Shown here: piece after piece, positions 1 to 64,000 of the stretch
Position numbering within the stretch: the stretch's first letter is position 1
Layout of the letters: each line of letters begins with the position of its first letter
DNA from: Shigella phage SSP1
Sequence record: KY963424
Direction: 5' to 3' (one strand)
Length of the DNA stretch: 64,000 nucleotides
The notes under the pieces: generated by a model
The model's input: only the letters and a program-made list of their open reading frames with translations
Database searches by the model: none
What the model was told of the DNA's origin: nothing
Position numbers and translations under genes: made by a program

Positions 1-29
1 TGCAGGTTCGAATCCTGTGCCCAGCACCA
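1..29 (+). tRNA. 3-prime fragment of a tRNA (T-arm, acceptor strand, CCA), truncated by window start
   Basis: GGTTCGAATCC T-loop context followed by acceptor strand and terminal CCA at 27-29. Confidence 0.55.
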
Positions 30-211
30 ATTTAAGGATTAGTATGTTTAAACTCCTAGTAGTTATCTGGTATAGCCAATCAAATAGAGCTAATACCTCT
101 CACGTTATAGACTTTAATACTAAAAATGAAGCTGAAGAAGCATATGCTAATTTAATACAACGTAATAAAGAATCTCGTAGTATAGTTTATGAAGTGACTA
201 AACTTTATTAA
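17..211 (+). CDS. hypothetical small protein (start uncertain, probably internal ATG near 44)
   Basis: ORF in track; 5-prime end overlaps tRNA fragment so annotated start is doubtful. Confidence 0.3.
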   Translation: MPSTNLRISMFKLLVVIWYSQSNRANTSHVIDFNTKNEAEEAYANLIQRNKESRSIVYEVTKLY

Positions 212-219
212 AAATTCAT

Positions 220-248
220 TTGCTTTCTCTCTTATTTATTGTTATAAT
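220..248 (+). promoter_or_regulatory. T5 early-type sigma70 promoter (TTGCTT-N17-TATAAT)
   Basis: -35 TTGCTT 220-225, -10 TATAAT 243-248, 17-bp spacer, conserved leader ATAAATTAATGAGAGGG before ATG 279. Confidence 0.75.
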
Positions 249-278
249 ATTTATATAAATTAATGAGAGGGAAACCAA

Positions 279-572
279 ATGAAACGTTATCTTTCTGTTG
301 TGTTCCAAACTGGTGGTCAACGCTATACCTATGAATTTCCTAGCTCTTGGAAGATCAAAGAAGGTGATCAAGTAGTAGTGTTAACACCGCGTGAGGGTTT
401 CAAGGTAGTAACGGTTAAGCAAGTATTTCCAAAAGATCGTGAACCAGCTAAAGGCATTCGCTATAAGATGATTCATGGTGTAGTTCGTCAAGTACCACGA
501 GCGGAAGTCGAAATCAAAGTAGATAAAGATGGTAAACTTAAATATACCTCTTGCTTAGATGAGTTGCTATAA
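279..572 (+). CDS. hypothetical early protein
   Basis: ORF directly downstream of consensus promoter and RBS-containing leader. Confidence 0.6.
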   Translation: MKRYLSVVFQTGGQRYTYEFPSSWKIKEGDQVVVLTPREGFKVVTVKQVFPKDREPAKGIRYKMIHGVVRQVPRAEVEIKVDKDGKLKYTSCLDELL

Positions 573-778
573 TGAGAATTACTTTCACAGAAAAGATTAT
601 GGGTAATGGTGTTATGATCATTACCGCATGGGATGGTAATCAGTGGTGTAGTGTTTCAGGTATTAAGCCTGAAGAACAAACACTAGAAAATATCTCAAAG
701 ATTAAGCGAAGAATGGCAGAACGTGCACGACTTCCAGGTGCGCCTAGAAATGGTAAACGTTCTGCAATTAAATATTAA
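572..778 (+). CDS. hypothetical early protein
   Basis: ORF overlapping previous stop (ATGA-type coupling). Confidence 0.5.
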   Translation: MRITFTEKIMGNGVMIITAWDGNQWCSVSGIKPEEQTLENISKIKRRMAERARLPGAPRNGKRSAIKY

Positions 779-779
779 T

Positions 780-856
780 GCTTCGGTAGCTTAGCGATCT
801 AAAGCACTCGGCTGATAACCGAGAGATCGGGGGTTTAAATCCCTCCCGGAGTACCA
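780..856 (+). tRNA. tRNA-Ile (anticodon GAU)
   Basis: Cloverleaf by eye: acceptor GCTTCGG/CCGGAGT, anticodon stem CTCGG/CCGAG with loop CTGATAA, T-stem GGGGG/CCCTC, 3-prime CCA. Confidence 0.7.
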
Positions 857-953
857 AATTTAGGAATTAAGACTATGCGTCCAGGAAAGTTTAAAAAAGC
901 TAATTGGTCTAAAGAGTATAAAGAATACTTACTTAGTCTAGTAAAACATAACA

Positions 954-1027
954 GTTAGTTGGCAGAGTGGTTATGCACCTCCCTCATACGGAGCGACTAC
1001 AGTGGTTCAAATCCACTACTAACTACC
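954..1027 (+). tRNA. tRNA with CAU anticodon (Met or lysidine-Ile)
   Basis: Acceptor AGTTAGT/ACTAACT, anticodon loop CTCATAC, T-arm AGTGGTTCAAATCCACT, 3-prime CCA. Confidence 0.65.
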
Positions 1028-1065
1028 ATTAAAATAGCTAGAGATAGCTAAATTTAGGAGCAGCT

Positions 1066-1260
1066 ATGTTAACAATTAAAATAATGTCAGCCAAGAATGG
1101 TGAACATATCCATACGGGCAAAAGCGTAAGCTTTAATCCTAGAAATAAGAGATTGGCTATAGTTGGAGTAGATCAAGCCATCTTTTTAAAAGAAGATGAA
1201 GTAGCATACGTCATGAACCAAACTGGTAAGACAGTTTCCGTATACTATGGAAAAGTATAA
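1066..1260 (+). CDS. hypothetical protein
   Basis: ORF with RBS AGGAG upstream. Confidence 0.5.
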   Translation: MLTIKIMSAKNGEHIHTGKSVSFNPRNKRLAIVGVDQAIFLKEDEVAYVMNQTGKTVSVYYGKV

Positions 1261-1302
1261 AGAATAAAGAGCTGAGCCAAATTCTAACATCGGGGAGATC
1301 TA

Positions 1303-1671
1303 ATGAAAGCATATCAAAATCTTAAATCTGGCGTAATTAACCTTGTTCATGAAAATCAGATTATTCAGCTATACTCCGACAATGGTGAACTTAAACAGAA
1401 AGTTCTAGTCGAAGATCTAGAAGGTATCACACCTCACTTTGACCCTGAGGCCTTTCGCATTGTAGATGTGGAAGTGGTTCCTCAAGTCGAGGGTGGTCAG
1501 CACCTAAATGTCAATGTGTTAAGCCGTGATCAGCTTTTGGATGCACAGAAACATCCTGAAAAATATCCTCAGTTGACCATCCGTGTCTCTGGCTATGCTG
1601 TTCGATTTAACGCATTGACGCGTGAACAACAGAACGACGTTATTAGTCGTACATTTACTCAGGCGATATAA
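1303..1671 (+). CDS. autonomous glycyl-radical cofactor (GrcA/YfiD-like)
   Basis: C-terminus [55 protein letters not shown] closely matches the GrcA/PFL glycyl-radical domain (RVSGY radical glycine motif). Confidence 0.8.
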
Positions 1672-1752
1672 TGGGGTTTGGATACGATTTCTCCCAGCTA
1701 CGCAAGGTAGTCGAGCAAACTCCATTTATCTCCCAAGTTTTAGGAGAAATGT

Positions 1753-2052
1753 GTGGATCGAGCATTAAGACGCCATCACCGGCAACGTGTGAAAAACAAT
1801 CGCAAAAAGTATTGGACAGTCTTCCCACATGAAGAAAGTCCTAAGCGGTTAGGCATTATCACTACCACTCCTTGCATCTGTTCTTGTTGGATGTGTGGGA
1901 ATCCTCGCAAATACTATAAGAATAGTAAAGCAGGTATGAAAATCTCGGAGATTAAAAAGATGGATGCAATGATTATGGGCATCACCTTTACAGGTGGTAT
2001 CTCTGATGAATTCGACGGTTTTGTAACTCAGGATATTGTCGAAATTATCTAA
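1753..2052 (+). CDS. hypothetical Cys-rich protein (GTG start, uncertain)
   Basis: ORF with CxCxC..CxxC cluster; non-ATG start in track. Confidence 0.35.
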   Translation: MDRALRRHHRQRVKNNRKKYWTVFPHEESPKRLGIITTTPCICSCWMCGNPRKYYKNSKAGMKISEIKKMDAMIMGITFTGGISDEFDGFVTQDIVEII

Positions 2053-2061
2053 TTAATAATA

Positions 2062-2098
2062 AACCCCAGCTATTGAATACGTAGTCTGGGGTTTTCTT
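2062..2098 (+). terminator. putative intrinsic terminator
   Basis: Stem AACCCCAG/CTGGGGTT followed by TTTCTT. Confidence 0.5.
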
Positions 2099-2116
2099 GT
2101 ATATAGGATTTTCGAA

Positions 2117-2302
2117 ATGAAAATTTTTAAAGTGAACTATAGCGGCCTGTGGTTAGGTGGTACAGCTATTGTTGTTGCGGAAACTGTGGAAGAAGCAATC
2201 GAACTGGCTAGAAACCATAGAAGTTCTATAGAATTCGAGGATGTGACAGTAGAAGAACTCCCGAGCAGTGGGGTAGTATACAACGACAACGGAGATTACT
2301 GA
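2117..2302 (+). CDS. hypothetical protein
   Basis: ORF with upstream RBS. Confidence 0.45.
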   Translation: MKIFKVNYSGLWLGGTAIVVAETVEEAIELARNHRSSIEFEDVTVEELPSSGVVYNDNGDY

Positions 2303-2360
2303 TGTTATATTTTGAAGTTCGCCCACATTAAGTTAATTTAAAAGACTTAATGGAGGTAAT

Positions 2361-2756
2361 ATGAGCCGTACATATCGTAAACAATCTGGTGATCGTCACT
2401 GGCGTGATGCACATCGTTCTACTTATAATTTTCATAGCACTAATATCCGTATTCCGTATATCTACACGGATAGGGATGGTAAGCAGTGGAAGTATTATCA
2501 AGTTCGATCCAATGAAGCATGGGCTAAAACTTGGGATGAAATTGAGAAGGAGATTCAGGAAAATATCATCCGTAACGAGAAGAAAGATGGGCACTGGTGG
2601 GATTCTGTTAGTAGGAATGTTAAGTGGCATTCTAACAAAATGGTTCGTCAAGGAAACCGTCGCGAACTTCATCGTGTGATGAAAGATCCAGAAAATTACG
2701 ACTATAATCGCGATCATGATCTGCGTAAGCGTGGGTTATGGTGGTGCTACGACTAA
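2361..2756 (+). CDS. hypothetical basic protein
   Basis: ORF with RBS GGAGG; Trp/Arg-rich. Confidence 0.5.
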   Translation: MSRTYRKQSGDRHWRDAHRSTYNFHSTNIRIPYIYTDRDGKQWKYYQVRSNEAWAKTWDEIEKEIQENIIRNEKKDGHWWDSVSRNVKWHSNKMVRQGNRRELHRVMKDPENYDYNRDHDLRKRGLWWCYD

Positions 2757-2773
2757 TTTCGTAAATAATTCAT

Positions 2774-2802
2774 TTGCTAAAACCCTCTCCTTTTGATATA
2801 AT
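2774..2802 (+). promoter_or_regulatory. T5 early-type promoter (TTGCTA-N17-TATAAT)
   Basis: -35 2774-2779, -10 2797-2802, conserved leader ATAAATTGATGAGAGGG. Confidence 0.75.
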
Positions 2803-2832
2803 ATTTATATAAATTGATGAGAGGGCTTTGAA

Positions 2833-3105
2833 ATGAAAGAAGCAGAAATTAATGAAATGGCTAGAGTATTCATCGTTTCCTATATGCAAGGCAGTTGCAA
2901 TAGTTTATTCGAGTCCGCTGTAGTATTTCAGGAAATGTTAGCCGAAAAAGGCGTACATATGGAAGATACTGAAATTGAAGATCTTCTAATGGAAACTTGT
3001 AGTAGTGCTGAAGTCTTCCAGTGTGGTAACTGTAATTGGTGGTGTCCAGAGCATGATCGTTCTGAAGAAGGTTCCTACTGTTCCGATTGTGAAGGAGAAG
3101 AATAA
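2833..3105 (+). CDS. hypothetical acidic Cys-rich protein
   Basis: ORF downstream of consensus promoter; C-terminal CGNCNWWC..CSDC motif. Confidence 0.55.
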   Translation: MKEAEINEMARVFIVSYMQGSCNSLFESAVVFQEMLAEKGVHMEDTEIEDLLMETCSSAEVFQCGNCNWWCPEHDRSEEGSYCSDCEGEE

Positions 3106-3404
3106 TGAATAAGTTTATTATTGCTCTGGTGATTTCAGCAGTTAGTTTCGGTTCTCTGGCATCTACCAAAGTTTCTATGAAAAATGGTAATGTTAAAGTT
3201 CAACAGAACGGCATTATTACCGAATATGGTAAAGTTCGTGATGTTAAGGAACGTAATGGTAAAGTAGAAATCTATACTAATAAAAACTTCTCTACTCCAG
3301 CCGTTACTATTAGCAAACGCGGTGAAATAACCACTCAACGTACTAATAGCTCCAGTTCTTTTACTTGTCGTTATGATTGCGACTTTGAAGGTGAAGATGA
3401 ATAA
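3105..3404 (+). CDS. putative secreted/periplasmic protein
   Basis: N-terminal signal-peptide-like MNKFIIALVISAVSFGSLAS. Confidence 0.5.
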   Translation: MNKFIIALVISAVSFGSLASTKVSMKNGNVKVQQNGIITEYGKVRDVKERNGKVEIYTNKNFSTPAVTISKRGEITTQRTNSSSSFTCRYDCDFEGEDE

Positions 3405-3792
3405 TTTAGACCCTAGAATTAAATTTGCAATTACAGAAATCCAAGATCAAATTGATGAGGATTTCACTGTTTGGTCAAGGTCTGGTAATGGAGAATATTG
3501 CCAGCTTTATAGTATGAAAATGGGTATCTCAATTGAGCTTAATATCAACTCTGAAGGTAGGGTAGAAGCCCAACCCATGTTCAGTGTTCCAGGCTTCTCT
3601 GGATTTGTTGCAGGTATAAAATTGTGTCTACCAAATAACCATCTTCATCGAGTTATTTGTCAGTTAGAGACTATTAAGCATTTCTTGCCAGAAGGTAACA
3701 TTAATGACTACTACCATGAAGTTGTAGCAGCTCATATGATGAAAGAACGCAAACGTCGGAGAGAAGAACGTGAAAAGACTAAACATCAATAG
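3397..3792 (+). CDS. hypothetical protein
   Basis: ORF; start moved to internal ATG with SD-like GGTGAAG upstream. Confidence 0.45.
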   Translation: MNNLDPRIKFAITEIQDQIDEDFTVWSRSGNGEYCQLYSMKMGISIELNINSEGRVEAQPMFSVPGFSGFVAGIKLCLPNNHLHRVICQLETIKHFLPEGNINDYYHEVVAAHMMKERKRRREEREKTKHQ

Positions 3793-4066
3793 CACAGTGC
3801 AGATTCCAGCAACTAAGGATGTTTTAACATTCCTACGGAGTGAAAACGCTCAGTTTTGGCATGATCATGTTGTAAAGAACGGTAGTACTCCAGATGTAGT
3901 TGCCTTTGCTAAAAAACGTATCGAAGAATATAAAGATCCAGAGATTAAAGATGGGATGATCACTATGCAATTGTGGGTAGCCATGAATACGTTTGGACCT
4001 ACTATGAGTCTAGGAGTTACTCCACTGTTTACTAATATTCTAATTAATGAAAAGGATCTGAAATGA
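3770..4066 (+). CDS. hypothetical protein
   Basis: ORF overlapping neighbours in operon-like array. Confidence 0.45.
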   Translation: MKRLNINSTVQIPATKDVLTFLRSENAQFWHDHVVKNGSTPDVVAFAKKRIEEYKDPEIKDGMITMQLWVAMNTFGPTMSLGVTPLFTNILINEKDLK

Positions 4067-4347
4067 TTATCTCTCCATTTGCTCTTTGGTTCGTCATCGG
4101 ATCTGTGGTTGCTATTTATAGCTTGGTTGATGATCTGTATATTTCTAAGAATAAAGATGTAATATTATACGTTATACATAAAACTCGACCGTTAGACATA
4201 CCACCTCTTGATGATAAAACATTACTCAGATGTGCTAGATCTATGATATTTATTGTGGATATTCTTCTAGGCCCAACATCTGTGTTTTTCTTTTATAGAA
4301 AAACTCGTAATATGAAAAAGTTTAAAGCTGAAATGCGGAATATTTAA
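4063..4347 (+). CDS. hypothetical membrane protein
   Basis: Two hydrophobic segments (LWFVIGSVVAIYSLV; IFIVDILLGPTSVFFFY). Confidence 0.5.
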   Translation: MIISPFALWFVIGSVVAIYSLVDDLYISKNKDVILYVIHKTRPLDIPPLDDKTLLRCARSMIFIVDILLGPTSVFFFYRKTRNMKKFKAEMRNI

Positions 4348-4457
4348 AGAACTCGCGTAGGACCGAGTTGCGTCACCTGCAACTGTTACGGATAAGGGAG
4401 TCGTGCCCCTTAGTGCGGTAAGTGGTGAGGTGGCTGCTAGCCCTAACTGGAGATAAT

Positions 4458-4802
4458 ATGACTATATTACTAATTCTTATTACAACTTGGTTTTTAATCG
4501 GTGCTGGATATGCTATAGCTATTATTAGACATTTGGACGAATACTCTGCTGAATGGTTTGTTAAGTATCTACGTATTGATAATCAAGAACATGAGTTTAA
4601 AGATGAAAAGCAGAAAAAAGCAGTAAATAATATGACAGCCAAAGAATGCTTGTTCTACATGCGTATTGTAGGGTTCTTTGGACTATTAGTTGCTGGCCCA
4701 ATTGGTTCTACCATTGCTCCATATAAAGAAACAGTTGCTGACATCAAATTGTGGAGAAATGCAGGGGTACTACGCAAAGCTAGAGAAACTAATATTATAT
4801 AA
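4458..4802 (+). CDS. hypothetical membrane protein
   Basis: ATG with GGAG RBS; TM segments ILLILITTWFLIGAGYAIAII and IVGFFGLLVAGPIG. Confidence 0.5.
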   Translation: MTILLILITTWFLIGAGYAIAIIRHLDEYSAEWFVKYLRIDNQEHEFKDEKQKKAVNNMTAKECLFYMRIVGFFGLLVAGPIGSTIAPYKETVADIKLWRNAGVLRKARETNII

Positions 4803-4847
4803 GATTGATGCTAAATCAACTTACTAGCAAAAGCAAATAATGACAAA

Positions 4848-4881
4848 GCCCAGCCTGCACTTTTGCGACTGGGCTATTTTT
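4848..4881 (+). terminator. putative intrinsic terminator
   Basis: GCCCAG...CTGGGC stem followed by TATTTTT. Confidence 0.5.
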
Positions 4882-4896
4882 ATAATAAAATTTTAG

Positions 4897-4925
4897 TTGC
4901 TTAGATGCCCAAACTTTTGTATAAT
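4897..4925 (+). promoter_or_regulatory. T5 early-type promoter (TTGCTT-N17-TATAAT)
   Basis: -35 4897-4902, -10 4920-4925, 17-bp spacer. Confidence 0.7.
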
Positions 4926-4956
4926 ATGTTTATAGATTGAGGCAAGAGGATTAAAT

Positions 4957-5637
4957 ATGAAAATCATCTCTAAATTCGTAGATGTGTATGATTTGCAGAA
5001 CAGTTTATTTGACGCAGATCGTGTTTGGGAACGTAAAACTGAAGAGCTAACAATAAAAGCCCCAGATGATGGCAACTATATGATCATGCAAGAACGTAGG
5101 ATTGCTCGTATTGAGGGGAAGATTGGCTACTTTAAAATTTTGCCTTTCTTCCTAGCTGGGGAGATTTACTGGTTATACCACATTGATGTACTGGATACCC
5201 AAGTAAAAACCTTCAGTCTGGACAAGGCGTTAGAAATTTTAGATGAGAAGGGATGGTCAACAGGGTTTTCTTTGCTAGACATAAACAGAGGGAAGCCAAA
5301 AGAGTCGATCTTATCGTGGCAAGAAGAAGTTACCCCGAAAGCTAAAGAAGCCTTATCTGAGCTAAGAGTACCGCTAGCAGTTCTAGATTCATTAGTTCCA
5401 AATGATAAAGATAACAATAAATACTTCAAGATTATAACTAATCCGCGTCTACACCTATCAGGTATTCCGTGGCAGGAAATTGAAAGTAACTTATACCGTT
5501 TACACCAGATGATCGAGCAATATATCTGGGGCGTGTTAGGAACCGGTGAACCAAATACTATTACGATTTCCGATAAGGATCGCTTAGCTGCACATGGATT
5601 TGATACTGTTACTTCTTTTAGGAATATGAAAAGATGA
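4957..5637 (+). CDS. hypothetical protein
   Basis: 226-aa ORF downstream of promoter. Confidence 0.55.
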   Translation: MKIISKFVDVYDLQNSLFDADRVWERKTEELTIKAPDDGNYMIMQERRIARIEGKIGYFKILPFFLAGEIYWLYHIDVLDTQVKTFSLDKALEILDEKGWSTGFSLLDINRGKPKESILSWQEEVTPKAKEALSELRVPLAVLDSLVPNDKDNNKYFKIITNPRLHLSGIPWQEIESNLYRLHQMIEQYIWGVLGTGEPNTITISDKDRLAAHGFDTVTSFRNMKR

Positions 5638-6131
5638 TCAGTAAGGAAGAGCTAAGAAGAATGTTCGATTACCAAGAAGATGGTAATCTTATCTGGAAAC
5701 CCAGGGAAGGGGACGAACATTTTAATAAGATATTCGCCGGAACAGTAGCAGGATCTAGACAAAGTACAGGGCATAGAGTAGTTGAACTATATAATGGTTC
5801 CCTAGCTATAGGGGCGCACAGATTAATCTATGCATGGCATACTGGAGAATGGCCTGAAATAGTTGATCACAAGGACAAAGACCCAACTAATGATAGATTT
5901 GAGAATCTAAGACCTGCTACAAGATCTGATAATGCTTGTAACCAAAAAGTAAGAAGCGATAACCATTTAGGCGTTAAAAATATCCATAGAAAAACAAATG
6001 GGACTTACCAAGTAAGAATTACCAAACATGGTAAGCAAGTTTCGAAAACACTTAAGAGTTTGGAAGAGGCTATAAAATGGCGGGATACCAAACTCAAAGA
6101 ACTCCACGGTGAGTTTGCGAGTACAGGCTAA
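5634..6131 (+). CDS. HNH homing endonuclease with AP2-like DNA-binding region
   Basis: AHRLIYAWHTGEWPEIVDHKDKDPTNDRFENLRPATRSDN HNH_3-type motif; paralog of minus-strand ORF 29527-30024. Confidence 0.75.
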   Translation: MISKEELRRMFDYQEDGNLIWKPREGDEHFNKIFAGTVAGSRQSTGHRVVELYNGSLAIGAHRLIYAWHTGEWPEIVDHKDKDPTNDRFENLRPATRSDNACNQKVRSDNHLGVKNIHRKTNGTYQVRITKHGKQVSKTLKSLEEAIKWRDTKLKELHGEFASTG

Positions 6132-6574
6132 TGCGGAAAGGGTTTGTAGACTTAGTTTGGAATAACAAGATGTATATCCTGGGAGCAGGTCTAGCGATAG
6201 GCATCGGGTTCGGCACTTATCACTTAGTAGATAAAGTGGAGACTTTAGCGGGAGATCTTGCGGTAGCTACTAAAAAGATTTCTTCTCTAGAGATTTCCCT
6301 TAATAAGGTGAAAGCTGAAAGCGAACTTCGTGAGACTAGAATGAATCAGTATTTCACGATGAATAATATTTCTCAAGCAGACTTAGATAAGAAAATTGGT
6401 CAGCTTGATAAAGCACTTAACCGCCAAGATATTATAGCCGCAAAGCCTGGATTGGTAACATTAATTGCTAAAAAGCAGAGTAAGGAGTTCGAGGAAAGAT
6501 TAGCATGTTTAACTGGAAACTTGGAATACTGCTCGCAGCCGCAATCACAATCACAGGCTGTGCACAAGAAATAG
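6131..6574 (+). CDS. candidate i-spanin (inner-membrane spanin)
   Basis: N-terminal TM segment then coiled-coil-like periplasmic domain; 3-prime end overlaps a lipoprotein gene. Confidence 0.45.
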   Translation: MRKGFVDLVWNNKMYILGAGLAIGIGFGTYHLVDKVETLAGDLAVATKKISSLEISLNKVKAESELRETRMNQYFTMNNISQADLDKKIGQLDKALNRQDIIAAKPGLVTLIAKKQSKEFEERLACLTGNLEYCSQPQSQSQAVHKK

Positions 6575-6858
6575 AGTCAGAACCCACACATGAGCTACCA
6601 ACAGCTCATGTAGACTGGCCTAAAGGACTTCAACCTTGTAGCTTTGACTTTAAGTTTGAAAAGAAATTAGCTACAAATGGGGAAGATGGCGTAGTAGTTG
6701 TTGTACCATATAAAGATTGGAATATGTTGGCAAAATGCCGTGAGGCAGAATATTCATATATTTCACGACTGACAAGTATGGTTTGCTTCTATCGCCAAGA
6801 TTTGCAAGAAAAACGTTGTTTAGTATATTATCCACCAATTAACAATAGGAAAGATTAA
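6505..6858 (+). CDS. candidate o-spanin (outer-membrane lipoprotein)
   Basis: Lipobox ITGC after hydrophobic signal; overlapped architecture with upstream TM/coiled-coil gene. Confidence 0.45.
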   Translation: MFNWKLGILLAAAITITGCAQEIESEPTHELPTAHVDWPKGLQPCSFDFKFEKKLATNGEDGVVVVVPYKDWNMLAKCREAEYSYISRLTSMVCFYRQDLQEKRCLVYYPPINNRKD

Positions 6859-7610
6859 TGTCAGTATTAGTCGGTTTACATGGTGAAGCTGGTTCGGGAA
6901 AAGATACCGTTGCAAAATTAATTATCGATTGGTGTAATGACACGTATCCAACGTGTTTTTCTCGTCGTTATAGTTTTGCTAAGCCCGTTTATGAACTTGC
7001 ATCCGTAATCCTCGGTGTAACTCCAGAGTTTCTAGGAGAGCGCAGGGGAAAAGAGATTGACCAATGGTTTACGGTCACACAGTCTCAATTGGAGCGAGCC
7101 AGAGATGTGTGGTTTAAGTACGGTATAGATAAGTTTGAAGACTTCTCGTACGTTTGGCCTATTTTTGAGGAAAAATATCTTAATCCTCAACAACTTATCT
7201 CAGAGAATAAAGAGGACGGACTTTATAGTTTATTTATTTCTCCGAGAAAAATGTTACAGCTCGTAGGAACAGAGCTAGGAAGGCAGCTGGTGCATGAACG
7301 CATTTGGCTCATAATTCTGGAGCAATCCATCGCTAAAGACGACCCAGACGTCGCCGTAATAACAGATGTTAGATTCCCCAATGAAGGAGAGTTACTCAGA
7401 GAAACAAACCATTTAGATATGGATTCTTTGATAGTAAATGTAGTACCAGCTGAGCAGAAGTTCACTATTAAATCAGATCATCCATCTGAAAGTGGTATTC
7501 CTGCAAAATATATTACTCACGAATTAGTTAATAAATTCGATGGTATCAATAACCTTAAACTAGAAGTTTATAACTTCTGTGACTTAGAGCTAGAACCACT
7601 AGTTGGATAA
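6858..7610 (+). CDS. dnk: deoxynucleoside monophosphate kinase
   Basis: P-loop GEAGSGKDT at N-terminus; 250 aa as recalled for T5 dNMP kinase. Confidence 0.7.
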   Translation: MSVLVGLHGEAGSGKDTVAKLIIDWCNDTYPTCFSRRYSFAKPVYELASVILGVTPEFLGERRGKEIDQWFTVTQSQLERARDVWFKYGIDKFEDFSYVWPIFEEKYLNPQQLISENKEDGLYSLFISPRKMLQLVGTELGRQLVHERIWLIILEQSIAKDDPDVAVITDVRFPNEGELLRETNHLDMDSLIVNVVPAEQKFTIKSDHPSESGIPAKYITHELVNKFDGINNLKLEVYNFCDLELEPLVG

Positions 7611-7622
7611 TCAAGGATCGCT

Positions 7623-8204
7623 ATGACTAATAAAAAAGAAAAGACTAACCTGTTTCACTCCATTCGCCAATCTAATGAGTATACCTTTTTCTTTGATGAA
7701 GAATTAGGCCCGCCGGATGAATACCGTGATTTATCAATGGTACTTATGCAAGCAAATGAGGACGACGAAATTAATCTGATGATTAATGGCCCGGGTGGTT
7801 ATGTTGATACTGCTGCACAGTTATCTAACTTAATTGCTAATTGCCGTGGAACAGTTATAGGACATCTGGTTGGTCCTAGTGCTTCTGCTTACTGCACAAT
7901 TTTCCTATCCTGTCATGGGTGGGTAGTACACCCACATGCTACGCTAATGGGACACACGTTCTCTGGCGGATTCTGTGAGAAGGGTCAAGAAATCAAGAAA
8001 GCCTATGAATCTTACAACAAGTTCGTAGAAGATATGATGCTAGATGTCTACTATCCGTTCTTCTCAATAGACGAAATCGACGAGATGGTAAAAGACAATA
8101 AAAATATCTATCTAGATAGCAAAGAAATCCATAAGCGTATTGAAATCTTGGCAAAATATCGATCTGAGCAATATAATAAAGCCCAGTTATCTCGATCAGA
8201 GTAG
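7623..8204 (+). CDS. ClpP-like serine protease (putative)
   Basis: INGPGGYV...GPSASAYC...HPHA resembles ClpP INSPGG / catalytic Ser / His spacing. Confidence 0.45.
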   Translation: MTNKKEKTNLFHSIRQSNEYTFFFDEELGPPDEYRDLSMVLMQANEDDEINLMINGPGGYVDTAAQLSNLIANCRGTVIGHLVGPSASAYCTIFLSCHGWVVHPHATLMGHTFSGGFCEKGQEIKKAYESYNKFVEDMMLDVYYPFFSIDEIDEMVKDNKNIYLDSKEIHKRIEILAKYRSEQYNKAQLSRSE

Positions 8205-8228
8205 CATAATGAAGAGTAAGTAGTTTTA

Positions 8229-8260
8229 AGCCAGGGTTTAACGACCCTGGCTTTTCTTTT
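8229..8260 (+). terminator. intrinsic terminator
   Basis: Stem AGCCAGGG/CCCTGGCT, loop TTTAACGA, then TTTTCTTTT. Confidence 0.7.
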
Positions 8261-8322
8261 ATCTAAAATTCTTCTTGACAACGACAAAATTTTATGCTCC
8301 AAATAAGATCTTTAAAAACACA

Positions 8323-8351
8323 TTGTAATTTTCCTCCAAAATTAGTATAAT
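8323..8351 (+). promoter_or_regulatory. sigma70 promoter (TTGTAA-N17-TATAAT)
   Basis: -35 8323-8328, -10 8346-8351; RBS GAGGAGG 8363-8369. Confidence 0.6.
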
Positions 8352-8375
8352 GGTACTGGTTAGAGGAGGTTACAA

Positions 8376-9032
8376 TTGGAAAAGTTCTTACAATTATTAA
8401 CGGTACTGCTCCAAGAAGCGAAAGATCCAGCATCGCTTCTTAAACGTCTGCTAACTATCTTAGTTGCTGTCATTATTTTCTTATTTGTTAGTAATACTAG
8501 TGAGGTGATGTCATTCTTAAAGACTTTCTCCACGTCTGCGGTTCTACAGGATGTTCAAACTCAAAGGATAAGTAATTTTCCTAACGTAGCTAGAGAAAAG
8601 AGCATGGTGCTTTTTTCCCAAACGGGTGCGGATGCTGTTTTTGTCGTAAAGTATAAACCCGATGCCGTTAATGATTATTCTAACATTATTGCATGGGAAA
8701 GCAATGCGCAATTAGATAGGACTGACTTGGCCGATAAAGCGGTAAATAAAACGTCTGAGCTATATAGACGACACTTAGACGGCTTTAACTACGCATCGGA
8801 CTTAAGTGTAAAAGTAAATAAATACATGGGGTTAAATATACCTGCGTTTAAGAATGTTACTTTTAATTACATATACACTTGTCCGTATTTCAATCTAAAC
8901 AATATCTATGCTGGATATATTGGTATTGCTTGGAAAGATAATCCTGTAGATGCAGCCGATTCTGAGAAATTTAACGAGTACTTAACAAAGCTCTGTTCCC
9001 CACAACAGAGATCTTTAGGTAGATCAATATGA
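8376..9032 (+). CDS. hol: holin (T5-type)
   Basis: 218 aa, N-terminal TM LLKRLLTILVAVIIFLFV, immediately upstream of and coupled to endolysin; TTG start. Confidence 0.7.
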   Translation: MEKFLQLLTVLLQEAKDPASLLKRLLTILVAVIIFLFVSNTSEVMSFLKTFSTSAVLQDVQTQRISNFPNVAREKSMVLFSQTGADAVFVVKYKPDAVNDYSNIIAWESNAQLDRTDLADKAVNKTSELYRRHLDGFNYASDLSVKVNKYMGLNIPAFKNVTFNYIYTCPYFNLNNIYAGYIGIAWKDNPVDAADSEKFNEYLTKLCSPQQRSLGRSI

Positions 9033-9442
9033 GTTTTAAATTTAGTCAAAGAAGTTTAGATAGATTAAAAGGTGTTCATCCAGACTTAGTAAGAGTAACT
9101 CATAGGGCTTTAGAATTAAGCCCGTATGATTTTACGATTACAGAAGGACTTCGTTCTCTAGAGCAAAGTGCTAAGAATATTGCTAATGGAACCTCGTTTT
9201 TAAAAGACCCAAGCAAATCCAAGCATGTTCAAGGTAGGGCGGTAGATTTTGCTCCACTTAAGGATGGAAAGATTGACTGGAATGACCTAGAATCCTTCAA
9301 GTTAGTGGCAGATGCCTTCTTCAAAGCAGCCGAAGAGCTAGGAGTAAAGATTAGATGGGGTGGTGATTGGAACCAAAATGGAAGTTATAAGGATGAAATC
9401 CAACGAGGTACTTTTGACGGACCACACATAGAACTAGTTTAA
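9029..9442 (+). CDS. lys: endolysin, L-alanyl-D-glutamate peptidase (M15 family)
   Basis: 137 aa; ALELSPYDFTITEGLRS..NIANGTSFLKDPSKSKH..DF..DWND matches recalled T5 endolysin. Confidence 0.85.
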   Translation: MSFKFSQRSLDRLKGVHPDLVRVTHRALELSPYDFTITEGLRSLEQSAKNIANGTSFLKDPSKSKHVQGRAVDFAPLKDGKIDWNDLESFKLVADAFFKAAEELGVKIRWGGDWNQNGSYKDEIQRGTFDGPHIELV

Positions 9443-9453
9443 TTAATAACTGA

Positions 9454-9477
9454 GGCGGGAATATTCCCGCCTTTTTA
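9454..9477 (+). terminator. intrinsic terminator
   Basis: Perfect palindrome GGCGGGAAT/ATTCCCGCC followed by TTTTT. Confidence 0.8.
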
Positions 9478-9519
9478 GGCAAAGGGGGCTTTAATAATTT
9501 TTGAAGATAGGAGAAAGCC

Positions 9520-9936
9520 ATGTTTGCAGAACTATTCCTTATGATGCTGCTGGGTATCTGGAAAATAAGTCTAGTAGTATTCGTTTTAATGATAGTCTTT
9601 ACTATCCTTGCATTAACTACCCGAAATAGCTTATTAATAAAGGTTATTCACGGACTAGAGTATATAATTATGGGTTCATTCGGCGTTTGTAAATGCAATT
9701 GCCATAGAGATACGAAATATTGTTGGTTATGGATGGAACTAGAGAATCCTATATCCATAGCTTTGGCTGTTTCATTCGGCATGATTCTTATGGCCCTTAT
9801 TCTAGCATTAATACCTTTGATGTTAGCTGGGGGAGTTACAGCGTATTTCACCCTTTTCTCCCCGATACTTATGTACTCAATTTACCCAATAACTATGTAT
9901 CTAGTTAGGAGAAGATTTATACATGCAGTAGATTAA
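9520..9936 (+). CDS. hypothetical polytopic membrane protein
   Basis: Several hydrophobic segments across 138 aa. Confidence 0.5.
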   Translation: MFAELFLMMLLGIWKISLVVFVLMIVFTILALTTRNSLLIKVIHGLEYIIMGSFGVCKCNCHRDTKYCWLWMELENPISIALAVSFGMILMALILALIPLMLAGGVTAYFTLFSPILMYSIYPITMYLVRRRFIHAVD

Positions 9937-9949
9937 GATAAAAAAGTAG

Positions 9950-9978
9950 TTGACTTTTAGCCCTAGTTATTGTATAAT
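9950..9978 (+). promoter_or_regulatory. T5 early-type promoter (TTGACT-N17-TATAAT)
   Basis: -35 9950-9955, -10 9973-9978, leader ACATAAATTAGTTAAGAGAGG. Confidence 0.75.
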
Positions 9979-10011
9979 ATATACATAAATTAGTTAAGAG
10001 AGGTATATATT

Positions 10012-10443
10012 ATGTCTGATCGTTTCTATACTCAAATGGCGGAACATTTTCGTATACCACATTACGAGCTAAACATTGCACTCCGTGACCATGACTCTCC
10101 TGAGTACAAAAAGCTCGAAAAGAAAGCGGAAAAATCTATTGATACAAAGGTAGGTGCATCTATGTCTAAGGGCAAAAAGTTAACTCGTCTTGATCTTAAT
10201 AAAATTTTAACTGAACTTTTGGGTACTGATATTGAAGGTGCTAAATTACCGCTTCTTGTACTAGAGACTATGATTAAAAAGGTCAAAAATAAAGAATATA
10301 AGAAGGTAGAAGTCCCAGAAGGCAGATTAAAGGCTCCTTATCAGGAAGCATTAACCGAGTGTTTGGGTGTAAATCTTGATCTGAGCACCGCAACAGTAAA
10401 AACCATGAAAAACTTCTTAGAGGCCATTAATAACTATGAGTAA
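10012..10443 (+). CDS. hypothetical protein
   Basis: ORF downstream of consensus promoter. Confidence 0.55.
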   Translation: MSDRFYTQMAEHFRIPHYELNIALRDHDSPEYKKLEKKAEKSIDTKVGASMSKGKKLTRLDLNKILTELLGTDIEGAKLPLLVLETMIKKVKNKEYKKVEVPEGRLKAPYQEALTECLGVNLDLSTATVKTMKNFLEAINNYE

Positions 10444-10726
10444 ATTAGTATATCTATTGAAAGGTTCCACGTGTCGTCCTTGTGCTCTTTTCGAGCCAGT
10501 ATTTGATAAAGTAGTCAGTGACTATAATTTGGAAGTCCACAAAGAGACTGATAATACAGAATTAATGCAGAAATTTGGTGTGCGCCAAGTTCCTGTAGTA
10601 GTTCTGGCAGATCGCTTACCTAATGGTCGAGTAGAAGCTAATCATATTTTGATTGGACGTCAGCTTCGTAAAGAAACTATGCACGAAGCTATTAAAAATT
10701 TCCTGGATGATAATCCAGAGGACTAA
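10436..10726 (+). CDS. thioredoxin/glutaredoxin-like protein
   Basis: CxxC active-site-like CRPC near N-terminus and VPVVV beta-strand typical of thioredoxin fold. Confidence 0.55.
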   Translation: MSKLVYLLKGSTCRPCALFEPVFDKVVSDYNLEVHKETDNTELMQKFGVRQVPVVVLADRLPNGRVEANHILIGRQLRKETMHEAIKNFLDDNPED

Positions 10727-10732
10727 TAAACA

Positions 10733-10765
10733 AAGCCTGATCTTAGCTGATCAGGCTTTTATTTT
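10733..10765 (+). terminator. intrinsic terminator
   Basis: 10-bp stem AAGCCTGATC/GATCAGGCTT then TTTTATTTT. Confidence 0.8.
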
Positions 10766-10767
10766 AC

Positions 10768-10796
10768 TTGCTTTTTGCTAAAAATTTTGGTATAAT
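10768..10796 (+). promoter_or_regulatory. T5 early-type promoter (TTGCTT-N17-TATAAT)
   Basis: -35 10768-10773, -10 10791-10796, leader ATAAATTGATAGGAG. Confidence 0.75.
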
Positions 10797-10824
10797 ACTT
10801 ATATAAATTGATAGGAGTATTACG

Positions 10825-11202
10825 ATGAACTATGCATATCTAATTATTAATAACAATGTAGTTTGTGGTACTCGCGCCGTTGAGATGGGTATTACAGAAG
10901 AAAAGTATAAGTCACTTCCAGAAAAGGAACAACAATATTATGTTGAAGAAGCTGCTTGGGAATATGCTGATGTTTATCCCGAACAACGTGAAGATCGCGT
11001 TACTATTGTTGTTTCTTTGGGGCTGGTTGGCTGTGATACCGAAGTTGATACAGACCTAGAGACTTTAGAAGAGTGGGAAGAATTAGACATTTCAGCTAAA
11101 AACTCTTTAATCCGTGAGGCTTTTTGGGAAGCAGTTGACTGCCATGTTGTCTTCGAGCCTAACGATGAGGAAGCTGAGAAGCATACTAACCAATGGGGAT
11201 AA
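10825..11202 (+). CDS. hypothetical acidic protein
   Basis: ORF downstream of promoter. Confidence 0.55.
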   Translation: MNYAYLIINNNVVCGTRAVEMGITEEKYKSLPEKEQQYYVEEAAWEYADVYPEQREDRVTIVVSLGLVGCDTEVDTDLETLEEWEELDISAKNSLIREAFWEAVDCHVVFEPNDEEAEKHTNQWG

Positions 11203-11206
11203 TTAA

Positions 11207-11452
11207 ATGTTAGCGGAACAAGCAAAACGTTTAGCCAGGATAAATAGAGCTGCACTCCTTAAGAGCAAGAAGAAAACGTATAAGTATATTAAAAAGAGAA
11301 TAGTTTCTTCCGTAGGTATTGGAGGTTCTTTTGTACAGTTTAATCGTGATGAAATTAGTTATGAAGCTATAAAAGCCCTCTATAAAGAGGGCTATACTCT
11401 CCAACTATCTAATGATTATGGCACAACTATTTTAACTGTTATTTGGGAATAA
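11207..11452 (+). CDS. hypothetical protein
   Basis: ORF with basic N-terminus. Confidence 0.45.
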   Translation: MLAEQAKRLARINRAALLKSKKKTYKYIKKRIVSSVGIGGSFVQFNRDEISYEAIKALYKEGYTLQLSNDYGTTILTVIWE

Positions 11453-12306
11453 TTATGAAAAAAGAATTTAACCTGCATGAAATGTTAGTAGTACCAGACG
11501 ATGCTAATCTGTTCTTCGTAGGAGATATTCACGGCTGTAATGATATGCTGGAAGATGCTCTTAAACTAGCAGGATATAAAGAAAAGCGTGACTATGTTGT
11601 CTGTGTTGGTGACTTAATTGACCGAGGCACACAAAACCTACAAGTCTTAGCCAAATTCCTATATAATCCACGTTTTATCAGTGTACGTGGTAATCATGAT
11701 CAATTTATGATTGTGGGAGATTGGGCTAATTGGATGTATAATGGTGGTATGTGGGCCATGAATGAACTAGATGCAGACACCATTAAAAATATTGCCGAAG
11801 ATATGGCTGAAAAAATGCCTCTACTTATGACTGTGCTACATAGAGGGAAAAAATATGGTGTAGCACATGCCGCAGTACCAATTGAATACAAAGAATGTGG
11901 CAATGAAGTAAAAATCCCTAATTGGGACAATCTAGTAGTACAACTAGAACATGCCACAGGTCATGAGTTAGGGGATCTTATGGATGCCTACCTATGGGAT
12001 CGTGATGTTATTCAAGATGTATTTTCCCATATGTCTGAGGATGCAAATCACCCATACTTTAAAAAGTATGCAGGGATGCCGGAAGAACTAATAAACGTAG
12101 TGCCAGAAGTTAAAGGGGTAGATTTCGTGTTTCACGGACATACTGGAGTTCCTTACCCACTTCTTTATAAGAACCGTGTTTATCTTGATACTGGCGGTGT
12201 TTTCAACGGGCAGTTGACGGTTGCGCAAGTTAACGATGAAACTGGCAAAATCACCACATTTACCACAGACAAAAATGATAGCTGCGGTGTACAGAGGATT
12301 CTTTAA
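11443..12306 (+). CDS. Ser/Thr protein phosphatase (metallophosphatase)
   Basis: Motifs GDIHGC, GDLIDRG, GNHD characteristic of PPP-family phosphatases. Confidence 0.8.
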   Translation: MGIIMKKEFNLHEMLVVPDDANLFFVGDIHGCNDMLEDALKLAGYKEKRDYVVCVGDLIDRGTQNLQVLAKFLYNPRFISVRGNHDQFMIVGDWANWMYNGGMWAMNELDADTIKNIAEDMAEKMPLLMTVLHRGKKYGVAHAAVPIEYKECGNEVKIPNWDNLVVQLEHATGHELGDLMDAYLWDRDVIQDVFSHMSEDANHPYFKKYAGMPEELINVVPEVKGVDFVFHGHTGVPYPLLYKNRVYLDTGGVFNGQLTVAQVNDETGKITTFTTDKNDSCGVQRIL

Positions 12307-12827
12307 TGAAAGTTCGCTTTTGGAGTGATCTCCACTTGGGGCATGCAAATATTACTAAATTCAGACCAATCTTCTCTACTATGGAAGAGCATGATGAATT
12401 TATTATGGATACTATTACATCCATGAAAGATAAGCGTACAGTATTCTATATTTTAGGAGACGCATTTGTATCTAGAAATGGTTTGGAGAAGTTCGAAAAA
12501 CTCTTTGGCAATGTTAGAACTACGTTAGTTCTGGGAAACCACGACTTAGAACGAGAAGGATTATCTTTCAAAGACTTAATAGGAGTTGTAGATAACGTAC
12601 AATCACTAGTTAAATATAAAAACTTCTGGCTTTCCCATGCTCCAATACACCCTGGGGAGCTGAGAGGTAAAAAGAACTTACATGGGCATACTCACTTTGA
12701 GTTAATGGGAGATCCTCGTTATATTAACGTTTGTGTCGAGTATGCAAAATCACCAGTACGCCTGGAAGACATCATGGGTGGTAAGTACACTTCGCATGAT
12801 AAAACTAGTTGGATGTTAGATGTCTAA
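12306..12827 (+). CDS. calcineurin-like metallophosphoesterase
   Basis: Motifs DLHLGH, GDAF, GNHD, HGHTH. Confidence 0.7.
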   Translation: MKVRFWSDLHLGHANITKFRPIFSTMEEHDEFIMDTITSMKDKRTVFYILGDAFVSRNGLEKFEKLFGNVRTTLVLGNHDLEREGLSFKDLIGVVDNVQSLVKYKNFWLSHAPIHPGELRGKKNLHGHTHFELMGDPRYINVCVEYAKSPVRLEDIMGGKYTSHDKTSWMLDV

Positions 12828-12935
12828 GTATATAGCTGAGGCTATTATTAAACGAATCATACAAGCGATAGCGATACTTATAATCATTTGTATTGCTATT
12901 GGTACGGGATTAGGCATTTTAATTAAAAGTTTTAT

Positions 12936-12964
12936 TTGCTAAAATGCTTAAGTTTCTGTATAAT
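12936..12964 (+). promoter_or_regulatory. T5 early-type promoter (TTGCTA-N17-TATAAT)
   Basis: -35 12936-12941, -10 12959-12964, leader ATAAATTGATGAGAAGG. Confidence 0.75.
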
Positions 12965-12994
12965 TACTTTATAAATTGATGAGAAGGAATCAAA

Positions 12995-13426
12995 ATGAAC
13001 AAAGTTGATAAAGCTCTAGTTTTCGCAGCAGCAGATAAGTTTGAACAAGTTAAGGCAACTTTCCGAACCTTGTTCCAGTCTTACGTTCAGGATAAGTCTA
13101 ATCCTATCTCTGAACGTTTGATGGTCTGGGAATGTCATGCTTGCAATGCCCTATTAATTGCGGATTATCGTAGCGATATAGATAAAAATCTGTGCGAAAT
13201 TCTTATCCCTGAGGAGGCAGAACGTTATCAGTTAATCTCTTTCCAAGATTTGGCGGAGCATATCATTCCTGATGATCTTTGGGATAAATACTACGGTGAT
13301 CCTGAAGATGAGGGAATGACTCCAGAAGCCTGTATTGAGCTGATCTGCAAAGATCATCCTGAAATTGCAGAGAAATTTGAAAAAGTTTTTGCTTCTGAGT
13401 TCTCCGGCGTTGTTAACGATTGGTAA
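12995..13426 (+). CDS. hypothetical acidic protein
   Basis: ORF downstream of promoter. Confidence 0.55.
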   Translation: MNKVDKALVFAAADKFEQVKATFRTLFQSYVQDKSNPISERLMVWECHACNALLIADYRSDIDKNLCEILIPEEAERYQLISFQDLAEHIIPDDLWDKYYGDPEDEGMTPEACIELICKDHPEIAEKFEKVFASEFSGVVNDW

Positions 13427-13443
13427 GTACTTAAAAAATTCAG

Positions 13444-13472
13444 TTGCTTTAAGCCTTAAAATTCTGTATAAT
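13444..13472 (+). promoter_or_regulatory. T5 early-type promoter (TTGCTT-N17-TATAAT)
   Basis: -35 13444-13449, -10 13467-13472, leader CATAAATTAATGAGAGAGG. Confidence 0.75.
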
Positions 13473-13504
13473 AAGTTCATAAATTAATGAGAGAGGAAAT
13501 TCTA

Positions 13505-13756
13505 ATGGAAAACATGACTAAAAATGAAATGGCTAACGTTCTGGCAATTCTCCTCGATATGCAAGGATTTGAGGGGCAACTGATGAAAATGTCTATTCCG
13601 GCAATGAAAAAGATGTATGATTCCCTGAATAAGAATGCTATGGCGTTCAACCTTGCAAAACAGGAAGCACGTTTTGCGAAAGAGCATCAGGCAACTGCCG
13701 AACGCCGTGCAGCATCCTTTGAGCGTGAAGTTAAGCAACTGAAAGGTAAGAAATAA
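13505..13756 (+). CDS. hypothetical protein
   Basis: Track ORF starts at ATG inside the conserved promoter leader; real start more likely ATG 13505. Confidence 0.5.
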   Translation: MENMTKNEMANVLAILLDMQGFEGQLMKMSIPAMKKMYDSLNKNAMAFNLAKQEARFAKEHQATAERRAASFEREVKQLKGKK

Positions 13757-13917
13757 TGGAGAATAAACTAGCATTAGTAGCAATAATGGTAGTTTTCCAA
13801 GCGATATTTTTGGGACTTATCCACAATAAAGTTTCTAAACTAGAAAACTCAGCAAAAGAACTGAAAGTAGAAATGTGTAAATTAGTCCCGGATAACGAAA
13901 AATGTAGGGGTATTTAA
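13756..13917 (+). CDS. small hydrophobic protein (53 aa)
   Basis: TAATG-coupled to both neighbours; TM segment LALVAIMVVFQAIFLGLI; below ORF-track length cutoff. Confidence 0.4.
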   Translation: MENKLALVAIMVVFQAIFLGLIHNKVSKLENSAKELKVEMCKLVPDNEKCRGI

Positions 13918-14198
13918 TGTTAATTGAAATTCTCATCGGATTGCTAGTGCTTATGACACTAGCAGCGATTGGTGGGGTTATTGGTATTGTAAGCCTACGA
14001 AAAAATATGGAGAGTATGCTTATTACTAATAGTGGACTCCACTGCCGCTTAATAGGACAAGAACAAGATATTGAACTAGCTCAGAGACGCTCAGATATTC
14101 TAAAAGAAAAACTAAACAATATCGAAGCAATTGCTGGGAATACAAAACTACCTAATAAAGTAATGCGTGCACAGATAATTACGGAGATTAAAAAATGA
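13917..14198 (+). CDS. hypothetical membrane protein
   Basis: N-terminal TM segment MLIEILIGLLVLMTLAAIGGVIGIV. Confidence 0.5.
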   Translation: MLIEILIGLLVLMTLAAIGGVIGIVSLRKNMESMLITNSGLHCRLIGQEQDIELAQRRSDILKEKLNNIEAIAGNTKLPNKVMRAQIITEIKK

Positions 14199-14440
14199 TG
14201 ATGTTTATTCTAGCGTTTTATCTAATTGTGGTTAGTGTACTGGTTACTAAATACCACACATGGACGCCAAAGAATGTTGTTAAGGTAGCCTTATTTGTTA
14301 TTCCAGTTCCACTTATTATCTTTTCTATGTTACTGGTGATGTTAGTTGGTAAAATAACAAAAACTGATATTAAACGTATTGCTTATGAATTGCAACAGTC
14401 TTGTGATATGGTAGAGGATATTCTTAAAGATGAAGCTTAA
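14195..14440 (+). CDS. hypothetical membrane protein
   Basis: Two hydrophobic segments; overlapping stop/start with neighbours. Confidence 0.5.
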   Translation: MMMFILAFYLIVVSVLVTKYHTWTPKNVVKVALFVIPVPLIIFSMLLVMLVGKITKTDIKRIAYELQQSCDMVEDILKDEA

Positions 14441-14756
14441 TTTTAATGAATTAAATACCTTACATGAGATATTACAGTTTGTGAATAATAATATTAGTAT
14501 TCCAGATGATACACTAGAAGTTCTCATGTTAATCGAGAAAAAGGTAGGAATTGAAATTGAGGACTCTTGGAAACCACTTTCTGTATTAACACCACTTAAT
14601 ATGAAAGTGATAGTTAAAAATATTGATACTGGTGAAGAGTGTGAAATGATTCGTAAAGAACTAGCTGATAGCTATTCACCAAAGTCTGTAGTAATGTACC
14701 ATGATGATACTGCTAAGACTCTACAGACAGCTAGTTACGTATGGCGTCTCCCATGA
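14430..14756 (+). CDS. hypothetical protein
   Basis: ORF in coupled array. Confidence 0.45.
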   Translation: MKLNFNELNTLHEILQFVNNNISIPDDTLEVLMLIEKKVGIEIEDSWKPLSVLTPLNMKVIVKNIDTGEECEMIRKELADSYSPKSVVMYHDDTAKTLQTASYVWRLP

Positions 14757-14855
14757 TTGATTTAGTACCAATTACTGCGGGGCTACTAGCACTATTAGTG
14801 CTCGCAGTTTTTATTATTGTGGAGCAGGCCAAAGTAATAAGGAGACTTAAAAACA

Positions 14856-15056
14856 ATGATAAAACGTCTTGTTTATCAGGCACCAAAGATTGTAACTGAG
14901 TATTTTGTATTACTGCCTCAGATTGTATTTCTAACAGCATTATTTAATATACTTTTTCGACATCTAGGAATAACGGAAAATATCTTCTACACTTCTGAAC
15001 TACTTCCTTTTATGTACGAAGGCATCATCGTGGCAATTAACGGAGTTCGTAAATGA
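14856..15056 (+). CDS. hypothetical small membrane protein
   Basis: Hydrophobic stretch YFVLLPQIVFLTALFNILF. Confidence 0.4.
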   Translation: MIKRLVYQAPKIVTEYFVLLPQIVFLTALFNILFRHLGITENIFYTSELLPFMYEGIIVAINGVRK

Positions 15057-15514
15057 CAGCACTACAACAACTACAGAATTACTGGTTTGATAACCAATTT
15101 AACGATCTCTTCATCCAGTTGTTTGTCGAAACGAACGGACGCTTCAACTACCGATTCTTTAATAAGTTTCACGAAACAAAATTCTCGCATACAGAAATTA
15201 ATGCAGCGATCCAAGACCTAACTGGTTCTAAAGTAGTTCAATATCGTGAAGTAGACTTTACACCAGATTGTTTTGGGTTTGAATTGTTTAAGAAAGCATA
15301 TAAATTTGGTAAGTTTGAGGATGCTCGTCAATGGGTTCATGATTTCTGGTACAACACTGATATTGTTCCTAGTCGTGTGCTGATTCTTAACTGGATTGCT
15401 AAGCAACATCCACCTAAAGCTCAATCGTCCTTCTTACCAACTGACACAGGAAACCTCTACCATGACAGAAAAGAAAAATCCATTGCTGGAGCAGATGAAG
15501 GAATGGGAGAGTAA
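15053..15514 (+). CDS. hypothetical protein
   Basis: 153-aa ORF overlapping previous stop. Confidence 0.5.
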   Translation: MTALQQLQNYWFDNQFNDLFIQLFVETNGRFNYRFFNKFHETKFSHTEINAAIQDLTGSKVVQYREVDFTPDCFGFELFKKAYKFGKFEDARQWVHDFWYNTDIVPSRVLILNWIAKQHPPKAQSSFLPTDTGNLYHDRKEKSIAGADEGMGE

Positions 15515-15833
15515 TATTGAATCTGGTCTAGTAGATGGAGAAGATATTGTTAACTCTATGTTAGAAGTAACAATAGATAATATTGATCCCATCTTAGCTA
15601 GTGAAACCTCAGATCTTATAGGACTTTCTATTGCATTCGATTCTTTGGCTAAATTAGCTTTAGATGATGAAGAGATAACCAAAGAAGATCTCGCCTCAGC
15701 TATGAATATGGCTATTAACGCTTACATTGGCAAACGTACCGATGAACTCGACAAACAAATCAAAAAGCGTGATACAACGTTAAATCTTATGGAAACGGCC
15801 ACTATGTTAAGAAGTGGTAAGCAACTTCATTAA
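15462..15833 (+). CDS. hypothetical acidic protein (start ambiguous: 15396, 15462 or 15495)
   Basis: ORF overlaps the previous gene; several in-frame ATGs. Confidence 0.4.
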   Translation: MTEKKNPLLEQMKEWESNIESGLVDGEDIVNSMLEVTIDNIDPILASETSDLIGLSIAFDSLAKLALDDEEITKEDLASAMNMAINAYIGKRTDELDKQIKKRDTTLNLMETATMLRSGKQLH

Positions 15834-15840
15834 TTTTAGA

Positions 15841-15868
15841 GGCCAGGACTTAATTGTTCTGGCCTTTT
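15841..15868 (+). terminator. putative intrinsic terminator
   Basis: GGCCAG...CTGGCC stem followed by TTTT. Confidence 0.6.
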
Positions 15869-15887
15869 GTGTTTCAAGGAATATAAT

Positions 15888-16085
15888 ATGAAAGCACTAG
15901 ATAATTACTTAAAGGCTAAATATAGCCCTACAGAAGATCAATCTGCTGTAACTTGTGAAATAAGTCGAAATAATACAGTACGATTGGCTCAAAAAGGCGG
16001 AGGAACATCTGCCAGTATTATTTGGCTATCAGAAGAACAAGCAAAAGACTTGTACCATAAACTAGACAAGTTATTTAACAAGTAG
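15888..16085 (+). CDS. hypothetical protein
   Basis: ATG with AGGA RBS; track ORF uses upstream TTG. Confidence 0.45.
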   Translation: MKALDNYLKAKYSPTEDQSAVTCEISRNNTVRLAQKGGGTSASIIWLSEEQAKDLYHKLDKLFNK

Positions 16086-16086
16086 T

Positions 16087-16533
16087 ATGAGAGAAAAAGT
16101 AAATGAATTATTAATCGAGGAAGCTAACAACTTCCCAATAAATAGGTTTATCAAATCGGATGGGTCTATTAATAGAACTAAGATTAAGCAGTTACATCCC
16201 GACTTTCAACAAGAAGCACTAAACCTTATATTTATCAAGAAAGCTGTTGCAGTTCATGGAGCTTTCTTTGGGTATGAGCGTGTAAATTACAAAACAATGC
16301 AACAACAAGTCGAGATCTACTGTCCAGATCATGAAGGATATTACTGGCAAACTGCTAGATCTCATTTAGAAGGGCATGGTTGTCGACTGTGTGCACACAA
16401 GGTTGTACAGCGTGTCACGGATTATGGAACTTATACCGTGCCAGCATGTTATCATAAATTTGTAATTGACGATAATCATATAGTTTGGTATAATAAGTTT
16501 TCAAAGCTAAGAATGGAGATAAATAGTGAGTAG
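16087..16533 (+). CDS. hypothetical protein with Cys/His cluster
   Basis: CPDHEGYYW...HLEGHGCRLCAHK suggests a metal-binding site. Confidence 0.5.
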   Translation: MREKVNELLIEEANNFPINRFIKSDGSINRTKIKQLHPDFQQEALNLIFIKKAVAVHGAFFGYERVNYKTMQQQVEIYCPDHEGYYWQTARSHLEGHGCRLCAHKVVQRVTDYGTYTVPACYHKFVIDDNHIVWYNKFSKLRMEINSE

Positions 16534-16816
16534 CTATATTATATGGTCAAATCCATTAGCAGCACTTAGTAACAAACTATTTAAAACAACGTTGGGCTAT
16601 AATGAAATAGACTTAAGCAGTCGCCCCATACCAAATACATGCTCACTAGTCCCAGATCTGTATAAAGTAGTAATAAATAACGTAGAATATTTGGTTGACG
16701 AATTTGACAGAAGGTATATACTAGAGAGTATTTATGATGCCAGTATATCAATGAATGAATTGATAGAGCATGCCCAAATGTGTGATAAAAGTTGGATGTT
16801 AATATGGAAATCATAG
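16526..16816 (+). CDS. hypothetical protein
   Basis: ORF in coupled array. Confidence 0.45.
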   Translation: MSSYIIWSNPLAALSNKLFKTTLGYNEIDLSSRPIPNTCSLVPDLYKVVINNVEYLVDEFDRRYILESIYDASISMNELIEHAQMCDKSWMLIWKS

Positions 16817-17037
16817 CAATTATTTTAGTAGTTATGTTATTCATCGTAGTACTTGTATCTTTTGCTATTATGCGTAGAGCTAGAGAACTAGCAGAAGATC
16901 TAGTAAAATTACGTGGTGAGTTGGCTGCTCTTAAACTACAACGAGAGGCCTTAAAAGTATTTGTAGCTCAAGGTAGCGCAGCGCATACAGCAGAAGACTT
17001 CATCGTATCTCTCAAACGTTACATGGGAATCAAATAA
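16792..17037 (+). CDS. hypothetical membrane protein
   Basis: N-terminal TM segment IIAIILVVMLFIVVLVSFAIM. Confidence 0.45.
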   Translation: MDVNMEIIAIILVVMLFIVVLVSFAIMRRARELAEDLVKLRGELAALKLQREALKVFVAQGSAAHTAEDFIVSLKRYMGIK

Positions 17038-17222
17038 TGGAAACATTACTTCTTGTATTACTAGGAGGCTCACTCCTAATAATCCTGGGGCTGATACTGA
17101 TTTGCAGTCGCCTCAATACTAAGAATCTAGAGTTAACCTGTGAGAATGAAATTCTCAATAATGAACTCTTTCAATATAACATCGCAGCTCATAAACTGTT
17201 AGACAAACTGGAGGATATATAA
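17037..17222 (+). CDS. hypothetical small membrane protein
   Basis: N-terminal TM segment LLLVLLGGSLLIILGLILI. Confidence 0.45.
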   Translation: METLLLVLLGGSLLIILGLILICSRLNTKNLELTCENEILNNELFQYNIAAHKLLDKLEDI

Positions 17223-17836
17223 TGTTTACACAACAACCTATTCAAGTAGTACCGGATCATGAACTGAACACATGGGATTATAGCTTTAAAGATTTAACTG
17301 CTACTGTACAATTTAAATCTATGAAGCTAACATTTGCACATACGGATCTTAAAGCCTGTAAAGATCTTGAAGGTAAGCTCGAAGATGCTCGTAAGATTTT
17401 TGGCAAGGCTCGCATCCCAGCTGATAATCTAATTAACGCATTAATCGATGCAGGGTACAAACTTGTGAAGACTGAGGTGAACCGCCCTAGTACTCCAGTG
17501 ACTATTAGAGATCCGTGGCCGTCAGGGACAATCTCAATGCTGAATAACTCCGATAAAAGATTAATGTCGGATATGCACAATGTTCCTTGTGGGGGTGTGG
17601 TAAGTAGTACGCAGTCATATAAGTTTGGGGAAGATTACGGCCCTTCTGTACAGCTGAAACATACTCAAGAAGCTTTTGAATCTGATATGCGAAGCGTAGC
17701 ACCTGCGGATGCTGGAGTTTCTAGGAGTTCTGTTTATGCTATTCATTTTAATAATCCTAGTAAACATGGAAGTTTAGAGGATGCTATTATGGAGGCGTTG
17801 GGAGCCGCTATTAATGAAGATAAGAGAGGTAATTAA
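17222..17836 (+). CDS. hypothetical protein
   Basis: 204-aa ORF coupled to neighbours. Confidence 0.5.
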   Translation: MFTQQPIQVVPDHELNTWDYSFKDLTATVQFKSMKLTFAHTDLKACKDLEGKLEDARKIFGKARIPADNLINALIDAGYKLVKTEVNRPSTPVTIRDPWPSGTISMLNNSDKRLMSDMHNVPCGGVVSSTQSYKFGEDYGPSVQLKHTQEAFESDMRSVAPADAGVSRSSVYAIHFNNPSKHGSLEDAIMEALGAAINEDKRGN

Positions 17837-18177
17837 TGATATTTGGTAAAACAAAAATAGCCCCTGCTGGGGAAAATTTAATTACTCTTAGCCTTTACTA
17901 TAAAGACGAGGATTCTGAGGTAGAGACATTAGAATACGTGGTGGTAGTAAACAGTAAGGCTAAAGAGACAGAATTATTTAATACATTAATAGAGATATCA
18001 AACTGTGAATCTCTACCCCCATTGACCCCTAGAAATGTTGCCCATATGGTTAACCAGCTAGGAATGCTGTGGTATAAATTAGAACCTAGTAAAAGTAATA
18101 CTACAGGAACTTTTAAACCACGAAGAGAGAAAAAGACACAAGTTAGTGATACTAGTCAGCAGGCATGGGATATATGA
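17836..18177 (+). CDS. hypothetical protein
   Basis: ORF in coupled array. Confidence 0.45.
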   Translation: MIFGKTKIAPAGENLITLSLYYKDEDSEVETLEYVVVVNSKAKETELFNTLIEISNCESLPPLTPRNVAHMVNQLGMLWYKLEPSKSNTTGTFKPRREKKTQVSDTSQQAWDI

Positions 18178-18920
18178 TTGAAGAAGCTAATAAATTTAAG
18201 AATATACTCGCTTTAGCAGTAACAGCAGATCACAAATGTCTATCAGAGCTAGAGCCAGATGTCAAACATGCAGTAATGTTTGTTTGTGAGATGTTCCCTG
18301 CTAAATGGGAGGGCAAGAAGATTAAGTTTGATATTAATGCTCCTCAAGCAGATCTAGCGTATTCATACGTGGATATGAACAAAGTATTGAAGTCTTTAGA
18401 TCCAACTGCTAAAGGGCATAGAGCTAACTTTTTACATGTTATTATAGATGAACCTTTGCCAACATATCCAGAAGCAAACGTTCGTCAGGCACTAGAGGCC
18501 TATCCTGAACAACTTCTTATTCCGCCTAAGAAATGTAAGTATGACCATCTTCCCCCTCTAAAATATATGGAGAGTGTTTCTTTCGAGGATATTAATAAAA
18601 CAATTGGAGCTATGATAGCACGGATTGCAGTATCTCATACCCGTAAGATTCCATTAACGGATATTGAAGATAACATTCTTTATGCTATTCATGATGAAGA
18701 GAATACCTTTAGACGTCTTGCGGATGTTCTAGGATTAGGATCATTAACTGCGGCTGTGCTTAACTATGCTCCTAAAACAAATAAATACCCTAGAGGTACG
18801 TTAACCTATGAGGAATCTGGATCAGAATCTTCGTTTCTAGCAACATATATTTACCTAGCATCTAAAGGGGTATATCTCAAAGCCAAGAAGAATCCAAAAA
18901 CGTTAGCAAAATCTTCTTGA
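18165..18920 (+). CDS. hypothetical protein
   Basis: 251-aa ORF; last + strand early gene before the repeat region. Confidence 0.5.
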   Translation: MGYMIEEANKFKNILALAVTADHKCLSELEPDVKHAVMFVCEMFPAKWEGKKIKFDINAPQADLAYSYVDMNKVLKSLDPTAKGHRANFLHVIIDEPLPTYPEANVRQALEAYPEQLLIPPKKCKYDHLPPLKYMESVSFEDINKTIGAMIARIAVSHTRKIPLTDIEDNILYAIHDEENTFRRLADVLGLGSLTAAVLNYAPKTNKYPRGTLTYEESGSESSFLATYIYLASKGVYLKAKKNPKTLAKSS

Positions 18921-19261
18921 CGTTATTAAAAATGTATGTTATAATAATCTCATAGATTAACAATAACTCTTATTGTGAACTCTAGGGGCGATGATTATTA
19001 CAACTCTATTTGCGTCTGTGCTATAGCGGCTAGTCTTAGCGCGGGCCAATATTAGAGTTCTTCCGTAATACTCACGCGCCCCACGAGGAATCTCACATGA
19101 AATGGGGGATCATTTACTTTTAAAACATACGAATATATTTAAAGGCAATATTTGTATTCAAGATGATACACTTGTTGCCGCTCTCCATCTCTAGGATCAC
19201 ATACACTTTCCTAGAAACTCCAGAGTTCTCACGAGATATCACACTTCTAGTGGGCGGTTCT

Positions 19262-19333
19262 CCTAAGTTTCTAGGAACATATACTAGGCGGTTAATACAG
19301 GGCGGTTATGGGGAGGGCGGTTATTTCTAGACA
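19262..19333 (+). repeat. four direct copies of GGCGGTT(A/C)
   Basis: GGCGGTT at 19263, 19297, 19311, 19326. Confidence 0.7.
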
Positions 19334-19366
19334 ACATTTTTTGAAAACACATTTTCAGAAATTATT

Positions 19367-19972
19367 GTCGGATTTGCACACTGACATAAGTTTAAAAACT
19401 GGTCGGATTTGCACAATTGCCTAAGTTTTTAGGAACATATAATCTCCTGAAAATGCCAGCATTATTTCGGGCCGAAGGCCCATGGTTGCCTGAGTTTTTA
19501 GAGCCACAGAAATTTTCACTTGTCAAGCTATTTTGCCCCATTTAGCAAATAAAATTTTACTTTATCTCCACTAATCTCAAATTAACCCAAATCTTCTCAA
19601 CTCTTCCCCAAAATCCCCACAAATCAGGTGCTCCGCACCAAACATGCGCCCCTCTAGCTTCCCCCCCCCCCCTAATTTTCTCTCGCTCTCTCAACTTCTC
19701 CCCAAACCCACACAATCACACACCCTCTCATCGAAGTCACAAAAATATTCCTGAAACCATAAATCTGTCTCCTAGTAAACTCGTGTCGGATTTGCACATA
19801 CCCCACAGGATTCGAACGCAGTTCGAGATTGCTGGAGTTTTTGGGAAAATTCATTGTCGGATTTGCACACTATAAAAATTTTTCGGGTCGGATTTGCACA
19901 CTACCAAAAATTGTCGGATTCGCACATACACGCCCGCACGTAACACCCGTGGAGCAATGTCGGTTTTGCACA
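19367..19972 (+). repeat. dispersed array of seven copies of 14-mer GTCGGATTTGCACA
   Basis: Exact copies at 19367, 19402, 19785, 19856, 19887; one-mismatch copies at 19913 and 19959; same orientation. Confidence 0.85.
19661..19672 (+). repeat. C12 homopolymer within a G-depleted C/A/T-rich tract
   Basis: Twelve consecutive C; surrounding 19560-19780 has about 6 percent G on + strand. Confidence 0.85.
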
Positions 19973-20002
19973 AAAGCGCAGGGCAATTGCCCTGCGCTAA
20001 AT

Positions 20003-20160
20003 ACGAATGATAATAAGAATCATTCTCATTTAAAAAGCGGAATGAGAATGATAATAATTCGCATTTAGAAAGTGAAATGAGAATCAATCTCATTTAAAAA
20101 GTGGAATGATTCTCATTTAGATAGTGGAATGCAAATGATAATGATTCGCATTTAAGAACG
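20003..20160 (+). repeat. tandem array of degenerate AT-rich palindromic repeats (AATGAGAAT...ATTCTCATT / TGATAAT cores)
   Basis: About five tandem units each ending CATTTA(R)AAAG; extra copy at 20491-20512; resembles Fur-box-like GATAAT arrays. Confidence 0.6.
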
Positions 20161-20161
20161 G

Positions 20162-20295
20162 AAGTGAGAAACACTGTTATTTAAGTTATCCACAGACTTA
20201 TCAACAGCACGATTTGACTTGACAAAACCCTAGCCATTTTGAAGCGTTATTAACAGACTTATCCACAGCTTATCCTACTGTATAAATATACAGTA
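20162..20295 (+). repeat. left arm of about 135-bp imperfect inverted repeat carrying DnaA boxes
   Basis: Reverse complement of 23553-23686 aligns with few mismatches; TTATCCACA at 20186-20194 and 20259-20267, TTATCAACA at 20198-20206. Confidence 0.8.
20276..20295. promoter_or_regulatory. LexA (SOS) box-like palindrome TACTGTATAAATATACAGTA
   Basis: 19 of 20 matches to E. coli LexA consensus TACTGTATATATATACAGTA. Confidence 0.55.
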
Positions 20296-20550
20296 TTCCT
20301 ACGCAGTGAATAATTCTAATATAGCGTTAAAACGCTCTCAAACGCATTCTAACGCGTTTAATTTTGGTGGGGATACTAAATCAAGGGCAAAATTGAAGGA
20401 GGCTTGAAAATTAGTTAGCGCGCTAACGATCACACAAGGCGACACGTAACACCCGAATCATTAGCAGGCTAACCATCGCGGGCGCGGTCAAATGAGAATG
20501 ATTATCATTTGAAAATTGGGGCACTTCCAGATAGTTGCGCCCCGTGATTA

Positions 20551-20745
20551 TTAGTCTGGTAGTCGATGCGTGATCTTTTCCTCCTCCCCATATGAGTCCA
20601 CCAAATACTTATAATAACCATCGTGATCATAAATCACTTTATCATATTCGCCACGCTCAACCGCTTGTCGGTTTTCCGGCGTATCGGGCACGTAAAAAAC
20701 ATCAACCATTGTACTAGTTTTGGTTACAACAATTTTATTGCTCAT
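20551..20745 (-). CDS. hypothetical protein (cassette gene 8)
   Basis: 64-aa ORF, GC-richer composition, last gene of minus-strand cassette. Confidence 0.45.
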   Translation of the reverse strand: MSNKIVVTKTSTMVDVFYVPDTPENRQAVERGEYDKVIYDHDGYYKYLVDSYGEEEKITHRLPD

Positions 20746-20855
20746 AATAACTCCCTAGTAAATATATTTTTGCCAATAGTGGCGAACGTTATCGCCCCCA
20801 GCGGAATCATTAGCGGCCTTACTATTACCAACGAAAGTATATAATCTCATTAGTA

Positions 20856-21017
20856 TTATTTTCCTTGCATTAATTTATATATAACGAACATTCCGCAAAA
20901 CTGCCCTAATATAGTGCAGACAACAAGGGATAACACAATATTGCCGATTGTGTTATAAATAACCATACCAACAATAAGGGATAACGCATATCCTAGCAAA
21001 GCAATATAAACAGCCAT
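20856..21017 (-). CDS. small two-TM membrane protein (cassette)
   Basis: ATG one nt after upstream stop; hydrophobic MAVYIALLGYALSLIVGMVIY and LSLVVCTILGQFCGMFVIY. Confidence 0.45.
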   Translation of the reverse strand: MAVYIALLGYALSLIVGMVIYNTIGNIVLSLVVCTILGQFCGMFVIYKLMQGK

Positions 21018-21018
21018 A

Positions 21019-21363
21019 TTATTTACCCATTTTTCGAAACGCTGTTTCAATACTATCAGCCGTGGATTGAATATATGCTCCTTTCATTATCAGGCGCTCG
21101 GTGCACACCTTACGGAAAATATTAATAAAATCATCCTCATTTTCTGCAATTAATGCTTCACCCATAACCTGAACGTCGCAAGCTGCAAAGGTTAAAAATT
21201 GAAACGCTAGTTCACGGGCAACGACCGCATTGATTTTATAATGCGCCTTACCCTCATAAATATTAATAACGCCCTTATATGCTGGCGAAAGCTGGTTTAA
21301 ATAGCTTGCTAATAATGCCGGGCGGCAGTTAGCAACAAAACGATTTCCCTCATAAATAACCAT
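21019..21363 (-). CDS. hypothetical protein (cassette)
   Basis: 114-aa ORF with GGGAGG RBS supplied by upstream small ORF. Confidence 0.55.
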   Translation of the reverse strand: MVIYEGNRFVANCRPALLASYLNQLSPAYKGVINIYEGKAHYKINAVVARELAFQFLTFAACDVQVMGEALIAENEDDFINIFRKVCTERLIMKGAYIQSTADSIETAFRKMGK

Positions 21364-21364
21364 T

Positions 21365-21490
21365 TTATAACCTCCCGATCAGATAGCCCGATAATAACAT
21401 AAAGATCCCCAGCGAAAGAGGATCATTCTTAAATAAGGTGGCGATAAAACCGCCAGCCATTGCAAGGGCAATAACAATAACGCTTTTCAT
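21365..21490 (-). CDS. small hydrophobic peptide (41 aa, cassette)
   Basis: ATGA overlap with upstream stop; sequence MKSVIVIALAMAGGFIATLF...; below track cutoff. Confidence 0.4.
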   Translation of the reverse strand: MKSVIVIALAMAGGFIATLFKNDPLSLGIFMLLSGYLIGRL

Positions 21491-21699
21491 AGTACCCCAC
21501 GAAACGCAGCGTAAAAGGTGGCAAAGTGCCTAACCGTTTCAAGGATCACGTTGCCGCGCTTGTCGAATTTCTTTTCAGTAACACGAAAAGCGTTTTTGTT
21601 ACGTGCTACATATTCGATTTTACAATCTGGACGCTCGAATGTGTTAGCATCCACCAGCTTAAAACCTTTCGAACGTGCAAGAGAAACGTTACGAATCAT
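21487..21699 (-). CDS. hypothetical protein (cassette)
   Basis: 70-aa ORF translationally coupled to neighbours. Confidence 0.5.
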   Translation of the reverse strand: MIRNVSLARSKGFKLVDANTFERPDCKIEYVARNKNAFRVTEKKFDKRGNVILETVRHFATFYAAFRGVL

Positions 21700-21701
21700 T
21701 T

Positions 21702-21881
21702 TTATTCTCCTTTACTATTCATGCAGCCCAGCAGATAAGAAAATGCAGCGATACCCGCGCCAATAATAACCATTGGTTTTGTGACTACTAAACCGCAATA
21801 ATCTTGAATGCCGTAAGCGGTGGCGAAAAGGGTCAAAATAGCGCCCAAGATACCCGCCAGAATAGCTCGAAAAATAACCAT
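21702..21881 (-). CDS. small two-TM membrane peptide (59 aa, cassette)
   Basis: GGGGAG RBS; MVIFRAILAGILGAILTLFATAYG...MVIIGAGIAAFSYLLG; below track cutoff. Confidence 0.45.
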   Translation of the reverse strand: MVIFRAILAGILGAILTLFATAYGIQDYCGLVVTKPMVIIGAGIAAFSYLLGCMNSKGE

Positions 21882-21931
21882 TTTTTAATACTCCCCTAGT
21901 TAGTGGGGCGAAAGTAACGCCCCGTTATTAA

Positions 21932-22162
21932 TTACATTAAGATAATTTTTGCAGCTTGTTTTTTGGTGCAATGTTCCGCCTTCAGGGTATCCAGCAAAAA
22001 GCCCGCTGTTTGTTGATCGATTTGATCATTATCATAAAGCGTCTGGATGGTGTTATAAGTTTTAGCAATGCCGTATTCTTGGACCATTTCTTGAATAATC
22101 CAGCGATTTGATACCCAGCCTTTACCAGTGAAAAGAGCGTCAGAAGAAGAAAAAGCAACCAT
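21932..22162 (-). CDS. hypothetical protein (cassette)
   Basis: 76-aa ORF on cassette strand. Confidence 0.5.
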   Translation of the reverse strand: MVAFSSSDALFTGKGWVSNRWIIQEMVQEYGIAKTYNTIQTLYDNDQIDQQTAGFLLDTLKAEHCTKKQAAKIILM

Positions 22163-22277
22163 TTTAAGCCTCCAAATTTTTGGGAAAATTTTCGACCGTC
22201 CTCAAACGGTGTAAAGGCATTATAACAAAAAAGGCCACCATAAAAGGCGACCTTTACAAAACTTTACAATAGGCTAG

Positions 22278-23267
22278 TTATTGCTCGTTTTCGGTGTTAT
22301 TGGTAAAAGTAGAAATATCGATACCTTTTACCATTTCATCGATCATCTCAGCGATGTTAAAACTTTGGACCATTTCCAACATTGCCGCTTCCATAGCCGC
22401 CCCCGCTACCGCTTTCGCTTTCTGGTTACTCGGGGCGTACTGGTCAACCGCTACACTCAGCAGGTTAGCGATCACTACACGACCAACCGGCGTATCAATA
22501 TAGCCTTTGATCATGAACGGTGCTTTTTTAGCCGCTACTTTCGTGATTTGAGTTAGTGCAATTTTACCCGCTTCCAGTTTTGCAGCGTTTACAACGGCAG
22601 ACTTATTGGCGGCAACGATGTTAGCAATCTTGGTCATAGTGTTTTTTCCTTTATTTTCAGTAGTTTGAGTGTGAACGCTTTTAGTGTTAGAATTTACAGC
22701 ATGTTTTTCTATATTGCCAATACTTTCTTCCCTTTCGAAAGAAAATCCGGCGTCAACAATATCGCCGTCATATACCCGATTATATAACTCCGACGGTAGC
22801 AAAAAATTACCGTTATCATCAAAGGCCATTATAGCCGCAAAACGATACCCATCAGAATCCGACCGATTCCAGCCAACTGATAAATAACGCCAAAATGAAT
22901 CAAGAAAATTTTCTACGTCATAAAGATCATTATCATTGGCCTCATAGTTTTCTATTGAAAAAACTTCTAAGCCCGCCCCAGTATCATAGGCTTTTACTGT
23001 GTTGCCTTTTACGATTATGAAATCAGTATCCGGCCCCCGACTAGTGAGTAATTGATAATCCTGATTATACAAAACAAGCGTTGCCCCTTGCTTATATAAC
23101 GGTAGAAAACTATTCATATTATAAGCATCATAAGCATCAAAAAAGTTTTGATGAATAGTTTCAATATTGAAAACAAAATGTTTAATGCTGGTGGTCCTGC
23201 TACCATCCAGCAGGTTACGCAGCGCACCTTTTAAGACGGTTGCGTTATCTGGTTTATATAGCCTCAT
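22278..23267 (-). CDS. hypothetical 329-aa protein (first and largest cassette gene)
   Basis: Long ORF with RBS GAGGAGG; N-terminal Asp/Tyr-rich domain and Ala/Lys-rich helical C-terminal half; no motif I recognise. Confidence 0.6.
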   Translation of the reverse strand: MRLYKPDNATVLKGALRNLLDGSRTTSIKHFVFNIETIHQNFFDAYDAYNMNSFLPLYKQGATLVLYNQDYQLLTSRGPDTDFIIVKGNTVKAYDTGAGLEVFSIENYEANDNDLYDVENFLDSFWRYLSVGWNRSDSDGYRFAAIMAFDDNGNFLLPSELYNRVYDGDIVDAGFSFEREESIGNIEKHAVNSNTKSVHTQTTENKGKNTMTKIANIVAANKSAVVNAAKLEAGKIALTQITKVAAKKAPFMIKGYIDTPVGRVVIANLLSVAVDQYAPSNQKAKAVAGAAMEAAMLEMVQSFNIAEMIDEMVKGIDISTFTNNTENEQ

Positions 23268-23552
23268 TTGTTGGCCTCCTCGTTAATCGGTGAGTGAATG
23301 ATAAGGGTAATTTTCTAGTATAGGCAAAGATTATTTTACTTTTTTATTTTCCTTGCCTAGTGCCTAATTTTATGCTAACCGCGCAGCGGTGTAATAAAGA
23401 GCAAAACACGGCGAAGCCACCAGGGCGCCGCATTGCCGCCACCTGGCCAACGTGTTGGGCCTTTACTTTAATATTACCCCGCAGCGTTTAGCTCGTTAGA
23501 AAGCGTTTTAGGCGGCCTAAAATTGATTGCAGTCGTTAACACTGCCTTTCTA

Positions 23553-23572
23553 CCCTGTATATTTATACAGTA
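23553..23572. promoter_or_regulatory. LexA box-like palindrome (CTGTATATTTATACAG core)
   Basis: CTGT-N8-ACAG with AT spacer, 17 of 20 to LexA consensus; inverted copy of the site at 20276-20295. Confidence 0.5.
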
Positions 23573-23686
23573 GGATAACCTGTGGATAACTCTGTGTAAA
23601 AGTCCCCATATCGCCGCCTATTGTGTCAAATTATTTTGTGCTGTGGATAACGTTGTGGATAACTTAAATGATAGTGGTTCTCACTT
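23553..23686 (+). repeat. right arm of inverted repeat carrying DnaA boxes
   Basis: TGTGGATAA at 23581-23589, 23642-23650, 23654-23662; reverse complement matches 20162-20295. Confidence 0.8.
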
Positions 23687-23696
23687 ATGCCGATAG

Positions 23697-23765
23697 TTTC
23701 TTATAGTTATTATTATAATGGTGATGATTACATATAGCTATTATTATAGTGGTGATGATTTCATA
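23697..23765 (+). repeat. AT-rich direct repeats (two copies of about 31 bp)
   Basis: AGTTATTATTATAATGGTGATGATTACATAT and AGCTATTATTATAGTGGTGATGATTTCATAT in tandem inside a 350-bp AT-rich non-coding stretch. Confidence 0.75.
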
Positions 23766-24045
23766 TAGTTATTATTTCTCATTAATTTATAAGTATATTA
23801 TATATCATGAAATAGTTAGTTGGCTAATGAGATTTTCCGTGATTAATAGTCTGCTAATAGTTCAGGCCGTTACAATCCACCAGCATGATTATCATCCTAG
23901 CAATTATTAGTCTGCTATCTTTCCGATGCATACTAACAAATAAAAGTCAATTAATTAATTTTATAAAATAAGTCATTTGATCTTGATTTTTAAAAGTCAA
24001 GACCTTTTCCAACTATTTTTCAATTTTGCGTTTGTTAATGATTTG

Positions 24046-24285
24046 TTAAGTCGAAAATAGGCGGCCTAAAACGCCCCAGAACGCAATAAAGTTTTTAGCC
24101 ATCCCATCATAAGGGGATATGCCGTTTATCGCTGCCACGAGGTTTTTGGATTTTGTCAAGTAGGGCAGGGCAAATATAAATGAAAAAATTACTTGCCTAT
24201 TTGCTTTGTTTTGTGGTATTCGCGCGCCCGTTTCTTTTAATTTTGGGCCGTCGCCGGACGTGGTGCGGAAAACTGTATTAGCCAT
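24046..24285 (-). CDS. hypothetical protein (doubtful)
   Basis: 79-aa minus-strand ORF without clear RBS or promoter. Confidence 0.25.
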   Translation of the reverse strand: MANTVFRTTSGDGPKLKETGARIPQNKANRQVIFSFIFALPYLTKSKNLVAAINGISPYDGMAKNFIAFWGVLGRLFST

Positions 24286-24286
24286 A

Positions 24287-24314
24287 TTGCTAATAATTTT
24301 GATATAATATAATA
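24287..24314 (+). promoter_or_regulatory. sigma70 promoter (TTGCTA-N16-TATAAT)
   Basis: -35 24287-24292, -10 24309-24314, upstream of HNH gene with AGGAG RBS. Confidence 0.5.
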
Positions 24315-24342
24315 ACCAAATGAAACTAATAGGAGAATACTA

Positions 24343-24684
24343 ATGATTGAACTAACAAAAGATATTGATTTAGAAACCGTACTAGATAACCTTTACTATG
24401 ATGAAACTAGTCCTAGTTGCCTACGGTGGAAAGTATCCCGCCCCGGTTGCGCCCTTCATGGGGTAGCAGGTACTAAACGGAAGGATGGCTATTGGTCTGT
24501 TCAACTAAATAAAGAGCGTTATCTTGCGCATCGTATTGTGTGGTTACTATTTAATTATAAAATAGATAGCAAACTAGTAATTGATCATATTGATCGTAAT
24601 CCTAGTAACAATTTTATTGATAACTTACGGTTAGTAACTCAAGCCGAAAACAACCAAAATAAAGGAGAGTATAGAAAGGCGTAA
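24343..24684 (+). CDS. HNH homing endonuclease
   Basis: LAHRIVWLLF...IDHIDRNPSNNFIDNLRLVTQAENN HNH_3 motif; AT-rich relative to neighbours. Confidence 0.75.
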   Translation: MIELTKDIDLETVLDNLYYDETSPSCLRWKVSRPGCALHGVAGTKRKDGYWSVQLNKERYLAHRIVWLLFNYKIDSKLVIDHIDRNPSNNFIDNLRLVTQAENNQNKGEYRKA

Positions 24685-24804
24685 AATTTACATTTCTTTA
24701 CAAATATAAGGTTGCGCCTTTTTCGTTATTTGTTATTATTTATCTCGTAGGGCGGCAATGACGAACTACACGGCGGGAAGTTTACCGCCGCGCTCTTTAA
24801 AAAT

Positions 24805-24828
24805 TGGGTATATCTTAAAGCCTATCGG
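24805..24828 (+). repeat. left copy of 24-bp inverted repeat TGGGTATATCTTAAAGCCTA(T/C)CGG
   Basis: Reverse complement of 25075-25098 with one mismatch. Confidence 0.8.
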
Positions 24829-24862
24829 CGGTAAACTTATTACATTATAAGGAATCGACGAT

Positions 24863-25066
24863 ATGAAACAAACTTTATTGATCACTGGTAAACCTAGCAA
24901 GGCACTGGATAGCAAAACAAAAAATTTATTGACAGTAGCGCAAAGATCGGTAAAATATCGATTTGAGCAGTACAAGAAAGGCCGCCAGCAAGGTTTAGAA
25001 ATGATCTGGCGAAATATTATGATCGACCTGAAGGAAAATCATAAAAAACTGCAAAAAATAGTTTGA
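24863..25066 (+). CDS. hypothetical basic 67-aa protein flanked by inverted repeats
   Basis: ORF with AAGGAA RBS lying between the two 24-bp repeat copies. Confidence 0.45.
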   Translation: MKQTLLITGKPSKALDSKTKNLLTVAQRSVKYRFEQYKKGRQQGLEMIWRNIMIDLKENHKKLQKIV

Positions 25067-25074
25067 CAACATAG

Positions 25075-25098
25075 CCGGTAGGCTTTAAGATATACCCA
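25075..25098 (-). repeat. right copy of 24-bp inverted repeat
   Basis: CCGGTAGGCTTTAAGATATACCCA is reverse complement of left copy. Confidence 0.8.
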
Positions 25099-25296
25099 GT
25101 TCGATAAGAGCGATAACTTGATACAATTTGACGGTCGGTACTTACCATAATGTGCCCCGCCCCCTAACTGGGATATAGCGGCCCGCGTGGAGTTCCTTAA
25201 ATTGATTTTATAATGGCGAGCGGATTTTTTCTTATTACCTGTTATTTTCCAGCAGGTAATGCGGAACAATCCCCTAAATAACTTGGAGTTTATACC

Positions 25297-25548
25297 ATGA
25301 AAAACGTTATTACCGCGCCTAAAATTGGTCAATCTGTTTTCATCCCTTTCGTTACTAAAACGGATGAATTAACCGGAAAAGCCGAACGTATTAAAGGCGC
25401 GGCGCTCATGCCGTTCGATACAATCGATGCGGTATACGCTGAAACAGAACGCAGTAACAACGGCAAGCCGATTTATAACGTTCGCGTTAAATCTGGCGAC
25501 GTTGTAAAGGTTGTTCAACGCAACGAAAAATGGGAAGCCGTTTTATAA
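25297..25548 (+). CDS. hypothetical pre-early protein
   Basis: ORF preceded by conserved leader CCCCTAAATAACTTGGAGTTTATACC. Confidence 0.55.
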   Translation: MKNVITAPKIGQSVFIPFVTKTDELTGKAERIKGAALMPFDTIDAVYAETERSNNGKPIYNVRVKSGDVVKVVQRNEKWEAVL

Positions 25549-25562
25549 TTTAGTGTTAACTT

Positions 25563-25590
25563 TATATGCCCCAGTAGTTCGGGGCATATA
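25563..25590 (+). other. GC-cored hairpin without U-tract (pre-early intergenic punctuation)
   Basis: 10-bp stem TATATGCCCC/GGGGCATATA with 8-nt loop. Confidence 0.6.
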
Positions 25591-25646
25591 ACGATTAACA
25601 TTATGTTAATCTTATCCCTTAAATTAAATTAATTGGAGTTTATATC

Positions 25647-26054
25647 ATGACTAACGTTAAAGCCGCAAAATTCACCTGGAACGAAGAAAACACCCAAAAA
25701 GCTGTTACCATGTATCAGCAGTTAATCAATGAAAACGGATTAGAATTCGCAAACAGCGACGGCCTGAAAGAGATTGCGAAAGCAGTGGGCGCGACTTCTC
25801 CCGTGTCAGTTCGTTCGAAATTGACCAGCGCGAAAGCCTATCAAAAAAGCGATAAGCCTCGCAAGGTTGGCGGCGGTAGCTCAATCCGCAAGGCTCATTA
25901 TGTGCGAGTAATTGCAAGACACGCCATCGATTCCGGCATTATCAAAGACGCCGATGATCTGGCAAGCCTTGAAAGCGCGAAGCTGGAAACGCTGGACGCC
26001 GTGGCGCAGTTGTTAGGCGTTGCCGATGAGGTGAAACAAGCCGCAGGCGAATAA
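25647..26054 (+). CDS. hypothetical pre-early protein
   Basis: ORF preceded by leader CCTTAAATTAAATTAATTGGAGTTTATATC. Confidence 0.55.
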   Translation: MTNVKAAKFTWNEENTQKAVTMYQQLINENGLEFANSDGLKEIAKAVGATSPVSVRSKLTSAKAYQKSDKPRKVGGGSSIRKAHYVRVIARHAIDSGIIKDADDLASLESAKLETLDAVAQLLGVADEVKQAAGE

Positions 26055-26062
26055 ATTTAATT

Positions 26063-26088
26063 AGTGGGGATTATTCCCCACTATTTTC
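26063..26088 (+). terminator. hairpin / possible terminator
   Basis: Stem AGTGGGGA/TCCCCACT loop TTAT followed by ATTTTCC. Confidence 0.5.
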
Positions 26089-26109
26089 CCCTTGATTGGA
26101 GTTTTTAAA

Positions 26110-26307
26110 ATGATCTTTTACCCCACTGAATCGCTCATTCTAGGCTTATTTATTATGGCGGCCTCGTTATTGTTCGCATATTTTCAAAATGATTTAGATT
26201 CGTATTATTTTAAACGCAAATCTAAGTTAGCGAAGCGTTTGGGCCTGATTTGTTTTATTGCCGCCGTTGCTTGTGGTGTTAGTTCTAGCCTGATGCCGAT
26301 TAGTTAA
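26110..26307 (+). CDS. small two-TM membrane protein (pre-early)
   Basis: ATG after TTGGAGTTTTTAAA leader; hydrophobic LILGLFIMAASLLFAYF and LGLICFIAAVACGV. Confidence 0.5.
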   Translation: MIFYPTESLILGLFIMAASLLFAYFQNDLDSYYFKRKSKLAKRLGLICFIAAVACGVSSSLMPIS

Positions 26308-26319
26308 ATATTGCAAATT

Positions 26320-26345
26320 ATAACGCCTATTATTGGAGGCGTTAT
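26320..26345 (+). other. intergenic hairpin
   Basis: Stem ATAACGCCT/AGGCGTTAT. Confidence 0.55.
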
Positions 26346-26347
26346 AT

Positions 26348-26364
26348 TTGGCAATATTTGCCAA
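26348..26364. promoter_or_regulatory. 17-bp palindrome TTGGCAA-TAT-TTGCCAA (operator-like)
   Basis: Perfect 7-bp half-sites, located about 40 bp upstream of A1 start. Confidence 0.4.
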
Positions 26365-26404
26365 TAACAAACGTTTTTTAATCCCTTTAATGGAGTTTAT
26401 TATT

Positions 26405-28075
26405 ATGATTATTTCCGCAGAAAAACAAACCGTTATCCTGAAGCTGGCCGCTGACTTTAATTTCTATGGTAAACGTCTGCGCGCCACTAAATTGGAAGTA
26501 TGTGACGATATTTCGAAAGCGGTATACGATACACCGAAACACTCTACCGCGATTTGTGATTGGCTGGAAGCAAATAAACCAGCGAAACCGAAAACGGCAA
26601 AAGTAGCAAAAGCTATTAAAAACGACGAGCGCCCCGAGGCGGCTGGAATTATTTCTAGCACGGTGGAACAGTGGGAAGTAAAGCAGGGCAAACGCTTTAT
26701 TATTACATCGATTCAGAATAATACTTTCCCGCATAAAAACTTTTTGGCCTCACTGGAACAATACGCTAAATTTATCGGCGCTGATTTACTTGTTTCTAAG
26801 TATATTTATAACAAAAACGGCTTTCAAAATGGTGAAGGCGCGGACGGTGTAAAATATGATTCCGCGTTTGATAAGTATATTTGCAGCAAAAACGTGTTTT
26901 TAAATAACCGCCGTTTTGCTTTCATGGCTGAAATTAATGTTCTGCCCACTGCAGACTATCCGCTGTCTGGATTCGCAGAAACTGCAACGGCTCTCAATCT
27001 TGAAGGTCTGGCAATTGGTCACGCTAAAATCACCGCCGAAAGCGTGCCAGCTCTCAAAGGTGAAGTAGTACGCCGCATGTACTCAACCGGAACGGCAACA
27101 CTCAAAAACTACATTCAGCAGAAAGCAGGACAGAAAGCGGAAGCACTGCATAATTTCGGTGCGCTGATTGTTGAGTTCGACGAAGACGGTGAGTTTTTTG
27201 TGCGCCAGCTTGAAACGATGGACGAAAGCGGCATGTTTTACGATTTGAATATTTGCGCGACCCCCGCCGGATGTTATGAAACATCGGGGCATGTTTTAGG
27301 TTTACAATATGGCGACATACACGCCGAAAAACTTGATGAGGAGTGCGCCGCAGCGTCATGGGGTCATGGTGATACTTATGGGCTAGTGGATATTCTTAAA
27401 CCTAAATATCAGTTTGTGCATGACGTTCACGATTTTACATCACGCAACCATCACAACCGCGCTTCAGGTGTATTTCTAGCGAAACAGTATGCAGCCGGAC
27501 GTGACAAGGTTCTGGATGATCTCATCGACACCGGGCGCGTGCTGGAATCAATGGAACGTGATTTTAGTCAAACGATCATTGTCGAATCTAATCACGATCT
27601 GGCGCTATCCCGTTGGCTTGATGATCGCAATGCTAACATTAAAGACGATCCAGCCAACGCGGAACTGTATCACCGCCTTAATGCTGCGATTTACGCGGCA
27701 ATCGGTAATCATGACGATACTTTCAACGTGCTGGATTATGCGCTGCGTACGGTTGCAGGTTGCGAGTTTAACGCGATTTTCCTGACAACTGACCAATCGT
27801 TTAAAATCGCAGGCATTGAATGCGGCGTACACGGTCACAACGGCATTAACGGGAGCCGTGGCAATCCGAAGCAATTCAAGAAATTGGGCAAGTTAAACAC
27901 GGGGCACACCCACACCGCCAGCATTTACGGCGGCGTTTATACCGCTGGCGTCGCTGGTTCCCTCGATATGGGCTATAACGTTGGCGCGTCAAGCTGGACG
28001 CAAACGCATTTAATTACCTATGCAAACGGCCAGCGCACTTTGATTGACTTTAAAAACGGCAAATTTTTCGCATAA
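26405..28075 (+). CDS. A1: A1 pre-early protein (metallophosphatase-fold, host DNA degradation/takeover)
   Basis: 556 aa from ATG 26405 as recalled for T5 A1; phosphoesterase motifs GDIHAE and GHGD; conserved pre-early leader. Confidence 0.75.
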   Translation: MIISAEKQTVILKLAADFNFYGKRLRATKLEVCDDISKAVYDTPKHSTAICDWLEANKPAKPKTAKVAKAIKNDERPEAAGIISSTVEQWEVKQGKRFIITSIQNNTFPHKNFLASLEQYAKFIGADLLVSKYIYNKNGFQNGEGADGVKYDSAFDKYICSKNVFLNNRRFAFMAEINVLPTADYPLSGFAETATALNLEGLAIGHAKITAESVPALKGEVVRRMYSTGTATLKNYIQQKAGQKAEALHNFGALIVEFDEDGEFFVRQLETMDESGMFYDLNICATPAGCYETSGHVLGLQYGDIHAEKLDEECAAASWGHGDTYGLVDILKPKYQFVHDVHDFTSRNHHNRASGVFLAKQYAAGRDKVLDDLIDTGRVLESMERDFSQTIIVESNHDLALSRWLDDRNANIKDDPANAELYHRLNAAIYAAIGNHDDTFNVLDYALRTVAGCEFNAIFLTTDQSFKIAGIECGVHGHNGINGSRGNPKQFKKLGKLNTGHTHTASIYGGVYTAGVAGSLDMGYNVGASSWTQTHLITYANGQRTLIDFKNGKFFA

Positions 28076-28082
28076 TTAAATT

Positions 28083-28110
28083 TATAAGCGGGGTATATAC
28101 CCCGCTTATA
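28083..28110 (+). other. GC-cored hairpin without U-tract
   Basis: Stem TATAAGCGGGG/CCCCGCTTATA around TATATA loop. Confidence 0.6.
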
Positions 28111-28142
28111 TCCCTTATTAAATTAATTGGAGTTTTATAACT

Positions 28143-28535
28143 ATGAAAAAGCAAAATATCCCATTCGATCGCGCTCAATCTTCCATCGTTCTGGTTTATT
28201 CTAATGGTGAGCGGTATCACGTTGAGGCCGGTCACGTTGTTGATGATTTAATCGACTTTAATGACGCTTTACAGATTACTACTTTCGCCTATACGCAAGG
28301 CCGCGCAAGTAGTCACATCAAGGCCGCAGGCGTTTATGTTGATACGGTGAAGCAGGAAACGATTATCATCGACGCCGTAAAATCCGGTCTAGCCTTTGCA
28401 GTTGTCGCGCCTTGTCCAGCTTGCTTTGATGATCAGCTATCGAGCGCAAAGGTATATATCTGCGCGGGTGTTCGTTCTCATGTATCCGGCGAAGATATTA
28501 GTTTCATCGCTGATGCGTTGGCTTATGGTCTTTGA
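28143..28535 (+). CDS. A2: A2-like pre-early protein (assignment by position and size)
   Basis: 130-aa ORF between A1 and dmp with conserved leader TTAAATTAATTGGAGTTTTATAACT. Confidence 0.45.
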   Translation: MKKQNIPFDRAQSSIVLVYSNGERYHVEAGHVVDDLIDFNDALQITTFAYTQGRASSHIKAAGVYVDTVKQETIIIDAVKSGLAFAVVAPCPACFDDQLSSAKVYICAGVRSHVSGEDISFIADALAYGL

Positions 28536-28548
28536 TAGTTGATTTATT

Positions 28549-28575
28549 ATTGCCCGCTGATAAATAGCGGGCAAT
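28549..28575 (+). other. GC-cored hairpin without U-tract
   Basis: 10-bp stem ATTGCCCGCT/AGCGGGCAAT, loop GATAAAT. Confidence 0.6.
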
Positions 28576-28615
28576 GCTGGATAAACTAAATCCCTTTAAT
28601 GGAGAACGTAACAAA

Positions 28616-29350
28616 ATGAATCAAGTTAAAATGAATATTACCCGTAATTTCCCGCATATTTCCCGCGTCATGATTTGGGATCTGGACGGAACAATCATTA
28701 ATTCATTCCATCGTGTCGCGCCTTGCTTTGATAGCGAGGGTAATTTAGATTTAAATAAGTATAAGAATGAAGCGTGTAAGCATCATTTAATAATGCAAGA
28801 TACCTTATTGCCTTTGGTTGAATATATGCGCCAGTGCATGAATGACGCAAATACTTTAAACATTATTTGTACCGCTCGACTAATGAGCAAATCGGACTAT
28901 TATTATTTGCGCAAACAAGGCTTACGCGGTCGTGGGGATAGTAATATCCGCGTGTTTTCCCGCGATACGCTGCATAAATATTTTGAAGCTGATAAAGTTA
29001 GCGAAATATACCACAGTAAGGACGCAGTTTATAAATCGTATTATTTTGAGCTATTCAAACAACTATATCCGAACGCTGATTTTACAATGATTGATGATCA
29101 TAAAGGTGTATTATCAGCGGCAGCGTCATACGGATTTAAAACGCTGGACGCGCAAGCCGTTAATGATATTCTATCAATCGGCGTGGCATTGATAGGCGGA
29201 ACCTTTATTGATGAATCTCTCGATGATGATAATGATTATCAGTTCCTAGCGGACCGCTTAAAACTATGTTGGGAAAGCATGACCGAAGAAGAACGCGCAG
29301 AATATAGTTGCAGCCCGCAACAATATATTGAGAAATTAAAAGTTGCGTAA
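28616..29350 (+). CDS. dmp: 5-prime-deoxyribonucleotidase (HAD family)
   Basis: 244 aa from ATG 28616 as recalled for T5 Dmp; HAD motif I WDLDGTI. Confidence 0.75.
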   Translation: MNQVKMNITRNFPHISRVMIWDLDGTIINSFHRVAPCFDSEGNLDLNKYKNEACKHHLIMQDTLLPLVEYMRQCMNDANTLNIICTARLMSKSDYYYLRKQGLRGRGDSNIRVFSRDTLHKYFEADKVSEIYHSKDAVYKSYYFELFKQLYPNADFTMIDDHKGVLSAAASYGFKTLDAQAVNDILSIGVALIGGTFIDESLDDDNDYQFLADRLKLCWESMTEEERAEYSCSPQQYIEKLKVA

Positions 29351-29526
29351 TAATTAAAATTGAAATAGTTTCATCCTGTAATTAAAAATGGTTGCAGGGT
29401 GAAACAGTTAGCAGGGTAATAGTCACGGGGGTGGCGGTTAGCAGACTAAGTATTTTCGCCCTAGCCACTGGACTCACCCACGCGTACGTAATCCAAAGAA
29501 TTTGGCAAAAGTCATTTTAGCGCTAA

Positions 29527-30024
29527 TTAATTATGATTTGCAAACTCACCGTGATAGTGCTCCCTGGCTTTTCTAAGTTCTTTTTCAGCCTGCTCAAGAG
29601 TTTTAAAAGTTCCCACGGTAATCCTATTGCCATTTACACGTAATTTTGCTTCGAACTTTTCCTCACCACGTTTATATACTCCCTTAACTCCGGTAGACTC
29701 ATTCTTCCATCCCGAAGAGTTTTTGCCATTCTCTGCATTTGTTGCTTTACGCAGGTTATTCCATCTATTGTTGAAAGGATCTTGATCTTTATGATCAATG
29801 AGAAACTCACTCGGATCTTCTCCTGTCATGTATAGATATGCTACCCGATGGGCTTTATATAACCCATTACTGCCCATTGATAGGGATATTCCTGAGCTGT
29901 TTCTACTGCCTGCTGGCTTACCTTTACGACTTCCCGAGTTCCAAGTAAAGATACCAGTTCCAGGATCATAATCAAATTTCTTCTGGTATTCTGCTAAGGG
30001 CAGTAGAGGTTTATGATTTGCCAT
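29527..30024 (-). CDS. HNH homing endonuclease with AP2-like domain
   Basis: AHRVAYLYMTGEDPSEFLIDHKDQDPFNNRWNNLRKATNAEN; 165 aa, paralog of 5634-6131. Confidence 0.75.
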   Translation of the reverse strand: MANHKPLLPLAEYQKKFDYDPGTGIFTWNSGSRKGKPAGSRNSSGISLSMGSNGLYKAHRVAYLYMTGEDPSEFLIDHKDQDPFNNRWNNLRKATNAENGKNSSGWKNESTGVKGVYKRGEEKFEAKLRVNGNRITVGTFKTLEQAEKELRKAREHYHGEFANHN

Positions 30025-30229
30025 CTATCTTGGATCTCCTCCGAGAACTTCTTGAACCGTCATTCCACTCCCGCTCAAACTCCGCACGTTTCTCATCAAA
30101 CTTCCGCTCCCTTTCCGCAATCTCCCGCGATACTTCCGCAATATATTTACGATGCTTGTTGATTGCCGCAGTCGTCCCGAAAACTCCCGCGAGTATCCCG
30201 ATAATAAAAGCAATTACAATACTAAACAT
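30011..30229 (-). CDS. small single-pass membrane protein with charged C-terminus
   Basis: TM segment FSIVIAFIIGILAGVFGTTAAI then Arg/Glu-rich tail; coupled to upstream ORF. Confidence 0.5.
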   Translation of the reverse strand: MFSIVIAFIIGILAGVFGTTAAINKHRKYIAEVSREIAERERKFDEKRAEFEREWNDGSRSSRRRSKIDGKS

Positions 30230-30416
30230 CTAATTCCCTCTCAATTTGCAGAATACGGGTGCTATCACAACGTTGCAGTAGTACTAGCTTTTCTAGAATA
30301 ACTTGTTGTTGTTTCACCTGAGCTTCTAGAGTTTTTAGGCGGAGATACACGATACGAGAGACAATGAGGATTACCCAGACTAATATTACTATTAGTGTAA
30401 CTGCCACCTCCATCAT
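30222..30416 (-). CDS. small single-pass membrane protein
   Basis: TM segment VAVTLIVILVWVILIVSRIVYL; ATGA overlap with upstream ORF. Confidence 0.5.
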   Translation of the reverse strand: MMEVAVTLIVILVWVILIVSRIVYLRLKTLEAQVKQQQVILEKLVLLQRCDSTRILQIERELDV

Positions 30417-30520
30417 TTACGTTTCTCCAATAATAAGGTCTCAATTCTAGCTAAGTGATTATCTAAAATACACTGTCCAATAATCACAATCCCTAGTAGT
30501 GTAATAATTACCCATTCCAT
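30413..30520 (-). CDS. small membrane peptide (35 aa)
   Basis: TAATG and ATGA coupling to both neighbours; MEWVIITLLGIVIIGQCIL; below track cutoff. Confidence 0.4.
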   Translation of the reverse strand: MEWVIITLLGIVIIGQCILDNHLARIETLLLEKRK

Positions 30521-30711
30521 TAAATCCACCCCGCCATAGCTGCTAACCAAAAGCCTACGAAAATAAAGAATAAGATAGTTCCGAACCCAAAACTATTTAT
30601 CCAGCTATCATACACCTCTCCACGTCTGCTCTTTCTTTTATTTGACATATCTTTCATGCTCCTGTAAATGTTGTATTTGGAATATTTTATATTTTGTGCA
30701 TAACCAACCAT
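30520..30711 (-). CDS. small C-terminally anchored membrane protein
   Basis: Basic N-terminus, C-terminal TM segment FGFGTILFFIFVGFWLAAMAGWI. Confidence 0.5.
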   Translation of the reverse strand: MVGYAQNIKYSKYNIYRSMKDMSNKRKSRRGEVYDSWINSFGFGTILFFIFVGFWLAAMAGWI

Positions 30712-30823
30712 GCTTGTGACTTCCTAGAGGACTTCTACTTTTCTTACATAGTGGTTTCTGCCAATATACCATCCAAGAAATAAAAAATTTAGTTTACTTG
30801 GATGTCTTTTTGCTTTATACTAA

Positions 30824-31090
30824 TTACAGGTAGTTAGATTGCTCTAGTTTAAATTTACAATCACCATATTTAAGGTCAAACTGACTGAGATCCCACCACC
30901 CAAACTTAGTGCGGAGCTGTACTACTGGAAAGCGATCTCCCTTAATACGAACTTTTTGAACCTTGAGGCCGTAATGTTCTTCTCCAGCACCACCAAAAGA
31001 TTTTACAAATCCAGTACAAAATGGTTTGGGAGCAGGTGCACAACCAGATAACATAACTGTGGTAACTAGTGCAATCACAAACTTTTTCAT
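30824..31090 (-). CDS. llp: Llp-like lytic-conversion lipoprotein (receptor-blocking)
   Basis: Signal peptide with lipobox LSGC; divergent from and adjacent to the receptor-binding protein gene; own strong early promoter. Confidence 0.65.
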   Translation of the reverse strand: MKKFVIALVTTVMLSGCAPAPKPFCTGFVKSFGGAGEEHYGLKVQKVRIKGDRFPVVQLRTKFGWWDLSQFDLKYGDCKFKLEQSNYL

Positions 31091-31121
31091 ATTTATCTCT
31101 CCATTTCTAATTTATGAATCT

Positions 31122-31150
31122 ATTATAGCAAAATAGAGGGATGAAAGCAA
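31122..31150 (-). promoter_or_regulatory. T5 early-type promoter for llp (TTGCTT-N17-TATAAT)
   Basis: Minus-strand -35 at 31145-31150, -10 at 31122-31127, then AGATTCATAAATTAGAAATGGAGAG leader. Confidence 0.75.
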
Positions 31151-31175
31151 ATACATTTTTATAATAGGAGATTAT

Positions 31176-32933
31176 ATGGGTTTTTTCGCTGGAAAATATA
31201 GCGATGGTAAGACCGTACTATCTTTAAATACTGAATCTGGTGGTGACATTAATCGTCACTATAGTCCAAATGCTAATAGTATTTTTCATAGTGATATGCC
31301 ATTTGTCCTAGTTGATGGTACTTACGAGGCTGGGTTAGGAAATGCTGGAAATGGGTTTTTTGTATGCCAGATGCCTTCTGACATAATAAATATTAAATCC
31401 AACGACCCAGGTAGAGTTATACTAACTGCTATTGAGATTAATGGTACTCATAGGGCTTTTCTTAACGGTACTCAGAGTAAGGTGGGTCAAACTATAGTTG
31501 CCACTCAAGCAGATCCTTTTAGATCTTTTGCTAGTGTTTCCCAGACTAGTGGATTTGCATTTGGTAATAGCCTGGCATCTGGTACATATAACTATAATCC
31601 ATCTATAGGACATGAAGAATCTATTTCTAGGAATGGTACAGGGGGTACTACCTTACATAGTACGTATCATGGTATAGTTAGGCCAGGTGCAGGAGCTCCA
31701 GTAGGTATTACTGTTGCAGAAGCTTTTGCACAGTTAGGATTCCCTACTAATAGTAGTACAGTACCTATAGATGGTAATAACCAATATTACTGGGACCCAG
31801 GATGGATGTCTCCTTTAGGATCAGCACACAGAGGGCACGATTGGTTTTATGTTTGTAACTCTAACATACGTGGGTATGGTGGGGTAAGACAAGGTCTTCC
31901 TGGTAATGTAAATACTATGTATCATGATGGAGGTAACAGATTTGTTTGTAGGGGTTCTACAACTAATTTAGCTAACCAATCTGGTAACGCTACAATATTA
32001 CAGGATTGGTATAACATAACCCCTACTAAAGTTATTTGGTACGTTTTGAATTTAAGATACTCAAATGGTGGTATGAGTATCTCTGGTAATCCTTTTACTG
32101 GTTCAGATATTCTTATATCTCCTTCTAATTTCATAATTAAAGGGGTTAGTCTTCCCAATACTGGATACAAGTTTATTAACCAAAACGCTTTCGGTAACTT
32201 AGGTTATAGACCAGATATGGAATACATTGGAAATAACGCAGCATACACTGGGGCCTTTGGGGATACCACTGCAAGATGTGAACTTGTAGGTTCTAGTAAC
32301 GGGAGTTTATGGTCTCCTGTAGACTATGGAGGGGCTAAGTCTCAAATTAGTATTTACAAATTCGGAGCTGGTAAGCAATGGTACGTAAACTCTAATGATA
32401 ATACTATCGGTAATGAACACGGGGTTGTTTGGGGGCCTTCAGCAGTTCCACTACGACTTTTTAGCGGAAATGTTGGTAGTTCTTACATGGGGGATGATAT
32501 TACTCCCAGCTATCCAGGAACTGGAGATAGATACGTTGGTTTATCAACTATTGGGCTAGGTATACCGGGTGGCAATGCTACAGTAATTCTTACCACTGAA
32601 GTTATATCAGGTAATCTTAACTGTGCAGGTGTTCCTGCTAATACATGGAATAACGGTGTGTTTCAAGTGCAAGGAAGAAGAGCATATAGTTATAGTAATG
32701 GAGACGCGATATTCCACCAGATTTTAACACTACCAGTAGGGTATTTAGTACCTTTTCATACTACATCTGCTTTTAGATACACACCTAACAATGCCCTAAG
32801 TAGAAATAGTTTTATATACACTGCTAAAAATCTGGGGAACGGAAATGTAGAGTTAGGGGTAGTTATGCACGTAAGTTTAGGTAGTGCAGTTTTCCTACCT
32901 AGATTAAGAGTAACAGTTCAACGCCTTACCTAA
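31176..32933 (+). CDS. receptor-binding tail protein (pb5-like)
   Basis: 585 aa; N-terminus [17 protein letters not shown] resembles recalled pb5 family start; Gly/Asn-rich; position next to llp as in T5. Confidence 0.65.
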
Positions 32934-32943
32934 AGGAGGAAAT

Positions 32944-33426
32944 ATGGCAAATGATGTATTAGTACCAGATCTTATGTCCCCTGAAGGGATGGATGTAATT
33001 GAAGCTTATTTACAGTGCGGTAGTGATGTGCCCTCTGCCGCACGTAGTCTCGGAATGTCAGAAATTGCTTTCCGAGATATTATGAATCGTAGTGAAGTTA
33101 AGAACTACTTAAATGATATTTTTATGGAGAGTGGATTCCGTAACAGAGATCGTTTATTTGGTGTTCTGGATGAAGTTATCAAGCGTAAACTAGAGGAGCT
33201 AGAAGAAACCGGCATGGGTTCTGATCAGGATATTATGGATATTCTCTGGAAAGCACATAAAATGAAAATGGAAGAAATGAAAATGATGGTAGAATTGGAG
33301 AAAGTGAAGGCAGCAGCCCGTACTCCAGCTAATCAGACTAATATCCAGAATAACATTATTGCTGGAGCTGGAGATCAAAACTACATGGATTTAATTACTT
33401 CCCTAGCTACTGGAGGTAAGAAGTAA
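32944..33426 (+). CDS. terminase small subunit (putative)
   Basis: Directly upstream of and coupled to the large terminase; HTH-like [17 protein letters not shown]. Confidence 0.5.
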
Positions 33427-34742
33427 TGGAAGTATCAAGACCCTATGTTAATACAGTAGATGTTATTGATTTCGGAATAGATAAGCGTTTCTTTCGTCTA
33501 CCTGTTTCGGGAATACTAGCGCAAGAAGGTATTACACCTAATGGCCCTCAAATAGCAATTATCAATGCCCTAGAAGACCCTAGACATCGTTTTGTAACGG
33601 CGTGTGTATCACGCCGTGTGGGTAAGTCCTTTATAGCATATACACTTGGGTTCCTAAAACTGCTGGAACCTAATGTGAAAGTACTAGTAGTTGCTCCTAA
33701 CTACTCACTGGCCAATATCGGATGGTCTCAGATTCGTGGTCTTATTAAAAAGTACGGCCTACAAACCGAACGTGAGAACGCTAAAGATAAAGAGATTGAG
33801 CTGGCAAACGGCTCACTGTTTAAACTAGCTTCCGCGGCGCAGGCTGACTCAGCAGTTGGACGTTCATATGATTTTATCATCTTTGATGAGGCGGCAATTT
33901 CTGATGTTGGTGGTGATGCCTTTAGAGTTCAGCTACGTCCTACCCTAGATAAACCTAATTCTAAGGCTCTATTTATCTCTACCCCTCGTGGAGGTAACTG
34001 GTTTAAGGAGTTTTATGCCTATGGATTTGATGATACATTACCTAACTGGGTATCTATTCATGGTACATATCGTGATAACCCACGTGCTGATCTGAATGAT
34101 ATCGAAGAAGCACGTCGTACAGTTAGTAAAAACTACTTCCGTCAGGAATATGAGGCTGACTTCTCTGTATTCGAAGGTCAGATCTTTGATACCTTTAATG
34201 CTATCGATCATGTTAAAGACCTCAAAGGTATGCGTCACTTCTTTAAAGATGATGAAGCATTCGAAACGTTGCTCGGTATTGACGTTGGTTATCGTGATCC
34301 TACAGCAGTTCTTACTATCAAGTATCACTATGATACGGATACTTACTATGTATTAGAAGAGTACCAGCAAGCGGAGAAAACCACAGCTCAGCATGCTGCT
34401 TACATTCAGCACTGTATAGATCGTTATAAAGTTGATCGTGTTTTTGTTGACTCTGCCGCAGCTCAGTTCCGTCAGGACTTAGCGTATGAACATGAGATTG
34501 CCTCTGCTCCTGCTAAGAAATCTGTCCTAGATGGCCTAGCATGTTTACAAGCACTATTCCAACAGGGTAAGATTATTGTAGATGCTTCATGTTCCTCATT
34601 AATTCATGCACTGCAGAACTATAAGTGGGATTTCCAAGAAGGTGAAGAAAAATTATCACGTGAAAAACCACGTCATGATGCTAACTCTCACCTTTGTGAT
34701 GCTCTGCGCTATGGAATTTACTCTATTTCCCGTGGTAAATAA
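33426..34742 (+). CDS. terminase large subunit
   Basis: Walker A-like SRRVGKS, Walker B IIFDEA, C-terminal nuclease-like acidic motifs; 438 aa. Confidence 0.85.
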   Translation: MEVSRPYVNTVDVIDFGIDKRFFRLPVSGILAQEGITPNGPQIAIINALEDPRHRFVTACVSRRVGKSFIAYTLGFLKLLEPNVKVLVVAPNYSLANIGWSQIRGLIKKYGLQTERENAKDKEIELANGSLFKLASAAQADSAVGRSYDFIIFDEAAISDVGGDAFRVQLRPTLDKPNSKALFISTPRGGNWFKEFYAYGFDDTLPNWVSIHGTYRDNPRADLNDIEEARRTVSKNYFRQEYEADFSVFEGQIFDTFNAIDHVKDLKGMRHFFKDDEAFETLLGIDVGYRDPTAVLTIKYHYDTDTYYVLEEYQQAEKTTAQHAAYIQHCIDRYKVDRVFVDSAAAQFRQDLAYEHEIASAPAKKSVLDGLACLQALFQQGKIIVDASCSSLIHALQNYKWDFQEGEEKLSREKPRHDANSHLCDALRYGIYSISRGK

Positions 34743-34856
34743 ATAAGTATAGGATGGGATACTACTCAGTTGGTATCCCATCCCTGCATTTTAAAATCCC
34801 CTTTACAAATTCGATACGATTATGTATACTATATTCATACAGTTGAGGAGAACACT

Positions 34857-35294
34857 ATGGCAAGCAATGTAAAATATAAACGCGATGCTATATCCCTTAT
34901 GAGAGACGGAATAAAAAGTCAATATAAAAAAGACTCTCAATGTGCTATCTGCGGTTGTGCTGAAGAATTAGAGCTTCATCATTACCATACGGTGTCTCTA
35001 CTAGTTAAAAAATTTGCTAAAGAACTCCAATTGGATTTCACTGACGAAGAAATAGTCCTTTCAAATAGGACGGCATTCTATGATCGATATAGGCATGAGC
35101 TAGTAGAAGACACTGTTACCCTTTGTGTACACCATCACCAATTATTACATAAGGTTTACACAAAAGAACCTCCTTTATTTTCTGCTAATAAGCAAAAAGT
35201 GTGGGTTCAAAAGCAGAAAGACAAATTACAGAATCCTCAAGAAAAGACACAAGTCAAGACTGAAACAAAATCAGGATTCGCAAGGTTCTTATAA
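34857..35294 (+). CDS. HNH endonuclease (terminase/portal-associated)
   Basis: CAICGC...LELHHYH...CVHHHQLLH zinc-binding HNH motif; GAGGAG RBS at internal ATG. Confidence 0.65.
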   Translation: MASNVKYKRDAISLMRDGIKSQYKKDSQCAICGCAEELELHHYHTVSLLVKKFAKELQLDFTDEEIVLSNRTAFYDRYRHELVEDTVTLCVHHHQLLHKVYTKEPPLFSANKQKVWVQKQKDKLQNPQEKTQVKTETKSGFARFL

Positions 35295-36511
35295 TGGGTT
35301 TTAAAAGCTGGATTACTGAAAAGCTAAATCCGGGTCAACGTATTATAAGAGACATGGAACCAGTTAGTCATCGCACTAACCGTAAGCCTTTTACCACTGG
35401 ACAAGCCTACAGTAAAATTGAGATTCTCAATAGAACTGCTAATATGGTTATAGATAGTGCGGCGGAGTGTTCTTATACTGTCGGAGATAAATATAATATT
35501 GTCACGTATGCCAATGGCATCAAGGCAAAGACTCTAGACACTCTCTTAAATGTACGACCTAATCCATTCATGGATATAAGCACATTCCGTAGACTTGTAG
35601 TCACTGACCTACTTTTTGAAGGTTGTGCATACATCTATTGGGATGGCACAGCACTTTATCATGTCCCTGCTGCACTTATGCAAGTAGAGGCAGATGCCAA
35701 TAAGTTTATCAAAAAATTTATATTTAATAATCAGATAGACTATCGCGTAGATGAGATTATCTTTATAAAGGATAACAGTTACGTGTGTGGCACAAATTCT
35801 CAAATTTCTGGACAATCTCGTGTTGCTACTGTTATTGATTCTCTTGAGAAGCGATCTAAGATGCTTAACTTTAAAGAGAAATTCCTCGATAACGGAACCG
35901 TGATTGGTCTTATTCTTGAGACGGATGAAATCCTGAACAAGAAATTGCGTGAGCGTAAACAAGAAGAATTACAACTAGATTATAATCCTAGTACTGGTCA
36001 GTCCTCTGTCCTGATTCTAGATGGTGGTATGAAAGCTAAACCGTACTCCCAAATATCCTCTTTTAAAGATCTAGACTTTAAGGAAGACATTGAAGGATTT
36101 AATAAATCCATCTGTCTAGCCTTTGGTGTTCCGCAAGTGTTACTTGATGGCGGTAATAATGCGAACATTCGACCAAATATCGAACTGTTCTATTACATGA
36201 CTATCATCCCTATGCTGAACAAACTGACTAGTTCTCTTACTTTCTTTTTTGGTTATAAGATTACTCCTAATACTAAGGAAGTAGCTGCGTTAACACCAGA
36301 CAAAGAAGCTGAGGCTAAACATTTAACCTCATTGGTTAATAATGGTATTATGACTGGTAATGAAGCTCGTTTAGAGCTGAACCTTGAACCTTTAGATGAT
36401 GAGCAGATGAATAAGATTCGTATTCCTGCTAACGTTGCTGGTTCTGCAACAGGCGTATCTGGTCAAGAAGGTGGTAGACCTCAAGGTTCCACCGAGGGAG
36501 ATAAAGAATGA
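35294..36511 (+). CDS. portal protein
   Basis: 405-aa protein between terminase and protease/capsid genes; size close to T5 pb7. Confidence 0.75.
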   Translation: MGFKSWITEKLNPGQRIIRDMEPVSHRTNRKPFTTGQAYSKIEILNRTANMVIDSAAECSYTVGDKYNIVTYANGIKAKTLDTLLNVRPNPFMDISTFRRLVVTDLLFEGCAYIYWDGTALYHVPAALMQVEADANKFIKKFIFNNQIDYRVDEIIFIKDNSYVCGTNSQISGQSRVATVIDSLEKRSKMLNFKEKFLDNGTVIGLILETDEILNKKLRERKQEELQLDYNPSTGQSSVLILDGGMKAKPYSQISSFKDLDFKEDIEGFNKSICLAFGVPQVLLDGGNNANIRPNIELFYYMTIIPMLNKLTSSLTFFFGYKITPNTKEVAALTPDKEAEAKHLTSLVNNGIMTGNEARLELNLEPLDDEQMNKIRIPANVAGSATGVSGQEGGRPQGSTEGDKE

Positions 36512-36990
36512 TTGATTATAATGGTCTAAAGACCATTTTTGGTGAAAAACTACCAGAATCTCATATCTTCTTTGCTACGGTTGCTGCGCATAAATATGTT
36601 CCTAGCTATGCTTTTCTACGTAGAGAACTAGGACTTTCATCTGCGCATACTAACCGTAAAGTATGGAAGAAATTTGTAGAGGCATATGGTAAAGCAGTTC
36701 CCCCTGCTCCACCATTAACTCTTTCTAAAGATTTAACTGCTAGTATGTCTATTACAGAAGGGGCAACATTAACACTTTCTGTTACTGCAACCGGTGGCAC
36801 CGGTCCTTATACTTACGCATGGACTAAAGATGGTTCTCCTATTCCAGGTGCTTCAGGAGCTACCTACACTAAGCCTGCAGCAGCTACTGATGATTCTGGA
36901 GTCTATAAAGCAACGGTTACAGATAGCAAGAAAGTTAGTAAACCTTCTACTGCATGTACAGTAACGGTTAATCCAGGTGTTGGAGGCTAA
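36508..36990 (+). CDS. head decoration protein with C-terminal Ig-like domain (pb10-like)
   Basis: C-terminal TLSVTATGGTGPYTYAWTKDGSPIPGASGATYT...GVYKATVTD is an Ig-like domain signature. Confidence 0.6.
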   Translation: MIDYNGLKTIFGEKLPESHIFFATVAAHKYVPSYAFLRRELGLSSAHTNRKVWKKFVEAYGKAVPPAPPLTLSKDLTASMSITEGATLTLSVTATGGTGPYTYAWTKDGSPIPGASGATYTKPAAATDDSGVYKATVTDSKKVSKPSTACTVTVNPGVGG

Positions 36991-36993
36991 TAA

Positions 36994-37626
36994 ATGACAC
37001 AAGCTGCTATTGACTATAACAAGTTAAAATCAGCACCGGTTCATTTAGATGCTTATATTAAATCTATTGATAGCGAATCCAAAGAGGGTGTTGTAAAAAT
37101 CCGTGGATTCGCTAATACAATTAGTAAAGATCGCGCTGGTGATGTAATTCCTGCTTCGGCATGGAAAACATCTAATGCACTTGCTAACTACATGAAAAAC
37201 CCGATTATTCTTTTCGGACATGACCATCGTCGTCCAATCGGCAAGTGTATTGATCTTAACCCTACTGAAATGGGTCTCGAAATCGAATGCGAGATCTACG
37301 AAAGTTCTGATCCGGCTATCTTTTCACTAATTAAAAACGGTGTACTGAAAACTTTTAGTATCGGATTCCGCTGCCTAGATGCAGAGTGGGATGAAGCTAC
37401 TGATATATTTATTATTAAAGATTTAGAACTATACGAAGTCTCGGTAGTTTCTGTACCTTGTAATCAGGACTCAACATTCAACCTCGCTAAGAGCATGAAT
37501 GGTCATGATTATACTGAATGGCGTAAATCTTTTACTGCAATAAGTTCTAAAGCTGTCCCAGCTCAAGAACGTAATCTTTCTGAACTAGAAAAACTTGCGA
37601 TAGCTTTAGGCTACGTTAAAGAATAA
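36994..37626 (+). CDS. prohead protease
   Basis: 210-aa protein immediately upstream of the major capsid gene. Confidence 0.7.
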   Translation: MTQAAIDYNKLKSAPVHLDAYIKSIDSESKEGVVKIRGFANTISKDRAGDVIPASAWKTSNALANYMKNPIILFGHDHRRPIGKCIDLNPTEMGLEIECEIYESSDPAIFSLIKNGVLKTFSIGFRCLDAEWDEATDIFIIKDLELYEVSVVSVPCNQDSTFNLAKSMNGHDYTEWRKSFTAISSKAVPAQERNLSELEKLAIALGYVKE

Positions 37627-37643
37627 CGGAGAATTATTTAAAA

Positions 37644-39020
37644 ATGACTATTGATATTAATAAGCTGAAAGAAGAACTTGGTCTGGGTGATCTGGCTAAA
37701 TCTCTGGAAGGTCTGACCGCTGCTCAGAAAGCTGCTGAAGCTGAACGTATGCGTAAAGAGCAGGAAGAAAAAGAACTGGCCCGTATGAATGACCTGGTTT
37801 CTAAAGCAGTTGGCGAAGATCGTCAGAAACTGGAAGAAGCTCTGACTCTGGTTAAGTCTCTGGACGAGAAATCCAAGAAGAGCGCAGAACTGTTTGCACA
37901 GACTGTAGAAAAACAGCAGGAAACTATTGTTGGTCTCCAGGATGAAATTAAATCTCTGCTGGCAGCTCGTGAAGGACGTTCCTTCGTCGGTGATAGCGTA
38001 GCTAAAGCACTGTACGGTACTCAGGAAAACTTTGAAGATGAAGTTGAAAAACTGGTTCTGTTATCTTATGTAATGGAAAAAGGCGTATTCGAGACCGAGC
38101 ACGGTCAGAGACACCTGAAAGCTGTAAACCAGTCCTCTTCAGTAGAAGTTTCTAGTGAAAGCTATGAAACTATTTTCTCCCAGCGTATTATTCGTGACCT
38201 GCAGAAAGAACTAGTAGTTGGTGCTCTGTTTGAAGAACTGCCAATGTCCAGCAAAATTCTTACTATGCTGGTTGAACCAGATGCTGGTAAAGCTACTTGG
38301 GTAGATGCTAATACATATGGTACTGATGCTACTACTGGTAACGAAGTTAAAGGTGCTCTGACTGAAATTCAGTTCAAAACCTATAAACTGGCTGCTAAGT
38401 CCTTCATTACTGATGAAACTGAAGAAGATGCAATCTTCTCCCTGCTACCATTGCTGCGTAAGCGTCTGATTGAAGCACACGCTGTTTCTATCGAAGAAGC
38501 GTTTATGACTGGTGACGGTACTGGTAAGCCTAAGGGTCTGCTGAAACTGGCTGAAGGCGATAGTGCTAAAGTTATTACTGAAGCTAAAGCTGATGGTTCT
38601 GTTCTAGTAACTGCTAAAACTATCTCTAAACTGCGTCGTAAACTGGGCCGTCATGGTCTGAAACTGAGCAAACTGGTACTTATCGTATCTATGGATGCTT
38701 ACTACGATCTGCTGGAAGATGAAGAATGGCAGGATGTTGCCCAGGTTGGTAATGATGCTGTTAAACTGCAAGGTCAGGTTGGTCGTATTTACGGTCTGCC
38801 GGTTGTAGTTTCTGAGTTCTTCCCGGCTAAAGCTAACTCTGCAGAGTTCGCAGTTATTGTTTATAAAGATAACTTCGTAATGCCGCGTCAGCGTGCTGTT
38901 ACTGTTGAACGTGAGCGCCAAGCTGGTAAACAGCGTGATGCGTACTACGTTACTCAGCGTGTTAACCTGCAACGTTACTTCGAAAACGGCGTTGTATCTG
39001 GTGCTTACGCTGCATCTTAA
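37644..39020 (+). CDS. major capsid protein precursor (pb8-like) with N-terminal scaffolding delta domain
   Basis: 458 aa; coiled-coil-rich first 150 aa; strongly host-optimised codon usage; position after protease. Confidence 0.85.
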   Translation: MTIDINKLKEELGLGDLAKSLEGLTAAQKAAEAERMRKEQEEKELARMNDLVSKAVGEDRQKLEEALTLVKSLDEKSKKSAELFAQTVEKQQETIVGLQDEIKSLLAAREGRSFVGDSVAKALYGTQENFEDEVEKLVLLSYVMEKGVFETEHGQRHLKAVNQSSSVEVSSESYETIFSQRIIRDLQKELVVGALFEELPMSSKILTMLVEPDAGKATWVDANTYGTDATTGNEVKGALTEIQFKTYKLAAKSFITDETEEDAIFSLLPLLRKRLIEAHAVSIEEAFMTGDGTGKPKGLLKLAEGDSAKVITEAKADGSVLVTAKTISKLRRKLGRHGLKLSKLVLIVSMDAYYDLLEDEEWQDVAQVGNDAVKLQGQVGRIYGLPVVVSEFFPAKANSAEFAVIVYKDNFVMPRQRAVTVERERQAGKQRDAYYVTQRVNLQRYFENGVVSGAYAAS

Positions 39021-39041
39021 TACAGGCTTTTCAGCCGATAA

Positions 39042-39065
39042 GGAGAGCTTCGGCTCTCCTTTTTT
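39042..39065 (+). terminator. intrinsic terminator
   Basis: Stem GGAGAGC/GCTCTCC with UUCG tetraloop then TTTTTT. Confidence 0.85.
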
Positions 39066-39079
39066 ATTGGGAAAAATAA

Positions 39080-39592
39080 ATGCAAATCATCACAGCCGAA
39101 GATTATAGATTATATGGTAGCTTAAAACGACCTGAATTAGAATCTGGTGTAGAAATGATGATTACTGCTGCCAATGCGCTGATCACGAGCCTTCTAGGCA
39201 TGGATGATGCTGATGCGGTAGACCAGTTAATCAATACAAAACCTACACGTAGGAAATATTTTCTGAGTTCACCATCTGCTACCTCCGTAACTAAAGTGAC
39301 GATTAATGATAATGAGATTGACCCAGAGCAGTATAAGCTATACTCTGACGGTATTATCCTTCTCAAATTTAATCCTCCAGAAGGTTATATGGATGTAGCA
39401 TATACACAAGGTGGATTTAATCCAGTGCCTGAAGATCTCAAACTTGCAGCGTGTATGCTAGTAGATCATTGGCATAAACAAGATTATCGCCAAGCTAAAA
39501 CAATTGGTGGTGAAACAGTAACCTTCAATAGCACTAAGTCTGGTATTCCAGAGCATATTCGTACTATTATTGAAGTATATAGGAGAGTATAA
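39080..39592 (+). CDS. head completion / head-tail connector protein (putative)
   Basis: 170-aa ORF immediately after capsid gene. Confidence 0.5.
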   Translation: MQIITAEDYRLYGSLKRPELESGVEMMITAANALITSLLGMDDADAVDQLINTKPTRRKYFLSSPSATSVTKVTINDNEIDPEQYKLYSDGIILLKFNPPEGYMDVAYTQGGFNPVPEDLKLAACMLVDHWHKQDYRQAKTIGGETVTFNSTKSGIPEHIRTIIEVYRRV

Positions 39593-40359
39593 TGTCTCTT
39601 TCCGATCTAGCTAAACAAATTATTAAAGAGCAGCTAGATACTGCAGGACGATCTGAAAATAATAAGAATACTGTTGTGTACTCTGTTGAAACAGGGTTAA
39701 AAGATCCTACCAGAGATGGTACTATTGCTCAAGTATCTTTTAAGTTTTCAAAACCCGTATCACAAGATCTTCTTGATGTTAGAACAGCCTCCATACTAAA
39801 AGCTGTATCCTCTAGTTTAGATATTTCAGGAGATTTAGGTGCTCTAGAAAATTTAATACAAGCAACTGCTGGTAAAAAATCTGCTGTAGGTAAAAAACGT
39901 TCTACAGGCAGAGTACAGGTAAACTTTGGAGATCCTAAAGACGTAGAGGATGGATACTCAGGTGCAATAACAGGTGCTTCCGGACGTTTCGTGTCTAATA
40001 GCAATATGAAGGTTATATTAGAGATAGTTGCTAAAGAATACTTAATAAAGGATATGAAAAAGACAGGAGCGCCATTAAAATTTAGAACCGGTCGCTTTGC
40101 AAATTCTCTAAAAATTAAGGATGTTATGCTTAGAGACGCAGAGACTAGTAAAGGTTCTCCTGAATTGAACGTAACATATAATTATATGACTCGTCCATAT
40201 TCTGTGTTCAACCCCGCAGTATCTACATATAGAAGATTATCTCTACGACCTTATCCTGGCGCTAGAAACCCACAAAAACTTATTGGTGAGGCTATAGCAA
40301 AAGCTGCAAGAGACCTGATTCACTCCAGATATAAAATTAAGGTTAATCAAGGAACCTAA
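39592..40359 (+). CDS. neck / tail completion protein (putative)
   Basis: 255-aa ORF in head-tail joining position. Confidence 0.45.
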   Translation: MSLSDLAKQIIKEQLDTAGRSENNKNTVVYSVETGLKDPTRDGTIAQVSFKFSKPVSQDLLDVRTASILKAVSSSLDISGDLGALENLIQATAGKKSAVGKKRSTGRVQVNFGDPKDVEDGYSGAITGASGRFVSNSNMKVILEIVAKEYLIKDMKKTGAPLKFRTGRFANSLKIKDVMLRDAETSKGSPELNVTYNYMTRPYSVFNPAVSTYRRLSLRPYPGARNPQKLIGEAIAKAARDLIHSRYKIKVNQGT

Positions 40360-40362
40360 TAA

Positions 40363-40848
40363 ATGGACCATAGAACAAGTATTGCACAAGCTATGGTTGA
40401 CCGAATCTCTAAACAAATGGATGGTTCTCAACCTGACGAATATTTTAATAACCTATACGGAAACGTTTCTCGTCAAACTTATAAATTTGAGGAAATACGA
40501 GAGTTTCCTTATGTGGCAGTTCATATCGGAACTGAAACTGGGCAGTATCTTCCTTCAGGCCAACAGTGGATGTTTTTAGAACTTCCAATCCTGGTGTACG
40601 ATAAAGAGAAAACAGACATTCAAGAGCAACTTGAAAAACTCGTAGCGGATATAAAAACCGTTATTGACACAGGTGGAAATTTAGAATATACTGTTAGTAA
40701 ACCTAATGGATCGACCTTCCCATGTGAGGCAACTGATATGATCATTACATCAGTTAGTACAGATGAGGGTCTACTGGCCCCATATGGTTTAGCAGAAATA
40801 AATGTAACAGTGAGGTATCAGCCTCCACGTAGGTCACTTCGCAGATAA
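40363..40848 (+). CDS. tail terminator protein (putative)
   Basis: 161-aa ORF directly upstream of tail tube gene. Confidence 0.5.
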   Translation: MDHRTSIAQAMVDRISKQMDGSQPDEYFNNLYGNVSRQTYKFEEIREFPYVAVHIGTETGQYLPSGQQWMFLELPILVYDKEKTDIQEQLEKLVADIKTVIDTGGNLEYTVSKPNGSTFPCEATDMIITSVSTDEGLLAPYGLAEINVTVRYQPPRRSLRR

Positions 40849-40874
40849 GTTACAGATTAGGAGAAAATAATTAA

Positions 40875-42281
40875 ATGTCTTTACAACTATTACGTAATAC
40901 TCGAATCTTCGTGTCTACGGTTAAGACCGGTCACAATAAGACCAACACGCAAGAGATTCTAGTTCAGGATGATATTTCTTGGGGTCAGGACAGTAACTCA
41001 ACAGATATTACTGTTAATGAAGCTGGTCCGCGTCCAACTCGTGGTTCTAAACGTTTTAATGACTCTTTAAACGCAGCTGAGTGGAGTTTCTCTACTTATA
41101 TCCTGCCATATAAAGATAAAACTACTAACAAACAGATTGTTCCTGACTATATGTTATGGCATGCACTTTCTAGTGGTAAAGCTCTTAACCTAGAAGGTGA
41201 TACAGGAGCACACAATAACGAAGCTAACTTTATGGTTAACTTCAAAGATAACTCTTATCACGAGTTAGCAATGTTACATATTTATATTCTGACCGATAAA
41301 GCATGGAGTTATATCGATTCCTGTCAGATTAATCAGGCAGAAGTTAACGTTGATATTGAAGATATTGGTCGTGTAACTTGGTCTGGTAATGGTAATCAGC
41401 TTATTCCTCTGGATGCTCAGCCATTTGATCCTGATACTGTAGGTATTGATGATGAAACTTATATGACTATTCAGAGTTCTTATATCAAGAACAAATTGAC
41501 TATCCTGAAAATTAAGGATATGGATTCTGATAAGGCATATGATATCCCTATTACTGGCGGTACTTTCACCATTAATAACAATATCACGTACCTAACCCCG
41601 AATATTATGTCCCGTGTAAATATTCCGATCGGTTCATTTACTGGTGCGTTTGAATTAACTGGTTCACTAACTGCCTATCTAAATGATAAATCTCTTGGTT
41701 CTATGGAGCTGTACAAAGATCTTATCAAGACTCTGAAGGTAGTTAACAAGTTTGAAATTGCACTTATCCTTGGTGGTGAGTATGATGATGAACGCCCGGC
41801 AGCTGTGTTAGTTGCTAAACAGGCGCATGTTAACATTCCTACTATTGAGACTGATGATGTACTTGGTACTTCAGTAGAGTTTAAAGCTATTCCTACAGAT
41901 CTGGATACTGGTGATGAAGGTTATCTTGGTTTCTCTAGCAAGTATACTAAAACCACTGTGGCTAATCTGATTGCTACAGGAGATGGCGCTAAAACTCCAC
42001 CAAAACTAGTTGAATCAATCACAGTTAAATCTGCTGGTAATGTCACTTCAGTAGCGAACAGTAATACTCTACAGATGTCTGTTGAAGTAACTCCGCCAGA
42101 TGCTACTAATAGTGCCGTAACCTGGTCTATTTCTAGTGGTGATGCAGCTACAATTGATCCAGAGTCTGGTCTATTAACTGCGGACACTACTAAGACAGGC
42201 TCTGTTACTGTCAAAGCTGTAGCTAAAGACGGTTCTGGTGTAGAAGGTACTAAGAGCATTACAGTTACTGCTGGTGGCTAA
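40875..42281 (+). CDS. major tail tube protein (pb6-like) with C-terminal Ig-like domain
   Basis: 468 aa; C-terminal Big_2-like segment VTSVANSNTLQMSVEVTPPDATNSAVTWSISSGDAATIDPESGLLTA. Confidence 0.8.
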   Translation: MSLQLLRNTRIFVSTVKTGHNKTNTQEILVQDDISWGQDSNSTDITVNEAGPRPTRGSKRFNDSLNAAEWSFSTYILPYKDKTTNKQIVPDYMLWHALSSGKALNLEGDTGAHNNEANFMVNFKDNSYHELAMLHIYILTDKAWSYIDSCQINQAEVNVDIEDIGRVTWSGNGNQLIPLDAQPFDPDTVGIDDETYMTIQSSYIKNKLTILKIKDMDSDKAYDIPITGGTFTINNNITYLTPNIMSRVNIPIGSFTGAFELTGSLTAYLNDKSLGSMELYKDLIKTLKVVNKFEIALILGGEYDDERPAAVLVAKQAHVNIPTIETDDVLGTSVEFKAIPTDLDTGDEGYLGFSSKYTKTTVANLIATGDGAKTPPKLVESITVKSAGNVTSVANSNTLQMSVEVTPPDATNSAVTWSISSGDAATIDPESGLLTADTTKTGSVTVKAVAKDGSGVEGTKSITVTAGG

Positions 42282-42285
42282 TTAA

Positions 42286-43185
42286 ATGTACTACTCTCTA
42301 ATGAGAGAGTCAAAAGTTATAGTTGAGTATGATGGTAGGGCATTTCATTTTGATGCCCTATCAAACTATGATATACAGACTTCCTACGAGGAATTCAAGA
42401 CTCTTCGTAGGACTGTTCATCGTAGAACTAACTATGCAGACTCTATTATAAATGCTCAAACTCCCTCTTCTATCTCTCTAGCAGTAAATTTCAGTAATAC
42501 TCTTACTGAGGCTAACTTCTTTGAATGGTTAGGTTTTGATAGAAAAGGTAATACTTTCTTACTCCCACTATATAGTAGTAATATTGAACCTATTATGTTC
42601 AATATCTATATAGTAAATAAAGATAATAACTGTGTATATTTTGAAAACTGTTATGTATCTACGGTAGATTTTTCTTTAGATAAGAACATACCAATTCTTA
42701 ATGTTGGTATTGAGTCTGGGAAATTCTCAGAGGTATCTACCTATAGAGAAGCAGCTTCTATTATACAGGGTGAAGTAATGTCTTACAGCCCAGTAATAGC
42801 TTCTACTAATGGCAGCATCTTACCCGGTCTTATTTCTGCCTCTTTATCTTTCCAACAGCAGTGCTCCTGGAGAGAGGATAAGAGTGTTTTTGATATAAAT
42901 AAAATTTATAATAATAAAAGAGCCTATGTAACTGAAATGAATGCTTCGGCAACCATCTCTCTATACTACTTAAAACGTTTTGCAGGAGATATGGTTTATA
43001 ATATAGAACCGGAGATAGATATACCTTTAACGATAAGAAATAATAATATTTCTATAGATTTTCCTTCAGCACGTATTACAAAACGCCTAGAGTTCTCAGA
43101 TGTGTATAGAGTTGAGTGGGATATTATACCTACTGCTTCTTCAGACCCAGTGAGAATAGATTTCTTTGGAGAAATTAAAAAATGA
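42286..43185 (+). CDS. hypothetical tail-associated protein
   Basis: 299-aa ORF between tail tube and tape measure genes. Confidence 0.45.
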   Translation: MYYSLMRESKVIVEYDGRAFHFDALSNYDIQTSYEEFKTLRRTVHRRTNYADSIINAQTPSSISLAVNFSNTLTEANFFEWLGFDRKGNTFLLPLYSSNIEPIMFNIYIVNKDNNCVYFENCYVSTVDFSLDKNIPILNVGIESGKFSEVSTYREAASIIQGEVMSYSPVIASTNGSILPGLISASLSFQQQCSWREDKSVFDINKIYNNKRAYVTEMNASATISLYYLKRFAGDMVYNIEPEIDIPLTIRNNNISIDFPSARITKRLEFSDVYRVEWDIIPTASSDPVRIDFFGEIKK

Positions 43186-43586
43186 TTAATTTAAAAGATA
43201 TTACTCTTGATACTCGTACTATTACTCTTTCCTACCCAGGTATGCCGAACTTTAAACTAGAACTTAACTATATGTCTCGTGCTACCTCTAAACGTGTTAT
43301 TTCTTCTGCTAAACGCGATGAATGGGTTAACGGTACTTTGATTCAGGTGCAGGATGATGATAAGTTCATTGAAGCCTTTGTTGACGCAGCTATTAAAGGC
43401 TGGACTGGCTTAACTGTTGGTGACGTTGAAAAACTGATGCTGATTGAAACAGACGCTGATCCTACTACTGAAGTTCCTTTTAGCCGCGATAATGCTGTAA
43501 TGCTCATGCAGAACTCTGCTGCGTTTGATTCTTGGATCAACCAGACAGTGTTCCACTTAGACACTTTTCGTAGCCCAAAAGCGTAA
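43182..43586 (+). CDS. putative tail assembly chaperone
   Basis: 134-aa acidic protein upstream of tape measure gene. Confidence 0.45.
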   Translation: MINLKDITLDTRTITLSYPGMPNFKLELNYMSRATSKRVISSAKRDEWVNGTLIQVQDDDKFIEAFVDAAIKGWTGLTVGDVEKLMLIETDADPTTEVPFSRDNAVMLMQNSAAFDSWINQTVFHLDTFRSPKA

Positions 43587-43647
43587 AGAACTCCTAGATG
43601 CTGTTGCTGATTTTGCAGATAAATGTATTAAAAGCTCAGCATCTAAA

Positions 43648-44016
43648 ATGACCAAACAACAATATTTGATACTTTGTGAGTCAATGGGTATAGAACCTGA
43701 TCCTAAGGCTATGCCCGTTGAACTCGAAGATTTTCCACCTATTGTATCTATTAGTATGAATATTTATAACAGTCTGATTGACTGTTTCATACCTGGTGAC
43801 TTTCCTATTTTTATAGGTAAGGATAAGGCTGCATTAGGTGTTTTATTTGATATTTATGGGATTACTGATCCTATAGAAAAAGAATTTGTTCTACACATTA
43901 TCAATATATTTGATGCTAAAGCTGTAGATGCTGCACGTAAGCGTGCTGAGAAGCATAAACCGCAAAACGGAAGGATTCCTAACGTTAAGCCACATGCTAG
44001 ATCTCGTGCACGGTAA
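43648..44016 (+). CDS. putative tail assembly protein
   Basis: 122-aa ORF immediately upstream of tape measure gene. Confidence 0.4.
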   Translation: MTKQQYLILCESMGIEPDPKAMPVELEDFPPIVSISMNIYNSLIDCFIPGDFPIFIGKDKAALGVLFDIYGITDPIEKEFVLHIINIFDAKAVDAARKRAEKHKPQNGRIPNVKPHARSRAR

Positions 44017-44051
44017 AAGTTTCCTCCAATGGGCGTTCCACGATGAGGCTT

Positions 44052-44082
44052 GGCTCTGGGTGATTTGCCCAGAGCCTTTTTT
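44052..44082 (+). terminator. intrinsic terminator
   Basis: 9-bp stem GGCTCTGGG/CCCAGAGCC then TTTTTT. Confidence 0.85.
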
Positions 44083-44099
44083 ATTGGGAAAAATAAAAC

Positions 44100-47000
44100 A
44101 TGACTGATAAGCTAATACGAGAATTACTAATAGACGTTAAACAGAAGGGGGCAACTCGTACTGCAAAGTCTATTGAAAACGTATCTGATGCGTTGGAAAA
44201 TGCTGCTGCTGCTTCCGAACTGACAAATGAGCAGTTAGGTAAAATGCCCAAAACCCTTTACTCCATTGAGAGGGCAGCAGATAGAGCAGCGAAAAGTCTT
44301 ACTAAAATGCAAGCTAGTAGGGGTATGGCTGGTATCACTAAATCTATTAATGATATTGGTGATAAACTAGACTACCTAGCTATCCAACTTATTGAAGTAA
44401 CAGATAAACTAGAAATTGGATTCGATGGAGTTTCTAGATCTGTTAAAGCAATGGGTAATGATGTTGCAGCTGCAACAGAGAAAGTTCAAGATAGATTGTA
44501 TGATACTAATAGAGCATTAGGTGGCACAGCTAGAGGTTTTAATGACACTGCTGGTGCCGCTGGTAGAGCTTCTAGAGCTATTGGTAATACTTCTGGTTCA
44601 GCGCGTGGTGCAACTCGTGATTTTGCGGCAATGGCTAAGATCGGTGGTAGTCTACCTATTATGTACGCAGCTCTTGCTTCCAACATCTTCGTTTTGCAAT
44701 CAGCATTTGAACAACTTAAACTAGGTGATCAGCTAAATCGTCTAGAAAAATTTGGTGTTATAGTAGGTACTCAGACAGGTACTCCTGTTCAGACCCTTGC
44801 TAGATCACTACAAGAAGCTGCTGGATATGCTATTTCTTTTGAGGAAGCGATGAGACAGGCGTCTTCAGCATCTGCTTATGGATTTGATGCCGAACAACTT
44901 AATAAATTTGGTTTAGTAGCTCGTCGTGCTGCTGCTGTTCTTGGCGTTGATATGACTGATGCACTTAACCGTGTAATTAAGGGTGTATCTAAACAAGAAA
45001 TCGAACTTCTGGATGAACTTGGTGTCACCATCCGTCTTAATGATGCATACGCTGATTATGTTAAACAGTTAAATGCTGCAAACACAGGTATAACATATAA
45101 TGTTAATAATCTTACCACTTTCCAGAAGCAACAAGCATACGCTAACGCGGTAATTGCTGAATCTACTAAGCGTTTTGGCTACCTAGATGAAGTACTACGT
45201 GCAACTCCGTGGGAGCAATTTGCTGCTAATGCAGATGCTGCACTAAGAAAAATACAACAAGCTGCTGCTAAGTATTTAGGGCCAGTAATTGATGCTATCA
45301 ACACAGTATTTTATACATCTCAGGCTTCTATATCTGCTGAAGCAGCTAGAGCTCAAGAAAAAACTAATAGACAGATAGACCCTACCAACGTTGGTGCTGT
45401 TGCTTTAAGTTTAGCTGCTTCTGAAGAAGGCTATAATAAAGCTCTAGATATGTATAAGGAATCTCTTGATAAGCGTAATAAGCTAAAATCTGAGTTCGAT
45501 AAACGAATGGAACAAGCAGATTTCTATACAAAACTAGCTATACGTCAGGTTGGAGAAGGTATTCCTGTTGGTATTGCAGCAGCAGGTGCCTCGGAGGCCA
45601 ATAAGCAATTTGTAGCAGAAACTGCAGCTATGGGTCTACAAGTAACTAGACTTGGTAAGGAAGTAGAGGATTCTACAGAGAATCTCAATGCTTGGAAATC
45701 AGCGTATCAAGCTGCTGGGGCTGCTGCTGCAAAAGCTAATCCAGAGTTTCAGAAGCAAATTAATCTACAGAGAGATACTACTGATCCTGATGCTGTATAC
45801 GATTTTAACTCTACTGTATTAAAAGGACTAACTGAGCAGCAGAAAGCGTACAATCAGACTAAGAAAACTGCTAGTGACTTAGCTAATGATATACAGAACG
45901 TTGCTCAGAATACAGATACTGCTGCTAAAACTAGTGCTACTTTAGCAGATGCTATAAAAAACATAGAATCTCTATCTCTAGGTACTGGTAAGAGTGCTGA
46001 TGAATATGTTAAAAATCTTAACCTAGGCTACAATACTCTGTCTGAAATGAAAACTGCGTCTCAGGCCTTATCTGAGTATGTTAAACTAACTGGTAATGAA
46101 ACTAAAAATCAGTTAGCAGTTCAACAGAAGATAGCTGATGTATATAACCAAACTAAGGATAAAGAAAAAGCACAGGAAGCTGGTAGGCGTTTAGAACTCC
46201 AACAGTTAGAAGAGCAAGAAGCTGCTTTACGCCGTGTTCTTCAAACAAACCAGGGAAATAAAGCTGTTGAGAAAGAAATTGAAAAAATTCAGCTGGAGAA
46301 ACTTAAGCTTACCAATCAGGGCATGGAAGCTCAGAAGAAAGTTAAGGATTATACAGATAAAATTCTGGGTGTAGATCGTGAGATAGCTCTTCTGAATGAC
46401 CGTACTATGACTAGCACTCAGTATAGATTAGCACAGTTAAAGTTAGAACTAACCATAGAGGAGGAAAAATACGAGTGGTATTTAAAACAAGCGGATAAAC
46501 AAAAAGAGGCAGAACAGTCTAGACGTGCTCAAGCACAGATAAGTAGAGAGTTATGGGAAGCAGAGAAACAAGCTACTGCTACTCATGTATCCGCCCTTAT
46601 GGATGCCTTAGAGGTTAGCCAAACGCAGAGAAATGTCACTGGTCAGTCCCAGATTCTCACTGAAAGGTTATCTATTCTGCAGCAGCAGCTGGAGCTGTCT
46701 AAAGGTAATACTGAAGAAGAAATTAAATATCGTAATGAGATTTATAAAACTTCAGCAGCCTTAGAACAGCTTAGGAAACAGAGGGATAGCCAGATGCAGC
46801 AACAGGTAGGGTCTTCTGTAGGTGCTGTATATACTCCTACAACTGGACTATCTGGAGAAGATAAAGATTTTGCTGATATGCAAAATAGAATGGCTTCTTA
46901 TGACCAGGCAATCTCTAAATTATCTGAGCTAAACTCTGAAGCAACCGCTGTGGCTCAAAGTATGGGTAATCTAACTAATGCCATGATCCAGTTCTCCCAG

Positions 47001-47780
47001 GGATCTTTAGATACTACTTCCCTGATTGCTTCTGGTATGCAGACTGTGGCCTCTATGATTCAATATAGTACTAGTCAACAGGTTAGTGCAATTGATCAGG
47101 CTATTGCAGCAGAGCAAAAACGCGATGGTAAATCAGAAGCATCTAAAGCTAAGTTGAAGAAGCTGGAAGCTGAAAAGCTGAAGATTCAACAAGACGCAGC
47201 TAAGAAGCAGATTATCATCCAAACTGCAGTAGCTGTAATGCAGGCGGCAACAGCTGTTCCATACCCGTTCTCTATCCCTCTGATGGTAGCGGCAGGTTTA
47301 GCGGGTGCTCTGGCCCTCGCCCAAGCATCTTCTGCATCGAGTATGTCGAGTATTGCTGATTCGGGAGCTGATACAACTAGTTACTTAGCCTTAGGAGAGC
47401 GCCAAAAGAATATAGATGTGTCCATGTCTGCTAATGCAGGTGAACTATCTTATATCCGTGGCGATAAAGGCATAGGCGGTGCTAATTCTTTCGTTCCTCG
47501 TGCTGAGGGTGGTAACATGTACCCAGGGGTTAGCTATCAAATGGGTGAGCATGGTACAGAAGTAGTTACACCTATGGTTCCTATGAAAGCTACACCTAAT
47601 GATGAGCTAAAAACCTCATCTAACTCAACTTCAGGAAGACCCATCATCCTGAATATTAGTGCTATGGATGCTGCAAGTTTTAGAGAGTTTGCTTCTAGTA
47701 ATAGTAGTGCTCTAAGAGACGCAGTAGAATTAGCTCTGAATGAGAACGGTGCTAGTCTGAAAACATTAGGAAATTCTTAA
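44100..47780 (+). CDS. tape measure protein (pb2-like)
   Basis: 1226 aa, Ala/Gln-rich coiled-coil composition, hydrophobic segment near C-terminus, upstream of distal tail protein. Confidence 0.85.
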   Translation: MTDKLIRELLIDVKQKGATRTAKSIENVSDALENAAAASELTNEQLGKMPKTLYSIERAADRAAKSLTKMQASRGMAGITKSINDIGDKLDYLAIQLIEVTDKLEIGFDGVSRSVKAMGNDVAAATEKVQDRLYDTNRALGGTARGFNDTAGAAGRASRAIGNTSGSARGATRDFAAMAKIGGSLPIMYAALASNIFVLQSAFEQLKLGDQLNRLEKFGVIVGTQTGTPVQTLARSLQEAAGYAISFEEAMRQASSASAYGFDAEQLNKFGLVARRAAAVLGVDMTDALNRVIKGVSKQEIELLDELGVTIRLNDAYADYVKQLNAANTGITYNVNNLTTFQKQQAYANAVIAESTKRFGYLDEVLRATPWEQFAANADAALRKIQQAAAKYLGPVIDAINTVFYTSQASISAEAARAQEKTNRQIDPTNVGAVALSLAASEEGYNKALDMYKESLDKRNKLKSEFDKRMEQADFYTKLAIRQVGEGIPVGIAAAGASEANKQFVAETAAMGLQVTRLGKEVEDSTENLNAWKSAYQAAGAAAAKANPEFQKQINLQRDTTDPDAVYDFNSTVLKGLTEQQKAYNQTKKTASDLANDIQNVAQNTDTAAKTSATLADAIKNIESLSLGTGKSADEYVKNLNLGYNTLSEMKTASQALSEYVKLTGNETKNQLAVQQKIADVYNQTKDKEKAQEAGRRLELQQLEEQEAALRRVLQTNQGNKAVEKEIEKIQLEKLKLTNQGMEAQKKVKDYTDKILGVDREIALLNDRTMTSTQYRLAQLKLELTIEEEKYEWYLKQADKQKEAEQSRRAQAQISRELWEAEKQATATHVSALMDALEVSQTQRNVTGQSQILTERLSILQQQLELSKGNTEEEIKYRNEIYKTSAALEQLRKQRDSQMQQQVGSSVGAVYTPTTGLSGEDKDFADMQNRMASYDQAISKLSELNSEATAVAQSMGNLTNAMIQFSQGSLDTTSLIASGMQTVASMIQYSTSQQVSAIDQAIAAEQKRDGKSEASKAKLKKLEAEKLKIQQDAAKKQIIIQTAVAVMQAATAVPYPFSIPLMVAAGLAGALALAQASSASSMSSIADSGADTTSYLALGERQKNIDVSMSANAGELSYIRGDKGIGGANSFVPRAEGGNMYPGVSYQMGEHGTEVVTPMVPMKATPNDELKTSSNSTSGRPIILNISAMDAASFREFASSNSSALRDAVELALNENGASLKTLGNS

Positions 47781-47787
47781 AACTGGA

Positions 47788-47810
47788 GGAGGACTTTGAG
47801 TCCTCCTTTT
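47788..47810 (+). terminator. intrinsic terminator
   Basis: Stem GGAGGACT/AGTCCTCC then TTTT. Confidence 0.8.
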
Positions 47811-47889
47811 CTTTATGGAAAAATAAAAATTTCTTGATAAAATTTTCTAATACTATTATAATATTGTTATTAAAGAGGAGAAATTAACT

Positions 47890-48504
47890 ATGAGATTACC
47901 AGACCCATACACGAATCCGGAACTTTCAGGCTTAGGATTCGAAAGTGTTAACCTGATTGATAATGACCCAGTAATTCGTGATGAGTTACCAAATGGTAAA
48001 GTTAACGAAGTTAAGGTATCCGCTCAATACTGGGGTATAAATATTTCTTACCCAGAATTATTTCCAGATGAATATAGTGTTCTAGATGCTTTTATTCTAG
48101 AATACAAAAGGACTGGTGGTTATATAGATGTTATATTACCACAATACGAAGCTTTTAGAGTTAGAGGTAATACTAGTCTAGTAAATATACCTGCTGGACA
48201 GAAGGGTTCTAATATAACTATGGATACAAAAGGACTTCTTACAGGTACTCCAAAACCGGGGGATCTATTTAAGCTGTCTAACCACCCAAAAGTATATAAA
48301 ATAACATCATTTAACAAATCAGGTAATACATGGTCCATAAACCTATACCCTGATTTATTTATAACTACTACTGGAGCGGAGAAGCCAGTATTTAATGGAA
48401 TACTATTTAGAACAAAACTCATGAATGGTGATGCTTTTGGATCTACACTAAATAATAACGGAACATACTCCAACATCTCATTAAATTTACGGGAAAGTCT
48501 ATGA
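47890..48504 (+). CDS. distal tail protein (pb9-like)
   Basis: 204 aa as recalled for T5 pb9; positioned between tape measure and hub. Confidence 0.75.
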   Translation: MRLPDPYTNPELSGLGFESVNLIDNDPVIRDELPNGKVNEVKVSAQYWGINISYPELFPDEYSVLDAFILEYKRTGGYIDVILPQYEAFRVRGNTSLVNIPAGQKGSNITMDTKGLLTGTPKPGDLFKLSNHPKVYKITSFNKSGNTWSINLYPDLFITTTGAEKPVFNGILFRTKLMNGDAFGSTLNNNGTYSNISLNLRESL

Positions 48505-51350
48505 AAAAAATATTAGATAGTGCTAGAAACTACTTAAAAAATAATAGCAGAATAAAAACTGCTAGTCTAATTTCTCTAGAGTTGCCTAGCTCTACTGGTA
48601 CTAGTACTGCTTTTATTTATTTAACTGATTATTTTAGAGATGTACTATATAATGGTATTTTGTATCAGGCTGGTAAAGTTAAATCTATTAGCGCACATAA
48701 ACAAAACAGAGATTTATCTATTGGCAGTCTATCTTTTACTATTACGGGTACAGCGCAGGATGAAGTACTGAAATTAGTGCAGAATGGTGTGTCCTTTTTA
48801 GATAGAACAGTATCAATCCACCAAGCAATTATTACAGAGGATGGTTCTATTTTACCTGTAGACCCAGACACAAACGGGCCTTTATTATACTTTAGAGGTA
48901 GAATTACTGGTGGAGGTATTAAGGATAATATTAGTACTTCGGGAGTTGGAACCTCCACAATTACTTGGAATTGTTCTAACCAATTCTATGATTTTGATAG
49001 GGTTAATGGTAGATTTACTGATGATGCTTCTCATAGAGGGCTTGAAGTTGTAGCAGGGCAATTACTTCCATCTAACGGGGCTAAAAGACTTGAGTACCAA
49101 GAAGACTACGGTTTCTTTCACGCCAATAAAAGTATCTCTATTCTAGCAAAGTATCAGGTACAGGAGGAAAGATACAAGCTAAAGTCTAAGAAAAAGCTAT
49201 TTGGACTATCCAGAAGTTATAGTCTTAAAAAGTATTATGAGACTGTTACTAAAGAAGTAGATATAGATTTTAACCTTGCTGCTAAATATATACCAGTAGT
49301 TTATGGTGTGCAGAAAATACCTGGAATACCTATTTTTGCGGATACGGAATTACATAATCCTAATATAGTTTACGTAGTATATGCTTTTGCTGAAGGAGAG
49401 ATAGACGGTTTTCTTGACTTTTCCTTTGGTGATAATCCTATGATTTGTATGGACTCTAATGATAGCTCTGCTAGAACCTGCTTCGGTGTTAAAAAAGTAG
49501 CAGGAGACACCATGCAAAGAATAGCATCAGGAATATCTTCTAGTAGTCCTTCTGTGCATGGCCAGGAATATAAATATAACGATGGTAATGGTGATATAAG
49601 GATTTGGACTTATCATGGAAAAGCCGATCAAACTGCTTCTGAAGTATTAGTAAATATAGCGAAGGAGCGTGGGTTCTATCTCCAAAGTATGAACGGTAAT
49701 GGACCTGAGTACTGGGATGCTAGATATAAACTATTAGATACTGCATACGCGGTAGTACGCTTTACTATTAATGAAAATAGAACTGAGATCCCAGAAGTTA
49801 GTGCTGAGATTCAGGGTAAGAAGATAAAAATCTACCATTCTGATGGTAGAGTAACTGCTAATAGTACTAGTTTAAATGGTATTTGGCAAACACTTGACTA
49901 CTTAACTTCAGATAGGTATGGTGCAAACATTGCTATTGATCAGTTCCCTCTCCAACAATTGGTACAAGAAGCTGCTATCTTAGATATTATAGATGAATCT
50001 TACCAGGTATCTTGGCAGCCATACTGGAGATATGTTGGGTGGACTGATCCATTAGCAGAAAATAGGCAAATAGTACAAATGAATACTATTCTAGATACAT
50101 CTGAATCAGTATTTAAAAACGTGCAAGGTTTGCTAGAGTCCTACGGTGGGGCTATTAACAACTTATCTGGTCAATATAGGATTACTGTAGAAAAATATTC
50201 TAATACTCCATTAGAGATTAATTTTCTGGATACTTATGGTGATTTAGAGCTATCAGATACTACTGGTAGAAATAAATTCAACTCAGTTCAAGCATCCATC
50301 GTAGACCCAGCTCTTAGCTGGAAAACTAACTCTATTACCTTTTACAACTCTAAATATAAAGAGCAAGATAAAAATTTAGACAAAAAATTACAATTATCTT
50401 TTGCAAATATAACTAACTACTATACTGCTAGAAGTTTTGCAGACAGAGAGCTTAAAAAATCTAGGTATTCTAGAACCCTCTCATTTTCTTTACCATACCA
50501 ATTCATTGGTATTGAGCCTAACGATGCTATTGCATTTACATACGACCGTTATGGATGGGATAAGAAATACTTTTTAGTAGATGAAGTCGAAAACTCTAGA
50601 GAAGGAAAGATAAATGTTACTCTACAAGAGTATGGGGAAGATGTATTTATCAACTCTGATCAAGTAGATAATAGTGGTAATGATATACCAGATATTAGTA
50701 ACAATGTTCTTCCTCCTAGAGATTTTAAATATACCCCTACACCCGGTGGTTTAGTTGGTTCTATAGGAAAAAATGGTGAGCTATCTTGGCTTCCAAGTTT
50801 AACTAATAACGTAGTTTATTACTCTATCATGCATTCAGGTCATGCTGAACCCTATATCGTACAGCAACTAGAAACAAATCCCAATGAACGCATGATCCAA
50901 GAGATAATTGGAGAGCCTGCAGGTTTAGCAATATTTGAAATAAGGGCCGTGGATATAAACGGTAGAAGAAGTTCTCCAGTAACATTATCTATAGAACTTA
51001 ACTCTGCTAAAAACCTAAGTGTAGTATCTAATTTTAGGGTAACTAATACGGCTTCTGGGGATGTAACTGAGTTTGTAGGCCCAGATGTAAAACTAGCTTG
51101 GGATAGGATACCAGAAGAAGATATAATAGAAAGTATATTCTATACTCTGGAGATCTATGATTCTCAGAATAGAATGCTAAGAAGTGTACGTATTGAAAAT
51201 CAGTATACTTATGACTATTTATTAATGTATAATAAGGCAGATTTTGCTCTTCATAACAGCGATGCTCTAGGAATCAATAGAAAACTATATTTTCGTATTA
51301 GAGCAGAAGGAGATGATGGAGAACAGTCTGTGGAGTGGGCATCCATTTAA
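48501..51350 (+). CDS. baseplate hub protein (pb3-like)
   Basis: 949 aa as recalled for T5 pb3; follows distal tail protein. Confidence 0.8.
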   Translation: MKKILDSARNYLKNNSRIKTASLISLELPSSTGTSTAFIYLTDYFRDVLYNGILYQAGKVKSISAHKQNRDLSIGSLSFTITGTAQDEVLKLVQNGVSFLDRTVSIHQAIITEDGSILPVDPDTNGPLLYFRGRITGGGIKDNISTSGVGTSTITWNCSNQFYDFDRVNGRFTDDASHRGLEVVAGQLLPSNGAKRLEYQEDYGFFHANKSISILAKYQVQEERYKLKSKKKLFGLSRSYSLKKYYETVTKEVDIDFNLAAKYIPVVYGVQKIPGIPIFADTELHNPNIVYVVYAFAEGEIDGFLDFSFGDNPMICMDSNDSSARTCFGVKKVAGDTMQRIASGISSSSPSVHGQEYKYNDGNGDIRIWTYHGKADQTASEVLVNIAKERGFYLQSMNGNGPEYWDARYKLLDTAYAVVRFTINENRTEIPEVSAEIQGKKIKIYHSDGRVTANSTSLNGIWQTLDYLTSDRYGANIAIDQFPLQQLVQEAAILDIIDESYQVSWQPYWRYVGWTDPLAENRQIVQMNTILDTSESVFKNVQGLLESYGGAINNLSGQYRITVEKYSNTPLEINFLDTYGDLELSDTTGRNKFNSVQASIVDPALSWKTNSITFYNSKYKEQDKNLDKKLQLSFANITNYYTARSFADRELKKSRYSRTLSFSLPYQFIGIEPNDAIAFTYDRYGWDKKYFLVDEVENSREGKINVTLQEYGEDVFINSDQVDNSGNDIPDISNNVLPPRDFKYTPTPGGLVGSIGKNGELSWLPSLTNNVVYYSIMHSGHAEPYIVQQLETNPNERMIQEIIGEPAGLAIFEIRAVDINGRRSSPVTLSIELNSAKNLSVVSNFRVTNTASGDVTEFVGPDVKLAWDRIPEEDIIESIFYTLEIYDSQNRMLRSVRIENQYTYDYLLMYNKADFALHNSDALGINRKLYFRIRAEGDDGEQSVEWASI

Positions 51351-53407
51351 TGATTTCGAATAATGCACCAGCCAAAATGGTCTTAAATAGTATAATGACT
51401 GGATATACAATGGCATATGTCCAGCACTCTATATATACTGACTATGACGTTATTGGCAGATCTTTTTGGTTAAAGACAGGAGAAAGTGTAGATAGACGTG
51501 ATTATACTGGTATAGATACTTTCTTCGTAATGATTAATAATCTGACCCCTTCAACCTCTTATGAGATTCAAGGGGCTTTCTACGACTCTATTATTGATTC
51601 TGAACTGTTAGAGGCTAAGATTGGTATCAATCTCTCTAATGAGACTAACTTTAGGACAAAAGAGAAGCCAACAATTGTTGCAGCAAGATCTGAATCAGAA
51701 CCTGTGGATGTTGGGGTAGGTGCACCGATAGTTATCGTAGAAACAACTGGTGAAGCAAGCTACTGTACTATTGAGTTAAAAAGTACAGCTACTGAAGACA
51801 GTCCTTGGACTAAGTATTACATTGGTGCTTTAGGTTCTACTATTAAATTTGGTGGAGTTCCTATCGGAGATTACAAGATCAGAATATCTGGTCAAGTAAC
51901 TATGCCTGATGGTGTTACAGTTGATTCTTCTGGGTATTATGAATTCCCTAATATTTTAACTGTAGCGTATAATTTTGTTCCTCCTACTGCACCTATCAAT
52001 ATTGTTTTTAAAGCTGCACGAATTGCTGATGGTAAAGAACGCTATGATGTTAGAATTGAGTGGGATTGGGAACGCGGTGGCGGTGCTAATGTTCGTGAGT
52101 TCTTGGTTACTTATATAAACTCTGAAGAATACGGTAAGACTGGCTGGGCTAAAGCCCAAAAGATAAACGTTGGTGCTGCTAGAGCTGCAACAATTATATC
52201 CTTTCCATGGAAAGTTGAGCATACTTTTAAGGTATCATCAATTGCCTGGGGACCAAATAAGCAGGATATAACAGAATCAGCTCCTGTAACATTTATATTG
52301 AATGAAGATACTCCTCTAGACAACAGCTTTGTCAATGAGACGGGTATTGATGTTAACTATGCCTTTATTAAAGGCAGCATGAAAGATGGAGAAATCTGGA
52401 GACAGACATTCTTAATCGATGCAGCTACTGGTGCTATTAACATCGGTCTGCTAGATGAAGAGGGAAAAGCACCTATTTCTTTTGATCCTATAAACCGTGT
52501 TGTTAACGTTGATGGTAAAGTAATTACTAGAGATATTAATGCTGCGAATTTTATCATGACTAACTTATCCGGTAAGGATAATCCAGCAATTTATACTCAA
52601 GGTAAATCTTGGGGAGATAATAACTCCGGTATTTGGATGGGCATGGATAATACCTCTGCCAAAGCTAAGTTAGACATTGGTAATGCCACACAGTGGATTC
52701 GTTATGATGGTGATGTGCTACGTATCTCTAGTGGTGTAGTAATTGGGACACCAAATGGCGATGTAGATATTGGTACTGGGATGCAGGGTAAACAAACAGT
52801 ATTTGTTTATAAGTTAGCAACATCTCTACCCGCTAAACCACTAGAACAAGATTACCCGCCTCCTGGTTGGTCAAAAACTCCACCTAACCGTACAGATATG
52901 ACACAAAATATCTATGCAACTACGGGTACACTTGATCCGGTTACTAACAAACTTCTTGAAGGTACTAGCTGGTCTGATGTAGTTCAGTGGAGTGGTACTG
53001 AAGGTACTATTGGTGCAGATGGTCAAAGGGGGCCTGGCATGTATTCCTTAGGTATTCCAGGTCTTGGAGGCTGGGATGATGGACAAGCTAATGCCTTCTT
53101 CCAGAATAACTTTGGTAGTCCACCAGTTAGATATGATGTATTGACTGAGTTTAATAGTAATGCTCCGCAATCTGCATTTACTCGTCAATGGAATGGTTCC
53201 GGTTGGATTAACCCTGCAATGGTTCTTCATGGCAACATGATTGTTAATGGAACTGTGACTGCTGATAAGATTGTGGCAGGAAATGCCTTCTTATCACAAA
53301 TCGGTGTTAATATAATCTATGATAGAAATGCTGCGTTATCAGGGAACCCTGAAGCATACTATAAGATGAAGATAGACCTAAATAGTGGGTATATCCATAT
53401 AAGGTAA
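51335..53407 (+). CDS. central straight fibre / baseplate protein (pb4-like)
   Basis: About 690 aa following hub gene; alternative TAATG-coupled start at 51350. Confidence 0.7.
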
Positions 53408-53411
53408 AATA

Positions 53412-53834
53412 ATGAGTACAGAAAATAGAGTAATTGATATTGTTGTTGATGAGAAAGTACCTTATGGTCTTGTCATGCAGTTTATGGATGTTGATGATAG
53501 TGTCTACCCTCCCTCTGAAATACCTGTTAACCTAACAGGTTACTCACTTCGTGGAACTATTAAAGCAAGTCTTGATGAAGATGCAGAAACTTTAGCTACT
53601 TTTAAAACTCGTATAATCGATGCGGCTCAAGGAGCTGCTGCTATTAGCCTTAGTGTTGGAGATGTTAATAATATTGGTATTAAGGCATCCAAAGAGCGTG
53701 ATAAATATAACCCAAGACAACGTTTTGCAGGCTATTACGATATTCTAATGACCCGCGATGTTATTGGTTCAGAAGTCAGTTCTTTCCGTATTATGGAAGG
53801 AAAGGTTTATGTGAGTGATGGGGTAACTCAATAA
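53412..53834 (+). CDS. collar protein (p132-like)
   Basis: 140 aa immediately upstream of L-shaped fibre gene. Confidence 0.6.
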
Positions 53835-56800
53835 TGGCACTTAAAACTAAAATTATTGTACAGCAGATTCTGAACATAGATGACACTACAACTACTGCTA
53901 GTAAGTACCCTAAATATACAGTAGTTTTAGGAAATTCTATTAGCTCTATTACTGCTGGTGAATTAACTTCTGCTGTAGAAGCCTCCGCTGCTTCTGCGGC
54001 AGCAGCAAAAGGTTCTGAAATTGCTGCTAAAGATTCTGAGAATAAAGCAAAAGACTCCGAAATTATGGCGGGTATCTATGCAGATTCTTCCCAAACATCA
54101 GCTACTCAATCCGCAGCTTCAGCAGCAGAATCTGAGAAACAAGCTAGATTATCTCAGAAGAGTGCAGATGCTTCTGCTACATCAGCGGAAGAGTCTAAAG
54201 GATTTAGAGATTCTGCTGAACTAGCTGCTCAGAATGCTGAGAACAGTCGTAGACTTGCTGAACAAGCTAAGTCTGCTGCGCAAGCTGCTCAAACAGCGGC
54301 TGAAACTGCTAAGACTGGTGCTGAAACAGCAAAAGCTGGAGCAGATGCTGCTGCTACAACTGCTGGAGAACACGCTGCTGCTGCGAAACAATCAGAATTA
54401 AATGCTAAAACTTCTGAGACTAATGCTGCTAGCTCTGCTACAGAAGCGGGGGACAAAGCTATTGATGCTACTACTGAAGCAGATCGTGCTAAAGCTGAAG
54501 CAGATCGTGCAACTCAGATTGTTGATAGTAAACTTGATAAGGTAGATATTTCTGGTTTCATCAAAGTTTATAAGACTAAAGCAGAAGCCGATGCGGATGT
54601 TGGAAGTCGTGTACTAGGGGAGAAGATCCTAGTATGGAATCAAACTGATTCAAAATATGGGTGGTATAAGGTCACTGGTACTGCCGAAGCTCCTGTTCTA
54701 GAATTAGCAGAAATAGAGCAAAAGCTAGTTTCTATTAATAACGTTCGTGCAGATGACGCGGGTAACGTACAGATTACTCTTCCTGGTGGTAACCCCTCTT
54801 TATGGCTAGGTGAAGTTACTTGGTTCCCTTATGATAAAGATTCAGGTGTTGGCTATCCCGGTGTTCTGCCTGCCGATGGCCGTGAAGTCCTTCGTGTAGA
54901 CTACCCAGACACTTGGGAAGCCATCGAAGCTGGTCTAATTCCTTCTGTATCAGAAGCTGAATGGCAGGCTGGTGCAATACTCTACTTCTCCACTGGTGAT
55001 GGTTCTACAACCTTCCGTTTACCAGATATGATGCAAGGGCAGGCTTTCCGTGCACCAACTAAAGGTGAAGAAAATGCTGGTGCTATCAAAGAACAAATTC
55101 CTTATATCACCACTGTGAATGGAATTAGTCCTGCTGACGATACTGGAGCTATTAAGCTCCCTTACGTGGCGATGGTTAATGGAACTATTATACCAGATGA
55201 GAATGGAAACCTAGCACTAGGTAACGTTGTTACTAAGAATGTTTGGAATGGTACTGATGGAGAAGTTCTACTTCGTGGTGCTTTTGGTTTAGGTGGTGCT
55301 GGTATTGCGTTAAATGAACCTGATATAGTATCATTTTTTAAGGCTATGAGAGCTTTTGGCTCTGGGTATTATCGCAATGATACGGGATTTGATGGCTTGC
55401 CTGCATACGCTGCAGGTTTCTACTCCAGGGTAGCAGATACTAACTCGTTTATCTGCCCATCGTATGGTAGTGCTTCAGTATTTGTAGCTGCAATCAATGA
55501 TGCTGGTTTAGATAGTGAAAACCCTATTGTTCATACTAATATTCTTTATGGTACTGTTAATAAGCCAGATCTAAATGGTGATACTAATGGAGTTCTTAGT
55601 GTTGGTAAAGGCGGTACTGGAGCTACCACAGTTAGTGCTGCTAAGAAAGCTTTAGAAGTTGGTGGAGTTTTCTGTAATGATAGCCCAGCTGATGCTGCTT
55701 TCAACTCTCTCCAGAGCCCTGCTGGTATTCATGAGTTTAGACTAACTAATGAGGGGTTATGGGGTGTATGGAAGAAGGGGGAAGAAACGGTAGCTGCGTT
55801 GCCTATAGGCTCTGGTGGTACAGGAGCTACTGATAAAGTTGCTGCACGTGATAACTTTGAATTGGGGTATCATAATACTCCTAGATTTACTGGGGTAGAT
55901 CTATCTAATCCCGAAAGCATACCCTATAGTGGTATCCTTAATCTAAACAGGCTAAAGGAATCTGATCAAAATGTTATTACTCAGGGTAGAATCTATCATG
56001 AGATGCAATCAGATTTGGCTAAAATTACCCTTCATATTAACAATACTTTAAATGGTGCAAACCGTTATATACAGTTTGTAGAAAATGGTGATTTAACTGG
56101 GCTACAGAATGTACATGCAGTTAACTACCTTGCAAGTGGTTATGTTACAGCCCAGGGATGGATCAAAGGCGGGGAAAAAATCTATATACAGCAAACAGGT
56201 GGGGGCAACAGGGAAATTAGTATGGCTGTACCTACTCCTAATAATGACCCTGGTGCTGGTTCTTGGGTTAACTTACTACAGGGTAACTGGTATAACGGTT
56301 ACTGGCAAGTAGGTGGTATCCGTGGTAGTGGACCGGACTTAGACTGCCTCCGTATTGGAGTTAACAACTCTGGTACAGATTGGAAGGAATTCAATTTCTA
56401 CAACTCCTATGGTGGCCATATAACTGCTCCAAAAGGTTTTCGTGGTCAGTGTACTCAAGGATATTGGGGCTTAGAGTGGGATTACATGGGCGCCCCATTT
56501 CATGCAGAGTCTGTAGCAAATAATGATGGTGGTTGGTCTCCTATAGTATCGGGAGGTTCTTTATCCGCTGGTGGATATCATTTAAGAATAGGCCTTGGCT
56601 GTATCTCTAATGGTAACGCTGCATGGCCTGACGCTGCTCTTAAGTTAAATGGGGATGGCCAGTTCCACCGTTCATTCAACTTTAGAACAAACGGTAGCGT
56701 GTATACTTGGGGTAATGATCCTTGGGGAGGTAACTATGACTTTGCTATGAACCCTTCTTCAGATAGAGATATCAAAAGAGATATTAATTATGATGATGGG

Positions 56801-57184
56801 TTAGCCTCCTATGAGAATATAAAGCAATTTAAACCTACCACATTTATCTATAAACTAGATAAGTATAATCGTGTACGCCGTGGTGTTATTGCTCAAGATC
56901 TTTATAAAATTGACCCTGAGTACGTAAAACTGGTTCCTGGTTCCCCTATCATAGAAACTCCAGAACATCATTGCTGTGACGAAAAAACTGAGAACGTAGA
57001 AAGTAAGATCATTGACTATGAGGATGATACTTTAGCTCTGGATATTAACCCGATCGCTATTGATACGGCATTAGCAGTTCGTTACTTGTCTCTAAAGTTC
57101 GAAGAGTCCCAGGAAGAACTGAAGTCCGTTAAGGCAGAACTGGCAGAGTTAAAAGCTCTAGTAGCCACTCTGGTAAATAAGTAA
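53834..57184 (+). CDS. L-shaped tail fibre protein A with C-terminal intramolecular chaperone (S74-like) domain
   Basis: 1116 aa; Ala/Glu/Ser-rich N-terminal coiled region; GGTGATT repeats; C-terminal DRDIKRDINYDDGLASYENIKQFKPTTFIYKLD...GVIAQDL chaperone domain. Confidence 0.8.
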   Translation: MALKTKIIVQQILNIDDTTTTASKYPKYTVVLGNSISSITAGELTSAVEASAASAAAAKGSEIAAKDSENKAKDSEIMAGIYADSSQTSATQSAASAAESEKQARLSQKSADASATSAEESKGFRDSAELAAQNAENSRRLAEQAKSAAQAAQTAAETAKTGAETAKAGADAAATTAGEHAAAAKQSELNAKTSETNAASSATEAGDKAIDATTEADRAKAEADRATQIVDSKLDKVDISGFIKVYKTKAEADADVGSRVLGEKILVWNQTDSKYGWYKVTGTAEAPVLELAEIEQKLVSINNVRADDAGNVQITLPGGNPSLWLGEVTWFPYDKDSGVGYPGVLPADGREVLRVDYPDTWEAIEAGLIPSVSEAEWQAGAILYFSTGDGSTTFRLPDMMQGQAFRAPTKGEENAGAIKEQIPYITTVNGISPADDTGAIKLPYVAMVNGTIIPDENGNLALGNVVTKNVWNGTDGEVLLRGAFGLGGAGIALNEPDIVSFFKAMRAFGSGYYRNDTGFDGLPAYAAGFYSRVADTNSFICPSYGSASVFVAAINDAGLDSENPIVHTNILYGTVNKPDLNGDTNGVLSVGKGGTGATTVSAAKKALEVGGVFCNDSPADAAFNSLQSPAGIHEFRLTNEGLWGVWKKGEETVAALPIGSGGTGATDKVAARDNFELGYHNTPRFTGVDLSNPESIPYSGILNLNRLKESDQNVITQGRIYHEMQSDLAKITLHINNTLNGANRYIQFVENGDLTGLQNVHAVNYLASGYVTAQGWIKGGEKIYIQQTGGGNREISMAVPTPNNDPGAGSWVNLLQGNWYNGYWQVGGIRGSGPDLDCLRIGVNNSGTDWKEFNFYNSYGGHITAPKGFRGQCTQGYWGLEWDYMGAPFHAESVANNDGGWSPIVSGGSLSAGGYHLRIGLGCISNGNAAWPDAALKLNGDGQFHRSFNFRTNGSVYTWGNDPWGGNYDFAMNPSSDRDIKRDINYDDGLASYENIKQFKPTTFIYKLDKYNRVRRGVIAQDLYKIDPEYVKLVPGSPIIETPEHHCCDEKTENVESKIIDYEDDTLALDINPIAIDTALAVRYLSLKFEESQEELKSVKAELAELKALVATLVNK

Positions 57185-57190
57185 GAGTAT

Positions 57191-57209
57191 AGGGGAGTAA
57201 TTCTCCCCT
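57191..57209 (+). other. intergenic hairpin between fibre genes
   Basis: Stem AGGGGAG/CTCCCCT with 5-nt loop. Confidence 0.5.
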
Positions 57210-57227
57210 ATTTACTAAGGAAATACT

Positions 57228-59315
57228 ATGTCACGTAATTTAATGCCTAAATCTGGCGCAATGGCGCCTTACGTAGTAGTTAACAGAGACGCTGCAGTTG
57301 CTGGTGTTTTCTCTGTCGATGGAGAGGCTGGTGCTGTTGTACTAACTTCCAAATATCTACAAATTACAAAATATACTACTGATAAAGCTGCTACTGATGC
57401 ATCTATTAATAGTATTAATGAATCAATTGGTAATATTAATACTGCATTAGGTGGTATTAATACTACTTTAGGTACTAAAGCTGCTAAAGGTGCTAATAAC
57501 GATATTACAGAATTAAATGCACTGACTAAAGCTATTACTATTGCTCAGGGTGGTACTGGTGCTACTACGTTAGAGGGTGCTAAGAAGGCCTTACAAGTTG
57601 AGCGCCTTCGCCAACAGAGTAATGGAACTTTTATTGTATCTCCTAATGAGAAATATTCTTTATTTATATATGATAGTGGAGATTTTGGTCTACTTGATAA
57701 TTCTACCGCAGCAGTACAAGCATTAAAAGTTGCATTTGGTGGTACTGGAGGAACTACTCCAAAAGCAGCAAGAAAAAATCTTAATGTTCCGGTTGGCGCC
57801 TCGGCTGAAAAAATTGCTGATGGGGAAGATGTTCTAAACTATATTGCGGTTGCAGGTCAAAGTGGATACTATTCATCTGGTGAATTAATAGTTAATGGGC
57901 CTCCTAAGCAAGAAGGTTGGTGGGCCTATAACTTCCACTGTCATGGTGTGGATATTAACGGAGCTGCTCAGTATGGTACACTAAAAGCTACAGGAGCACT
58001 TGGAAGTACTTGGATCAATATTCTAGATGGTACAGACAACTGGAGAGGATGGAAAGAGCAATTTAATACCCAGTCTATCATACAGTTTTCAAATGGGGGT
58101 ACTGGTGCTACTTCTAAAGATGGTGCAAGAACTAACCTGGATATTGACAGATTCAAACAAAGTGCTACTGAGACTATGGTATATGCTCCCGGAAGTGGAT
58201 TTAGAATCACTGCTAGGCCTAATGGGGAATGGGGTACATGGAGAGATGATACCGGTACTTGGGTTCCTTTGGCTATTACAGCCGGGGGTACAGGAGCTAA
58301 TTCTGCCGACCAAGCTAGAAAAAATCTAGAGTTAACAGAGTGGAACCTCTTATCCTCTATGGATGGTAAATACCCTAATGGGTTTAATTTTGACACTCTT
58401 GCTGTAAATAGTAAGTTTACTGTTCCACCTACTGGAGGAAATATTGTTGGTACCCGACCATACCAACAAATAAACGGGTTGGAAGACGCTTGGTTTTTCC
58501 TAGAGACTCTAGTACACCCAGATCCTAACTATAGAATGCAAAGAGCCACCACGTTTACAGGAACTTGGAAAGGTTCAGTAAGCGTACGTATTATGGAGAA
58601 TGGTACTTGGGGTGTATGGCAACAAGCTCATGGGGCTTTGGGGCAATTAGTTAATGCAATCTCTAACCGAGGTGCCATTAGAGTACAGGGGGCTGCAAGT
58701 GGGGAATCTGGGTCACTAATAAGTGGTGCTATTACTGGTGGTTCATTTACTGATTGGAGATCAAGACCTACAGGAGTACTAGTAGAACATACTGGATTGG
58801 ATTCTGCATCTTCTGTATTTAAAAGCGTAATGTGGGGTGTAGACTGGTTAGCCGGTATGGATGTAGTAGGCTGGAGTGCCGGCGGTGCACAGTTAAACAT
58901 GTATTGCAGGGGGGCTGAGTTTCGTTTTGATAGCGCTGGTAATGCTGTTGGTGGTAACTGGGTAAGCAGTTCTGATATTCGCATGAAAGCCAATCTTAAG
59001 GAAATTGAGAATGCTCGTGATAAGGTTAAGTCTCTAGTAGGCTATACATACTACAAGAGAAATACTCTAGCAGAAGAAAGAGATACCGTGTACAGTACTG
59101 AGGCTGGTGTTATCGCTCAAGATGTGCAATCTGTTCTCCCAGAAGCAGTGTACAAGATTGAGCCACAAAAAGAAGACAGTATGCTTGGTGTCTCCCATGC
59201 AGGTGTCAATGCTCTTCTAGTTAATGCTTTTAATGAACTTAACGAAGTTGTTGAAAAGCAGCAACAAGAGATTGATGAGCTTAAGAAACTGGTAAAACAG
59301 TTACTTGATAAATAA
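57228..59315 (+). CDS. second tail fibre protein (LtfB-like) with C-terminal intramolecular chaperone domain
   Basis: 695 aa; four GGTG(A/G)(T/N) repeats; C-terminal SSSDIRMKANLKEIENARDKVKSLVGYTYY...GVIAQDVQ chaperone domain. Confidence 0.75.
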   Translation: MSRNLMPKSGAMAPYVVVNRDAAVAGVFSVDGEAGAVVLTSKYLQITKYTTDKAATDASINSINESIGNINTALGGINTTLGTKAAKGANNDITELNALTKAITIAQGGTGATTLEGAKKALQVERLRQQSNGTFIVSPNEKYSLFIYDSGDFGLLDNSTAAVQALKVAFGGTGGTTPKAARKNLNVPVGASAEKIADGEDVLNYIAVAGQSGYYSSGELIVNGPPKQEGWWAYNFHCHGVDINGAAQYGTLKATGALGSTWINILDGTDNWRGWKEQFNTQSIIQFSNGGTGATSKDGARTNLDIDRFKQSATETMVYAPGSGFRITARPNGEWGTWRDDTGTWVPLAITAGGTGANSADQARKNLELTEWNLLSSMDGKYPNGFNFDTLAVNSKFTVPPTGGNIVGTRPYQQINGLEDAWFFLETLVHPDPNYRMQRATTFTGTWKGSVSVRIMENGTWGVWQQAHGALGQLVNAISNRGAIRVQGAASGESGSLISGAITGGSFTDWRSRPTGVLVEHTGLDSASSVFKSVMWGVDWLAGMDVVGWSAGGAQLNMYCRGAEFRFDSAGNAVGGNWVSSSDIRMKANLKEIENARDKVKSLVGYTYYKRNTLAEERDTVYSTEAGVIAQDVQSVLPEAVYKIEPQKEDSMLGVSHAGVNALLVNAFNELNEVVEKQQQEIDELKKLVKQLLDK

Positions 59316-59320
59316 AAGAA

Positions 59321-59349
59321 AACCCCAGTGGATTGCCCACTGGGGTTTA
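59321..59349. terminator. bidirectional intrinsic terminator between convergent genes
   Basis: 12-bp stem AAACCCCAGTGG/CCACTGGGGTTT, A-run upstream and T-run downstream. Confidence 0.85.
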
Positions 59350-59352
59350 TTA

Positions 59353-59619
59353 TTACCTGCTACCAGCAATAATACCTAAATTAAACACTGCTAACATAGC
59401 TCGAAGAGTAGGATCTTCTGAATTACTACATAGTTCGATAAAAGCCTCCTCATCCCAATGGATTACATTGCCTTCACGATCTACTTTGAGAACTACGTTA
59501 TTCATGTCTGGTTCTGCTACCATAACATGATGATATGTAGCGGGATGTTCAAATGATCCTACCATATTAGGATCAACAAAATTATTTACTTCCTGAACTT
59601 CCAAATCCACCTTCTCCAC
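59353..59619 (-). CDS. hypothetical protein
   Basis: 88-aa ORF downstream of dUTPase on minus strand. Confidence 0.5.
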   Translation of the reverse strand: MEKVDLEVQEVNNFVDPNMVGSFEHPATYHHVMVAEPDMNNVVLKVDREGNVIHWDEEAFIELCSNSEDPTLRAMLAVFNLGIIAGSR

Positions 59620-60028
59620 GATTAGTCTCCTCTAGTTCGTCAACGATTTTAAAATTATGGGTTGAGTAGTGTGGTACTATCACCAACTGACAAAGTCTTT
59701 CGAAATTTTCTAATGTTTGTATTTCAGAACCGTAGTTAAATAGATTCATCTTAATAGTTCCACGATAGTCTGAGTCAATCACTCCTGCGGTGTTTGCGAT
59801 CATCAGATGACGCTTACCTAAAGAGCTGCGAGGAACTACCAAACCGAACCAACCTCGCGGAATTTCCACCGCGACACCGGTGTCAATCATTAAGGATTTG
59901 CCTGGTGCAATAGCACGTAAATCTGCGGCAGGGTTAGTACCAAAGAACGCTCGTAAATCCATACCTGCGGCATCTTCGGAACCAATCTTAGGCATACAAT
60001 CTGGATGAGTTAATTTAATTTTAATCAT
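59582..60028 (-). CDS. dut: dUTPase
   Basis: 148 aa; conserved dUTPase motifs AGMDLRA, GLVVPRSSLG, IDSDYRG, RGEGGFGSSG. Confidence 0.9.
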   Translation of the reverse strand: MIKIKLTHPDCMPKIGSEDAAGMDLRAFFGTNPAADLRAIAPGKSLMIDTGVAVEIPRGWFGLVVPRSSLGKRHLMIANTAGVIDSDYRGTIKMNLFNYGSEIQTLENFERLCQLVIVPHYSTHNFKIVDELEETNRGEGGFGSSGSK

Positions 60029-60900
60029 TGTTCTGCAATCTCCAAAATATCTTTTGTAAACTTATCTAATACATCTTGACCTACAGCAGCAATAGCATCT
60101 ACACAGTAGGTAGGTAAATCAACCAGAATTAAGTTTCGGTAAAGCAATTCTTCCGAAGCATTTAAATTCTGTATATATTTCTGTTTTCCAGGTAGTGGAA
60201 GCTGATCAATAATATCCAGAACGTTACCAAATTCACGAATAATATTATACCCGCGTTTTGCCCCAATACCTTCAACACCACGGATATTATCCCCTAAATC
60301 ACCCATAATTGCTTTCAGAGAGATAAACTGCTCTACATCGTCAACATTATGATGCTCATACATATCACGAAGATGGTATTCGCGACGTGTTGTAAAAGAG
60401 AAGCGAGAAACTTTATCAGTTAATAAAGTATCCCAGTCACCATCAGTAGAAATCAACCAAACGTGATCATACAGATGTCCAATGAGTTTAACGATATAAG
60501 CCGCCATATCATCTGCTTCTACACCACGAATAGTGAATGTTGGGAATGTAGTTTCACATAGTTCGAAAGCATCTTTCAAATACTCGAAGAACTGCTCATC
60601 TAACGCTTTCTCCTCTTCCGTACGCTGCGAGTATTTCTCATCTCGATTCCCTTTATACTCAGGGAGATGCTCTAAGCGGAATGCAGACTTCCCTTTATCT
60701 CCTAAAACTATTGTAGTTCTAGCGGAATAAGATTTTGCTAGAGACTGAATAGTGGAAACATAACTTGAGGCAAATGGTTTTTTACTGTTATTATGCTTGA
60801 AGCGAAAGCCTAAGTTAGTTCCATCAACAATCATTAGGTTACGACGGGAAGCCATTTCAGCTTCCTCTTCTTCAATAAATTTTCCCCAGGATTTACTCAT
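60025..60900 (-). CDS. D15: flap endonuclease / 5-prime-3-prime exonuclease
   Basis: 291 aa; N-terminus MSKSWGKFIEEEEAEMASRRNLMIVDGTNLGFRF matches recalled T5 D15 exonuclease. Confidence 0.9.
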   Translation of the reverse strand: MSKSWGKFIEEEEAEMASRRNLMIVDGTNLGFRFKHNNSKKPFASSYVSTIQSLAKSYSARTTIVLGDKGKSAFRLEHLPEYKGNRDEKYSQRTEEEKALDEQFFEYLKDAFELCETTFPTFTIRGVEADDMAAYIVKLIGHLYDHVWLISTDGDWDTLLTDKVSRFSFTTRREYHLRDMYEHHNVDDVEQFISLKAIMGDLGDNIRGVEGIGAKRGYNIIREFGNVLDIIDQLPLPGKQKYIQNLNASEELLYRNLILVDLPTYCVDAIAAVGQDVLDKFTKDILEIAEQ

Positions 60901-61382
60901 TATTTAATTAAGTCCTCAACAGATGCATGATGTAGCCACGGCTCAAATAAACCAATTACGATTTCCATGTCTTTCTTATTTAACACCATATGGGTACGAC
61001 TCATTAAGTTGTCAACCATCGGGTCTGAGCTATCCAAAGCTATTAACCACTGTCCTCTGTCTTTCTTGAATATTAATGCAGGTTTGGAGTTCATCTGCTC
61101 ACCTTCACGTGAGCACTGCTGCCACCACTTCTCTAGAGTGGATTCACCAACATTAAATAAATTACTTGATATATTATCATCTTTATACCACTTAACTTCG
61201 AAGCAGTATTTACTAATGTGTCCGCTTTGTGGTGGAAGGTAGATGTCACCCTTCAATCCGTGGCTCTGGCCAAAAGCACCAGAACCAGGAACACGTTCCC
61301 ACTCAAGACCTGTACGTTCACGTAAAATATCTCTTACCTGATATTCACCACGTTTACCCTTCTCTCTACTATCTACAGCCAT
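60900..61382 (-). CDS. D14: D14-like protein (function unknown)
   Basis: 160-aa ORF between flap endonuclease and SbcC-like genes. Confidence 0.55.
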   Translation of the reverse strand: MAVDSREKGKRGEYQVRDILRERTGLEWERVPGSGAFGQSHGLKGDIYLPPQSGHISKYCFEVKWYKDDNISSNLFNVGESTLEKWWQQCSREGEQMNSKPALIFKKDRGQWLIALDSSDPMVDNLMSRTHMVLNKKDMEIVIGLFEPWLHHASVEDLIK

Positions 61383-61385
61383 GTT

Positions 61386-63224
61386 TTATTCTAAGTAGGA
61401 AAATCCTTCTGCATCTTTTTTGACAGTAATCTTATGGGCCAATGGATGCGTATGCCCATGAGAAACAATGATAGAATTTAGACTTTCTTCCTCATTTAAT
61501 AATTCAACAAGGGTGTCAAGTCCTTTAGTATCAATAAAGCTAATTACTTCATCAAGGAATAGAAGATTAATATTAACTTTACTAATAGATGTTAGTAGCA
61601 TTCGAATAGCTAACAGAGTTGCTAGGTTGATTCTACTTTGCTGACCAGTAGAGCAGTTCTCCATACTGGTACGGTTTCCATCATTGAAGATTACTACTTG
61701 TAATTTCGTTTCATCAAGCTCAAATCCAAGTGCGAACTTACCGCCAGTCATAATAGAAAGGTATTTATTGATAAGCTCTTCAAATACTTTCACACTATGC
61801 TCTAGTTTATACCCTACCAGATTTTTCAATGCGGCGATCAGAATATCGAGATCAGCAACAGCTTCTGATACTCCATCTAGTTTGGAAGTAATCTCAGACA
61901 TTTCTGCCTCAGCTTTCTCAATCTGTTCTAGTTTCGCTCTATATTTTGCATTGGCTAATTCAACATTTGCATTATGCTCTTTGGCAATTGCAACCTTAGA
62001 ACGTCCGTCAGCGATTTCCTGTTCTAGTTGTCGGATTTGCACCTGTAGGTTTTGCACATTGAGTTCTTCAAAAGAGGCATCACTCATTGAATTTTTGAAC
62101 TCGTCTCTAGCTGCTACTGCTTTATCCAAAGCATCCTTTGCTCTGATATACGTAGTGTACTCAAGTTGTTCTTTCTTCAGCTGTTCTAGCTTGGTTTCAA
62201 GAGATTGCTTCTCTTTGAACAGAGGATCATATTCTGTTCTAGCCATATCCATTGCTTTTTGAGCAGCAGTTATATCCAGATGAGTACCACAAGTAGGACA
62301 TTCAGTATTTGAAGCCTCTTGCTTGAACTTCTGATAACGTTTCTTGACTTCGCCCGCACGTGAGGTCACAATTGTTAGGTCACGCGTAACACTCGAGATC
62401 TCTTCATTTTGGTCGGTGGGCGCAGGTAAATTTTTGAAAGGCTCGAAAGATTGTTCGGCAACTTGTACAGCTTTGTCCAAATTACGCAATTTAGTAATAT
62501 TAGCCTCTTGAGACTTGGCTAATGCCGCCTTAATTTTCGATTCAGTAAGTTCTTGTGCTAAGGGTTCTTCGTCAAACTCAGGCACTTCGACTGGTTCCTG
62601 CAAAGTTCCCAGATTATTCTTTCCATTAAGGATTTTCGTAATTACAGCCATTTGGCCCTGCAAATTATTCAAGGTATTTGCTATTTCTTTACGGTCGGCC
62701 TTAATAGTTTCTGACATTTCTTTGTACTGTTCTTGATTGAACAAGTTAACAAGAAAAGCCTTACGTGTTGCATCTGTTGCTTTTAGAAAATCTAGGTTGG
62801 AACCCACTGATTGATAAATTAGTTTGGTGAATGTTTGGAAGTCACCACCCATAATCTCTTCAATCATCTTGTATGTTTGAGTTGCCGTGTGGCCACTAAT
62901 ATCTTCTCCATTCTTAATAAGAGTTACTTTAGCAGTTGATTTAACTACTTTATGCAATTCATACTCATCTTCATCTTTTGAGAAGTAAGCGTGCATATCA
63001 TACTCTTTTTTCGGAGAAGACCAGGAGAACAGAGCATCCTTCTTAATACCACGTGAGTTCTTATTATAAAATAGTTCTTCAATAACAGTAGCAATAGTGG
63101 ATTTTCCTAACCCATTGCCACCAATTAGTTGGGTAACTGGATTCTTATCGAAATGAATTACGATGTCCTTACCGTAAGACATAACGTTACTAAATTTTAG
63201 TGTCTTAATTGTAATCTTTGACAT
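61386..63224 (-). CDS. D13: SbcC/Rad50-like recombination ATPase
   Basis: Walker A GGNGLGKST, long coiled-coil middle, CxxC zinc hook (CPTCG), C-terminal signature/Walker B LLFLDEV; start set at internal Met. Confidence 0.85.
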   Translation of the reverse strand: MSKITIKTLKFSNVMSYGKDIVIHFDKNPVTQLIGGNGLGKSTIATVIEELFYNKNSRGIKKDALFSWSSPKKEYDMHAYFSKDEDEYELHKVVKSTAKVTLIKNGEDISGHTATQTYKMIEEIMGGDFQTFTKLIYQSVGSNLDFLKATDATRKAFLVNLFNQEQYKEMSETIKADRKEIANTLNNLQGQMAVITKILNGKNNLGTLQEPVEVPEFDEEPLAQELTESKIKAALAKSQEANITKLRNLDKAVQVAEQSFEPFKNLPAPTDQNEEISSVTRDLTIVTSRAGEVKKRYQKFKQEASNTECPTCGTHLDITAAQKAMDMARTEYDPLFKEKQSLETKLEQLKKEQLEYTTYIRAKDALDKAVAARDEFKNSMSDASFEELNVQNLQVQIRQLEQEIADGRSKVAIAKEHNANVELANAKYRAKLEQIEKAEAEMSEITSKLDGVSEAVADLDILIAALKNLVGYKLEHSVKVFEELINKYLSIMTGGKFALGFELDETKLQVVIFNDGNRTSMENCSTGQQSRINLATLLAIRMLLTSISKVNINLLFLDEVISFIDTKGLDTLVELLNEEESLNSIIVSHGHTHPLAHKITVKKDAEGFSYLE

Positions 63225-64000
63225 ATTTCGCAGCTCTAGCCAAGATTCTATCAATGTCACCTTGAGATAGCTTCTCAACTTCACGGAAGTAAAGTTCAAG
63301 TTCACCTAACATATCAAGATCAACAAGATTTAACTTAGCGTCTTTAGTAACTCGATGATTAATCTTCTTATCTAATAAATCAGAGTCTTTGATAGACTTT
63401 AATTGAACAACGTCACCAGTAACTTCATAGACTACACGATCATAATCACTAGGTTCCATCTCTTCACCAGCTCCGATTGTTTTACGAATCAGTTGTGGTA
63501 AATCACCGAGTTCAATCCATTCTACTTTTAATGTATCGGTATCAATGATAAAGCAACCATTTGTACCTTTTGTGCGTTCTCTATGGAACGATGTAGTTAA
63601 TGGAGACCCTGGGTAGAGGAGTCTAGTAGATCCGATAGTCTGGCTATTAGTATAAGAATGTAAATCGCCAGCAATTACAGTATCATAACAGTTGTACTTA
63701 GTTAGATCAATTTCTGGTTTTACATGTGGAGGGATTTCACCACGAACATGCGTGAAACATAGTTTTGATTCAGATGGTTTCCACTTAGACTTATGGATCT
63801 CATCATACGGAACAATATCAAATTCAGGGGAACGATATGGTTTGGTAATTACTTCCCACTTCCCACTCGTTACTTTATTAATAACTCCCGCATAATGATA
63901 TAGGCATGAAATAGTTTTAGTTAACATTTCATGATTTCCAGTAAAGATTTTGCCCGGATGGTCAAGTCTTGACATGAACTGTTCAAGCAGTTCTATTTCT
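63205..64000 (-). CDS. D12: SbcD/Mre11-like nuclease, 5-prime truncated by window end
   Basis: Phosphoesterase motifs GNHE, GDLHS, HGH; reading frame open to window edge so true start lies beyond 64000. Confidence 0.8.
   Translation of the reverse strand, partial: EIELLEQFMSRLDHPGKIFTGNHEMLTKTISCLYHYAGVINKVTSGKWEVITKPYRSPEFDIVPYDEIHKSKWKPSESKLCFTHVRGEIPPHVKPEIDLTKYNCYDTVIAGDLHSYTNSQTIGSTRLLYPGSPLTTSFHRERTKGTNGCFIIDTDTLKVEWIELGDLPQLIRKTIGAGEEMEPSDYDRVVYEVTGDVVQLKSIKDSDLLDKKINHRVTKDAKLNLVDLDMLGELELYFREVEKLSQGDIDRILARAAKYVKDYN

Follow-up and report, generated by a model that had tools for sequence, protein, structure and literature searches.

The pre-early protein A1 is essential: it is needed for host-DNA degradation and for second-step transfer, and is reportedly both necessary and sufficient for the degradation of host DNA. 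Pre-early protein synthesis itself undergoes an A1-dependent shut-off. The T5 reference record (RefSeq NC_005859) places A1 at 1706..3376 (556 aa, YP_006832.1), dmp at 124..858 (244 aa, YP_006829.1), D13 at 77769..79607 (612 aa, YP_006956.1) and T5.153 at 105346..105783 (145 aa, YP_006981.1); the T5 lengths that an initial annotation of the DNA studied here had given for A1 and dmp are correct. For A1, a metallophosphatase-type catalytic fold or DNase activity has been proposed (bioRxiv 10.64898/2026.04.02.716235). A 556-aa A1 has been used in T5 work (PMC8108384), and the reported size of gpA1, ~60 kDa (PMC7472727), cannot tell 556 from 580 residues. Nothing relevant to the starts came from a literature search on T5 pre-early proteins that covered N-terminal sequencing, proteomics and ribosome profiling.

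Where do the counterparts of these genes begin in another phage? We analyzed a window of 64,000 nucleotides from Shigella phage SSP1 (KY963424), a Tequintavirus and not T5 itself. In the phage collection, its nearest relative at the DNA level is Salmonella phage SPC35 (NC_015269; 95.7%), which has the same gene order. Under the longest-ORF rule, which takes the first ATG, GTG or TTG after a stop, A1 would comprise 580 instead of 556 residues and dmp 258 instead of 244; the initial annotation had called these ORFs over-extended by 24 and 14 residues, and our analysis bears this out. Judged from comparative sequence data, A1, dmp, an HNH-like gene and D13 very probably start at ATG 26405, 28616, 34857 and 63224 (- strand), respectively, the in-frame stretches upstream being non-coding. 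Ribosome initiation at these four ATGs is what we infer from the observed positions, conservation patterns and structures. Given the base composition here, the probability that an ATG, GTG or TTG occurs in frame before the first upstream stop is about 0.42. Over-extension affects 3 of the 11 pre-early genes, where about 42% of genes would be expected, and is thus no more than chance predicts. The features of the A1-dmp region are as follows.

26319..26346, + strand: intercistronic hairpin 1, after the T5.005 homologue
26333..28075, + strand: longest A1 ORF, from TTG 26333, 580 aa
26333..26404, + strand: supposed 24 N-terminal A1 codons, very probably non-coding leader
26348..26364, + strand: hairpin 2, a small hairpin or near-palindrome, TTGGCAATATTTGCCAA, containing TTG 26348
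26380..26395, + strand: A1 leader 16-mer AATCCCTTTAATGGAG, with TCCC box (26382-26385) and Shine-Dalgarno (SD) GGAG (26392-26395)
26405..28075, + strand: A1 coding sequence from the corrected start, 556 aa plus stop
28143..28535, + strand: T5.002 homologue, 130 aa, between A1 and dmp; its longest ORF begins at the homologous start
28548..28576, + strand: intercistronic hairpin before dmp, with ATG 28574 base-paired in the 3' arm
28574..29350, + strand: longest dmp ORF, from ATG 28574, 258 aa
28589..28604, + strand: dmp leader 16-mer AATCCCTTTAATGGAG, with GGAG (28601-28604) 11 nt before the ATG
28616..29350, + strand: dmp (5'-deoxyribonucleotidase) coding sequence, 244 aa plus stop

Alignment with the T5 proteins, the check that had been proposed for these starts, yields full-length matches from the corrected methionines: 95.9% identity for A1 (residues 1-556 of 556) and 96.3% for Dmp (244 of 244 residues). 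The 556-aa A1 is moreover identical to SSP1 YP_009794572.1. Pfam scans were run on both the long and the short protein forms. Pfam domain boundaries could not settle the starts of A1, Dmp and the HNH-like protein, and PHROG profiles were therefore used to place them; these family profiles begin at the corrected methionine or a few residues after it. A1, which lacks any Pfam match even at E <= 5, matches PHROG 1745 ('DNA transfer protein', E = 1.8e-244) such that profile position 8 falls on residue 32 of the 580-aa form, which puts position 1 on Met 26405.

A1 belongs to the first-step-transfer terminal repeat, where the T5.005 and T5.002 homologues flank it, and the variation around its start can be followed across relatives. 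After the ATG, codon position 3 holds 38 of the 53 variable sites. The leader alignment contains indels of 1 and 6 nt, and an in-frame start codon upstream of the ATG is absent in 20 of 27 relative haplotypes, T5 included. In T5, a TAA closes the upstream frame 6 codons before the ATG; because this phage has in-frame stops and no start codon upstream, the extensions of A1 and dmp are impossible in that phage. The SD-ATG spacer of A1 measures 9 or 10 nt depending on the phage, which flips the frame, and in the present phage the extension frames of A1 and dmp are open by chance. In distant A1 homologues (36-48% identity) the likeliest starts fall opposite residues 9-21 of the 556-aa form, and these proteins therefore show no N-terminal extension. 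An A1 start at 26390 was examined and rejected. Translation of the upstream stretch would give the N-terminal peptides LAIFANNKRF... or MEFII..., and the 556-aa form begins MIISAEK....

Could the present phage, like SPC35, make a 575-aa A1 from TTG 26348, alone or alongside the 556-aa form? Such a protein would use a frame that was opened when the SD-ATG spacer lost 1 nt, with GGAGG 8 nt upstream of a TTG that is equivalent to SPC35's annotated start. The extension frame is open here, the SD pairing of TTG 26348 is the strongest among the A1 candidates (GGAGG, -9.3 kcal/mol, 8 nt spacing), and long forms are annotated in SPC35 (RefSeq, 575 aa), Th1 (573 aa, TTG) and YJin-2024a (586 aa). However, this GGAGG (26335-26339) lies in the loop and 3' arm of hairpin 1, where it is paired, and TTG 26348 is held in hairpin 2; the two hairpins jointly fold at -20.4 kcal/mol (z = -4.8). 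GGAGG is found in few haplotypes only, in two of which (L010 and L020) the A1 frame is closed. The extension is missing in T5, whose A1 functions, and neither the 575-aa nor the 580-aa sequence was found in the protein collection. We regard synthesis of the 575-aa form as very unlikely.

Hairpin 1, whose loop also contains TTG 26333, is paired in 95% of cells and shows compensatory changes in 4 of its 9 pairs; the core columns of hairpin 2 are almost invariant among 28 haplotypes. The start that we favor, ATG 26405, is preceded at 9 nt by GGAG, with an SD duplex of -5.9 kcal/mol. The conserved GGAG leader that the initial annotation had seen before A1 and dmp proves to be an identical 16-mer at both genes, and it is kept in relatives.

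The 244-aa dmp product is an exact match to SSP1 YP_009794574.1. Its residues 21-26 read WDLDGT, comparable to HAD motif I (DxDGT), and the Pfam HAD_2 score remains below cut-off (13.2 versus 23.8 bits, E = 0.098). Among 25 haplotypes, the CCCT and GGAGAA of the dmp leader do not vary. The SD duplex amounts to -6.4 kcal/mol, at a spacing of 11 nt, which is close to the longest usually seen; relatives have a spacer of 10 or 11 nt, and the leader carries 1-nt indels. A start at 28670 was examined and then rejected.

The alternative for dmp is the 258-aa protein that SPC35 and NR01 annotate from ATG 28574. This codon is an ATG used in two RefSeq records, and its frame is open in the present phage and in 8 of 26 relatives. 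It has, however, no usable SD, and it is base-paired within a covarying hairpin (-18.3 kcal/mol, z = -4.9) in which 95.8% of cells are paired, compared with 55% or less in slid controls, and compensatory changes have occurred at 6 of the 11 pairs. In 18 of the 26 relatives, T5 included, the extension frame is closed or shifted, and an upstream start codon is likewise absent in 18 of 26. The profile of PHROG 415 (E = 2.7e-58) aligns its position 1 with Met 28616, not with 28574, and the 258-aa form was not found in the protein collection. We consider it extremely unlikely that dmp begins at 28574. The N-terminal peptide specific to the 258-aa form would be MLDKLNPFNGERNK; the 244-aa form begins MNQVK....

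The shared leader extends beyond A1 and dmp. The A2-A1-dmp pre-early operon has six consecutive genes, with starts at 25297, 25647, 26110, 26405, 28143 and 28616, and each of them carries a TCCC box of consensus ATCCCTTWAAT that is followed, 6-16 nt further on, by a TGGAGTT Shine-Dalgarno. This arrangement is almost absent from the rest of the genome. T5 keeps it, as do relatives with an A1 of only 66-67% identity. At 36-48% identity, distant A1 homologues lack the box, so the motif is restricted to T5-like phages. A literature search for the leader motif found no description of it. The leader is unstructured and lies 3' of a covarying hairpin. Two explanations were considered and rejected: pairing of the TCCC box with GGAG to sequester the SD, and pairing of the box with the 16S 3' end. 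TCCC and GGAG are not complementary, a longer match to the anti-SD would be expected 3' and not 5' of the SD, and the leaders fold no better than shuffles (z 0 to +1). We tentatively raise the idea that the TCCC-GGAG leader is an operon-specific post-transcriptional signal, be it a translational operator, an enhancer or a processing site; it may take part in the shut-off of pre-early protein synthesis that depends on A1.

How are the stretches upstream of A1 and dmp organized? Each is an intercistronic region in which a stable hairpin is followed by a variable spacer and a conserved unstructured leader. Within the leader, the order is TCCC box, GGAG Shine-Dalgarno, 9-11 nt and ATG, and ribosomes would load there. 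The hairpins that hold the upstream start codons of A1, dmp and the HNH-like gene are all stable (z -4.8 to -5.3). A scan for Rho-independent terminators on the + strand did not call the A1 and dmp hairpins, because the loop is long or the U tract weak; these hairpins might instead serve RNA stability or processing. A promoter scan of the A1 and dmp extensions gave no site beyond background (33 sites versus 30 expected).

The remaining two genes lie outside this operon, and their features are listed here.

34752..34783, + strand: terminator-like hairpin after the large terminase gene, a 13-bp stem followed by a T-rich tail
34770 (TTG), + strand: start of the longest HNH-like ORF, 174 aa
34802..34830, + strand: sigma-70 promoter-like site TTTACA-17-TATACT, a consensus match only, within the supposed HNH extension
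34857..35294, + strand: HNH-like gene of the T5.153 family, 145 aa, with SD GAGGAG at 34845-34850
61386..63224, - strand: D13 (SbcC-like) coding sequence, 612 aa
63225..63305, - strand: supposed 27-codon D13 extension, the 3' part of D12 (SbcD-like) read in another frame
63305 (GTG), - strand: start of the longest D13 ORF, 639 aa

The HNH-like protein is 84% identical to T5.153 (T5 locus L106) over 145 of 145 residues, and its gene ends at the start of the portal gene, the same position as T5.153. The protein shows the pattern CAICGC...HHYH...CVHHHQLLH; PHROG 8048 ('HNH endonuclease', E = 7.6e-6) is its sole profile match, and a Pfam search returned none. Several records name the T5.153 family 'nicking endonuclease'. 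The start at 34857 had been put forward in the initial annotation, and it coincides with the point at which homology between two gene arrangements begins: in relatives with a T5.154 insertion, sequence is common only from the SD/ATG on, and a stop lies 8 codons upstream. The SD duplex is -9.3 kcal/mol, the ATG is replaced by GTG in one relative (L097), and codons 1-14 show synonymous changes and purifying selection. Against the corrected start counts that the extension frame is open in all relatives of the same gene arrangement. The hairpin at 34752-34783 (-22.4 kcal/mol, z = -5.3), which has TTG 34770 at the border of loop and 3' arm, was called by the scan for Rho-independent terminators, and the promoter-like site is kept in relatives with the same arrangement. 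The supposed extension is occupied by the terminase gene's terminator-like hairpin, by the promoter-like site and by GAGGAG, which is a strong Shine-Dalgarno.

What lies ahead of the D13 ATG is the terminal part of D12, in a different reading frame. The D12-like ORF ends at 63205 and overlaps D13 by 20 nt, as in T5. A change of pattern marks the start at 63224 that had been proposed for the SbcC-like gene: D12 codon position 3 accounts for 17 of the 24 variable sites upstream of the ATG, and D13 position 3 for 25 of the 29 downstream; within 63225..63305 alone the D12 count is 9 of 13. The extension frame contains stops in four relatives and has lost its GTG to GCG in nine, although it is open in T5 itself, which counts against the corrected start. 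The 612-aa protein is identical to SSP1 YP_009794607.1 and matches PHROG 77 ('SbcC-like subunit', E = 5.8e-135). It has a Walker A motif, GGNGLGKST, at residues 34-42, and Pfam assigns AAA_15 (37.5 bits, cut-off 32.1) and AAA_23 (28.6 bits, cut-off 27); SbcC_Walker_B stays below cut-off (20.8 versus 27 bits). The 20-nt overlap and the weak SD of D13 make it probable that its translation is coupled to that of D12.

Might the true starts lie further downstream, at ATG 28631 for dmp (239 aa), 34899 for the HNH-like gene (131 aa) and 63182 for D13 (598 aa)? These codons are present in the genome, several phages annotate a 131-aa HNH-like protein and some records a 598-aa D13, and public clusters include members of both lengths. 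Yet none of the three has an SD (duplexes of -0.2, +0.3 and +0.6 kcal/mol, respectively). ATG 28631 is ACG in T5 and most relatives, and the codons ahead of ATG 34899, numbers 1-14, are conserved through synonymous changes. A 598-aa D13 would lack the N-terminal strand preceding Walker A; in the 612-aa form, the Pfam SMC_N and AAA_23 alignments begin at residues 6-9. We judge these internal starts exceedingly improbable and retain the ATGs at 28616, 34857 and 63224.

What follows for annotation is mainly practical. Relatives' records disagree, and over-extended forms of A1 or dmp stand in the RefSeq or GenBank entries of SPC35 (A1 575 aa, dmp 258 aa), Th1, NR01 and YJin-2024a. With the TCCC-GGAG leader and the hairpins as landmarks, pre-early starts can be placed by one simple rule, in a consistent way for all Tequintavirus genomes, and correct N-termini are relevant when A1 or Dmp is expressed.

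Compared with T5, the phage examined here has the same start context at A1 and dmp (TCCC box, GGAG, ATG), and lacks T5.003, which in T5 lies between A1 and T5.002, and T5.154, located upstream of T5.153. The short forms of A1, dmp, the HNH-like protein and D13 are exact matches to deposited SSP1 proteins (ASD50238.1, ASD50240.1, ASD50250.1 and ASD50273.1), and the public SSP1 annotation already uses the corrected starts. These starts are thus already known, matching published annotation of both T5 and SSP1; they are an ordinary annotation detail for that reason and have little biological import. Generic over-extension by the longest-ORF rule is a known annotation artefact, of which the present case is a textbook example that differs in no respect.

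Where do A1, dmp, the SbcC-like gene D13 and the HNH-like gene of the T5.153 family begin? The initial annotation held that longest-ORF calls over-extend all four, and that internal ATG codons restore the T5 protein lengths. ORF arithmetic confirms the over-extension, the restored lengths equal those of the T5 RefSeq annotation (dmp 244 aa, A1 556 aa, D13 612 aa, T5.153 145 aa), and the corrected starts are supported at each locus.

Longest-ORF and internal starts
A1: TTG 26333, 580 aa; internal ATG 26405, 556 aa
dmp: ATG 28574, 258 aa; internal ATG 28616, 244 aa
HNH-like gene: TTG 34770, 174 aa; internal ATG 34857, 145 aa
D13 (- strand): GTG 63305, 639 aa; internal ATG 63224, 612 aa

Over-extension by itself is unremarkable: at 38.8% GC an in-frame ATG, GTG or TTG precedes the first upstream stop with a probability of 0.42, and among 11 pre-early genes the rule lengthens three, namely A1, dmp and the T5.005 homologue. 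The last of these (26092-26307) would encode 71 aa from TTG 26092 versus 65 aa from the homologous ATG 26110, which has a TCCC-GGAG leader. All 512 phage records that match region 26200-29400 are T5-like (Tequintavirus and relatives); Salmonella phage SPC35 is the best DNA match among them (95.7% identity). Gene order was set by mapping T5 proteins onto the window.

Pre-early genes placed by T5 protein mapping
25647-26054, + strand, A2
26110-26307, + strand, T5.005 homologue
26405-28075, + strand, A1
28143-28535, + strand, T5.002 homologue
28616-29350, + strand, dmp

The GGAG leader claimed for A1 and dmp is present as an identical 16-mer, AATCCCTTTAATGGAG, at 26380-26395 and 28589-28604, with GGAG 9 nt from the ATG in A1 and 11 nt in dmp. 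All six consecutive + strand genes of the A2-A1-dmp pre-early operon (starts 25297, 25647, 26110, 26405, 28143 and 28616) share the arrangement TCCC, 6-16 nt, GGAG, 7-11 nt, ATG. The TCCC box occurs at 7/13 GGAG-ATG-ORF sites of the pre-early region versus 1/29 elsewhere in the window (Fisher p = 4e-4). In T5 it is found at seven of 12 terminal-repeat sites, every one an annotated start, and at one of 22 sites across 40 kb of early- and late-gene DNA. Contigs with as little as 66-67% A1 identity retain it, and distant A1 homologues lack it. Folding predicts the TCCC-GGAG leaders to be unstructured. The box consensus is ATCCCTTWAAT (25270-28618, +; 22160-22185, -), the - strand copy belonging to the T5.012 homologue. 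Pairing with the Shine-Dalgarno (SD) or anti-SD sequence was considered and rejected, the box being complementary to neither. No description of it was found in the literature searched.

For A1, 53 loci encoding relatives were gathered from IMG/VR, giving 27 distinct upstream haplotypes. Twenty of these lack an in-frame start codon 5' of the conserved ATG, and in 17 of the 20, T5 included, the frame is closed by TAA six codons upstream; the window's open frame results solely from an SD-ATG spacer of 9 nt in place of 10 nt. The alignment places 1-nt and 6-nt indels all along the leader, which is the signature of non-coding DNA; 3' of the ATG, codon position 3 holds 38 of 53 variable sites. TTG 26333 sits in the loop of hairpin 26319-26346. 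A start at TTG 26348, the counterpart of the 575-aa A1 annotated in SPC35, would have a good GGAGG 5' of it (-9.3 kcal/mol), but that GGAGG is paired in this first hairpin and the TTG itself in a second. The two jointly fold at -20.4 kcal/mol (z = -4.8); the first keeps 95% of its pairing over 28 haplotypes, with compensatory changes at 4/9 pairs. ATG 26405 is also the Met that the PHROG 1745 phage protein family profile reaches when extrapolated, for distant homologues (36-48% identity) the most probable start codons line up with residues 9-21 of the 556-aa protein, and T5 workers take A1 as 556 aa (PMC8108384). Directly 3' of the A1-upstream hairpin, the near-palindrome TTGGCAATATTTGCCAA (26348-26364), a perfect 16-bp palindrome in T5, has a core almost invariant over 28 haplotypes and variable flanks; a protein-binding site and a second RNA hairpin are both possible readings.

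Among dmp relatives, 18/26 haplotypes, again with T5, have no upstream in-frame start codon, and the SD-ATG spacer is 10 or 11 nt. Initiation at ATG 28574 would proceed without a usable SD, from a codon base-paired in the 3' arm of hairpin 28548-28576. This hairpin folds at -18.3 kcal/mol (z = -4.9), is 95.8% paired over 24 distinct sequences and shows compensatory changes at 6/11 pairs; slid controls reach 55% at most. Position 1 of the PHROG 415 profile aligns with the Met at 28616. The downstream ATG 28631 was rejected, being ACG in T5 and most relatives.

The supposed 27-codon extension of D13 is part of the coding sequence of its SbcD-like partner, D12, in another frame. Over 28 haplotypes, D12 codon position 3 (extension-frame position 2) accounts for 17/24 variable sites 5' of the D13 ATG, and D13 codon position 3 for 25/29 beyond the D12 stop. 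The extension carries stop codons in four relatives, and its GTG is GCG in nine. Relatives at 46-47% identity share the ATG (MSK...); their GGAGG-type SD is clearer, and a stop precedes the ATG by seven codons. In the 612-aa protein, the Pfam SMC_N and AAA_23 alignments begin at residues 6-9, and Walker A lies at residues 34-42. The weak SD (-2.7 kcal/mol) and 20-nt overlap with D12 suggest translational coupling.

Of the four starts, that of the HNH-like gene has the least direct support. Relatives of the gene fall into two upstream arrangements. Where T5.154 lies upstream, as in T5, similarity to the window begins only at the SD/ATG, and a stop stands eight codons 5' of the ATG; in all same-arrangement relatives the extension frame is open. 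TTG 34770 lies at the loop/3' arm of a terminator-like hairpin (34752-34783), and a GAGGAG SD (-9.3 kcal/mol) stands 6 nt 5' of the ATG, which is GTG in one relative. Codons 1-14 are kept through synonymous changes, which excludes the 131-aa version given by some records. A sigma-70 promoter-like TTTACA-17-TATACT (34802-34830), a consensus match only, stands between the terminator-like hairpin of terminase and the HNH-like gene, and same-arrangement relatives retain it. Several public records name the T5.153-family protein (34857-35294) a 'nicking (site-specific) endonuclease', for which no support was found in the papers searched; if the name is right, this would be the enzyme making the T5 single-strand interruptions.

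The deposited proteins of Shigella phage SSP1 include the exact 556-aa A1 (ASD50238.1), 244-aa Dmp (ASD50240.1), 612-aa D13 (ASD50273.1) and 145-aa HNH-like protein (ASD50250.1), and the 580- and 575-aa A1 and 258-aa dmp forms were not found in the protein collection searched. By these matches the window is SSP1 or a phage nearly identical to it, and the short forms are the ones in its existing public annotation. Among other records, T5, SP01, GSP044, NR01 and SE11 give A1 as 554-556 aa, SPC35 as 575 aa, Th1 as 573 aa and YJin-2024a as 586 aa; for dmp, 6/8 records give 244 aa and the other two, SPC35 and NR01, 258 aa. Public clusters also hold 174-aa HNH-like and 632-aa D13 forms. With the over-extended A1 (573-586 aa) and dmp (258 aa) of RefSeq/GenBank relatives, the start-site error has spread through public databases. 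The corrections are ordinary, and reference annotations already reflect them.

Stable hairpins separate successive pre-early genes (26062-26083, 26319-26346, 28083-28110, 28548-28576); the two tested both retain pairing through compensatory substitutions. They are candidate terminators/attenuators, RNA-stability elements or processing sites. The ~10 kb T5-type terminal repeat is present in one copy (~19500-29473) with unique DNA on both flanks, one flank being the early region and the other the late/terminase region. This layout points either to repeat collapse in a circularly permuted assembly or to a junction like that of a concatemer. Just beyond its end, a 165-aa ORF (29527-30024, -; MANHKPLL...HKDQDPFNNRWNNLR) looks like a putative further homing-endonuclease-type gene.

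Compared with T5, the window lacks T5.003, the gap between A1 and the T5.002 homologue (28076-28142) holding only a hairpin. The HNH gene hegG is replaced at 24343-24684 by a 113-aa ORF, 52% identical along part of its length, and the T5.154 endonuclease is missing between terminase and the HNH-like gene (34743-34856).

What the first reader, a model, noticed from the sequence alone, without database searches (positions are those of the whole stretch)
30011..31150. Llp-like lipoprotein heads an operon of four translationally coupled small membrane proteins
The lipoprotein gene has a textbook T5 early promoter on the minus strand. Downstream on the same strand are four single-pass membrane proteins of 63, 35, 64 and 72 aa with TAATG or ATGA overlaps, then an HNH gene. 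This could be a multi-component superinfection-exclusion or envelope-modification module beyond the single receptor-blocking lipoprotein.
Basis: partly seen in the sequence, partly recalled or inferred. Interest (0 to 1): 0.55.

Follow-up and report, generated by a model that had tools for sequence, protein, structure and literature searches.

The report
T5 llp operon small membrane genes
These are the already-annotated but never-studied genes T5.159 to T5.162 of T5-like phages: four tiny inner-membrane proteins transcribed behind the receptor-blocking lipoprotein gene llp, real and conserved, but evolutionarily separate from llp and dispensable for growth in the laboratory.

Summary
The window comes from a T5-like phage (Tequintavirus). 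On the minus strand lie:
- a promoter nearly identical to T5 P-N25 (31153-31109);
- a BF23/BtuB-type llp (30824-31090);
- a 175-nt spacer;
- four translationally coupled genes, each with one hydrophobic helix;
- an HNH gene (29527-30024);
- the predicted right terminal repeat, starting about 53 nt after the HNH stop.

One correction: the first small gene encodes 42 aa (30520-30648), not 63.

The four genes are orthologues of T5.159-T5.162, which RefSeq annotates as "contains single transmembrane domain". They occur in about 445 T5-like phage records, which is essentially all Markadamsvirinae. All four are under purifying selection (dN/dS 0.14-0.41). An exhaustive profile search with the largest protein found no relatives outside this group.

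Homology with T5 resumes about 30 nt before the first gene's start codon. The cassette is therefore backbone, not part of the swappable RBP-Llp receptor module. Its soluble parts are predicted to be cytoplasmic. Llp alone suffices for exclusion. Published T5 knock-downs of all four genes show no fitness effect.

Their function is unknown. My best guess, at low confidence, is a receptor-independent accessory inner-membrane complex, possibly a second exclusion layer. The feature is known; the open question is modest.

The parts
31109..31153 (-). llp promoter of the T5 P-N25 class: -35 TTGCTT at 31150-31145, 17-nt spacer, extended -10 TG at 31130-31129, -10 TATAAT at 31127-31122.
   Evidence: It matches the P-N25 core at 35 of 45 positions, the best match in the window. 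P-N25 itself was verified in T5 at 63048-63117, annotated 'promoter'. The same TTGCTT-17-TATAAT promoter lies upstream of llp in T5, EscoHU1, Bas33 and DT57C, and T5 RefSeq annotates a promoter there.
30824..31090 (-). llp, a BF23-type (BtuB-blocking) lytic-conversion lipoprotein of 88 aa. The lipobox is LSG|C, with Cys17 and Ala at position +2.
   Evidence: Searches give the ORF. It matches phrog_1119 at 2e-25 and LPAM_1. It is 87/88 identical to DT57C Llp, which was shown to exclude BF23 and DT57C but not T5 (PMC4728585).
30770..30804 (-). Hairpin CATCCAAG-N19-CTTGGATG, starting 20 nt after the llp stop codon. It has no T-run. Its role is unknown; it could be a weak terminator or an RNA processing site.
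   Evidence: Seen in the fold of the spacer, z = -3.3. Conserved in BF23-type spacers, with G-U-compatible changes. The terminator scan found nothing here.
30649..30823 (-). llp to gene-1 spacer (175 nt). It belongs to the swappable RBP-llp module, except for about the last 30 nt.
   Evidence: It is unrelated to the T5 spacer apart from the last ~30 nt (...tataGGAGcatgaaagatATG). The alignment of 16 loci is. No strong promoter is present.
30520..30648 (-). Small gene 1, orthologue of T5.159: 42 aa, with a basic N-terminus (MSNKRKSRRGE) and a C-terminal membrane anchor. Predicted topology is N-terminus in the cytoplasm, tail-anchored.
   Evidence: Matches phrog_8596 at 3e-32 over the full length. 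Present in 446 phage records. dN/dS is 0.14. The start codon was established.
30413..30520 (-). Small gene 2, orthologue of T5.160: 35 aa, with an N-terminal membrane anchor, the invariant motif GQCILDNHLARIE, and a short amphipathic tail.
   Evidence: Matches phrog_6369 at 3e-25. dN/dS is 0.16. It overlaps gene 1 through TAATG. A 51-aa paralogue is present in 37 records.
30222..30416 (-). Small gene 3, orthologue of T5.161: 64 aa, with an N-terminal membrane anchor (the variable part) and a conserved helical or coiled-coil tail of about 40 aa.
   Evidence: Matches phrog_5851 at 6e-31. dN/dS is 0.66 in the membrane segment and 0.16 in the tail. The last 8 codons are almost invariant even at synonymous sites, because they overlap the RBS and start of gene 4.
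30011..30229 (-). Small gene 4, orthologue of T5.162: 72 aa here and 81 aa in T5. It has an N-terminal membrane anchor, a highly charged helix (REIAERERKFDEKRAEFEREW) and a variable basic tail.
   Evidence: Matches phrog_6447 at 1e-42. Present in 442 phage records. The exhaustive profile search returned only T5-like representatives. AlphaFold2 predicts a single helix over residues 2-70, mean pLDDT 70. dN/dS is 0.38.
29527..30024 (-). HNH homing-endonuclease gene (165 aa). It is a mobile insertion that overlaps the 3' end of gene 4 by 14 nt and supplies that gene's ...KIDGKS tail.
   Evidence: Matches HNH_3 at 1e-13 and phrog_99 at 6e-56. Absent in T5 and many relatives; other HNH types occupy the same site in some. 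The tail variant goes with this HNH type.
29470..29478 (.). Predicted start of the terminal repeat (right DTR boundary), by homology with base 1 of the T5 genome.
   Evidence: The alignment with the T5 left end and with the start of the T5 right repeat places the boundary at about 29474. In T5 the right repeat starts 42 bp after T5.162. In EscoHU1 it starts 54 bp after gene 4.
31176..32933 (+). Context: the receptor-binding tail protein gene (585 aa, BF23/Hrs type), divergent from llp.
   Evidence: Searches give the ORF and its annotation in relatives. It is 96-99% identical in some relatives, 67-74% in others, and 30% identical to T5 pb5.

Best explanation
The region is the last transcription unit of the unique part of a T5-like genome, lying just before the right terminal repeat.

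Shown:
- A strong sigma-70 promoter of the T5 P-N25 class drives llp, a BF23-type lipoprotein that blocks the BtuB receptor.
- After a 175-nt spacer with no strong promoter or canonical terminator come orthologues of T5.159-T5.162. Their start and stop codons overlap.
- All four genes are under purifying selection and are present in essentially every Markadamsvirinae genome, whatever the receptor or Llp type.
- In T5, knocking down any of the four has no effect on lytic growth.

Inferred:
- All four proteins are single-pass inner-membrane proteins with their soluble parts in the cytoplasm. Gene 1 is tail-anchored with its N-terminus inside. Genes 2-4 have the N-terminus outside and the C-terminus inside, carrying helical or coiled-coil tails.
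- Translational coupling delivers them in fixed proportions, so they probably form one small hetero-oligomeric inner-membrane complex.
- They are co-transcribed with llp early in infection, but they are a backbone cassette that works independently of Llp and of the receptor.

Best guess for function (about 0.25): an accessory, receptor-independent protection of the infected cell at the inner membrane. For example, the complex could hinder genome entry by other phages, including T5-like phages that use a different receptor and so escape Llp. This would resemble T4 Imm or HK97 gp15.

The confidence of 0.55 applies to the overall picture: a real, co-transcribed, Llp-independent accessory inner-membrane cassette. 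The anatomy alone I put at about 0.9, and the specific exclusion function at about 0.25.
For: Anatomy and coupling.

Promoter:
- Identity with T5 P-N25.
- Only one strong promoter per cluster in five phages.
- No terminator found by the scan.

Orthology and annotation:
- T5 RefSeq annotates T5.159-162 as 'contains single transmembrane domain'.
- Full-length PHROG matches for all four proteins.

Distribution:
- Gene 1 is in 446 phage records and gene 4 in 442. dmp at 80% identity or more is in 440 records.
- No homologues of gene 4 outside T5-like phages among 1.84 billion representative proteins.

Selection: dN/dS is 0.14-0.41, and the cytoplasmic tails are as constrained as the membrane segments.

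Independence from Llp:
- The breakpoint lies about 30 nt before the gene-1 start.
- BF23-type Llp is in 398 records against 446 with gene 1.

Topology and structure:
- Hydropathy and flanking charges.
- Gene 4 is predicted as a single long helix.

Expression in Bas33 at 20 min (TPM, two replicates; gene identities checked): llp 219/127, the gene-2 paralogue 162/137, gene 3 462/408, HNH 525/444. All fall to about 0 under daunorubicin, which confines expression to the first-step-transfer region, while the convergent dmp gene stays high (PMC13250531 dataset). The cluster is therefore not pre-early, and its reads are not read-through from dmp.

Dispensability:
- T5.159-162 are all 'Not Fit' in the T5 CRISPRi-ART screen (PMC11879866, supplementary file 16).
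- Natural loss or truncation alleles exist.

Llp alone excludes phage: PMC4728585.

Similar architecture at the same site in distant relatives: five tiny single-helix ORFs in Providencia phage PSTCR5, and two membrane-anchor-plus-coiled-coil ORFs in a Klebsiella phage.
Against: - No experiment addresses function. There is no homology to any exclusion, immunity, holin or defence family in Pfam, NCBIfam, PADLOC or PDB.
- Topology and complex formation are predictions only.
- The RNA-seq gives only 1-2 reads for genes 1 and 2. This looks like a read-length artefact that affects every gene shorter than about 130 bp in that dataset.
- Gene 4 has unexplained low counts (TPM 22/13) between highly expressed neighbours. 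An internal promoter or RNA processing therefore cannot be excluded.
- I could not establish whether the library was strand-specific, and only one time point exists, so the 'early' class rests on promoter similarity.
- The hairpin after llp might attenuate transcription.
- Phage smaug lacks genes 2 and 3, and several isolates carry truncated genes 1, 3 or 4. Selection is therefore not strict everywhere.
- The absence of a knock-down phenotype fits any accessory role, not exclusion in particular.
Confidence: 0.55

Rival explanations
1. One reading: Llp and the four small proteins form one multi-component receptor-blocking or envelope-modification system, and the small proteins assist, anchor or extend the action of Llp.
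For: The genes share a strand and a single strong promoter. llp and the cassette are adjacent in about 440 genomes. Transcript levels are similar in Bas33.
Against: The Llp type changes (FhuA type against BtuB type, with no detectable similarity between them) while the cassette stays 75-98% identical, and the breakpoint lies about 30 nt upstream of the gene-1 start. Llp alone gives exclusion of 100-fold or more (PMC4728585). The four proteins are predicted to have 0-3 periplasmic residues, whereas Llp acts in the periplasm on the receptor. The Klebsiella relative has membrane-anchor-plus-coiled-coil genes at this site and no lipoprotein.
Confidence: 0.08
2. Host take-over at the membrane. The bitopic proteins mimic or bind host single-pass proteins of the divisome or envelope-biogenesis machinery (for example FtsL/FtsB, ZapG/YhcB or LapA). 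They would block cell division or re-tune envelope synthesis, much as SPO1 gp56 does in Bacillus.
For: Gene 4 gives weak, sub-threshold matches to LapA_dom (9e-5; 22.7 bits against a cut-off of 28), ZapG-like (0.05) and FtsL_COG5462 (0.006-0.011). The genes have an early-type promoter, conserved cytoplasmic helices and are dispensable in rich medium.
Against: All these matches are below the curated cut-offs and reflect the generic pattern of an N-terminal membrane helix followed by a charged helix. The exhaustive profile search found no bacterial relatives. T5 already destroys host DNA, so blocking division would bring little obvious benefit.
Confidence: 0.17
3. Lysis control. The proteins are holin or antiholin-like modulators of lysis timing, or a spanin-like bridge formed together with Llp.
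For: Small single-pass membrane proteins are typical of lysis cassettes, and an outer-membrane lipoprotein next to bitopic coiled-coil proteins superficially resembles an o-spanin/i-spanin pair.
Against: T5-like phages carry holin, endolysin and Rz-like spanins together elsewhere in the genome (OSYSP orf146-151; PMC11664485). The predicted tails are cytoplasmic and only 16-49 aa long, too short and on the wrong side to span the periplasm. Llp has a demonstrated and different function. The promoter is of the early type. Knock-down gives no fitness effect.
Confidence: 0.08
4. Counter-defence. The cassette neutralises a membrane-associated host or plasmid abortive-infection or exclusion system, so it matters only in hosts that carry that system.
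For: The genes are conserved yet dispensable on laboratory K-12. The family is an orphan confined to one phage group. BASEL data indicate that Markadamsvirinae are frequent targets of Abi systems (PMC8594841).
Against: There is no similarity to known anti-defence proteins and no host-specific pattern in the data I could reach. The membrane segment of gene 3 is only relaxed (dN/dS 0.66), not positively selected.
Confidence: 0.12
5. The small ORFs are not genes, that is, they are chance ORFs in AT-rich DNA. Alternatively, they belong to the terminal repeat and are therefore pre-early genes unrelated to llp.
For: The ORFs are very short. One database record (100268_sal2) duplicates them at both genome ends.
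Against: Purifying selection with an excess of third-position changes. A Shine-Dalgarno sequence before each start. Full-length PHROG families. Conservation across two genera. In T5, EscoHU1 and DT57C the repeat starts 42-166 bp after gene 4, and the window aligns to T5 base 1 at about 29474. Bas33 transcripts vanish when only first-step-transfer DNA is expressed.
Confidence: 0.02

Closest known systems
T5 genes T5.159, T5.160, T5.161 and T5.162 (PHROGs 8596, 6369, 5851 and 6447)
   Same: They are orthologues, 75-98% identical in protein sequence. They have the same order and the same overlaps, and the same position between llp and the right terminal repeat. RefSeq already notes a single transmembrane domain for each.
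   Different: Gene 4 here is 72 aa with a ...KIDGKS tail, because an HNH gene is inserted at its 3' end; T5.162 is 81 aa. The upstream llp is of the BF23/BtuB type rather than the T5/FhuA type, and the llp to gene-1 spacer is unrelated apart from its last ~30 nt.
Llp of BF23 and DT57C (BtuB-blocking lytic-conversion lipoprotein), and T5 Llp and Cor by analogy
   Same: The window's Llp is 87/88 identical to DT57C Llp. It has the lipobox and is divergent from the RBP gene.
   Different: Only llp belongs to this family. The four downstream genes do not and are not needed for its activity.
Inner-membrane superinfection-exclusion proteins: T4 Imm and Sp, HK97 gp15, P22 SieA (compared from general knowledge)
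   Same: They are small phage-encoded inner-membrane proteins made early or constitutively. They are dispensable for single infections and act independently of the receptor.
   Different: There is no sequence similarity. Those are single proteins, some with periplasmic domains, whereas here four coupled genes are predicted to have cytoplasmic tails. No exclusion phenotype has been shown.
Bitopic membrane-anchor-plus-coiled-coil proteins of the host: FtsL/FtsB, ZapG (YhcB), LapA; and SPO1 gp56
   Same: Genes 3 and 4 share the architecture of an N-terminal membrane helix followed by a long helix. HMM matches are weak and sub-threshold.
   Different: All matches fall below the family cut-offs, and the proteins here are much shorter. 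For FtsL and FtsB the coiled coil is periplasmic, whereas here it is predicted to be cytoplasmic.
Syntenic small-ORF clusters in other Demerecviridae: Providencia phage PSTCR5 and Klebsiella phage vB_Kpn2-P1
   Same: They occupy the same place, between the RBP-divergent gene and dmp or the repeat. They are tightly packed or overlapping tiny ORFs, each with one hydrophobic helix. The Klebsiella phage has two membrane-anchor-plus-coiled-coil proteins.
   Different: No homology is detectable (hhalign probability 1-3%). The number and order of genes differ. Vibrio relatives lack such a cluster.

Membership tests
T5.159-T5.162 orthologous cassette | Full-length sequence match of each protein to the corresponding family. 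| tested here: met
   phrog_8596 (positions 1-42 of 42, 3e-32), phrog_6369 (1-35 of 35, 3e-25), phrog_5851 (1-64 of 64, 6e-31) and phrog_6447 (1-71 of 81, 1e-42). Identity to the T5 proteins is 97.6, 91, 75 and 89%.
T5.159-T5.162 orthologous cassette | Position between llp and the right terminal repeat, on the same strand as llp, with overlapping start and stop codons. | tested here: met
   The same layout is seen in more than 25 loci.
T5.159-T5.162 orthologous cassette | One transmembrane segment per protein. | tested here: met
   The best 17-residue hydropathy is 2.2-3.2 in each protein, and gene 4 is modelled as a continuous helix. This is a prediction; membrane insertion was not measured.
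BF23-type Llp (receptor-blocking lipoprotein) | Lipoprotein signal peptide with lipobox; gene divergent from the RBP gene; near-identity to an Llp with demonstrated function. | tested here: met
   The lipobox is LSGC and LPAM_1 is matched. The RBP gene at 31176 is divergent. The protein is 87/88 identical to DT57C Llp, whose function was shown in PMC4728585.
BF23-type Llp (receptor-blocking lipoprotein) | Blocks BtuB and excludes BtuB-dependent phages. | not testable with these tools
   Inferred from the near-identical DT57C and BF23 proteins.
Single operon headed by llp | One promoter upstream of llp and none between llp and the small genes. | tested here: met
   The only TTGCTT-17-TATAAT (P-N25-like) site in the cluster lies upstream of llp in the window, T5, EscoHU1, Bas33 and DT57C. 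All other sites are weak matches at chance level.
Single operon headed by llp | No terminator between llp and the small genes, and a continuous transcript. | tested here: inconclusive
   There is no canonical terminator, but a conserved hairpin without a T-run sits 20 nt after llp. Bas33 RNA-seq shows downstream genes at or above the llp level, but genes 1 and 2 are uninformative and gene 4 is low. No coverage track or 5'-end data are available.
T5 early promoter class | Sequence similarity to a characterised T5 early promoter (P-N25). | tested here: met
   The match is 35 of 45 positions, with identical -35 and -10/+1 blocks. P-N25 was located in T5 at 63048-63117. Early timing itself was not tested here.
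Inner-membrane superinfection-exclusion proteins (Imm, Sp, gp15, Sie) | Sequence or profile similarity to a known member. | tested here: not met
   There are no matches in Pfam, NCBIfam, PADLOC or PDB and none in the exhaustive profile search with gene 4.
Inner-membrane superinfection-exclusion proteins (Imm, Sp, gp15, Sie) | An exclusion phenotype when the gene is expressed. | not testable with these tools
   No published test was found.
Two-component spanin (o-spanin lipoprotein plus i-spanin) | An i-spanin with its N-terminus in the cytoplasm and a long periplasmic coiled-coil domain; a location in the lysis cassette. | tested here: not met
   The tails are predicted to be cytoplasmic and are at most 49 aa long. 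T5-like phages have Rz-like spanins next to the holin and endolysin genes elsewhere (PMC11664485).
Pre-early (first-step-transfer) genes of the terminal repeat | Location inside the terminal repeat, and expression when only first-step-transfer DNA is expressed. | tested here: not met
   The repeat starts after gene 4 or the HNH gene. The Bas33 cluster is silent under daunorubicin while pre-early genes stay on. The one exception is the 100268_sal2 record.
HNH homing endonuclease | An HNH domain, and sporadic presence at an otherwise conserved site. | tested here: met
   HNH_3 at 1e-13 and phrog_99. The gene is absent in T5 and in many other loci, and other HNH types sit at the same site in some.

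The most novel reading that the evidence does not exclude
The four coupled proteins form an inner-membrane complex that is a second, receptor-independent layer of superinfection exclusion or immunity, shared by all T5-like phages. It would act on genome entry or second-step transfer of phages that escape Llp by using another receptor. Non-homologous clusters of tiny membrane proteins at the same site in Providencia and Klebsiella Demerecviridae would be functional analogues.
Probability: 0.2. Interest if true: 0.6.

Novelty: already known. Interest (0 to 1): 0.3.

Why it matters
T5 is a classic model phage, and T5-like phages are common in therapy and biocontrol cocktails. Even so, this universally conserved four-gene cassette next to llp has no assigned function and, as far as I could find, has never been studied. 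Showing that it is backbone rather than part of the receptor module sharpens the experiment: test the cassette on its own, against T5-like phages that use other receptors. If it proved to be an inner-membrane exclusion or host-manipulation complex, it would matter for cocktail design, because co-infecting T5-like phages might exclude each other whatever their receptor. It would also add a family of very small phage membrane proteins with a known role. If it has no such role, the finding is simply a correct reading of already annotated hypothetical genes.

Tried and rejected
1. Terminal-repeat idea. I suspected that the small genes sit inside the terminal repeat, which would make them pre-early genes and the 'operon' an artefact of a collapsed assembly. 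I rejected this: the T5, EscoHU1 and DT57C repeats start after gene 4, the window aligns with T5 base 1 at about 29474, and the Bas33 cluster is silent when only first-step-transfer genes are expressed.
2. The 63-aa version of gene 1. Rejected.
3. Remote homology. All searches were negative or below threshold: Pfam, NCBIfam, PADLOC, the PDB profile search, a 5.8-billion-protein search and an exhaustive profile search of 1.84 billion representatives with gene 4.
4. Homology between genes 3 and 4 and the Klebsiella membrane-anchor-plus-coiled-coil proteins. hhalign gave probabilities of 3% and 1%.
5. Spanin reading. Rejected.
6. A structured RNA in the spacer. Rfam returned nothing.
7. Literature searches by gene name (T5.159-162, T5p155-158). 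No paper discusses these genes. The only data are table rows in the CRISPRi-ART and Bas33 RNA-seq supplements.
8. The phiR2-01 proteogenomics paper. It gave no information on these genes.
9. Vibrio and Aeromonas relatives. They do not have a comparable cluster at this site.
10. AlphaFold on gene 4. It gives a single helix only, so I did not run a fold search.


Full report
**What is there**

The window comes from a T5-like phage. The 2.1 kb around the finding matches Tequintavirus genomes at 88-93% DNA identity. Reading the minus strand from 31153 downwards, the features are:
- A sigma-70 promoter: TTGCTT (31150-31145), a 17-nt spacer, TATAAT (31127-31122), with a TG extended -10.
- llp at 30824-31090, encoding 88 aa with the lipobox LSG|C.
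- A 175-nt spacer.
- Four small genes at 30520-30648 (42 aa), 30413-30520 (35 aa), 30222-30416 (64 aa) and 30011-30229 (72 aa).
- An HNH gene at 29527-30024.

The junctions between genes are TAATG (1 nt), ATGA (4 nt), ATGTTTAG (8 nt) and a 14-nt overlap with the HNH gene. Every start codon has a Shine-Dalgarno-like sequence upstream.

The receptor-binding protein gene (31176-32933, plus strand) is divergent from llp. The dmp gene, the first gene of the terminal repeat, converges on the HNH gene.

**Checking the observation**

The promoter claim holds. I recalled the sequence of the T5 P-N25 promoter and found it at 100% identity in T5, at 63048-63117, where the record annotates a promoter. The llp promoter is the best match to the P-N25 core anywhere in the 64-kb window. 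It matches 35 of 45 positions, and the blocks TATTTGCTTTCA and TATAATAGATTCATAAATT are identical.

The '63-aa' protein is an over-extension. In an alignment of 16 loci with the same type of spacer, the upstream ATG is ACG in nine, and single-base indels break that reading frame. The ATG preceded by AGGAG is invariant, and T5.159 is annotated as 42 aa.

Each of the four proteins has one strongly hydrophobic stretch, with mean hydropathy of 2.2-3.2 over 17 residues.

The HNH gene is genuine: it matches HNH_3 at 1e-13.

**Are the small ORFs genes?**

Yes, on several grounds.
- They are the orthologues of T5.159, T5.160, T5.161 and T5.162, which T5 RefSeq annotates as 'contains single transmembrane domain'.
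- Each matches its own PHROG family over the full length.
- They were present in all 17 IMG/VR loci and in almost all the GenBank loci I fetched, in both Tequintavirus and Epseptimavirus. The exception is phage smaug, described below.
- tblastn finds gene 1 in 446 phage records and gene 4 in 442. That is the same number as records with a dmp protein at least 80% identical (440). So essentially every member of the Markadamsvirinae carries them.
- Pooled dN/dS is 0.14, 0.16, 0.41 and 0.38, compared with 0.20 for llp, and variable sites are in excess at third codon positions.
- Within Tequintavirus, the cytoplasmic tails are as constrained as the membrane segments. Only the membrane segment of gene 3 is relaxed (0.66).
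- The last eight codons of gene 3, which carry the ribosome-binding site and start of gene 4, are almost invariant even at synonymous sites. That is what translational coupling predicts.

**Where the cluster sits in the genome**

I first suspected the small genes might belong to the terminal repeat and so be pre-early genes. They do not.
- In T5 the right repeat begins 42 bp after T5.162.
- In EscoHU1 it begins 54 bp after gene 4, and in DT57C about 166 bp after it.
- The window aligns with base 1 of the T5 genome at about 29474, which is 53 nt past the HNH stop codon.

The cluster is therefore the last transcription unit of the unique DNA. One record, 100268_sal2, repeats the genes at both ends, with the repeat starting inside llp. 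I regard that boundary as doubtful.

**Relation to llp**

The window's Llp is 87/88 identical to DT57C Llp. That protein, expressed alone, reduced plating of BF23 and DT57C more than 100-fold and had no effect on T5 (PMC4728585). It is therefore a BtuB-type blocker, and it needs no helper.

T5 carries an unrelated Llp and an RBP only 30% identical, yet its four small proteins are 75-98% identical to those of the window. The two spacers are unrelated apart from their last ~30 nt: similarity resumes just before the Shine-Dalgarno sequence of gene 1...tataGGAGcatgaaagatATG.

BF23-type Llp occurs in 398 records, against 446 with gene 1. The cassette is thus backbone. The swappable module is RBP plus llp plus most of the spacer.

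**Is it one operon?**

In the window, T5, EscoHU1, Bas33 and DT57C, the only strong T5-type promoter in the cluster is the one before llp. Other sigma-70-like sites are weak and at chance level. No canonical terminator is present. A conserved hairpin without a T-run (30804-30770) lies 20 nt after llp.

A published RNA-seq data set exists for Bas33 (HildyBeyeler), taken at 20 min after infection. I checked its gene layout. The TPM values, two replicates each, are:
- llp: 219/127
- the extra gene-2 paralogue: 162/137
- gene 3: 462/408
- gene 4: 22/13
- HNH: 525/444

All of these drop to 0-2 reads under daunorubicin, which confines expression to first-step-transfer genes, while the convergent dmp gene stays high (PMC13250531). 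So the cluster is transcribed, it is not pre-early, and its reads are not read-through from dmp.

Genes 1 and 2 (129 and 108 bp) have 1-2 reads. So does every other gene shorter than about 130 bp in that table. Reads were trimmed to at most 150 nt, so I treat this as a counting artefact. The low value for gene 4 remains unexplained.

Co-transcription from the llp promoter is therefore well supported but not proven.

**What the proteins look like**

- Gene 1 has a basic N-terminus and a hydrophobic C-terminus that ends the protein. This suggests a tail-anchored protein with its N-terminus in the cytoplasm.
- Genes 2-4 start with the hydrophobic helix. They have no positive charge before it and three to four Lys/Arg in the 15 residues after it. 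This suggests the N-terminus is outside and the C-terminus inside.
- Their tails are a 16-aa amphipathic stretch (gene 2), a roughly 40-aa heptad-like helix (gene 3) and a very charged helix followed by a basic tail (gene 4).
- AlphaFold2 models gene 4 as one helix over residues 2-70, with mean pLDDT 70.
- Almost nothing is predicted to face the periplasm, where Llp works.

**Searches for relatives**

- Pfam, NCBIfam, PADLOC and a PDB profile search gave nothing above threshold. Gene 4 has weak matches to LapA_dom, ZapG-like and FtsL models, which reflect its generic architecture of one membrane helix followed by a long helix.
- A search of 5.8 billion proteins with gene 4 returned only T5-like phage proteins at 74% identity or more.
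- An exhaustive profile search of 1.84 billion cluster representatives returned five, all from the same family.
- The families are orphans of this phage group.

**Natural variation**

- Thirty-seven records, including Bas33 and SP01, carry a 51-aa paralogue of gene 2 between genes 1 and 2.
- Epseptimaviruses have an additional 104-aa acidic ORF between llp and gene 1, and T5 retains a remnant of it.
- Phage smaug lacks genes 2 and 3.
- Single isolates have truncated or internally deleted genes 1, 3 or 4.
- Gene 4 has at least three alternative C-terminal tails. The ...KIDGKS tail occurs only together with the window's type of HNH gene.

**Distant relatives**

- Providencia phage PSTCR5 has five tightly packed ORFs of 29-46 aa, each with one hydrophobic helix, at the same site.
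- A Klebsiella relative has two membrane-anchor-plus-coiled-coil ORFs there and no lipoprotein. Neither set is detectably homologous to the T5 cassette.
- Vibrio relatives lack such a cluster.

**Published functional data**

No paper names these genes. In the genome-wide CRISPRi-ART screen of T5, T5.159, T5.160, T5.161 and T5.162 are each scored 'Not Fit'. That means knock-down has no effect on lytic growth in the laboratory host (PMC11879866, supplementary file 16).

**Interpretation**

Shown:
- The region is a known, universally conserved cassette of four coupled genes for very small hydrophobic proteins.
- It lies downstream of llp behind a P-N25-class promoter.
- It is evolutionarily separable from the receptor module.
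- It is transcribed after second-step transfer.
- It is dispensable for growth.

Inferred:
- The proteins sit in the inner membrane with cytoplasmic tails.
- They assemble into one complex.
- They share an early transcript with llp.

Function is open. I give about 0.25 to a receptor-independent protective or exclusion role at the inner membrane. The weights for the rival readings are:
- about 0.17 to manipulation of host membrane machinery;
- about 0.12 to counter-defence;
- about 0.08 to lysis control;

The spanin idea is rejected. T5-like phages have Rz-like spanins elsewhere (PMC11664485), and the tails here are short and predicted to be on the cytoplasmic side.

**Verdict**

The suggestion of a multi-component system built around Llp is not supported by the comparative evidence. 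A separate accessory role remains an untested and moderately interesting possibility.

Noticed in passing
window 29527-30024 (-) and 30011-30030: The HNH gene starts inside the 3' end of small gene 4, with a 14-nt overlap. The ...KIDGKS/KINGKS tail of gene 4 occurs only in loci with this HNH type. Loci without an HNH gene have the T5 tail REFRP...SMR, and a third tail, RMSESGDKPVDRRSS, also exists. The mobile element seems to have rewritten the end of its neighbour. Internal deletions or truncation of gene 4 (L001, L005, L014) occur only in loci that carry this HNH type.
   Followed up: partly
L007 3742-3897; L028 2143-2298 (Bas33): A 51-aa paralogue of small gene 2 (MEWVII...RIETLLEERK) is inserted between genes 1 and 2 in 37 phage records. 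The window lacks it.
   Followed up: partly
L026 2239-2553; L004 3241-3297 (T5): Epseptimaviruses carry a 104-aa acidic ORF with one hydrophobic stretch between llp and gene 1, overlapping the start of gene 1. The T5 spacer keeps an 18-codon remnant (MEGVMGIFTLITAIARVF). Gene callers often annotate the 104-aa ORF and miss gene 1.
   Followed up: no
L024 2501-2877 (Salmonella phage smaug): Genes 2 and 3 are cleanly absent, and gene 1 is followed directly by gene 4. This is a natural deletion that could serve as a ready-made mutant.
   Followed up: no
L022 1-1100 and L023 5700-7200 (Salmonella phage 100268_sal2): In this record the terminal repeat starts inside llp, so the small genes appear at both genome ends. 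In T5, EscoHU1 and DT57C the repeat starts after gene 4. The cause is either a mis-set boundary or a real shift of about 1 kb in the repeat.
   Followed up: partly
window 30770-30804 (-): A conserved hairpin, CATCCAAG-N19-CTTGGATG, lies 20 nt after the llp stop codon. It has no T-run, and variants keep pairing through G-U. Its role is unknown.
   Followed up: partly
Bas33 genes bas33_0187 to bas33_0192 (PMC13250531 dataset): Gene 4 has a TPM of 22/13 although its neighbours on the same strand have 408-525. Gene 3 is higher than llp. This could reflect an internal promoter, RNA processing or a counting artefact.
   Followed up: no
window 28574-29350 (+): The 258-aa dmp ORF is over-extended. Its first ATG is not conserved in related loci. 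The conserved start gives 244 aa (from about 28616), as annotated in T5.
   Followed up: partly
window 217-261, 4894-4938, 10765-10809, 12933-12977, 13441-13485 (+): Five further P-N25-like promoters (30-33 of 45 core positions) lie on the plus strand, upstream of the A1/dmp side of the window.
   Followed up: no
L030 5822-6370 (-) (Providencia phage PSTCR5); L029 5341-6029 (-) (Klebsiella phage vB_Kpn2-P1): Non-homologous clusters of tiny single-helix ORFs (Providencia), or two membrane-anchor-plus-coiled-coil ORFs without a lipoprotein (Klebsiella), occupy the same site between the RBP-divergent gene and dmp.
   Followed up: partly
GenBank/RefSeq records of relatives: Annotation errors have propagated. 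Gene 1 is called 'receptor blocking protein' (phiAPCEc03, SP01, HMD-P4), and genes in this cluster are labelled 'tail assembly protein' or 'tail fiber protein' in several records. In the phiAPCEc03 RefSeq record llp itself is not annotated.
   Followed up: no

Follow-up and report, generated by a model that had tools for sequence, protein, structure and literature searches.

The gene under study (rbp; Table 1) lies in a 64,000-nucleotide stretch of Shigella phage SSP1 DNA (KY963424), referred to here as the window, and very probably encodes the monomeric tail-tip receptor-binding protein (RBP) of a T5-like phage (Tequintavirus), in an allele that has BtuB, the outer-membrane transporter of vitamin B12, as its terminal receptor in place of the FhuA used by T5. 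The BtuB assignment has three independent lines of evidence: the clustering of the RBP among its homologues, the identity of the lipoprotein Llp encoded beside it, and the genetics of phages with near-identical RBPs. The first-pass annotation had tentatively proposed, mainly from the length of the protein, that the receptor is not FhuA but BtuB, FepA, or another TonB-dependent transporter; the proposal holds, and the clustering, Llp, and genome-wide screens narrow it to BtuB. Length itself proved not to be diagnostic, with the BtuB-type RBPs compared here spanning 585 to 595 aa, and it is sequence clustering rather than size that places the protein in the BtuB group.

The reading frame is intact, running on the plus strand from an ATG at 31176 to a TAA at 32931-32933 and specifying 585 residues. 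An AGGAG ribosome-binding site (31166-31170, plus strand) sits 5 nt 5' of the ATG, and the TAA is followed by AGGAGG and then by the terS ATG at 32944. A reading of rbp as non-coding or as a pseudogene was rejected, given the intact frame, a length equal to that of AKFV33 ORF158 (585 aa; PMC3326045), protein conservation of 97-99%, and the presence of the gene in about 100 records. A nucleotide search found 99 phage records covering at least 80% of the gene, with phage IME178 at 98.1% identity, and of the 539 phage records that tblastn matched to the RBP, 100 are at least 95% identical to it, so the AKFV33/Bas31-type allele is common. It is a well-described, widespread, and ordinary allele that is already in the literature, and its significance outside annotation is small.

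Table 1. Features of the rbp locus and related genes in the window; residue numbers (aa) refer to the RBP
Feature	Coordinates	Strand	Description
A1	26333..28075		DNA-transfer protein
dmp	28574..29350		
HNH ORF	29527..30024	-	Homing endonuclease, 165 aa; Pfam HNH_3, PHROG 99
T5p158-like ORF	30011..30229	-	Membrane protein, 72 aa (81 in T5)
llp	30824..31090	-	88-aa receptor-blocking (superinfection-exclusion) lipoprotein, BF23 type; divergent from rbp
llp-rbp spacer	31091..31175		Divergent control region, 85 bp
rbp (oad/hrs homologue)	31176..32933	+	585-aa pb5-family receptor-binding tail-tip protein, very probably BtuB-type; AKFV33/Bas31 allele
RBP aa 1-38	31176..31289	+	Predicted apical N-terminal strand set; aligns with T5 pb5 1-37
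Variable rbp interior (~aa 93-573)	31454..32893	+	Holds the distal receptor-binding half; from nucleotide identity bins
RBP aa 308-327	32097..32156	+	Putative pb4-binding segment; aligns with T5 333-352, which reads FNGNDIKLSPREFIIKGVNV
RBP aa 340-345			Putative pb4-binding segment; aligns with T5 365-371
RBP aa 396-424	32361..32447	+	Putative pb4-binding segment; aligns with T5 427-455
terS (sciB homologue)	32944..33426	+	Directly 3' of rbp, a synteny marker for the locus; PHROG 3802 'terminase small subunit', E = 6.5e-91
terL	33426..34742	+	
pb4 homologue	51335..53407	+	Straight central fibre, RBP-carrying virion partner; PHROG 3890 'straight fibre tail protein'
Tail-fibre gene 1	53834..57184	+	Lateral tail fibre, 1116 aa
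Tail-fibre gene 2	57228..59315	+	Lateral tail fibre, 695 aa

A Pfam search of the RBP matched no family, and the protein was therefore placed by means of the PHROGs and a sequence search of the PDB. PHROG 4815, 'receptor binding tail protein', matches RBP residues 1-585 over profile positions 1-650 of 650 (E = 8e-275), which gives the full-length pb5 homology expected of this family. Against a copy of the PDB, only T5 pb5 (chains 8b14_B and 8a8c_B) was found at E ≤ 1, with phmmer aligning RBP aa 1-142, matched to pb5 1-143, and aa 270-531 (E = 9e-50); the same search found neither a BtuB-type RBP structure nor one of BtuB with Llp. Overall identity to T5 pb5 is 32.4% in a MAFFT alignment and 29.6% at 100% coverage by tblastn. 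The high full-length identity to pb5 that would count against a change of receptor thus did not appear, at 32% overall.

Several features noted in the first-pass annotation can be seen in these alignments. The N-terminus is indeed pb5-like, with aa 1-45 at 53% identity to T5 pb5 when scored in 45-aa bins and with the phmmer alignment running from the first residue to residue 142. The protein is also shorter than T5 pb5, which has 640 aa in both its deposited record and the PDB chains; the 55-residue shortfall is due to a few indels, among them two insertions specific to T5, one of ~28 aa around pb5 residues 245-280 and one of ~12 aa around 562-573. The suggestion that the center and C-terminus do not obviously resemble pb5 stands for aa 91-270 (16-27% identity) and aa 451-495 (22%), but fails as a general statement, since homology runs the full length of the protein, and a C-terminal QRLT motif is common to all RBP family members aligned.

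T5 pb5 is an elongated monomer in which four loops at one end enter the FhuA lumen, namely L1 (Gln115), L2 (Phe170), L3, and L4 (570-590) (PMC9586334). Its apical end is a small beta-helix that continues the pb4 trimer beyond its spike and is the portion conserved across the family; the pb4-binding subdomain there comprises residues 1-37, 333-352, 365-371, and 427-455 (bioRxiv 10.1101/2022.09.22.509047). The four corresponding segments of the RBP are together 50% identical to T5, compared to 29% for the remaining RBP, and the T5 loops L1, L2, and L4 map in the alignment to RBP aa ~114, ~170, and ~536, all inside the variable interior listed in Table 1 and in its most variable stretches. The pb4 homologue encoded in the window is 76% identical to T5 pb4 over 688 aa, rising to 81% in the last ~93 alignment columns. 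As judged by sequence, the phage thus has both the conserved apical subdomain and the pb4 partner that characterize the pb5 family. Since the apical segments are conserved, the loop regions divergent, and the pb4 proteins similar, the RBP appears to keep the virion adaptor while carrying a different receptor half.

Published work divides the RBPs of T5-like phages by receptor into three clusters, BtuB, FepA, and FhuA (BASEL, PMC8594841), and phages BF23, DT57C, EPS7, and phiR2-01 have been named as BtuB binders (PMC10644984). We extracted reference RBPs from deposited phage records, aligned them with MAFFT, and computed an identity matrix. Closest to the window RBP are those of DaisyDussoix (Bas31; 98.8% identity), IrisVonRoten (Bas32; 97.4%), and AKFV33 (ORF158; 97.3%), followed by DT57C (586 aa; 73.8%), SPC35 (595 aa; 73.6%), BF23 Hrs (595 aa; 68.5%), and phiR2-01 (55.9%), with T5 pb5 at 32.4% and the RBPs of H8 (637 aa) and Gostya9 (645 aa) both at 28.2%. 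The comparison with T5, BF23, DT57C, and H8 that the first-pass annotation had outlined therefore favors the two BtuB phages (68.5-73.8%) over T5 (32%) and H8 (28%). The RBP groups with the BtuB binders BF23, DT57C, SPC35, and phiR2-01 (56-74%), apart from the FhuA and FepA clusters, and H8 and Gostya9 pair with each other at 56% identity, separate from the window RBP. The EPS7 RBP was left out of the matrix because frameshifts break its deposited sequence; tblastn gives 69% identity in three pieces. The EPS7 record (CP000917.1, 1453..3231) has no annotated RBP coding sequence at this broken frame; the entry is an old one, and faulty sequencing probably explains the frameshifts.

Genetic evidence comes from phages with closely related RBPs. 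BtuB is listed as the terminal receptor of Bas31 and Bas32 in BASEL Table S5 (PMC8594841), and in genome-wide screens btuB is the listed hit for both phages, with fitness values of about 14-15 (bioRxiv 10.64898/2026.04.02.716166). The same study assigns T5_ev212, whose RBP gene is 96% identical in nucleotide sequence to rbp, to BtuB, and reports that the RBPs of 23 BtuB-binding Demerecviridae are ~30% identical to pb5, a value with which the ~30% identity of the window RBP agrees. The predicted dependence of the window phage on btuB is supported by homologues that differ from its RBP at 7 to 16 of 585 residues.

The BF23-type Llp gene expected of the BtuB subgroup is found beside rbp. Its product contains the lipobox LSGC, matches PHROG 1119, 'Cor superinfection exclusion protein' (E = 2e-25), and scores 19.9 bits against Pfam LPAM_1, slightly below the 20-bit cut-off; homologues in deposited phage records are annotated as 'receptor blocking protein'. 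Identity to Llp is 86/88 for BF23 and 87/88 for DT57C, and in the mature part, after the lipobox cysteine, it is 72/72 for both and 71/72 for SPC35. The T5 Llp is a different protein of 77 aa, described as non-homologous to the BF23 type (PMC10644984). Llp hardly varies (85-88 of 88 residues) among phages with up to 32% difference between their RBPs, and from these comparisons the constraint on the periplasmic BtuB blocker appears far tighter than that on the extracellular RBP.

The spacer between llp and rbp is 97-100% identical in nucleotide sequence to those of SPC35, AKFV33, DT57C, and BF23. On its minus strand, upstream of llp, are TTGCTT (31150..31145), a 17-nt spacer, and TATAATA (31127..31121), which, read by eye, fit the T5 promoter consensus TTGCTT(N17-18)TATAATA that the AKFV33 annotation gives for this position, and this T5-type promoter probably drives llp. 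A generic scan of 30400-33500 for sigma-70 promoters and terminators gave fewer promoter-like sites than shuffled controls did, and it flagged no site between llp and rbp.

To follow the conservation of the locus, nucleotide identity to SPC35, AKFV33, DT57C, and BF23 was measured in 90-nt bins. Identity to all four is mostly 92-100% across llp, the intergenic region, and terS. Within rbp, identity to SPC35 is 93-100% up to 31453, that is, over the first ~280 nt; between 31454 and 32893 identity to SPC35 and BF23 falls to 49-89%, mostly 50-70%, with SPC35 at 53-89%, and from 32894, for the last ~40 nt of the gene, it is back at 98-99%. At the protein level, the N-terminal ~90 aa are 100% identical between SPC35 and the window RBP, and aa 316-405 are 98% identical, whereas over aa 91-270 and 451-540 BF23 and SPC35 reach no more than 42-64% (DT57C 58-80%); BF23 and SPC35 also carry an insertion of ~10 aa near the C-terminus relative to the window RBP. 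SPC35 is among the closest backbones, with 96.6% nucleotide identity over 91% of a 25-kb stretch around rbp. Because the interior diverges between near-identical flanks, the receptor-binding part is an AKFV33/Bas31-type cassette exchanged into an SPC35-like backbone, and the rbp interior behaves as a swappable unit among BtuB-type phages. Its sharp boundaries illustrate clearly how T5-like phages trade receptor specificity in modules, as published earlier (PMC10644984; bioRxiv 10.1101/2022.09.22.509047).

The divergence of this cassette between near-identical flanks, at 42-64% identity to BF23 and SPC35 over aa 91-270 and 451-540, could mean that the protein binds BtuB and yet that its AKFV33-type distal half adds a second or alternative receptor, or has a footprint markedly different from that of BF23 and SPC35. 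We consider this improbable: the table of screen results lists BtuB and then 'None' for Bas31, Bas32, and T5_ev212 (the column header is not displayed, and we read the entry as no further receptor), and the cognate Llp is unchanged, which fits one shared receptor. The footprint on BtuB need not match that of BF23 and SPC35, since the distal half is only ~50-60% identical, and we give a low though appreciable probability to the narrower proposal that this distal half, which spans aa ~93-270 and ~450-575 and was swapped into an SPC35-like backbone, contacts other BtuB loops. If so, the phage might show a different tolerance to BtuB alleles across E. coli, Salmonella, and relatives, host resistance mutations might open different escape routes, and the BtuB cluster would comprise several functionally distinct docking solutions for one receptor.

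Binding of the enterobactin transporter FepA, as by H8, was among the options in the first-pass annotation, and the first 45 residues of the RBP are 80% identical to H8; this similarity lies, by T5 homology, in the segment that attaches to pb4 and not in one that contacts the receptor, and overall identity is 28% to H8 and Gostya9, themselves paired at 56%, in a family where BASEL finds the BtuB, FepA, and FhuA clusters to be separate (PMC8594841). We thus rejected membership of the H8-type subgroup, at 28% identity to the H8 RBP, and hold FepA to be a most unlikely receptor. A T5-type pb5 that binds FhuA, with a trivial difference in length, would share its family and locus with T5 oad but is hardly credible at 32% overall identity, with 16-27% over aa 91-270 where T5 loops L1 and L2 reside, with an adjoining Llp of the BF23 type and not the 77-aa T5 type, with near-identical RBPs from phages that have btuB as the screen hit, and with FhuA use confined to T5 and CEV2 among the screened Demerecviridae (bioRxiv 10.64898/2026.04.02.716166). 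The FhuA-binding subgroup was accordingly rejected on low identity and the BF23-type Llp, and the RBP has gaps opposite both ends of L4 (T5 residues 570 and 590). Identity and Llp type together rule out, for practical purposes, assignment to either the FhuA or the FepA type, and we retain BtuB as the receptor.

The RBP presumably works as T5 pb5 does, as a monomer on the pb4 tip with loops inserted into a TonB-dependent transporter. By homology, the ~38 N-terminal residues together with aa 308-327, 340-345, and 396-424 would make up a small apical subdomain continuing the trimeric pb4 spike. Receptor binding would then rigidify the protein, and its transmission through pb4 would lead to tail-tube opening and the onset of DNA ejection. 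Llp, by analogy with the T5 Llp and FhuA, would be made early, anchored on the periplasmic side, and lock BtuB in a form that the RBP cannot bind, a block that would prevent superinfection and the loss of progeny on cell debris. The docking of the RBP on BtuB and an allosteric action of Llp are both extrapolated from T5 and FhuA, because the PDB search at E ≤ 1 yielded T5 pb5 alone; since the BF23-type and T5 Llp proteins are described as non-homologous, the allosteric mechanism of Llp may differ from that in T5.

The surroundings of rbp are a typical T5-like (Tequintavirus) late region. The order of the divergent llp and of rbp, terS, and terL matches that in T5, BF23, DT57C, SPC35, and AKFV33, as expected of a pb5-family locus. 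Several small membrane-protein ORFs lie on the minus strand between dmp and llp, and terL is followed on its 3' side by portal, capsid, and tail genes and then by pb4 and two tail-fibre genes. An HNH homing endonuclease ORF sits between dmp and the T5p158-like membrane-protein ORF, overlapping the 3' end of the latter by 14 nt. No gene occupies this position in T5, BF23, Bas32, or SPC35, and the 890-bp HNH stretch is covered to at least 80% in only 34 of 237 matching phage records, e.g., Shivani and SelmaRatti.

Two genes (PHROGs 5481 and 12321) specify the lateral tail fibres, where T5 has a single 1396-aa pb1. Both are 98-99% identical in nucleotide sequence to those of the Salmonella phages vB_Sen-E22, NR01, and S124, and for this reason the host is probably Salmonella. 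S124 is cited as a probable FepA binder (BASEL, PMC8594841), and the match to its fibres suggests that fibre and RBP modules reassort independently. A further ~26 kb of sequence (1..26000) precedes the A1 and dmp genes (26333..29350), which in T5 and BF23 lie inside a ~10-kb terminal repeat adjoining llp and rbp; in the assembly behind the source record, then, the terminal repeat was probably collapsed or the genome permuted.

For annotation, we suggest the labels 'receptor-binding tail protein, BtuB-specific (BF23 Hrs / AKFV33 type)' for rbp and 'BtuB-blocking lipoprotein Llp' for llp. For phage cocktails, btuB loss-of-function mutants are predicted to be resistant to the window phage, with cross-resistance to other BtuB phages and E colicins but not to FhuA- or FepA-dependent phages.

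Among known systems, T5 pb5 (oad; PDB 8b14 and 8a8c), the FhuA-binding prototype, is a homologue over its whole length and is likewise encoded 5' of terS. Both proteins keep the segments for pb4 attachment and the C-terminal QRLT, whereas the window RBP is 55 aa shorter and 32% identical, very probably uses BtuB and not FhuA, and is accompanied by the other type of Llp. The RBPs of H8, which binds FepA, and of Gostya9 have family and locus in common with the window RBP and resemble it at the N-terminus, where H8 is 80% identical over aa 1-45, but they form a separate cluster at 28% identity overall. The classical BtuB-binding T5-like phages BF23, SPC35, and DT57C have the family, locus, and receptor class in common with the window, with RBPs 68-74% identical overall. 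Nearest in the RBP are the Escherichia phages Bas31, Bas32, vB_EcoS_AKFV33, and IME178 and Salmonella phage SP01, at 97-99% protein identity and with 7 to 16 substitutions; the RBPs of this group translated here are 585 aa long. These phages have the same locus and Llp as the window, on a genomic backbone that is further from it than that of SPC35.

Follow-up and report, generated by a model that had tools for sequence, protein, structure and literature searches.

Host-adapted codon usage in the major capsid gene of a T5-like phage

Introduction

Why should one gene of an AT-rich phage genome be written almost wholly in the codons that its enterobacterial host prefers in ribosomal protein genes? 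This question is raised by an open reading frame at positions 37644..39020 of sequence record KY963424 (Shigella phage SSP1), of which a stretch of 64,000 nucleotides, hereafter the window, was analysed. The initial annotation of this DNA had described the frame as a major capsid gene with markedly host-optimised codon usage, consistent with very high expression, and had proposed a gene-by-gene codon adaptation index (CAI) against E. coli ribosomal genes as a check.

Strong host-codon bias of a major capsid gene is a phenomenon already known. Using equivalent randomisation tests, Lucks, Nelson, Kudla & Plotkin (2008, PLoS Comput Biol; PMC2266997) reported that phage structural genes carry raised levels of host-preferred codons, and among their 50 phages the departure of CAI from randomness, with GC3 controlled, was most significant in T5 (NC_005859; P = 1.4e-31). 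An explicit statement on the codon usage of T5 pb8 was not found in the literature, where our search returned only this general result and one phage genome note giving a CAI for the whole genome.

Results

Gene identity and genomic setting

Sequence matches place the window in a T5-like phage of the genus Tequintavirus, near SPC35 and L6jm. Its gene order is that of the T5 head/tail module (receptor-binding protein, terminase, portal, pb10 decoration, prohead protease, capsid, adaptor, neck, terminator, tail tube), and the synteny of the head genes (portal, decoration, prohead protease, capsid, adaptor) is the same in L6jm, AKFV33 and LVR16A as well as in Klebsiella, Proteus and Vibrio T5-likes. 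The open reading frame at 37644..39020 (+) starts with ATG and encodes a pb8 homologue of 458 aa. Its region matches 448 phage records, headed by Salmonella and Escherichia T5-likes (Demerecviridae, Tequintavirus) at 97-98% identity, its flanks match SPC35, L6jm, E22 and NR01, and the N-domain of pb10 (PF21393) was found upstream of it; relatives annotate the gene as major head protein.

At the protein level, the product hits PF05065 (Phage_capsid, HK97; E = 2.3e-22, residues 178-448) and phrog_10, major head protein (E = 6e-51), while the T5/DT57C pb8 structures 8zvi_A (E = 1e-274) and 8ho3_A cover residues 1-458. As the mature T5 chain 5tjt_A aligns with residues 160-458, residues 1-159 were assigned to a cleaved N-terminal scaffold domain, which gives a layout with roughly 159 aa of scaffold ahead of the mature HK97-fold domain. 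By homology, the frame is thus identified as the gene for an HK97-fold major capsid protein of the T5 pb8 type.

Size of the codon bias

CAI weights were derived from 35 E. coli K-12 genes (32 ribosomal proteins, tufA, tufB and fusA; 6015 codons); the reference is therefore E. coli K-12, and the actual host of the phage may be Salmonella. They were applied to 73 window genes defined consistently with the L6jm and SPC35 annotations. The proposed check bore out the earlier reading, as the capsid gene reached a CAI of 0.700, compared with a median of 0.308 (mean 0.318 +/- 0.084) for the other 72 genes, whose highest value of 0.572 belongs to a 98-codon open reading frame. The 35 reference genes themselves have a mean CAI of 0.68 and a minimum of 0.54, and among 36 ordinary E. 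coli genes (median 0.42) only dnaK (0.75) lies above the capsid gene. The ENC of 32.4 is also the lowest among the late genes scored, i.e. those longer than about 600 nt.

Resampling with the protein sequence held fixed and codons drawn from the rest of the phage gave a CAI of 0.317 +/- 0.018 with a maximum of 0.40 in 10,000 draws, which puts the capsid gene at z = 21. Drawing the same protein from E. coli ribosomal usage instead gave 0.705 +/- 0.022, indistinguishable from the 0.700 observed. A stricter null, in which both the protein and the GC3 class of each codon were held, gave 0.437 +/- 0.022 and left the gene at z = 12. Since the GC3 of the capsid gene is only 0.33, compared with 0.26-0.31 elsewhere in the window, the bias is not a GC effect. 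Host optimisation of the capsid codons is thereby confirmed, and it is stronger than the initial annotation had claimed.

Which codons carry the bias

CTG, CGT, GGT and AAA had been named as the dominant codons, and all four are indeed enriched, the first three strongly. CTG accounts for 40 of 49 leucine codons in the capsid gene (82%) as opposed to 12% in the other 72 genes (binomial P = 2.5e-29), CGT for 20 of 22 arginine codons (91% vs 38%; P = 3.6e-7) and GGT for 24 of 30 glycine codons (80% vs 49%; P = 5e-4). For AAA the enrichment is weak and only marginal (32 of 40 lysine codons, 80% vs 67%; binomial P = 0.048); as this codon prevails throughout the phage, it is a poor discriminator of the capsid gene. 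The contrast that had been drawn with tail-fibre and early genes holds as well: tail-fibre and receptor-binding genes use CTG for 8% of leucines at a pooled CAI of 0.31, and early genes for 10% at a pooled CAI of 0.30.

Several codons are nearly absent from the gene, namely ATA (0), AGA (1), TTA (1), GGA (1), ACA (1) and CAA (3), and it uses GCT, GGT, CGT, ACT, GTT and TCT, which are favoured by highly expressed rather than average E. coli genes. Phe, His, Asn and Tyr shift to C-ending codons, in contrast to Asp and Ile, which stay with GAT (83%) and ATT (78%) as in the rest of the phage and show no shift to the host-optimal C-ending codons. Codon optimisation of the capsid gene is thus incomplete for these two residues.

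Three conditional codon models were compared, one each for highly expressed E. coli genes, for 34 ordinary E. coli genes and for the remaining phage genes. Of all window genes, only the capsid gene is fitted best by the high-expression model, with a margin of +0.36 bit/codon over the ordinary model (window median -0.39) and of +0.25 bit/codon over the rest-of-phage model, and in the likelihood ratio of high-expression over ordinary usage only dnaK exceeds it among 36 ordinary E. coli genes. Correlations between codon tables were in line with this, being 0.80 with the high-expression set, 0.63 with ordinary E. coli genes and 0.64 with the rest of the phage.

Extent of the bias and other window genes

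Measured over 60 codons, CAI is 0.34 where the protease gene ends and 0.77 where the capsid gene begins; at the other edge it falls from 0.80 to 0.28 in the adaptor gene, although both neighbours share the strand and the gene cluster of the capsid gene. Given these steps at both edges, the signal is confined to the reading frame. Within it, the first 15 codons are A/T-rich and have a lower CAI of 0.54.

Among long genes, the tail tube protein gene at 40875..42281 (+), a pb6 homologue matching phrog_3575 (major tail protein), ranks second after the capsid gene (CAI 0.44, z = 6.4). The tail assembly chaperone gene at 43182..43586 (+; phrog_313) has a CAI of 0.52 (z = 5.9), a level that is kept in the compared relatives L001, L005 and L007, and some short early or pre-early frames reach 0.54-0.57. 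The gene of the decoration protein pb10 reaches only 0.35, and the majority of the remaining structural genes, such as those for portal, tail tip and fibres, lie at 0.20-0.35, the average level of the genome.

Conservation among relatives and tracking of the host

Scored with E. coli weights, the capsid gene combines the highest CAI with the lowest ENC in six of six T5-like relatives, down to an amino acid identity of 57%, at which synonymous sites are presumably saturated. Roughly 900 T5-like capsid genes were found by search, of which these six relatives were compared. CAI values were 0.70 in L6jm and 0.68 in AKFV33 (both Tequintavirus), 0.73 in LVR16A (Epseptimavirus), 0.78 in a Klebsiella phage (Sugarlandvirus), 0.46 in Proteus phage Stubb and 0.41 in Vibrio phage Cody. 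The preferred leucine codons change along this series, since Stubb uses TTA for 19 of 44 leucines, and Cody uses CTA for 27 of 38 and CTG for 1 of 38.

As a Vibrionaceae reference we used a Photobacterium contig (L060) carrying tuf-rplKAJL, a small proxy of 1078 codons that does not come from Cody's own host; it was obtained by scanning genome contigs with E. coli EF-Tu, the other hits being mostly unrelated proteobacteria. Leucine in the EF-Tu and ribosomal genes of this contig is encoded by CTA (48%), CTT (32%) and CTG (15%). Rescoring with these weights lowered the CAI of the window capsid gene from 0.70 to 0.55 and raised that of the Cody capsid gene from 0.41 to 0.64. In this reciprocal test with the 1078-codon Photobacterium proxy, the best fit of either capsid gene is to the lineage of its own host, and either gene keeps the top rank in its own phage. 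The capsid codon bias has therefore persisted through evolution and changed along with the host lineage.

These comparisons bear on whether the gene could be a compositional island that owes its codons to ancestry, through recent horizontal transfer from a host-like source or a local mutational bias, rather than to selection. The capsid protein shares 91-93% amino acid identity with its relatives, less than the flanking protease and portal (98-100%), and the module is mosaic in dS, as a transferred segment might be. However, all T5-like genera examined have the gene in a syntenic position and with biased codons, the gene's GC3 of 0.33 is phage-like and not E. coli-like, the ordinary E. coli model fits it worse than the high-expression one, the bias stops exactly at the stop codon, and it is altered with the host in the Vibrio lineage. 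A GC-island or horizontal-transfer reading was rejected on the grounds of GC3, boundaries and conservation, and we consider an origin by ancestry extremely improbable. The dS values themselves, computed against three relatives, jump between 0.01 and more than 1 from one gene to the next and are not lower in the capsid gene than in its neighbours; because the module is a recombination mosaic, this comparison is uninformative.

Leader, terminator-like hairpin and promoter scan

Directly upstream of the gene, a putative translation-initiation leader at 37628..37643 (+) consists of GGAG at 37628-37631 and a 12-nt A/U-rich spacer (AAUUAUUUAAAA) that leads into the ATG. The 45-nt capsid leader is identical in three compared phages (L001, L005 and L006), and the element at 37628..37643 would serve translation initiation.

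Downstream, a pattern scan detected an intrinsic-terminator-like hairpin with a U-tract at 39040..39067 (+), which starts 20 nt past the capsid stop codon and combines a GC-rich 9-bp stem with a UUCG loop, the hairpin itself spanning 39040-39061. It folds at -20.7 kcal/mol (z = -3.4), and the AKFV33 annotation has a terminator at the same site. Klebsiella and Proteus T5-likes share this hairpin unchanged, despite capsid proteins that are only 70% and 57% identical, and Vibrio phage Cody carries a different hairpin at the same position. Its probable role in the window is to mark the 3' end of the capsid transcript, or to stabilise it, and to reduce read-through to the genes downstream. Its conservation would fit a capsid transcript that is separately dosed, stabilised and abundant, as in T7 gene 10 with T-phi. 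A scan for sigma-70-like promoters returned 41 sites compared with 50.5 +/- 8.4 in shuffled sequences, i.e. no excess, and a capsid-specific promoter is therefore not claimed.

A conserved and possibly stabilising 3' hairpin is also what one would expect if selection had acted on the mRNA itself. Under such a scenario, A/U-rich codons (UUA, CUA, AGA, AUA) would have been exchanged for CUG and CGU in order to lose RNase E sites or alter structure, yielding a longer half-life or better ribosome loading, with the likeness to the host as a by-product. The GC content of the capsid gene (0.44, compared with 0.33-0.41 in its neighbours) points the same way, as do the A/T-rich first 15 codons with their lower CAI, which are expected of an unstructured 5' end. 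Yet GC3 is low and most of the preferred codons end in U or A (GCT, GGT, CGT, ACT, GTT, GAA, AAA), the z score of 12 persists with GC3 controlled, and the Vibrio phage prefers the A-ending CTA, thereby tracking highly expressed Vibrionaceae genes rather than a loss of A and U. Selection on the mRNA is thus a very unlikely cause of the bias.

Relation to phage-encoded tRNAs

The window contains only two tRNA genes, for tRNA-Ile(GAU) and tRNA-Met(CAU), at 780-1028. Its close relative SPC35 carries 22 tRNAs, among them U34 species for CTA, AGA, GGA, ACA, CAA, TCA and CCA. Taken together with ATA, these A-ending codons make up 2.8% of capsid codons, compared with a median of 12% elsewhere. This raises the idea of a two-tier translation, in which the capsid message would be written for the major host tRNAs and the remaining genes in A-ending codons (CTA, AGA, GGA, ACA, CAA, TCA, ATA) read by U34 tRNAs of the phage; if true, the capsid mRNA would be spared competition for a small phage-tRNA pool. 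Lucks et al. (PMC2266997) found the relation of codon bias to phage tRNAs equivocal. When the 22 tRNAs of SPC35 were applied under strict wobble rules, 277 capsid codons were covered compared with 285 expected, showing no difference, and on account of this unchanged coverage no special relationship between the capsid gene and the phage tRNAs is claimed. The deficit of A-ending codons is equally explained by plain avoidance of host-rare codons, and we regard the two-tier arrangement as unlikely.

Copy number and expression level

To estimate the protein dose per virion, published copy numbers were combined with stoichiometries of the tail tip and the remaining structural proteins that we take to be those of T5. 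On the basis of the published values and the assumed tail-tip ones, about 77% of the residues synthesised per virion belong to the capsid precursor. Across 14 structural genes, those with more copies per virion tend to have a higher CAI (Spearman rho = 0.67, P = 0.009), where copies serve as a proxy for expression, several of them are assumed and pb10, at 120 copies, is not raised in CAI. The published T5 values are 775 pb8 per head, 120 pb10, 120 pb6 (40 trimers) and 12 portal subunits (PMC5292684, PMC11313276). Our literature search for T5 transcriptome or ribosome-profiling data found none, and we infer the very high expression suggested by the initial annotation from the 775 copies per capsid (PMC5292684, PMC11313276), the family-wide conservation of the bias and its tracking of the host, all of which support it.

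Discussion

Taken together, the bias of the capsid gene very likely results from translational selection on the most heavily synthesised protein of the phage. Each T5-type head takes up 775 copies of the 458-aa precursor, corresponding to roughly three quarters of the virion amino acids, so that capsid mRNA would occupy a large share of the ribosomes late in infection. Under such a load, synonymous changes toward codons of abundant host tRNAs (CUG, CGU, GGU, ACU, GCU, GUU, GAA, CAG, UUC) would have been fixed and host-rare codons (AUA, AGA, CUA, UUA, GGA, ACA, CAA) purged. The likely gain would be faster elongation with fewer stalls, which may free ribosomes sooner and deliver more capsid protein per unit time. 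The remaining AT-rich genome may lie near mutational equilibrium and lean partly on phage-encoded tRNAs for its A-ending codons.

Selection for accuracy is known to contribute to the codon bias of E. coli, and it could in principle have acted here in place of selection for speed: misincorporation would poison a lattice of 775 subunits, a structure plausibly sensitive to defective subunits, and the codons of lowest error would be favoured. In an Akashi-type test, however, optimal codons showed no enrichment at invariant relative to variable residues (Mantel-Haenszel OR 1.24, Fisher P = 0.29; one gene, limited power). Moreover, the scaffold domain, which is cleaved and poorly conserved (37 of 159 sites invariant), is as biased as the mature domain (CAI 0.709 vs 0.695). 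Within the limited power of this single-gene test, the equal CAI of the two domains and the lack of enrichment at invariant residues favour elongation efficiency, or ribosome economy, over accuracy, for which we see only a slim chance. We thus infer that the capsid bias is driven by expression level, with selection acting on the efficiency of elongation and not on accuracy.

While this finding leaves the current understanding of phage biology unchanged, it provides a clean quantitative case of translational selection on a single gene, set in an AT-rich phage genome that is otherwise unadapted, with preferred codons that vary with the host lineage. In practical terms, the CAI of the capsid gene relative to the ribosomal genes of candidate hosts could aid host prediction for T5-like contigs, and the gene is an obvious target for attenuation via synonymous recoding.

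Lucks et al. compared structural with non-structural genes and drew whole-genome landscapes, whereas in the window nearly all of the signal of the structural module resides in one gene. Major capsid genes of other phages, scored with the same weights, behave similarly. T4 gp23 (first 352 codons) reaches a CAI of 0.66 at a GC3 of 0.33, with neighbours at 0.30-0.52, and the genome of T4 around it is AT-rich and carries tRNA genes of its own. Gene 10A of T7 (0.61) and lambda E (0.51) also stand above their neighbours, and the value of 0.70 in the window is slightly above all three. With T7 our phage shares the layout of a strongly biased capsid gene that is followed by a terminator, T-phi in the case of T7. 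The two differ in the route to high expression, as T7 relies on the phi10 promoter and an RNA polymerase that it encodes itself, whereas T5-like phages, according to PMC7472727, use the host RNA polymerase throughout.

The closest standard of comparison is the host itself. Within the CAI framework of Sharp & Li, the capsid gene falls inside the range of the E. coli ribosomal and elongation factor genes. It departs from this reference set in its GAT and ATT usage (83% and 78%, compared with 35% and 25%) and in its threonine codons, for which it uses ACT where the reference mixes ACT and ACC. The adaptation to the host has thus been achieved within an AT-rich phage background, at a GC3 of 0.33.

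Codon usage and putative expression signals of the capsid gene

Codon usage in the capsid gene (37644–39020, + strand), which encodes the 458-aa major head protein, revealed an exception among two amino acids: Asp and Ile retained the T-ending codons typical of the phage (GAT in 20 of 24 and ATT in 14 of 18 cases, respectively), in contrast to the rest of the gene, which is host-optimised. The orthologue of the Klebsiella phage now carries C-ending codons for both Asp (13/25) and Ile (18/23). At the 5' end, codons 1–15 are A/T-rich, with the codon adaptation index (CAI) falling to 0.54. The sole Shine-Dalgarno-like element of the gene is a GGAG located 12 nt upstream of the ATG, a long spacing bridged by an A/U-rich spacer (GGAG and spacer, 37628–37643, +), and three relatives carry an identical 45-nt leader.

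Immediately 3' of the capsid gene, a terminator-like hairpin composed of AAGGAGAGC, a UUCG loop and GCUCUCCUU is followed by a U-tract (39040–39067, +). The same hairpin sequence was found in the T5-like phages of Klebsiella and Proteus, the capsid proteins of which share only 70% and 57% identity, respectively, with that of SSP1, and the Vibrio phage Cody carries a hairpin of another sequence at the same position after its capsid gene. In addition, an exact 21-mer, TTTTTTATTGGGAAAAATAAA, occurs twice in the window (39060–39080 and 44077–44097, both +), compared with a chance expectation of 0.01. In both places the 21-mer begins where a terminator-like hairpin reaches its 3' end. The last bases of the first copy overlap the adaptor start codon (39080), and the second copy stops 2 nt short of where the tape-measure gene starts (44100). 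This arrangement looks like a terminator-plus-restart module that is used twice and lacks an obvious Shine-Dalgarno sequence.

Genome organization and mosaicism

Synonymous divergence from three close relatives (L001, L005 and L006) ranged from approximately 0.01 to more than 1 between adjacent structural genes (31176–59315), which indicates pervasive recombination mosaicism in this region. Protein divergence in the same comparison was higher for capsid, tail tube and tape-measure proteins than for portal, protease and terminase.

The early genes (1–18920) are followed by the first-step-transfer/terminal-repeat genes (A1, A2, dmp), which run into the late structural module without a break (~19300–31000). 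As these two regions lie at opposite genome ends in linear T5-type records, the record seems to represent either an assembly with a collapsed terminal repeat or a genome joined as a circle. The genes for tRNA-Ile(GAU) (780–856, +) and tRNA-Met(CAU) (953–1028, +) form the edge of a large T5-type tRNA cluster, which comprises 22 genes in the relative SPC35. If lysidine-modified, the CAU tRNA could be an AUA-reading tRNA-Ile2.

Codon adaptation beyond the capsid gene

The highest CAI values below that of the capsid gene were obtained for two short genes of unknown function, an early gene (phrog_4821; 3105–3404, +; CAI 0.57, z = 4.5) and a pre-early gene of the first-step-transfer region (DUF7177/phrog_3747; 25297–25548, +; CAI 0.54, z = 3.6), the products of which may be early proteins made in abundance. 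Although pb10, the decoration protein with PF21393 and an Ig domain, is present in 120 copies per head, equal to the tail tube count, its gene (36508–36990, +) showed no codon adaptation (CAI 0.35, GC3 0.18). pb10 is also far more variable among relatives (60% identity to LVR16A). Of the tail-assembly chaperone genes, the first (43182–43586, +) is adapted (CAI 0.52), while the second (43648–44016, +) is not (0.28), a contrast that is kept in relatives and is reminiscent of lambda-type chaperones, with their high expression of G relative to GT.
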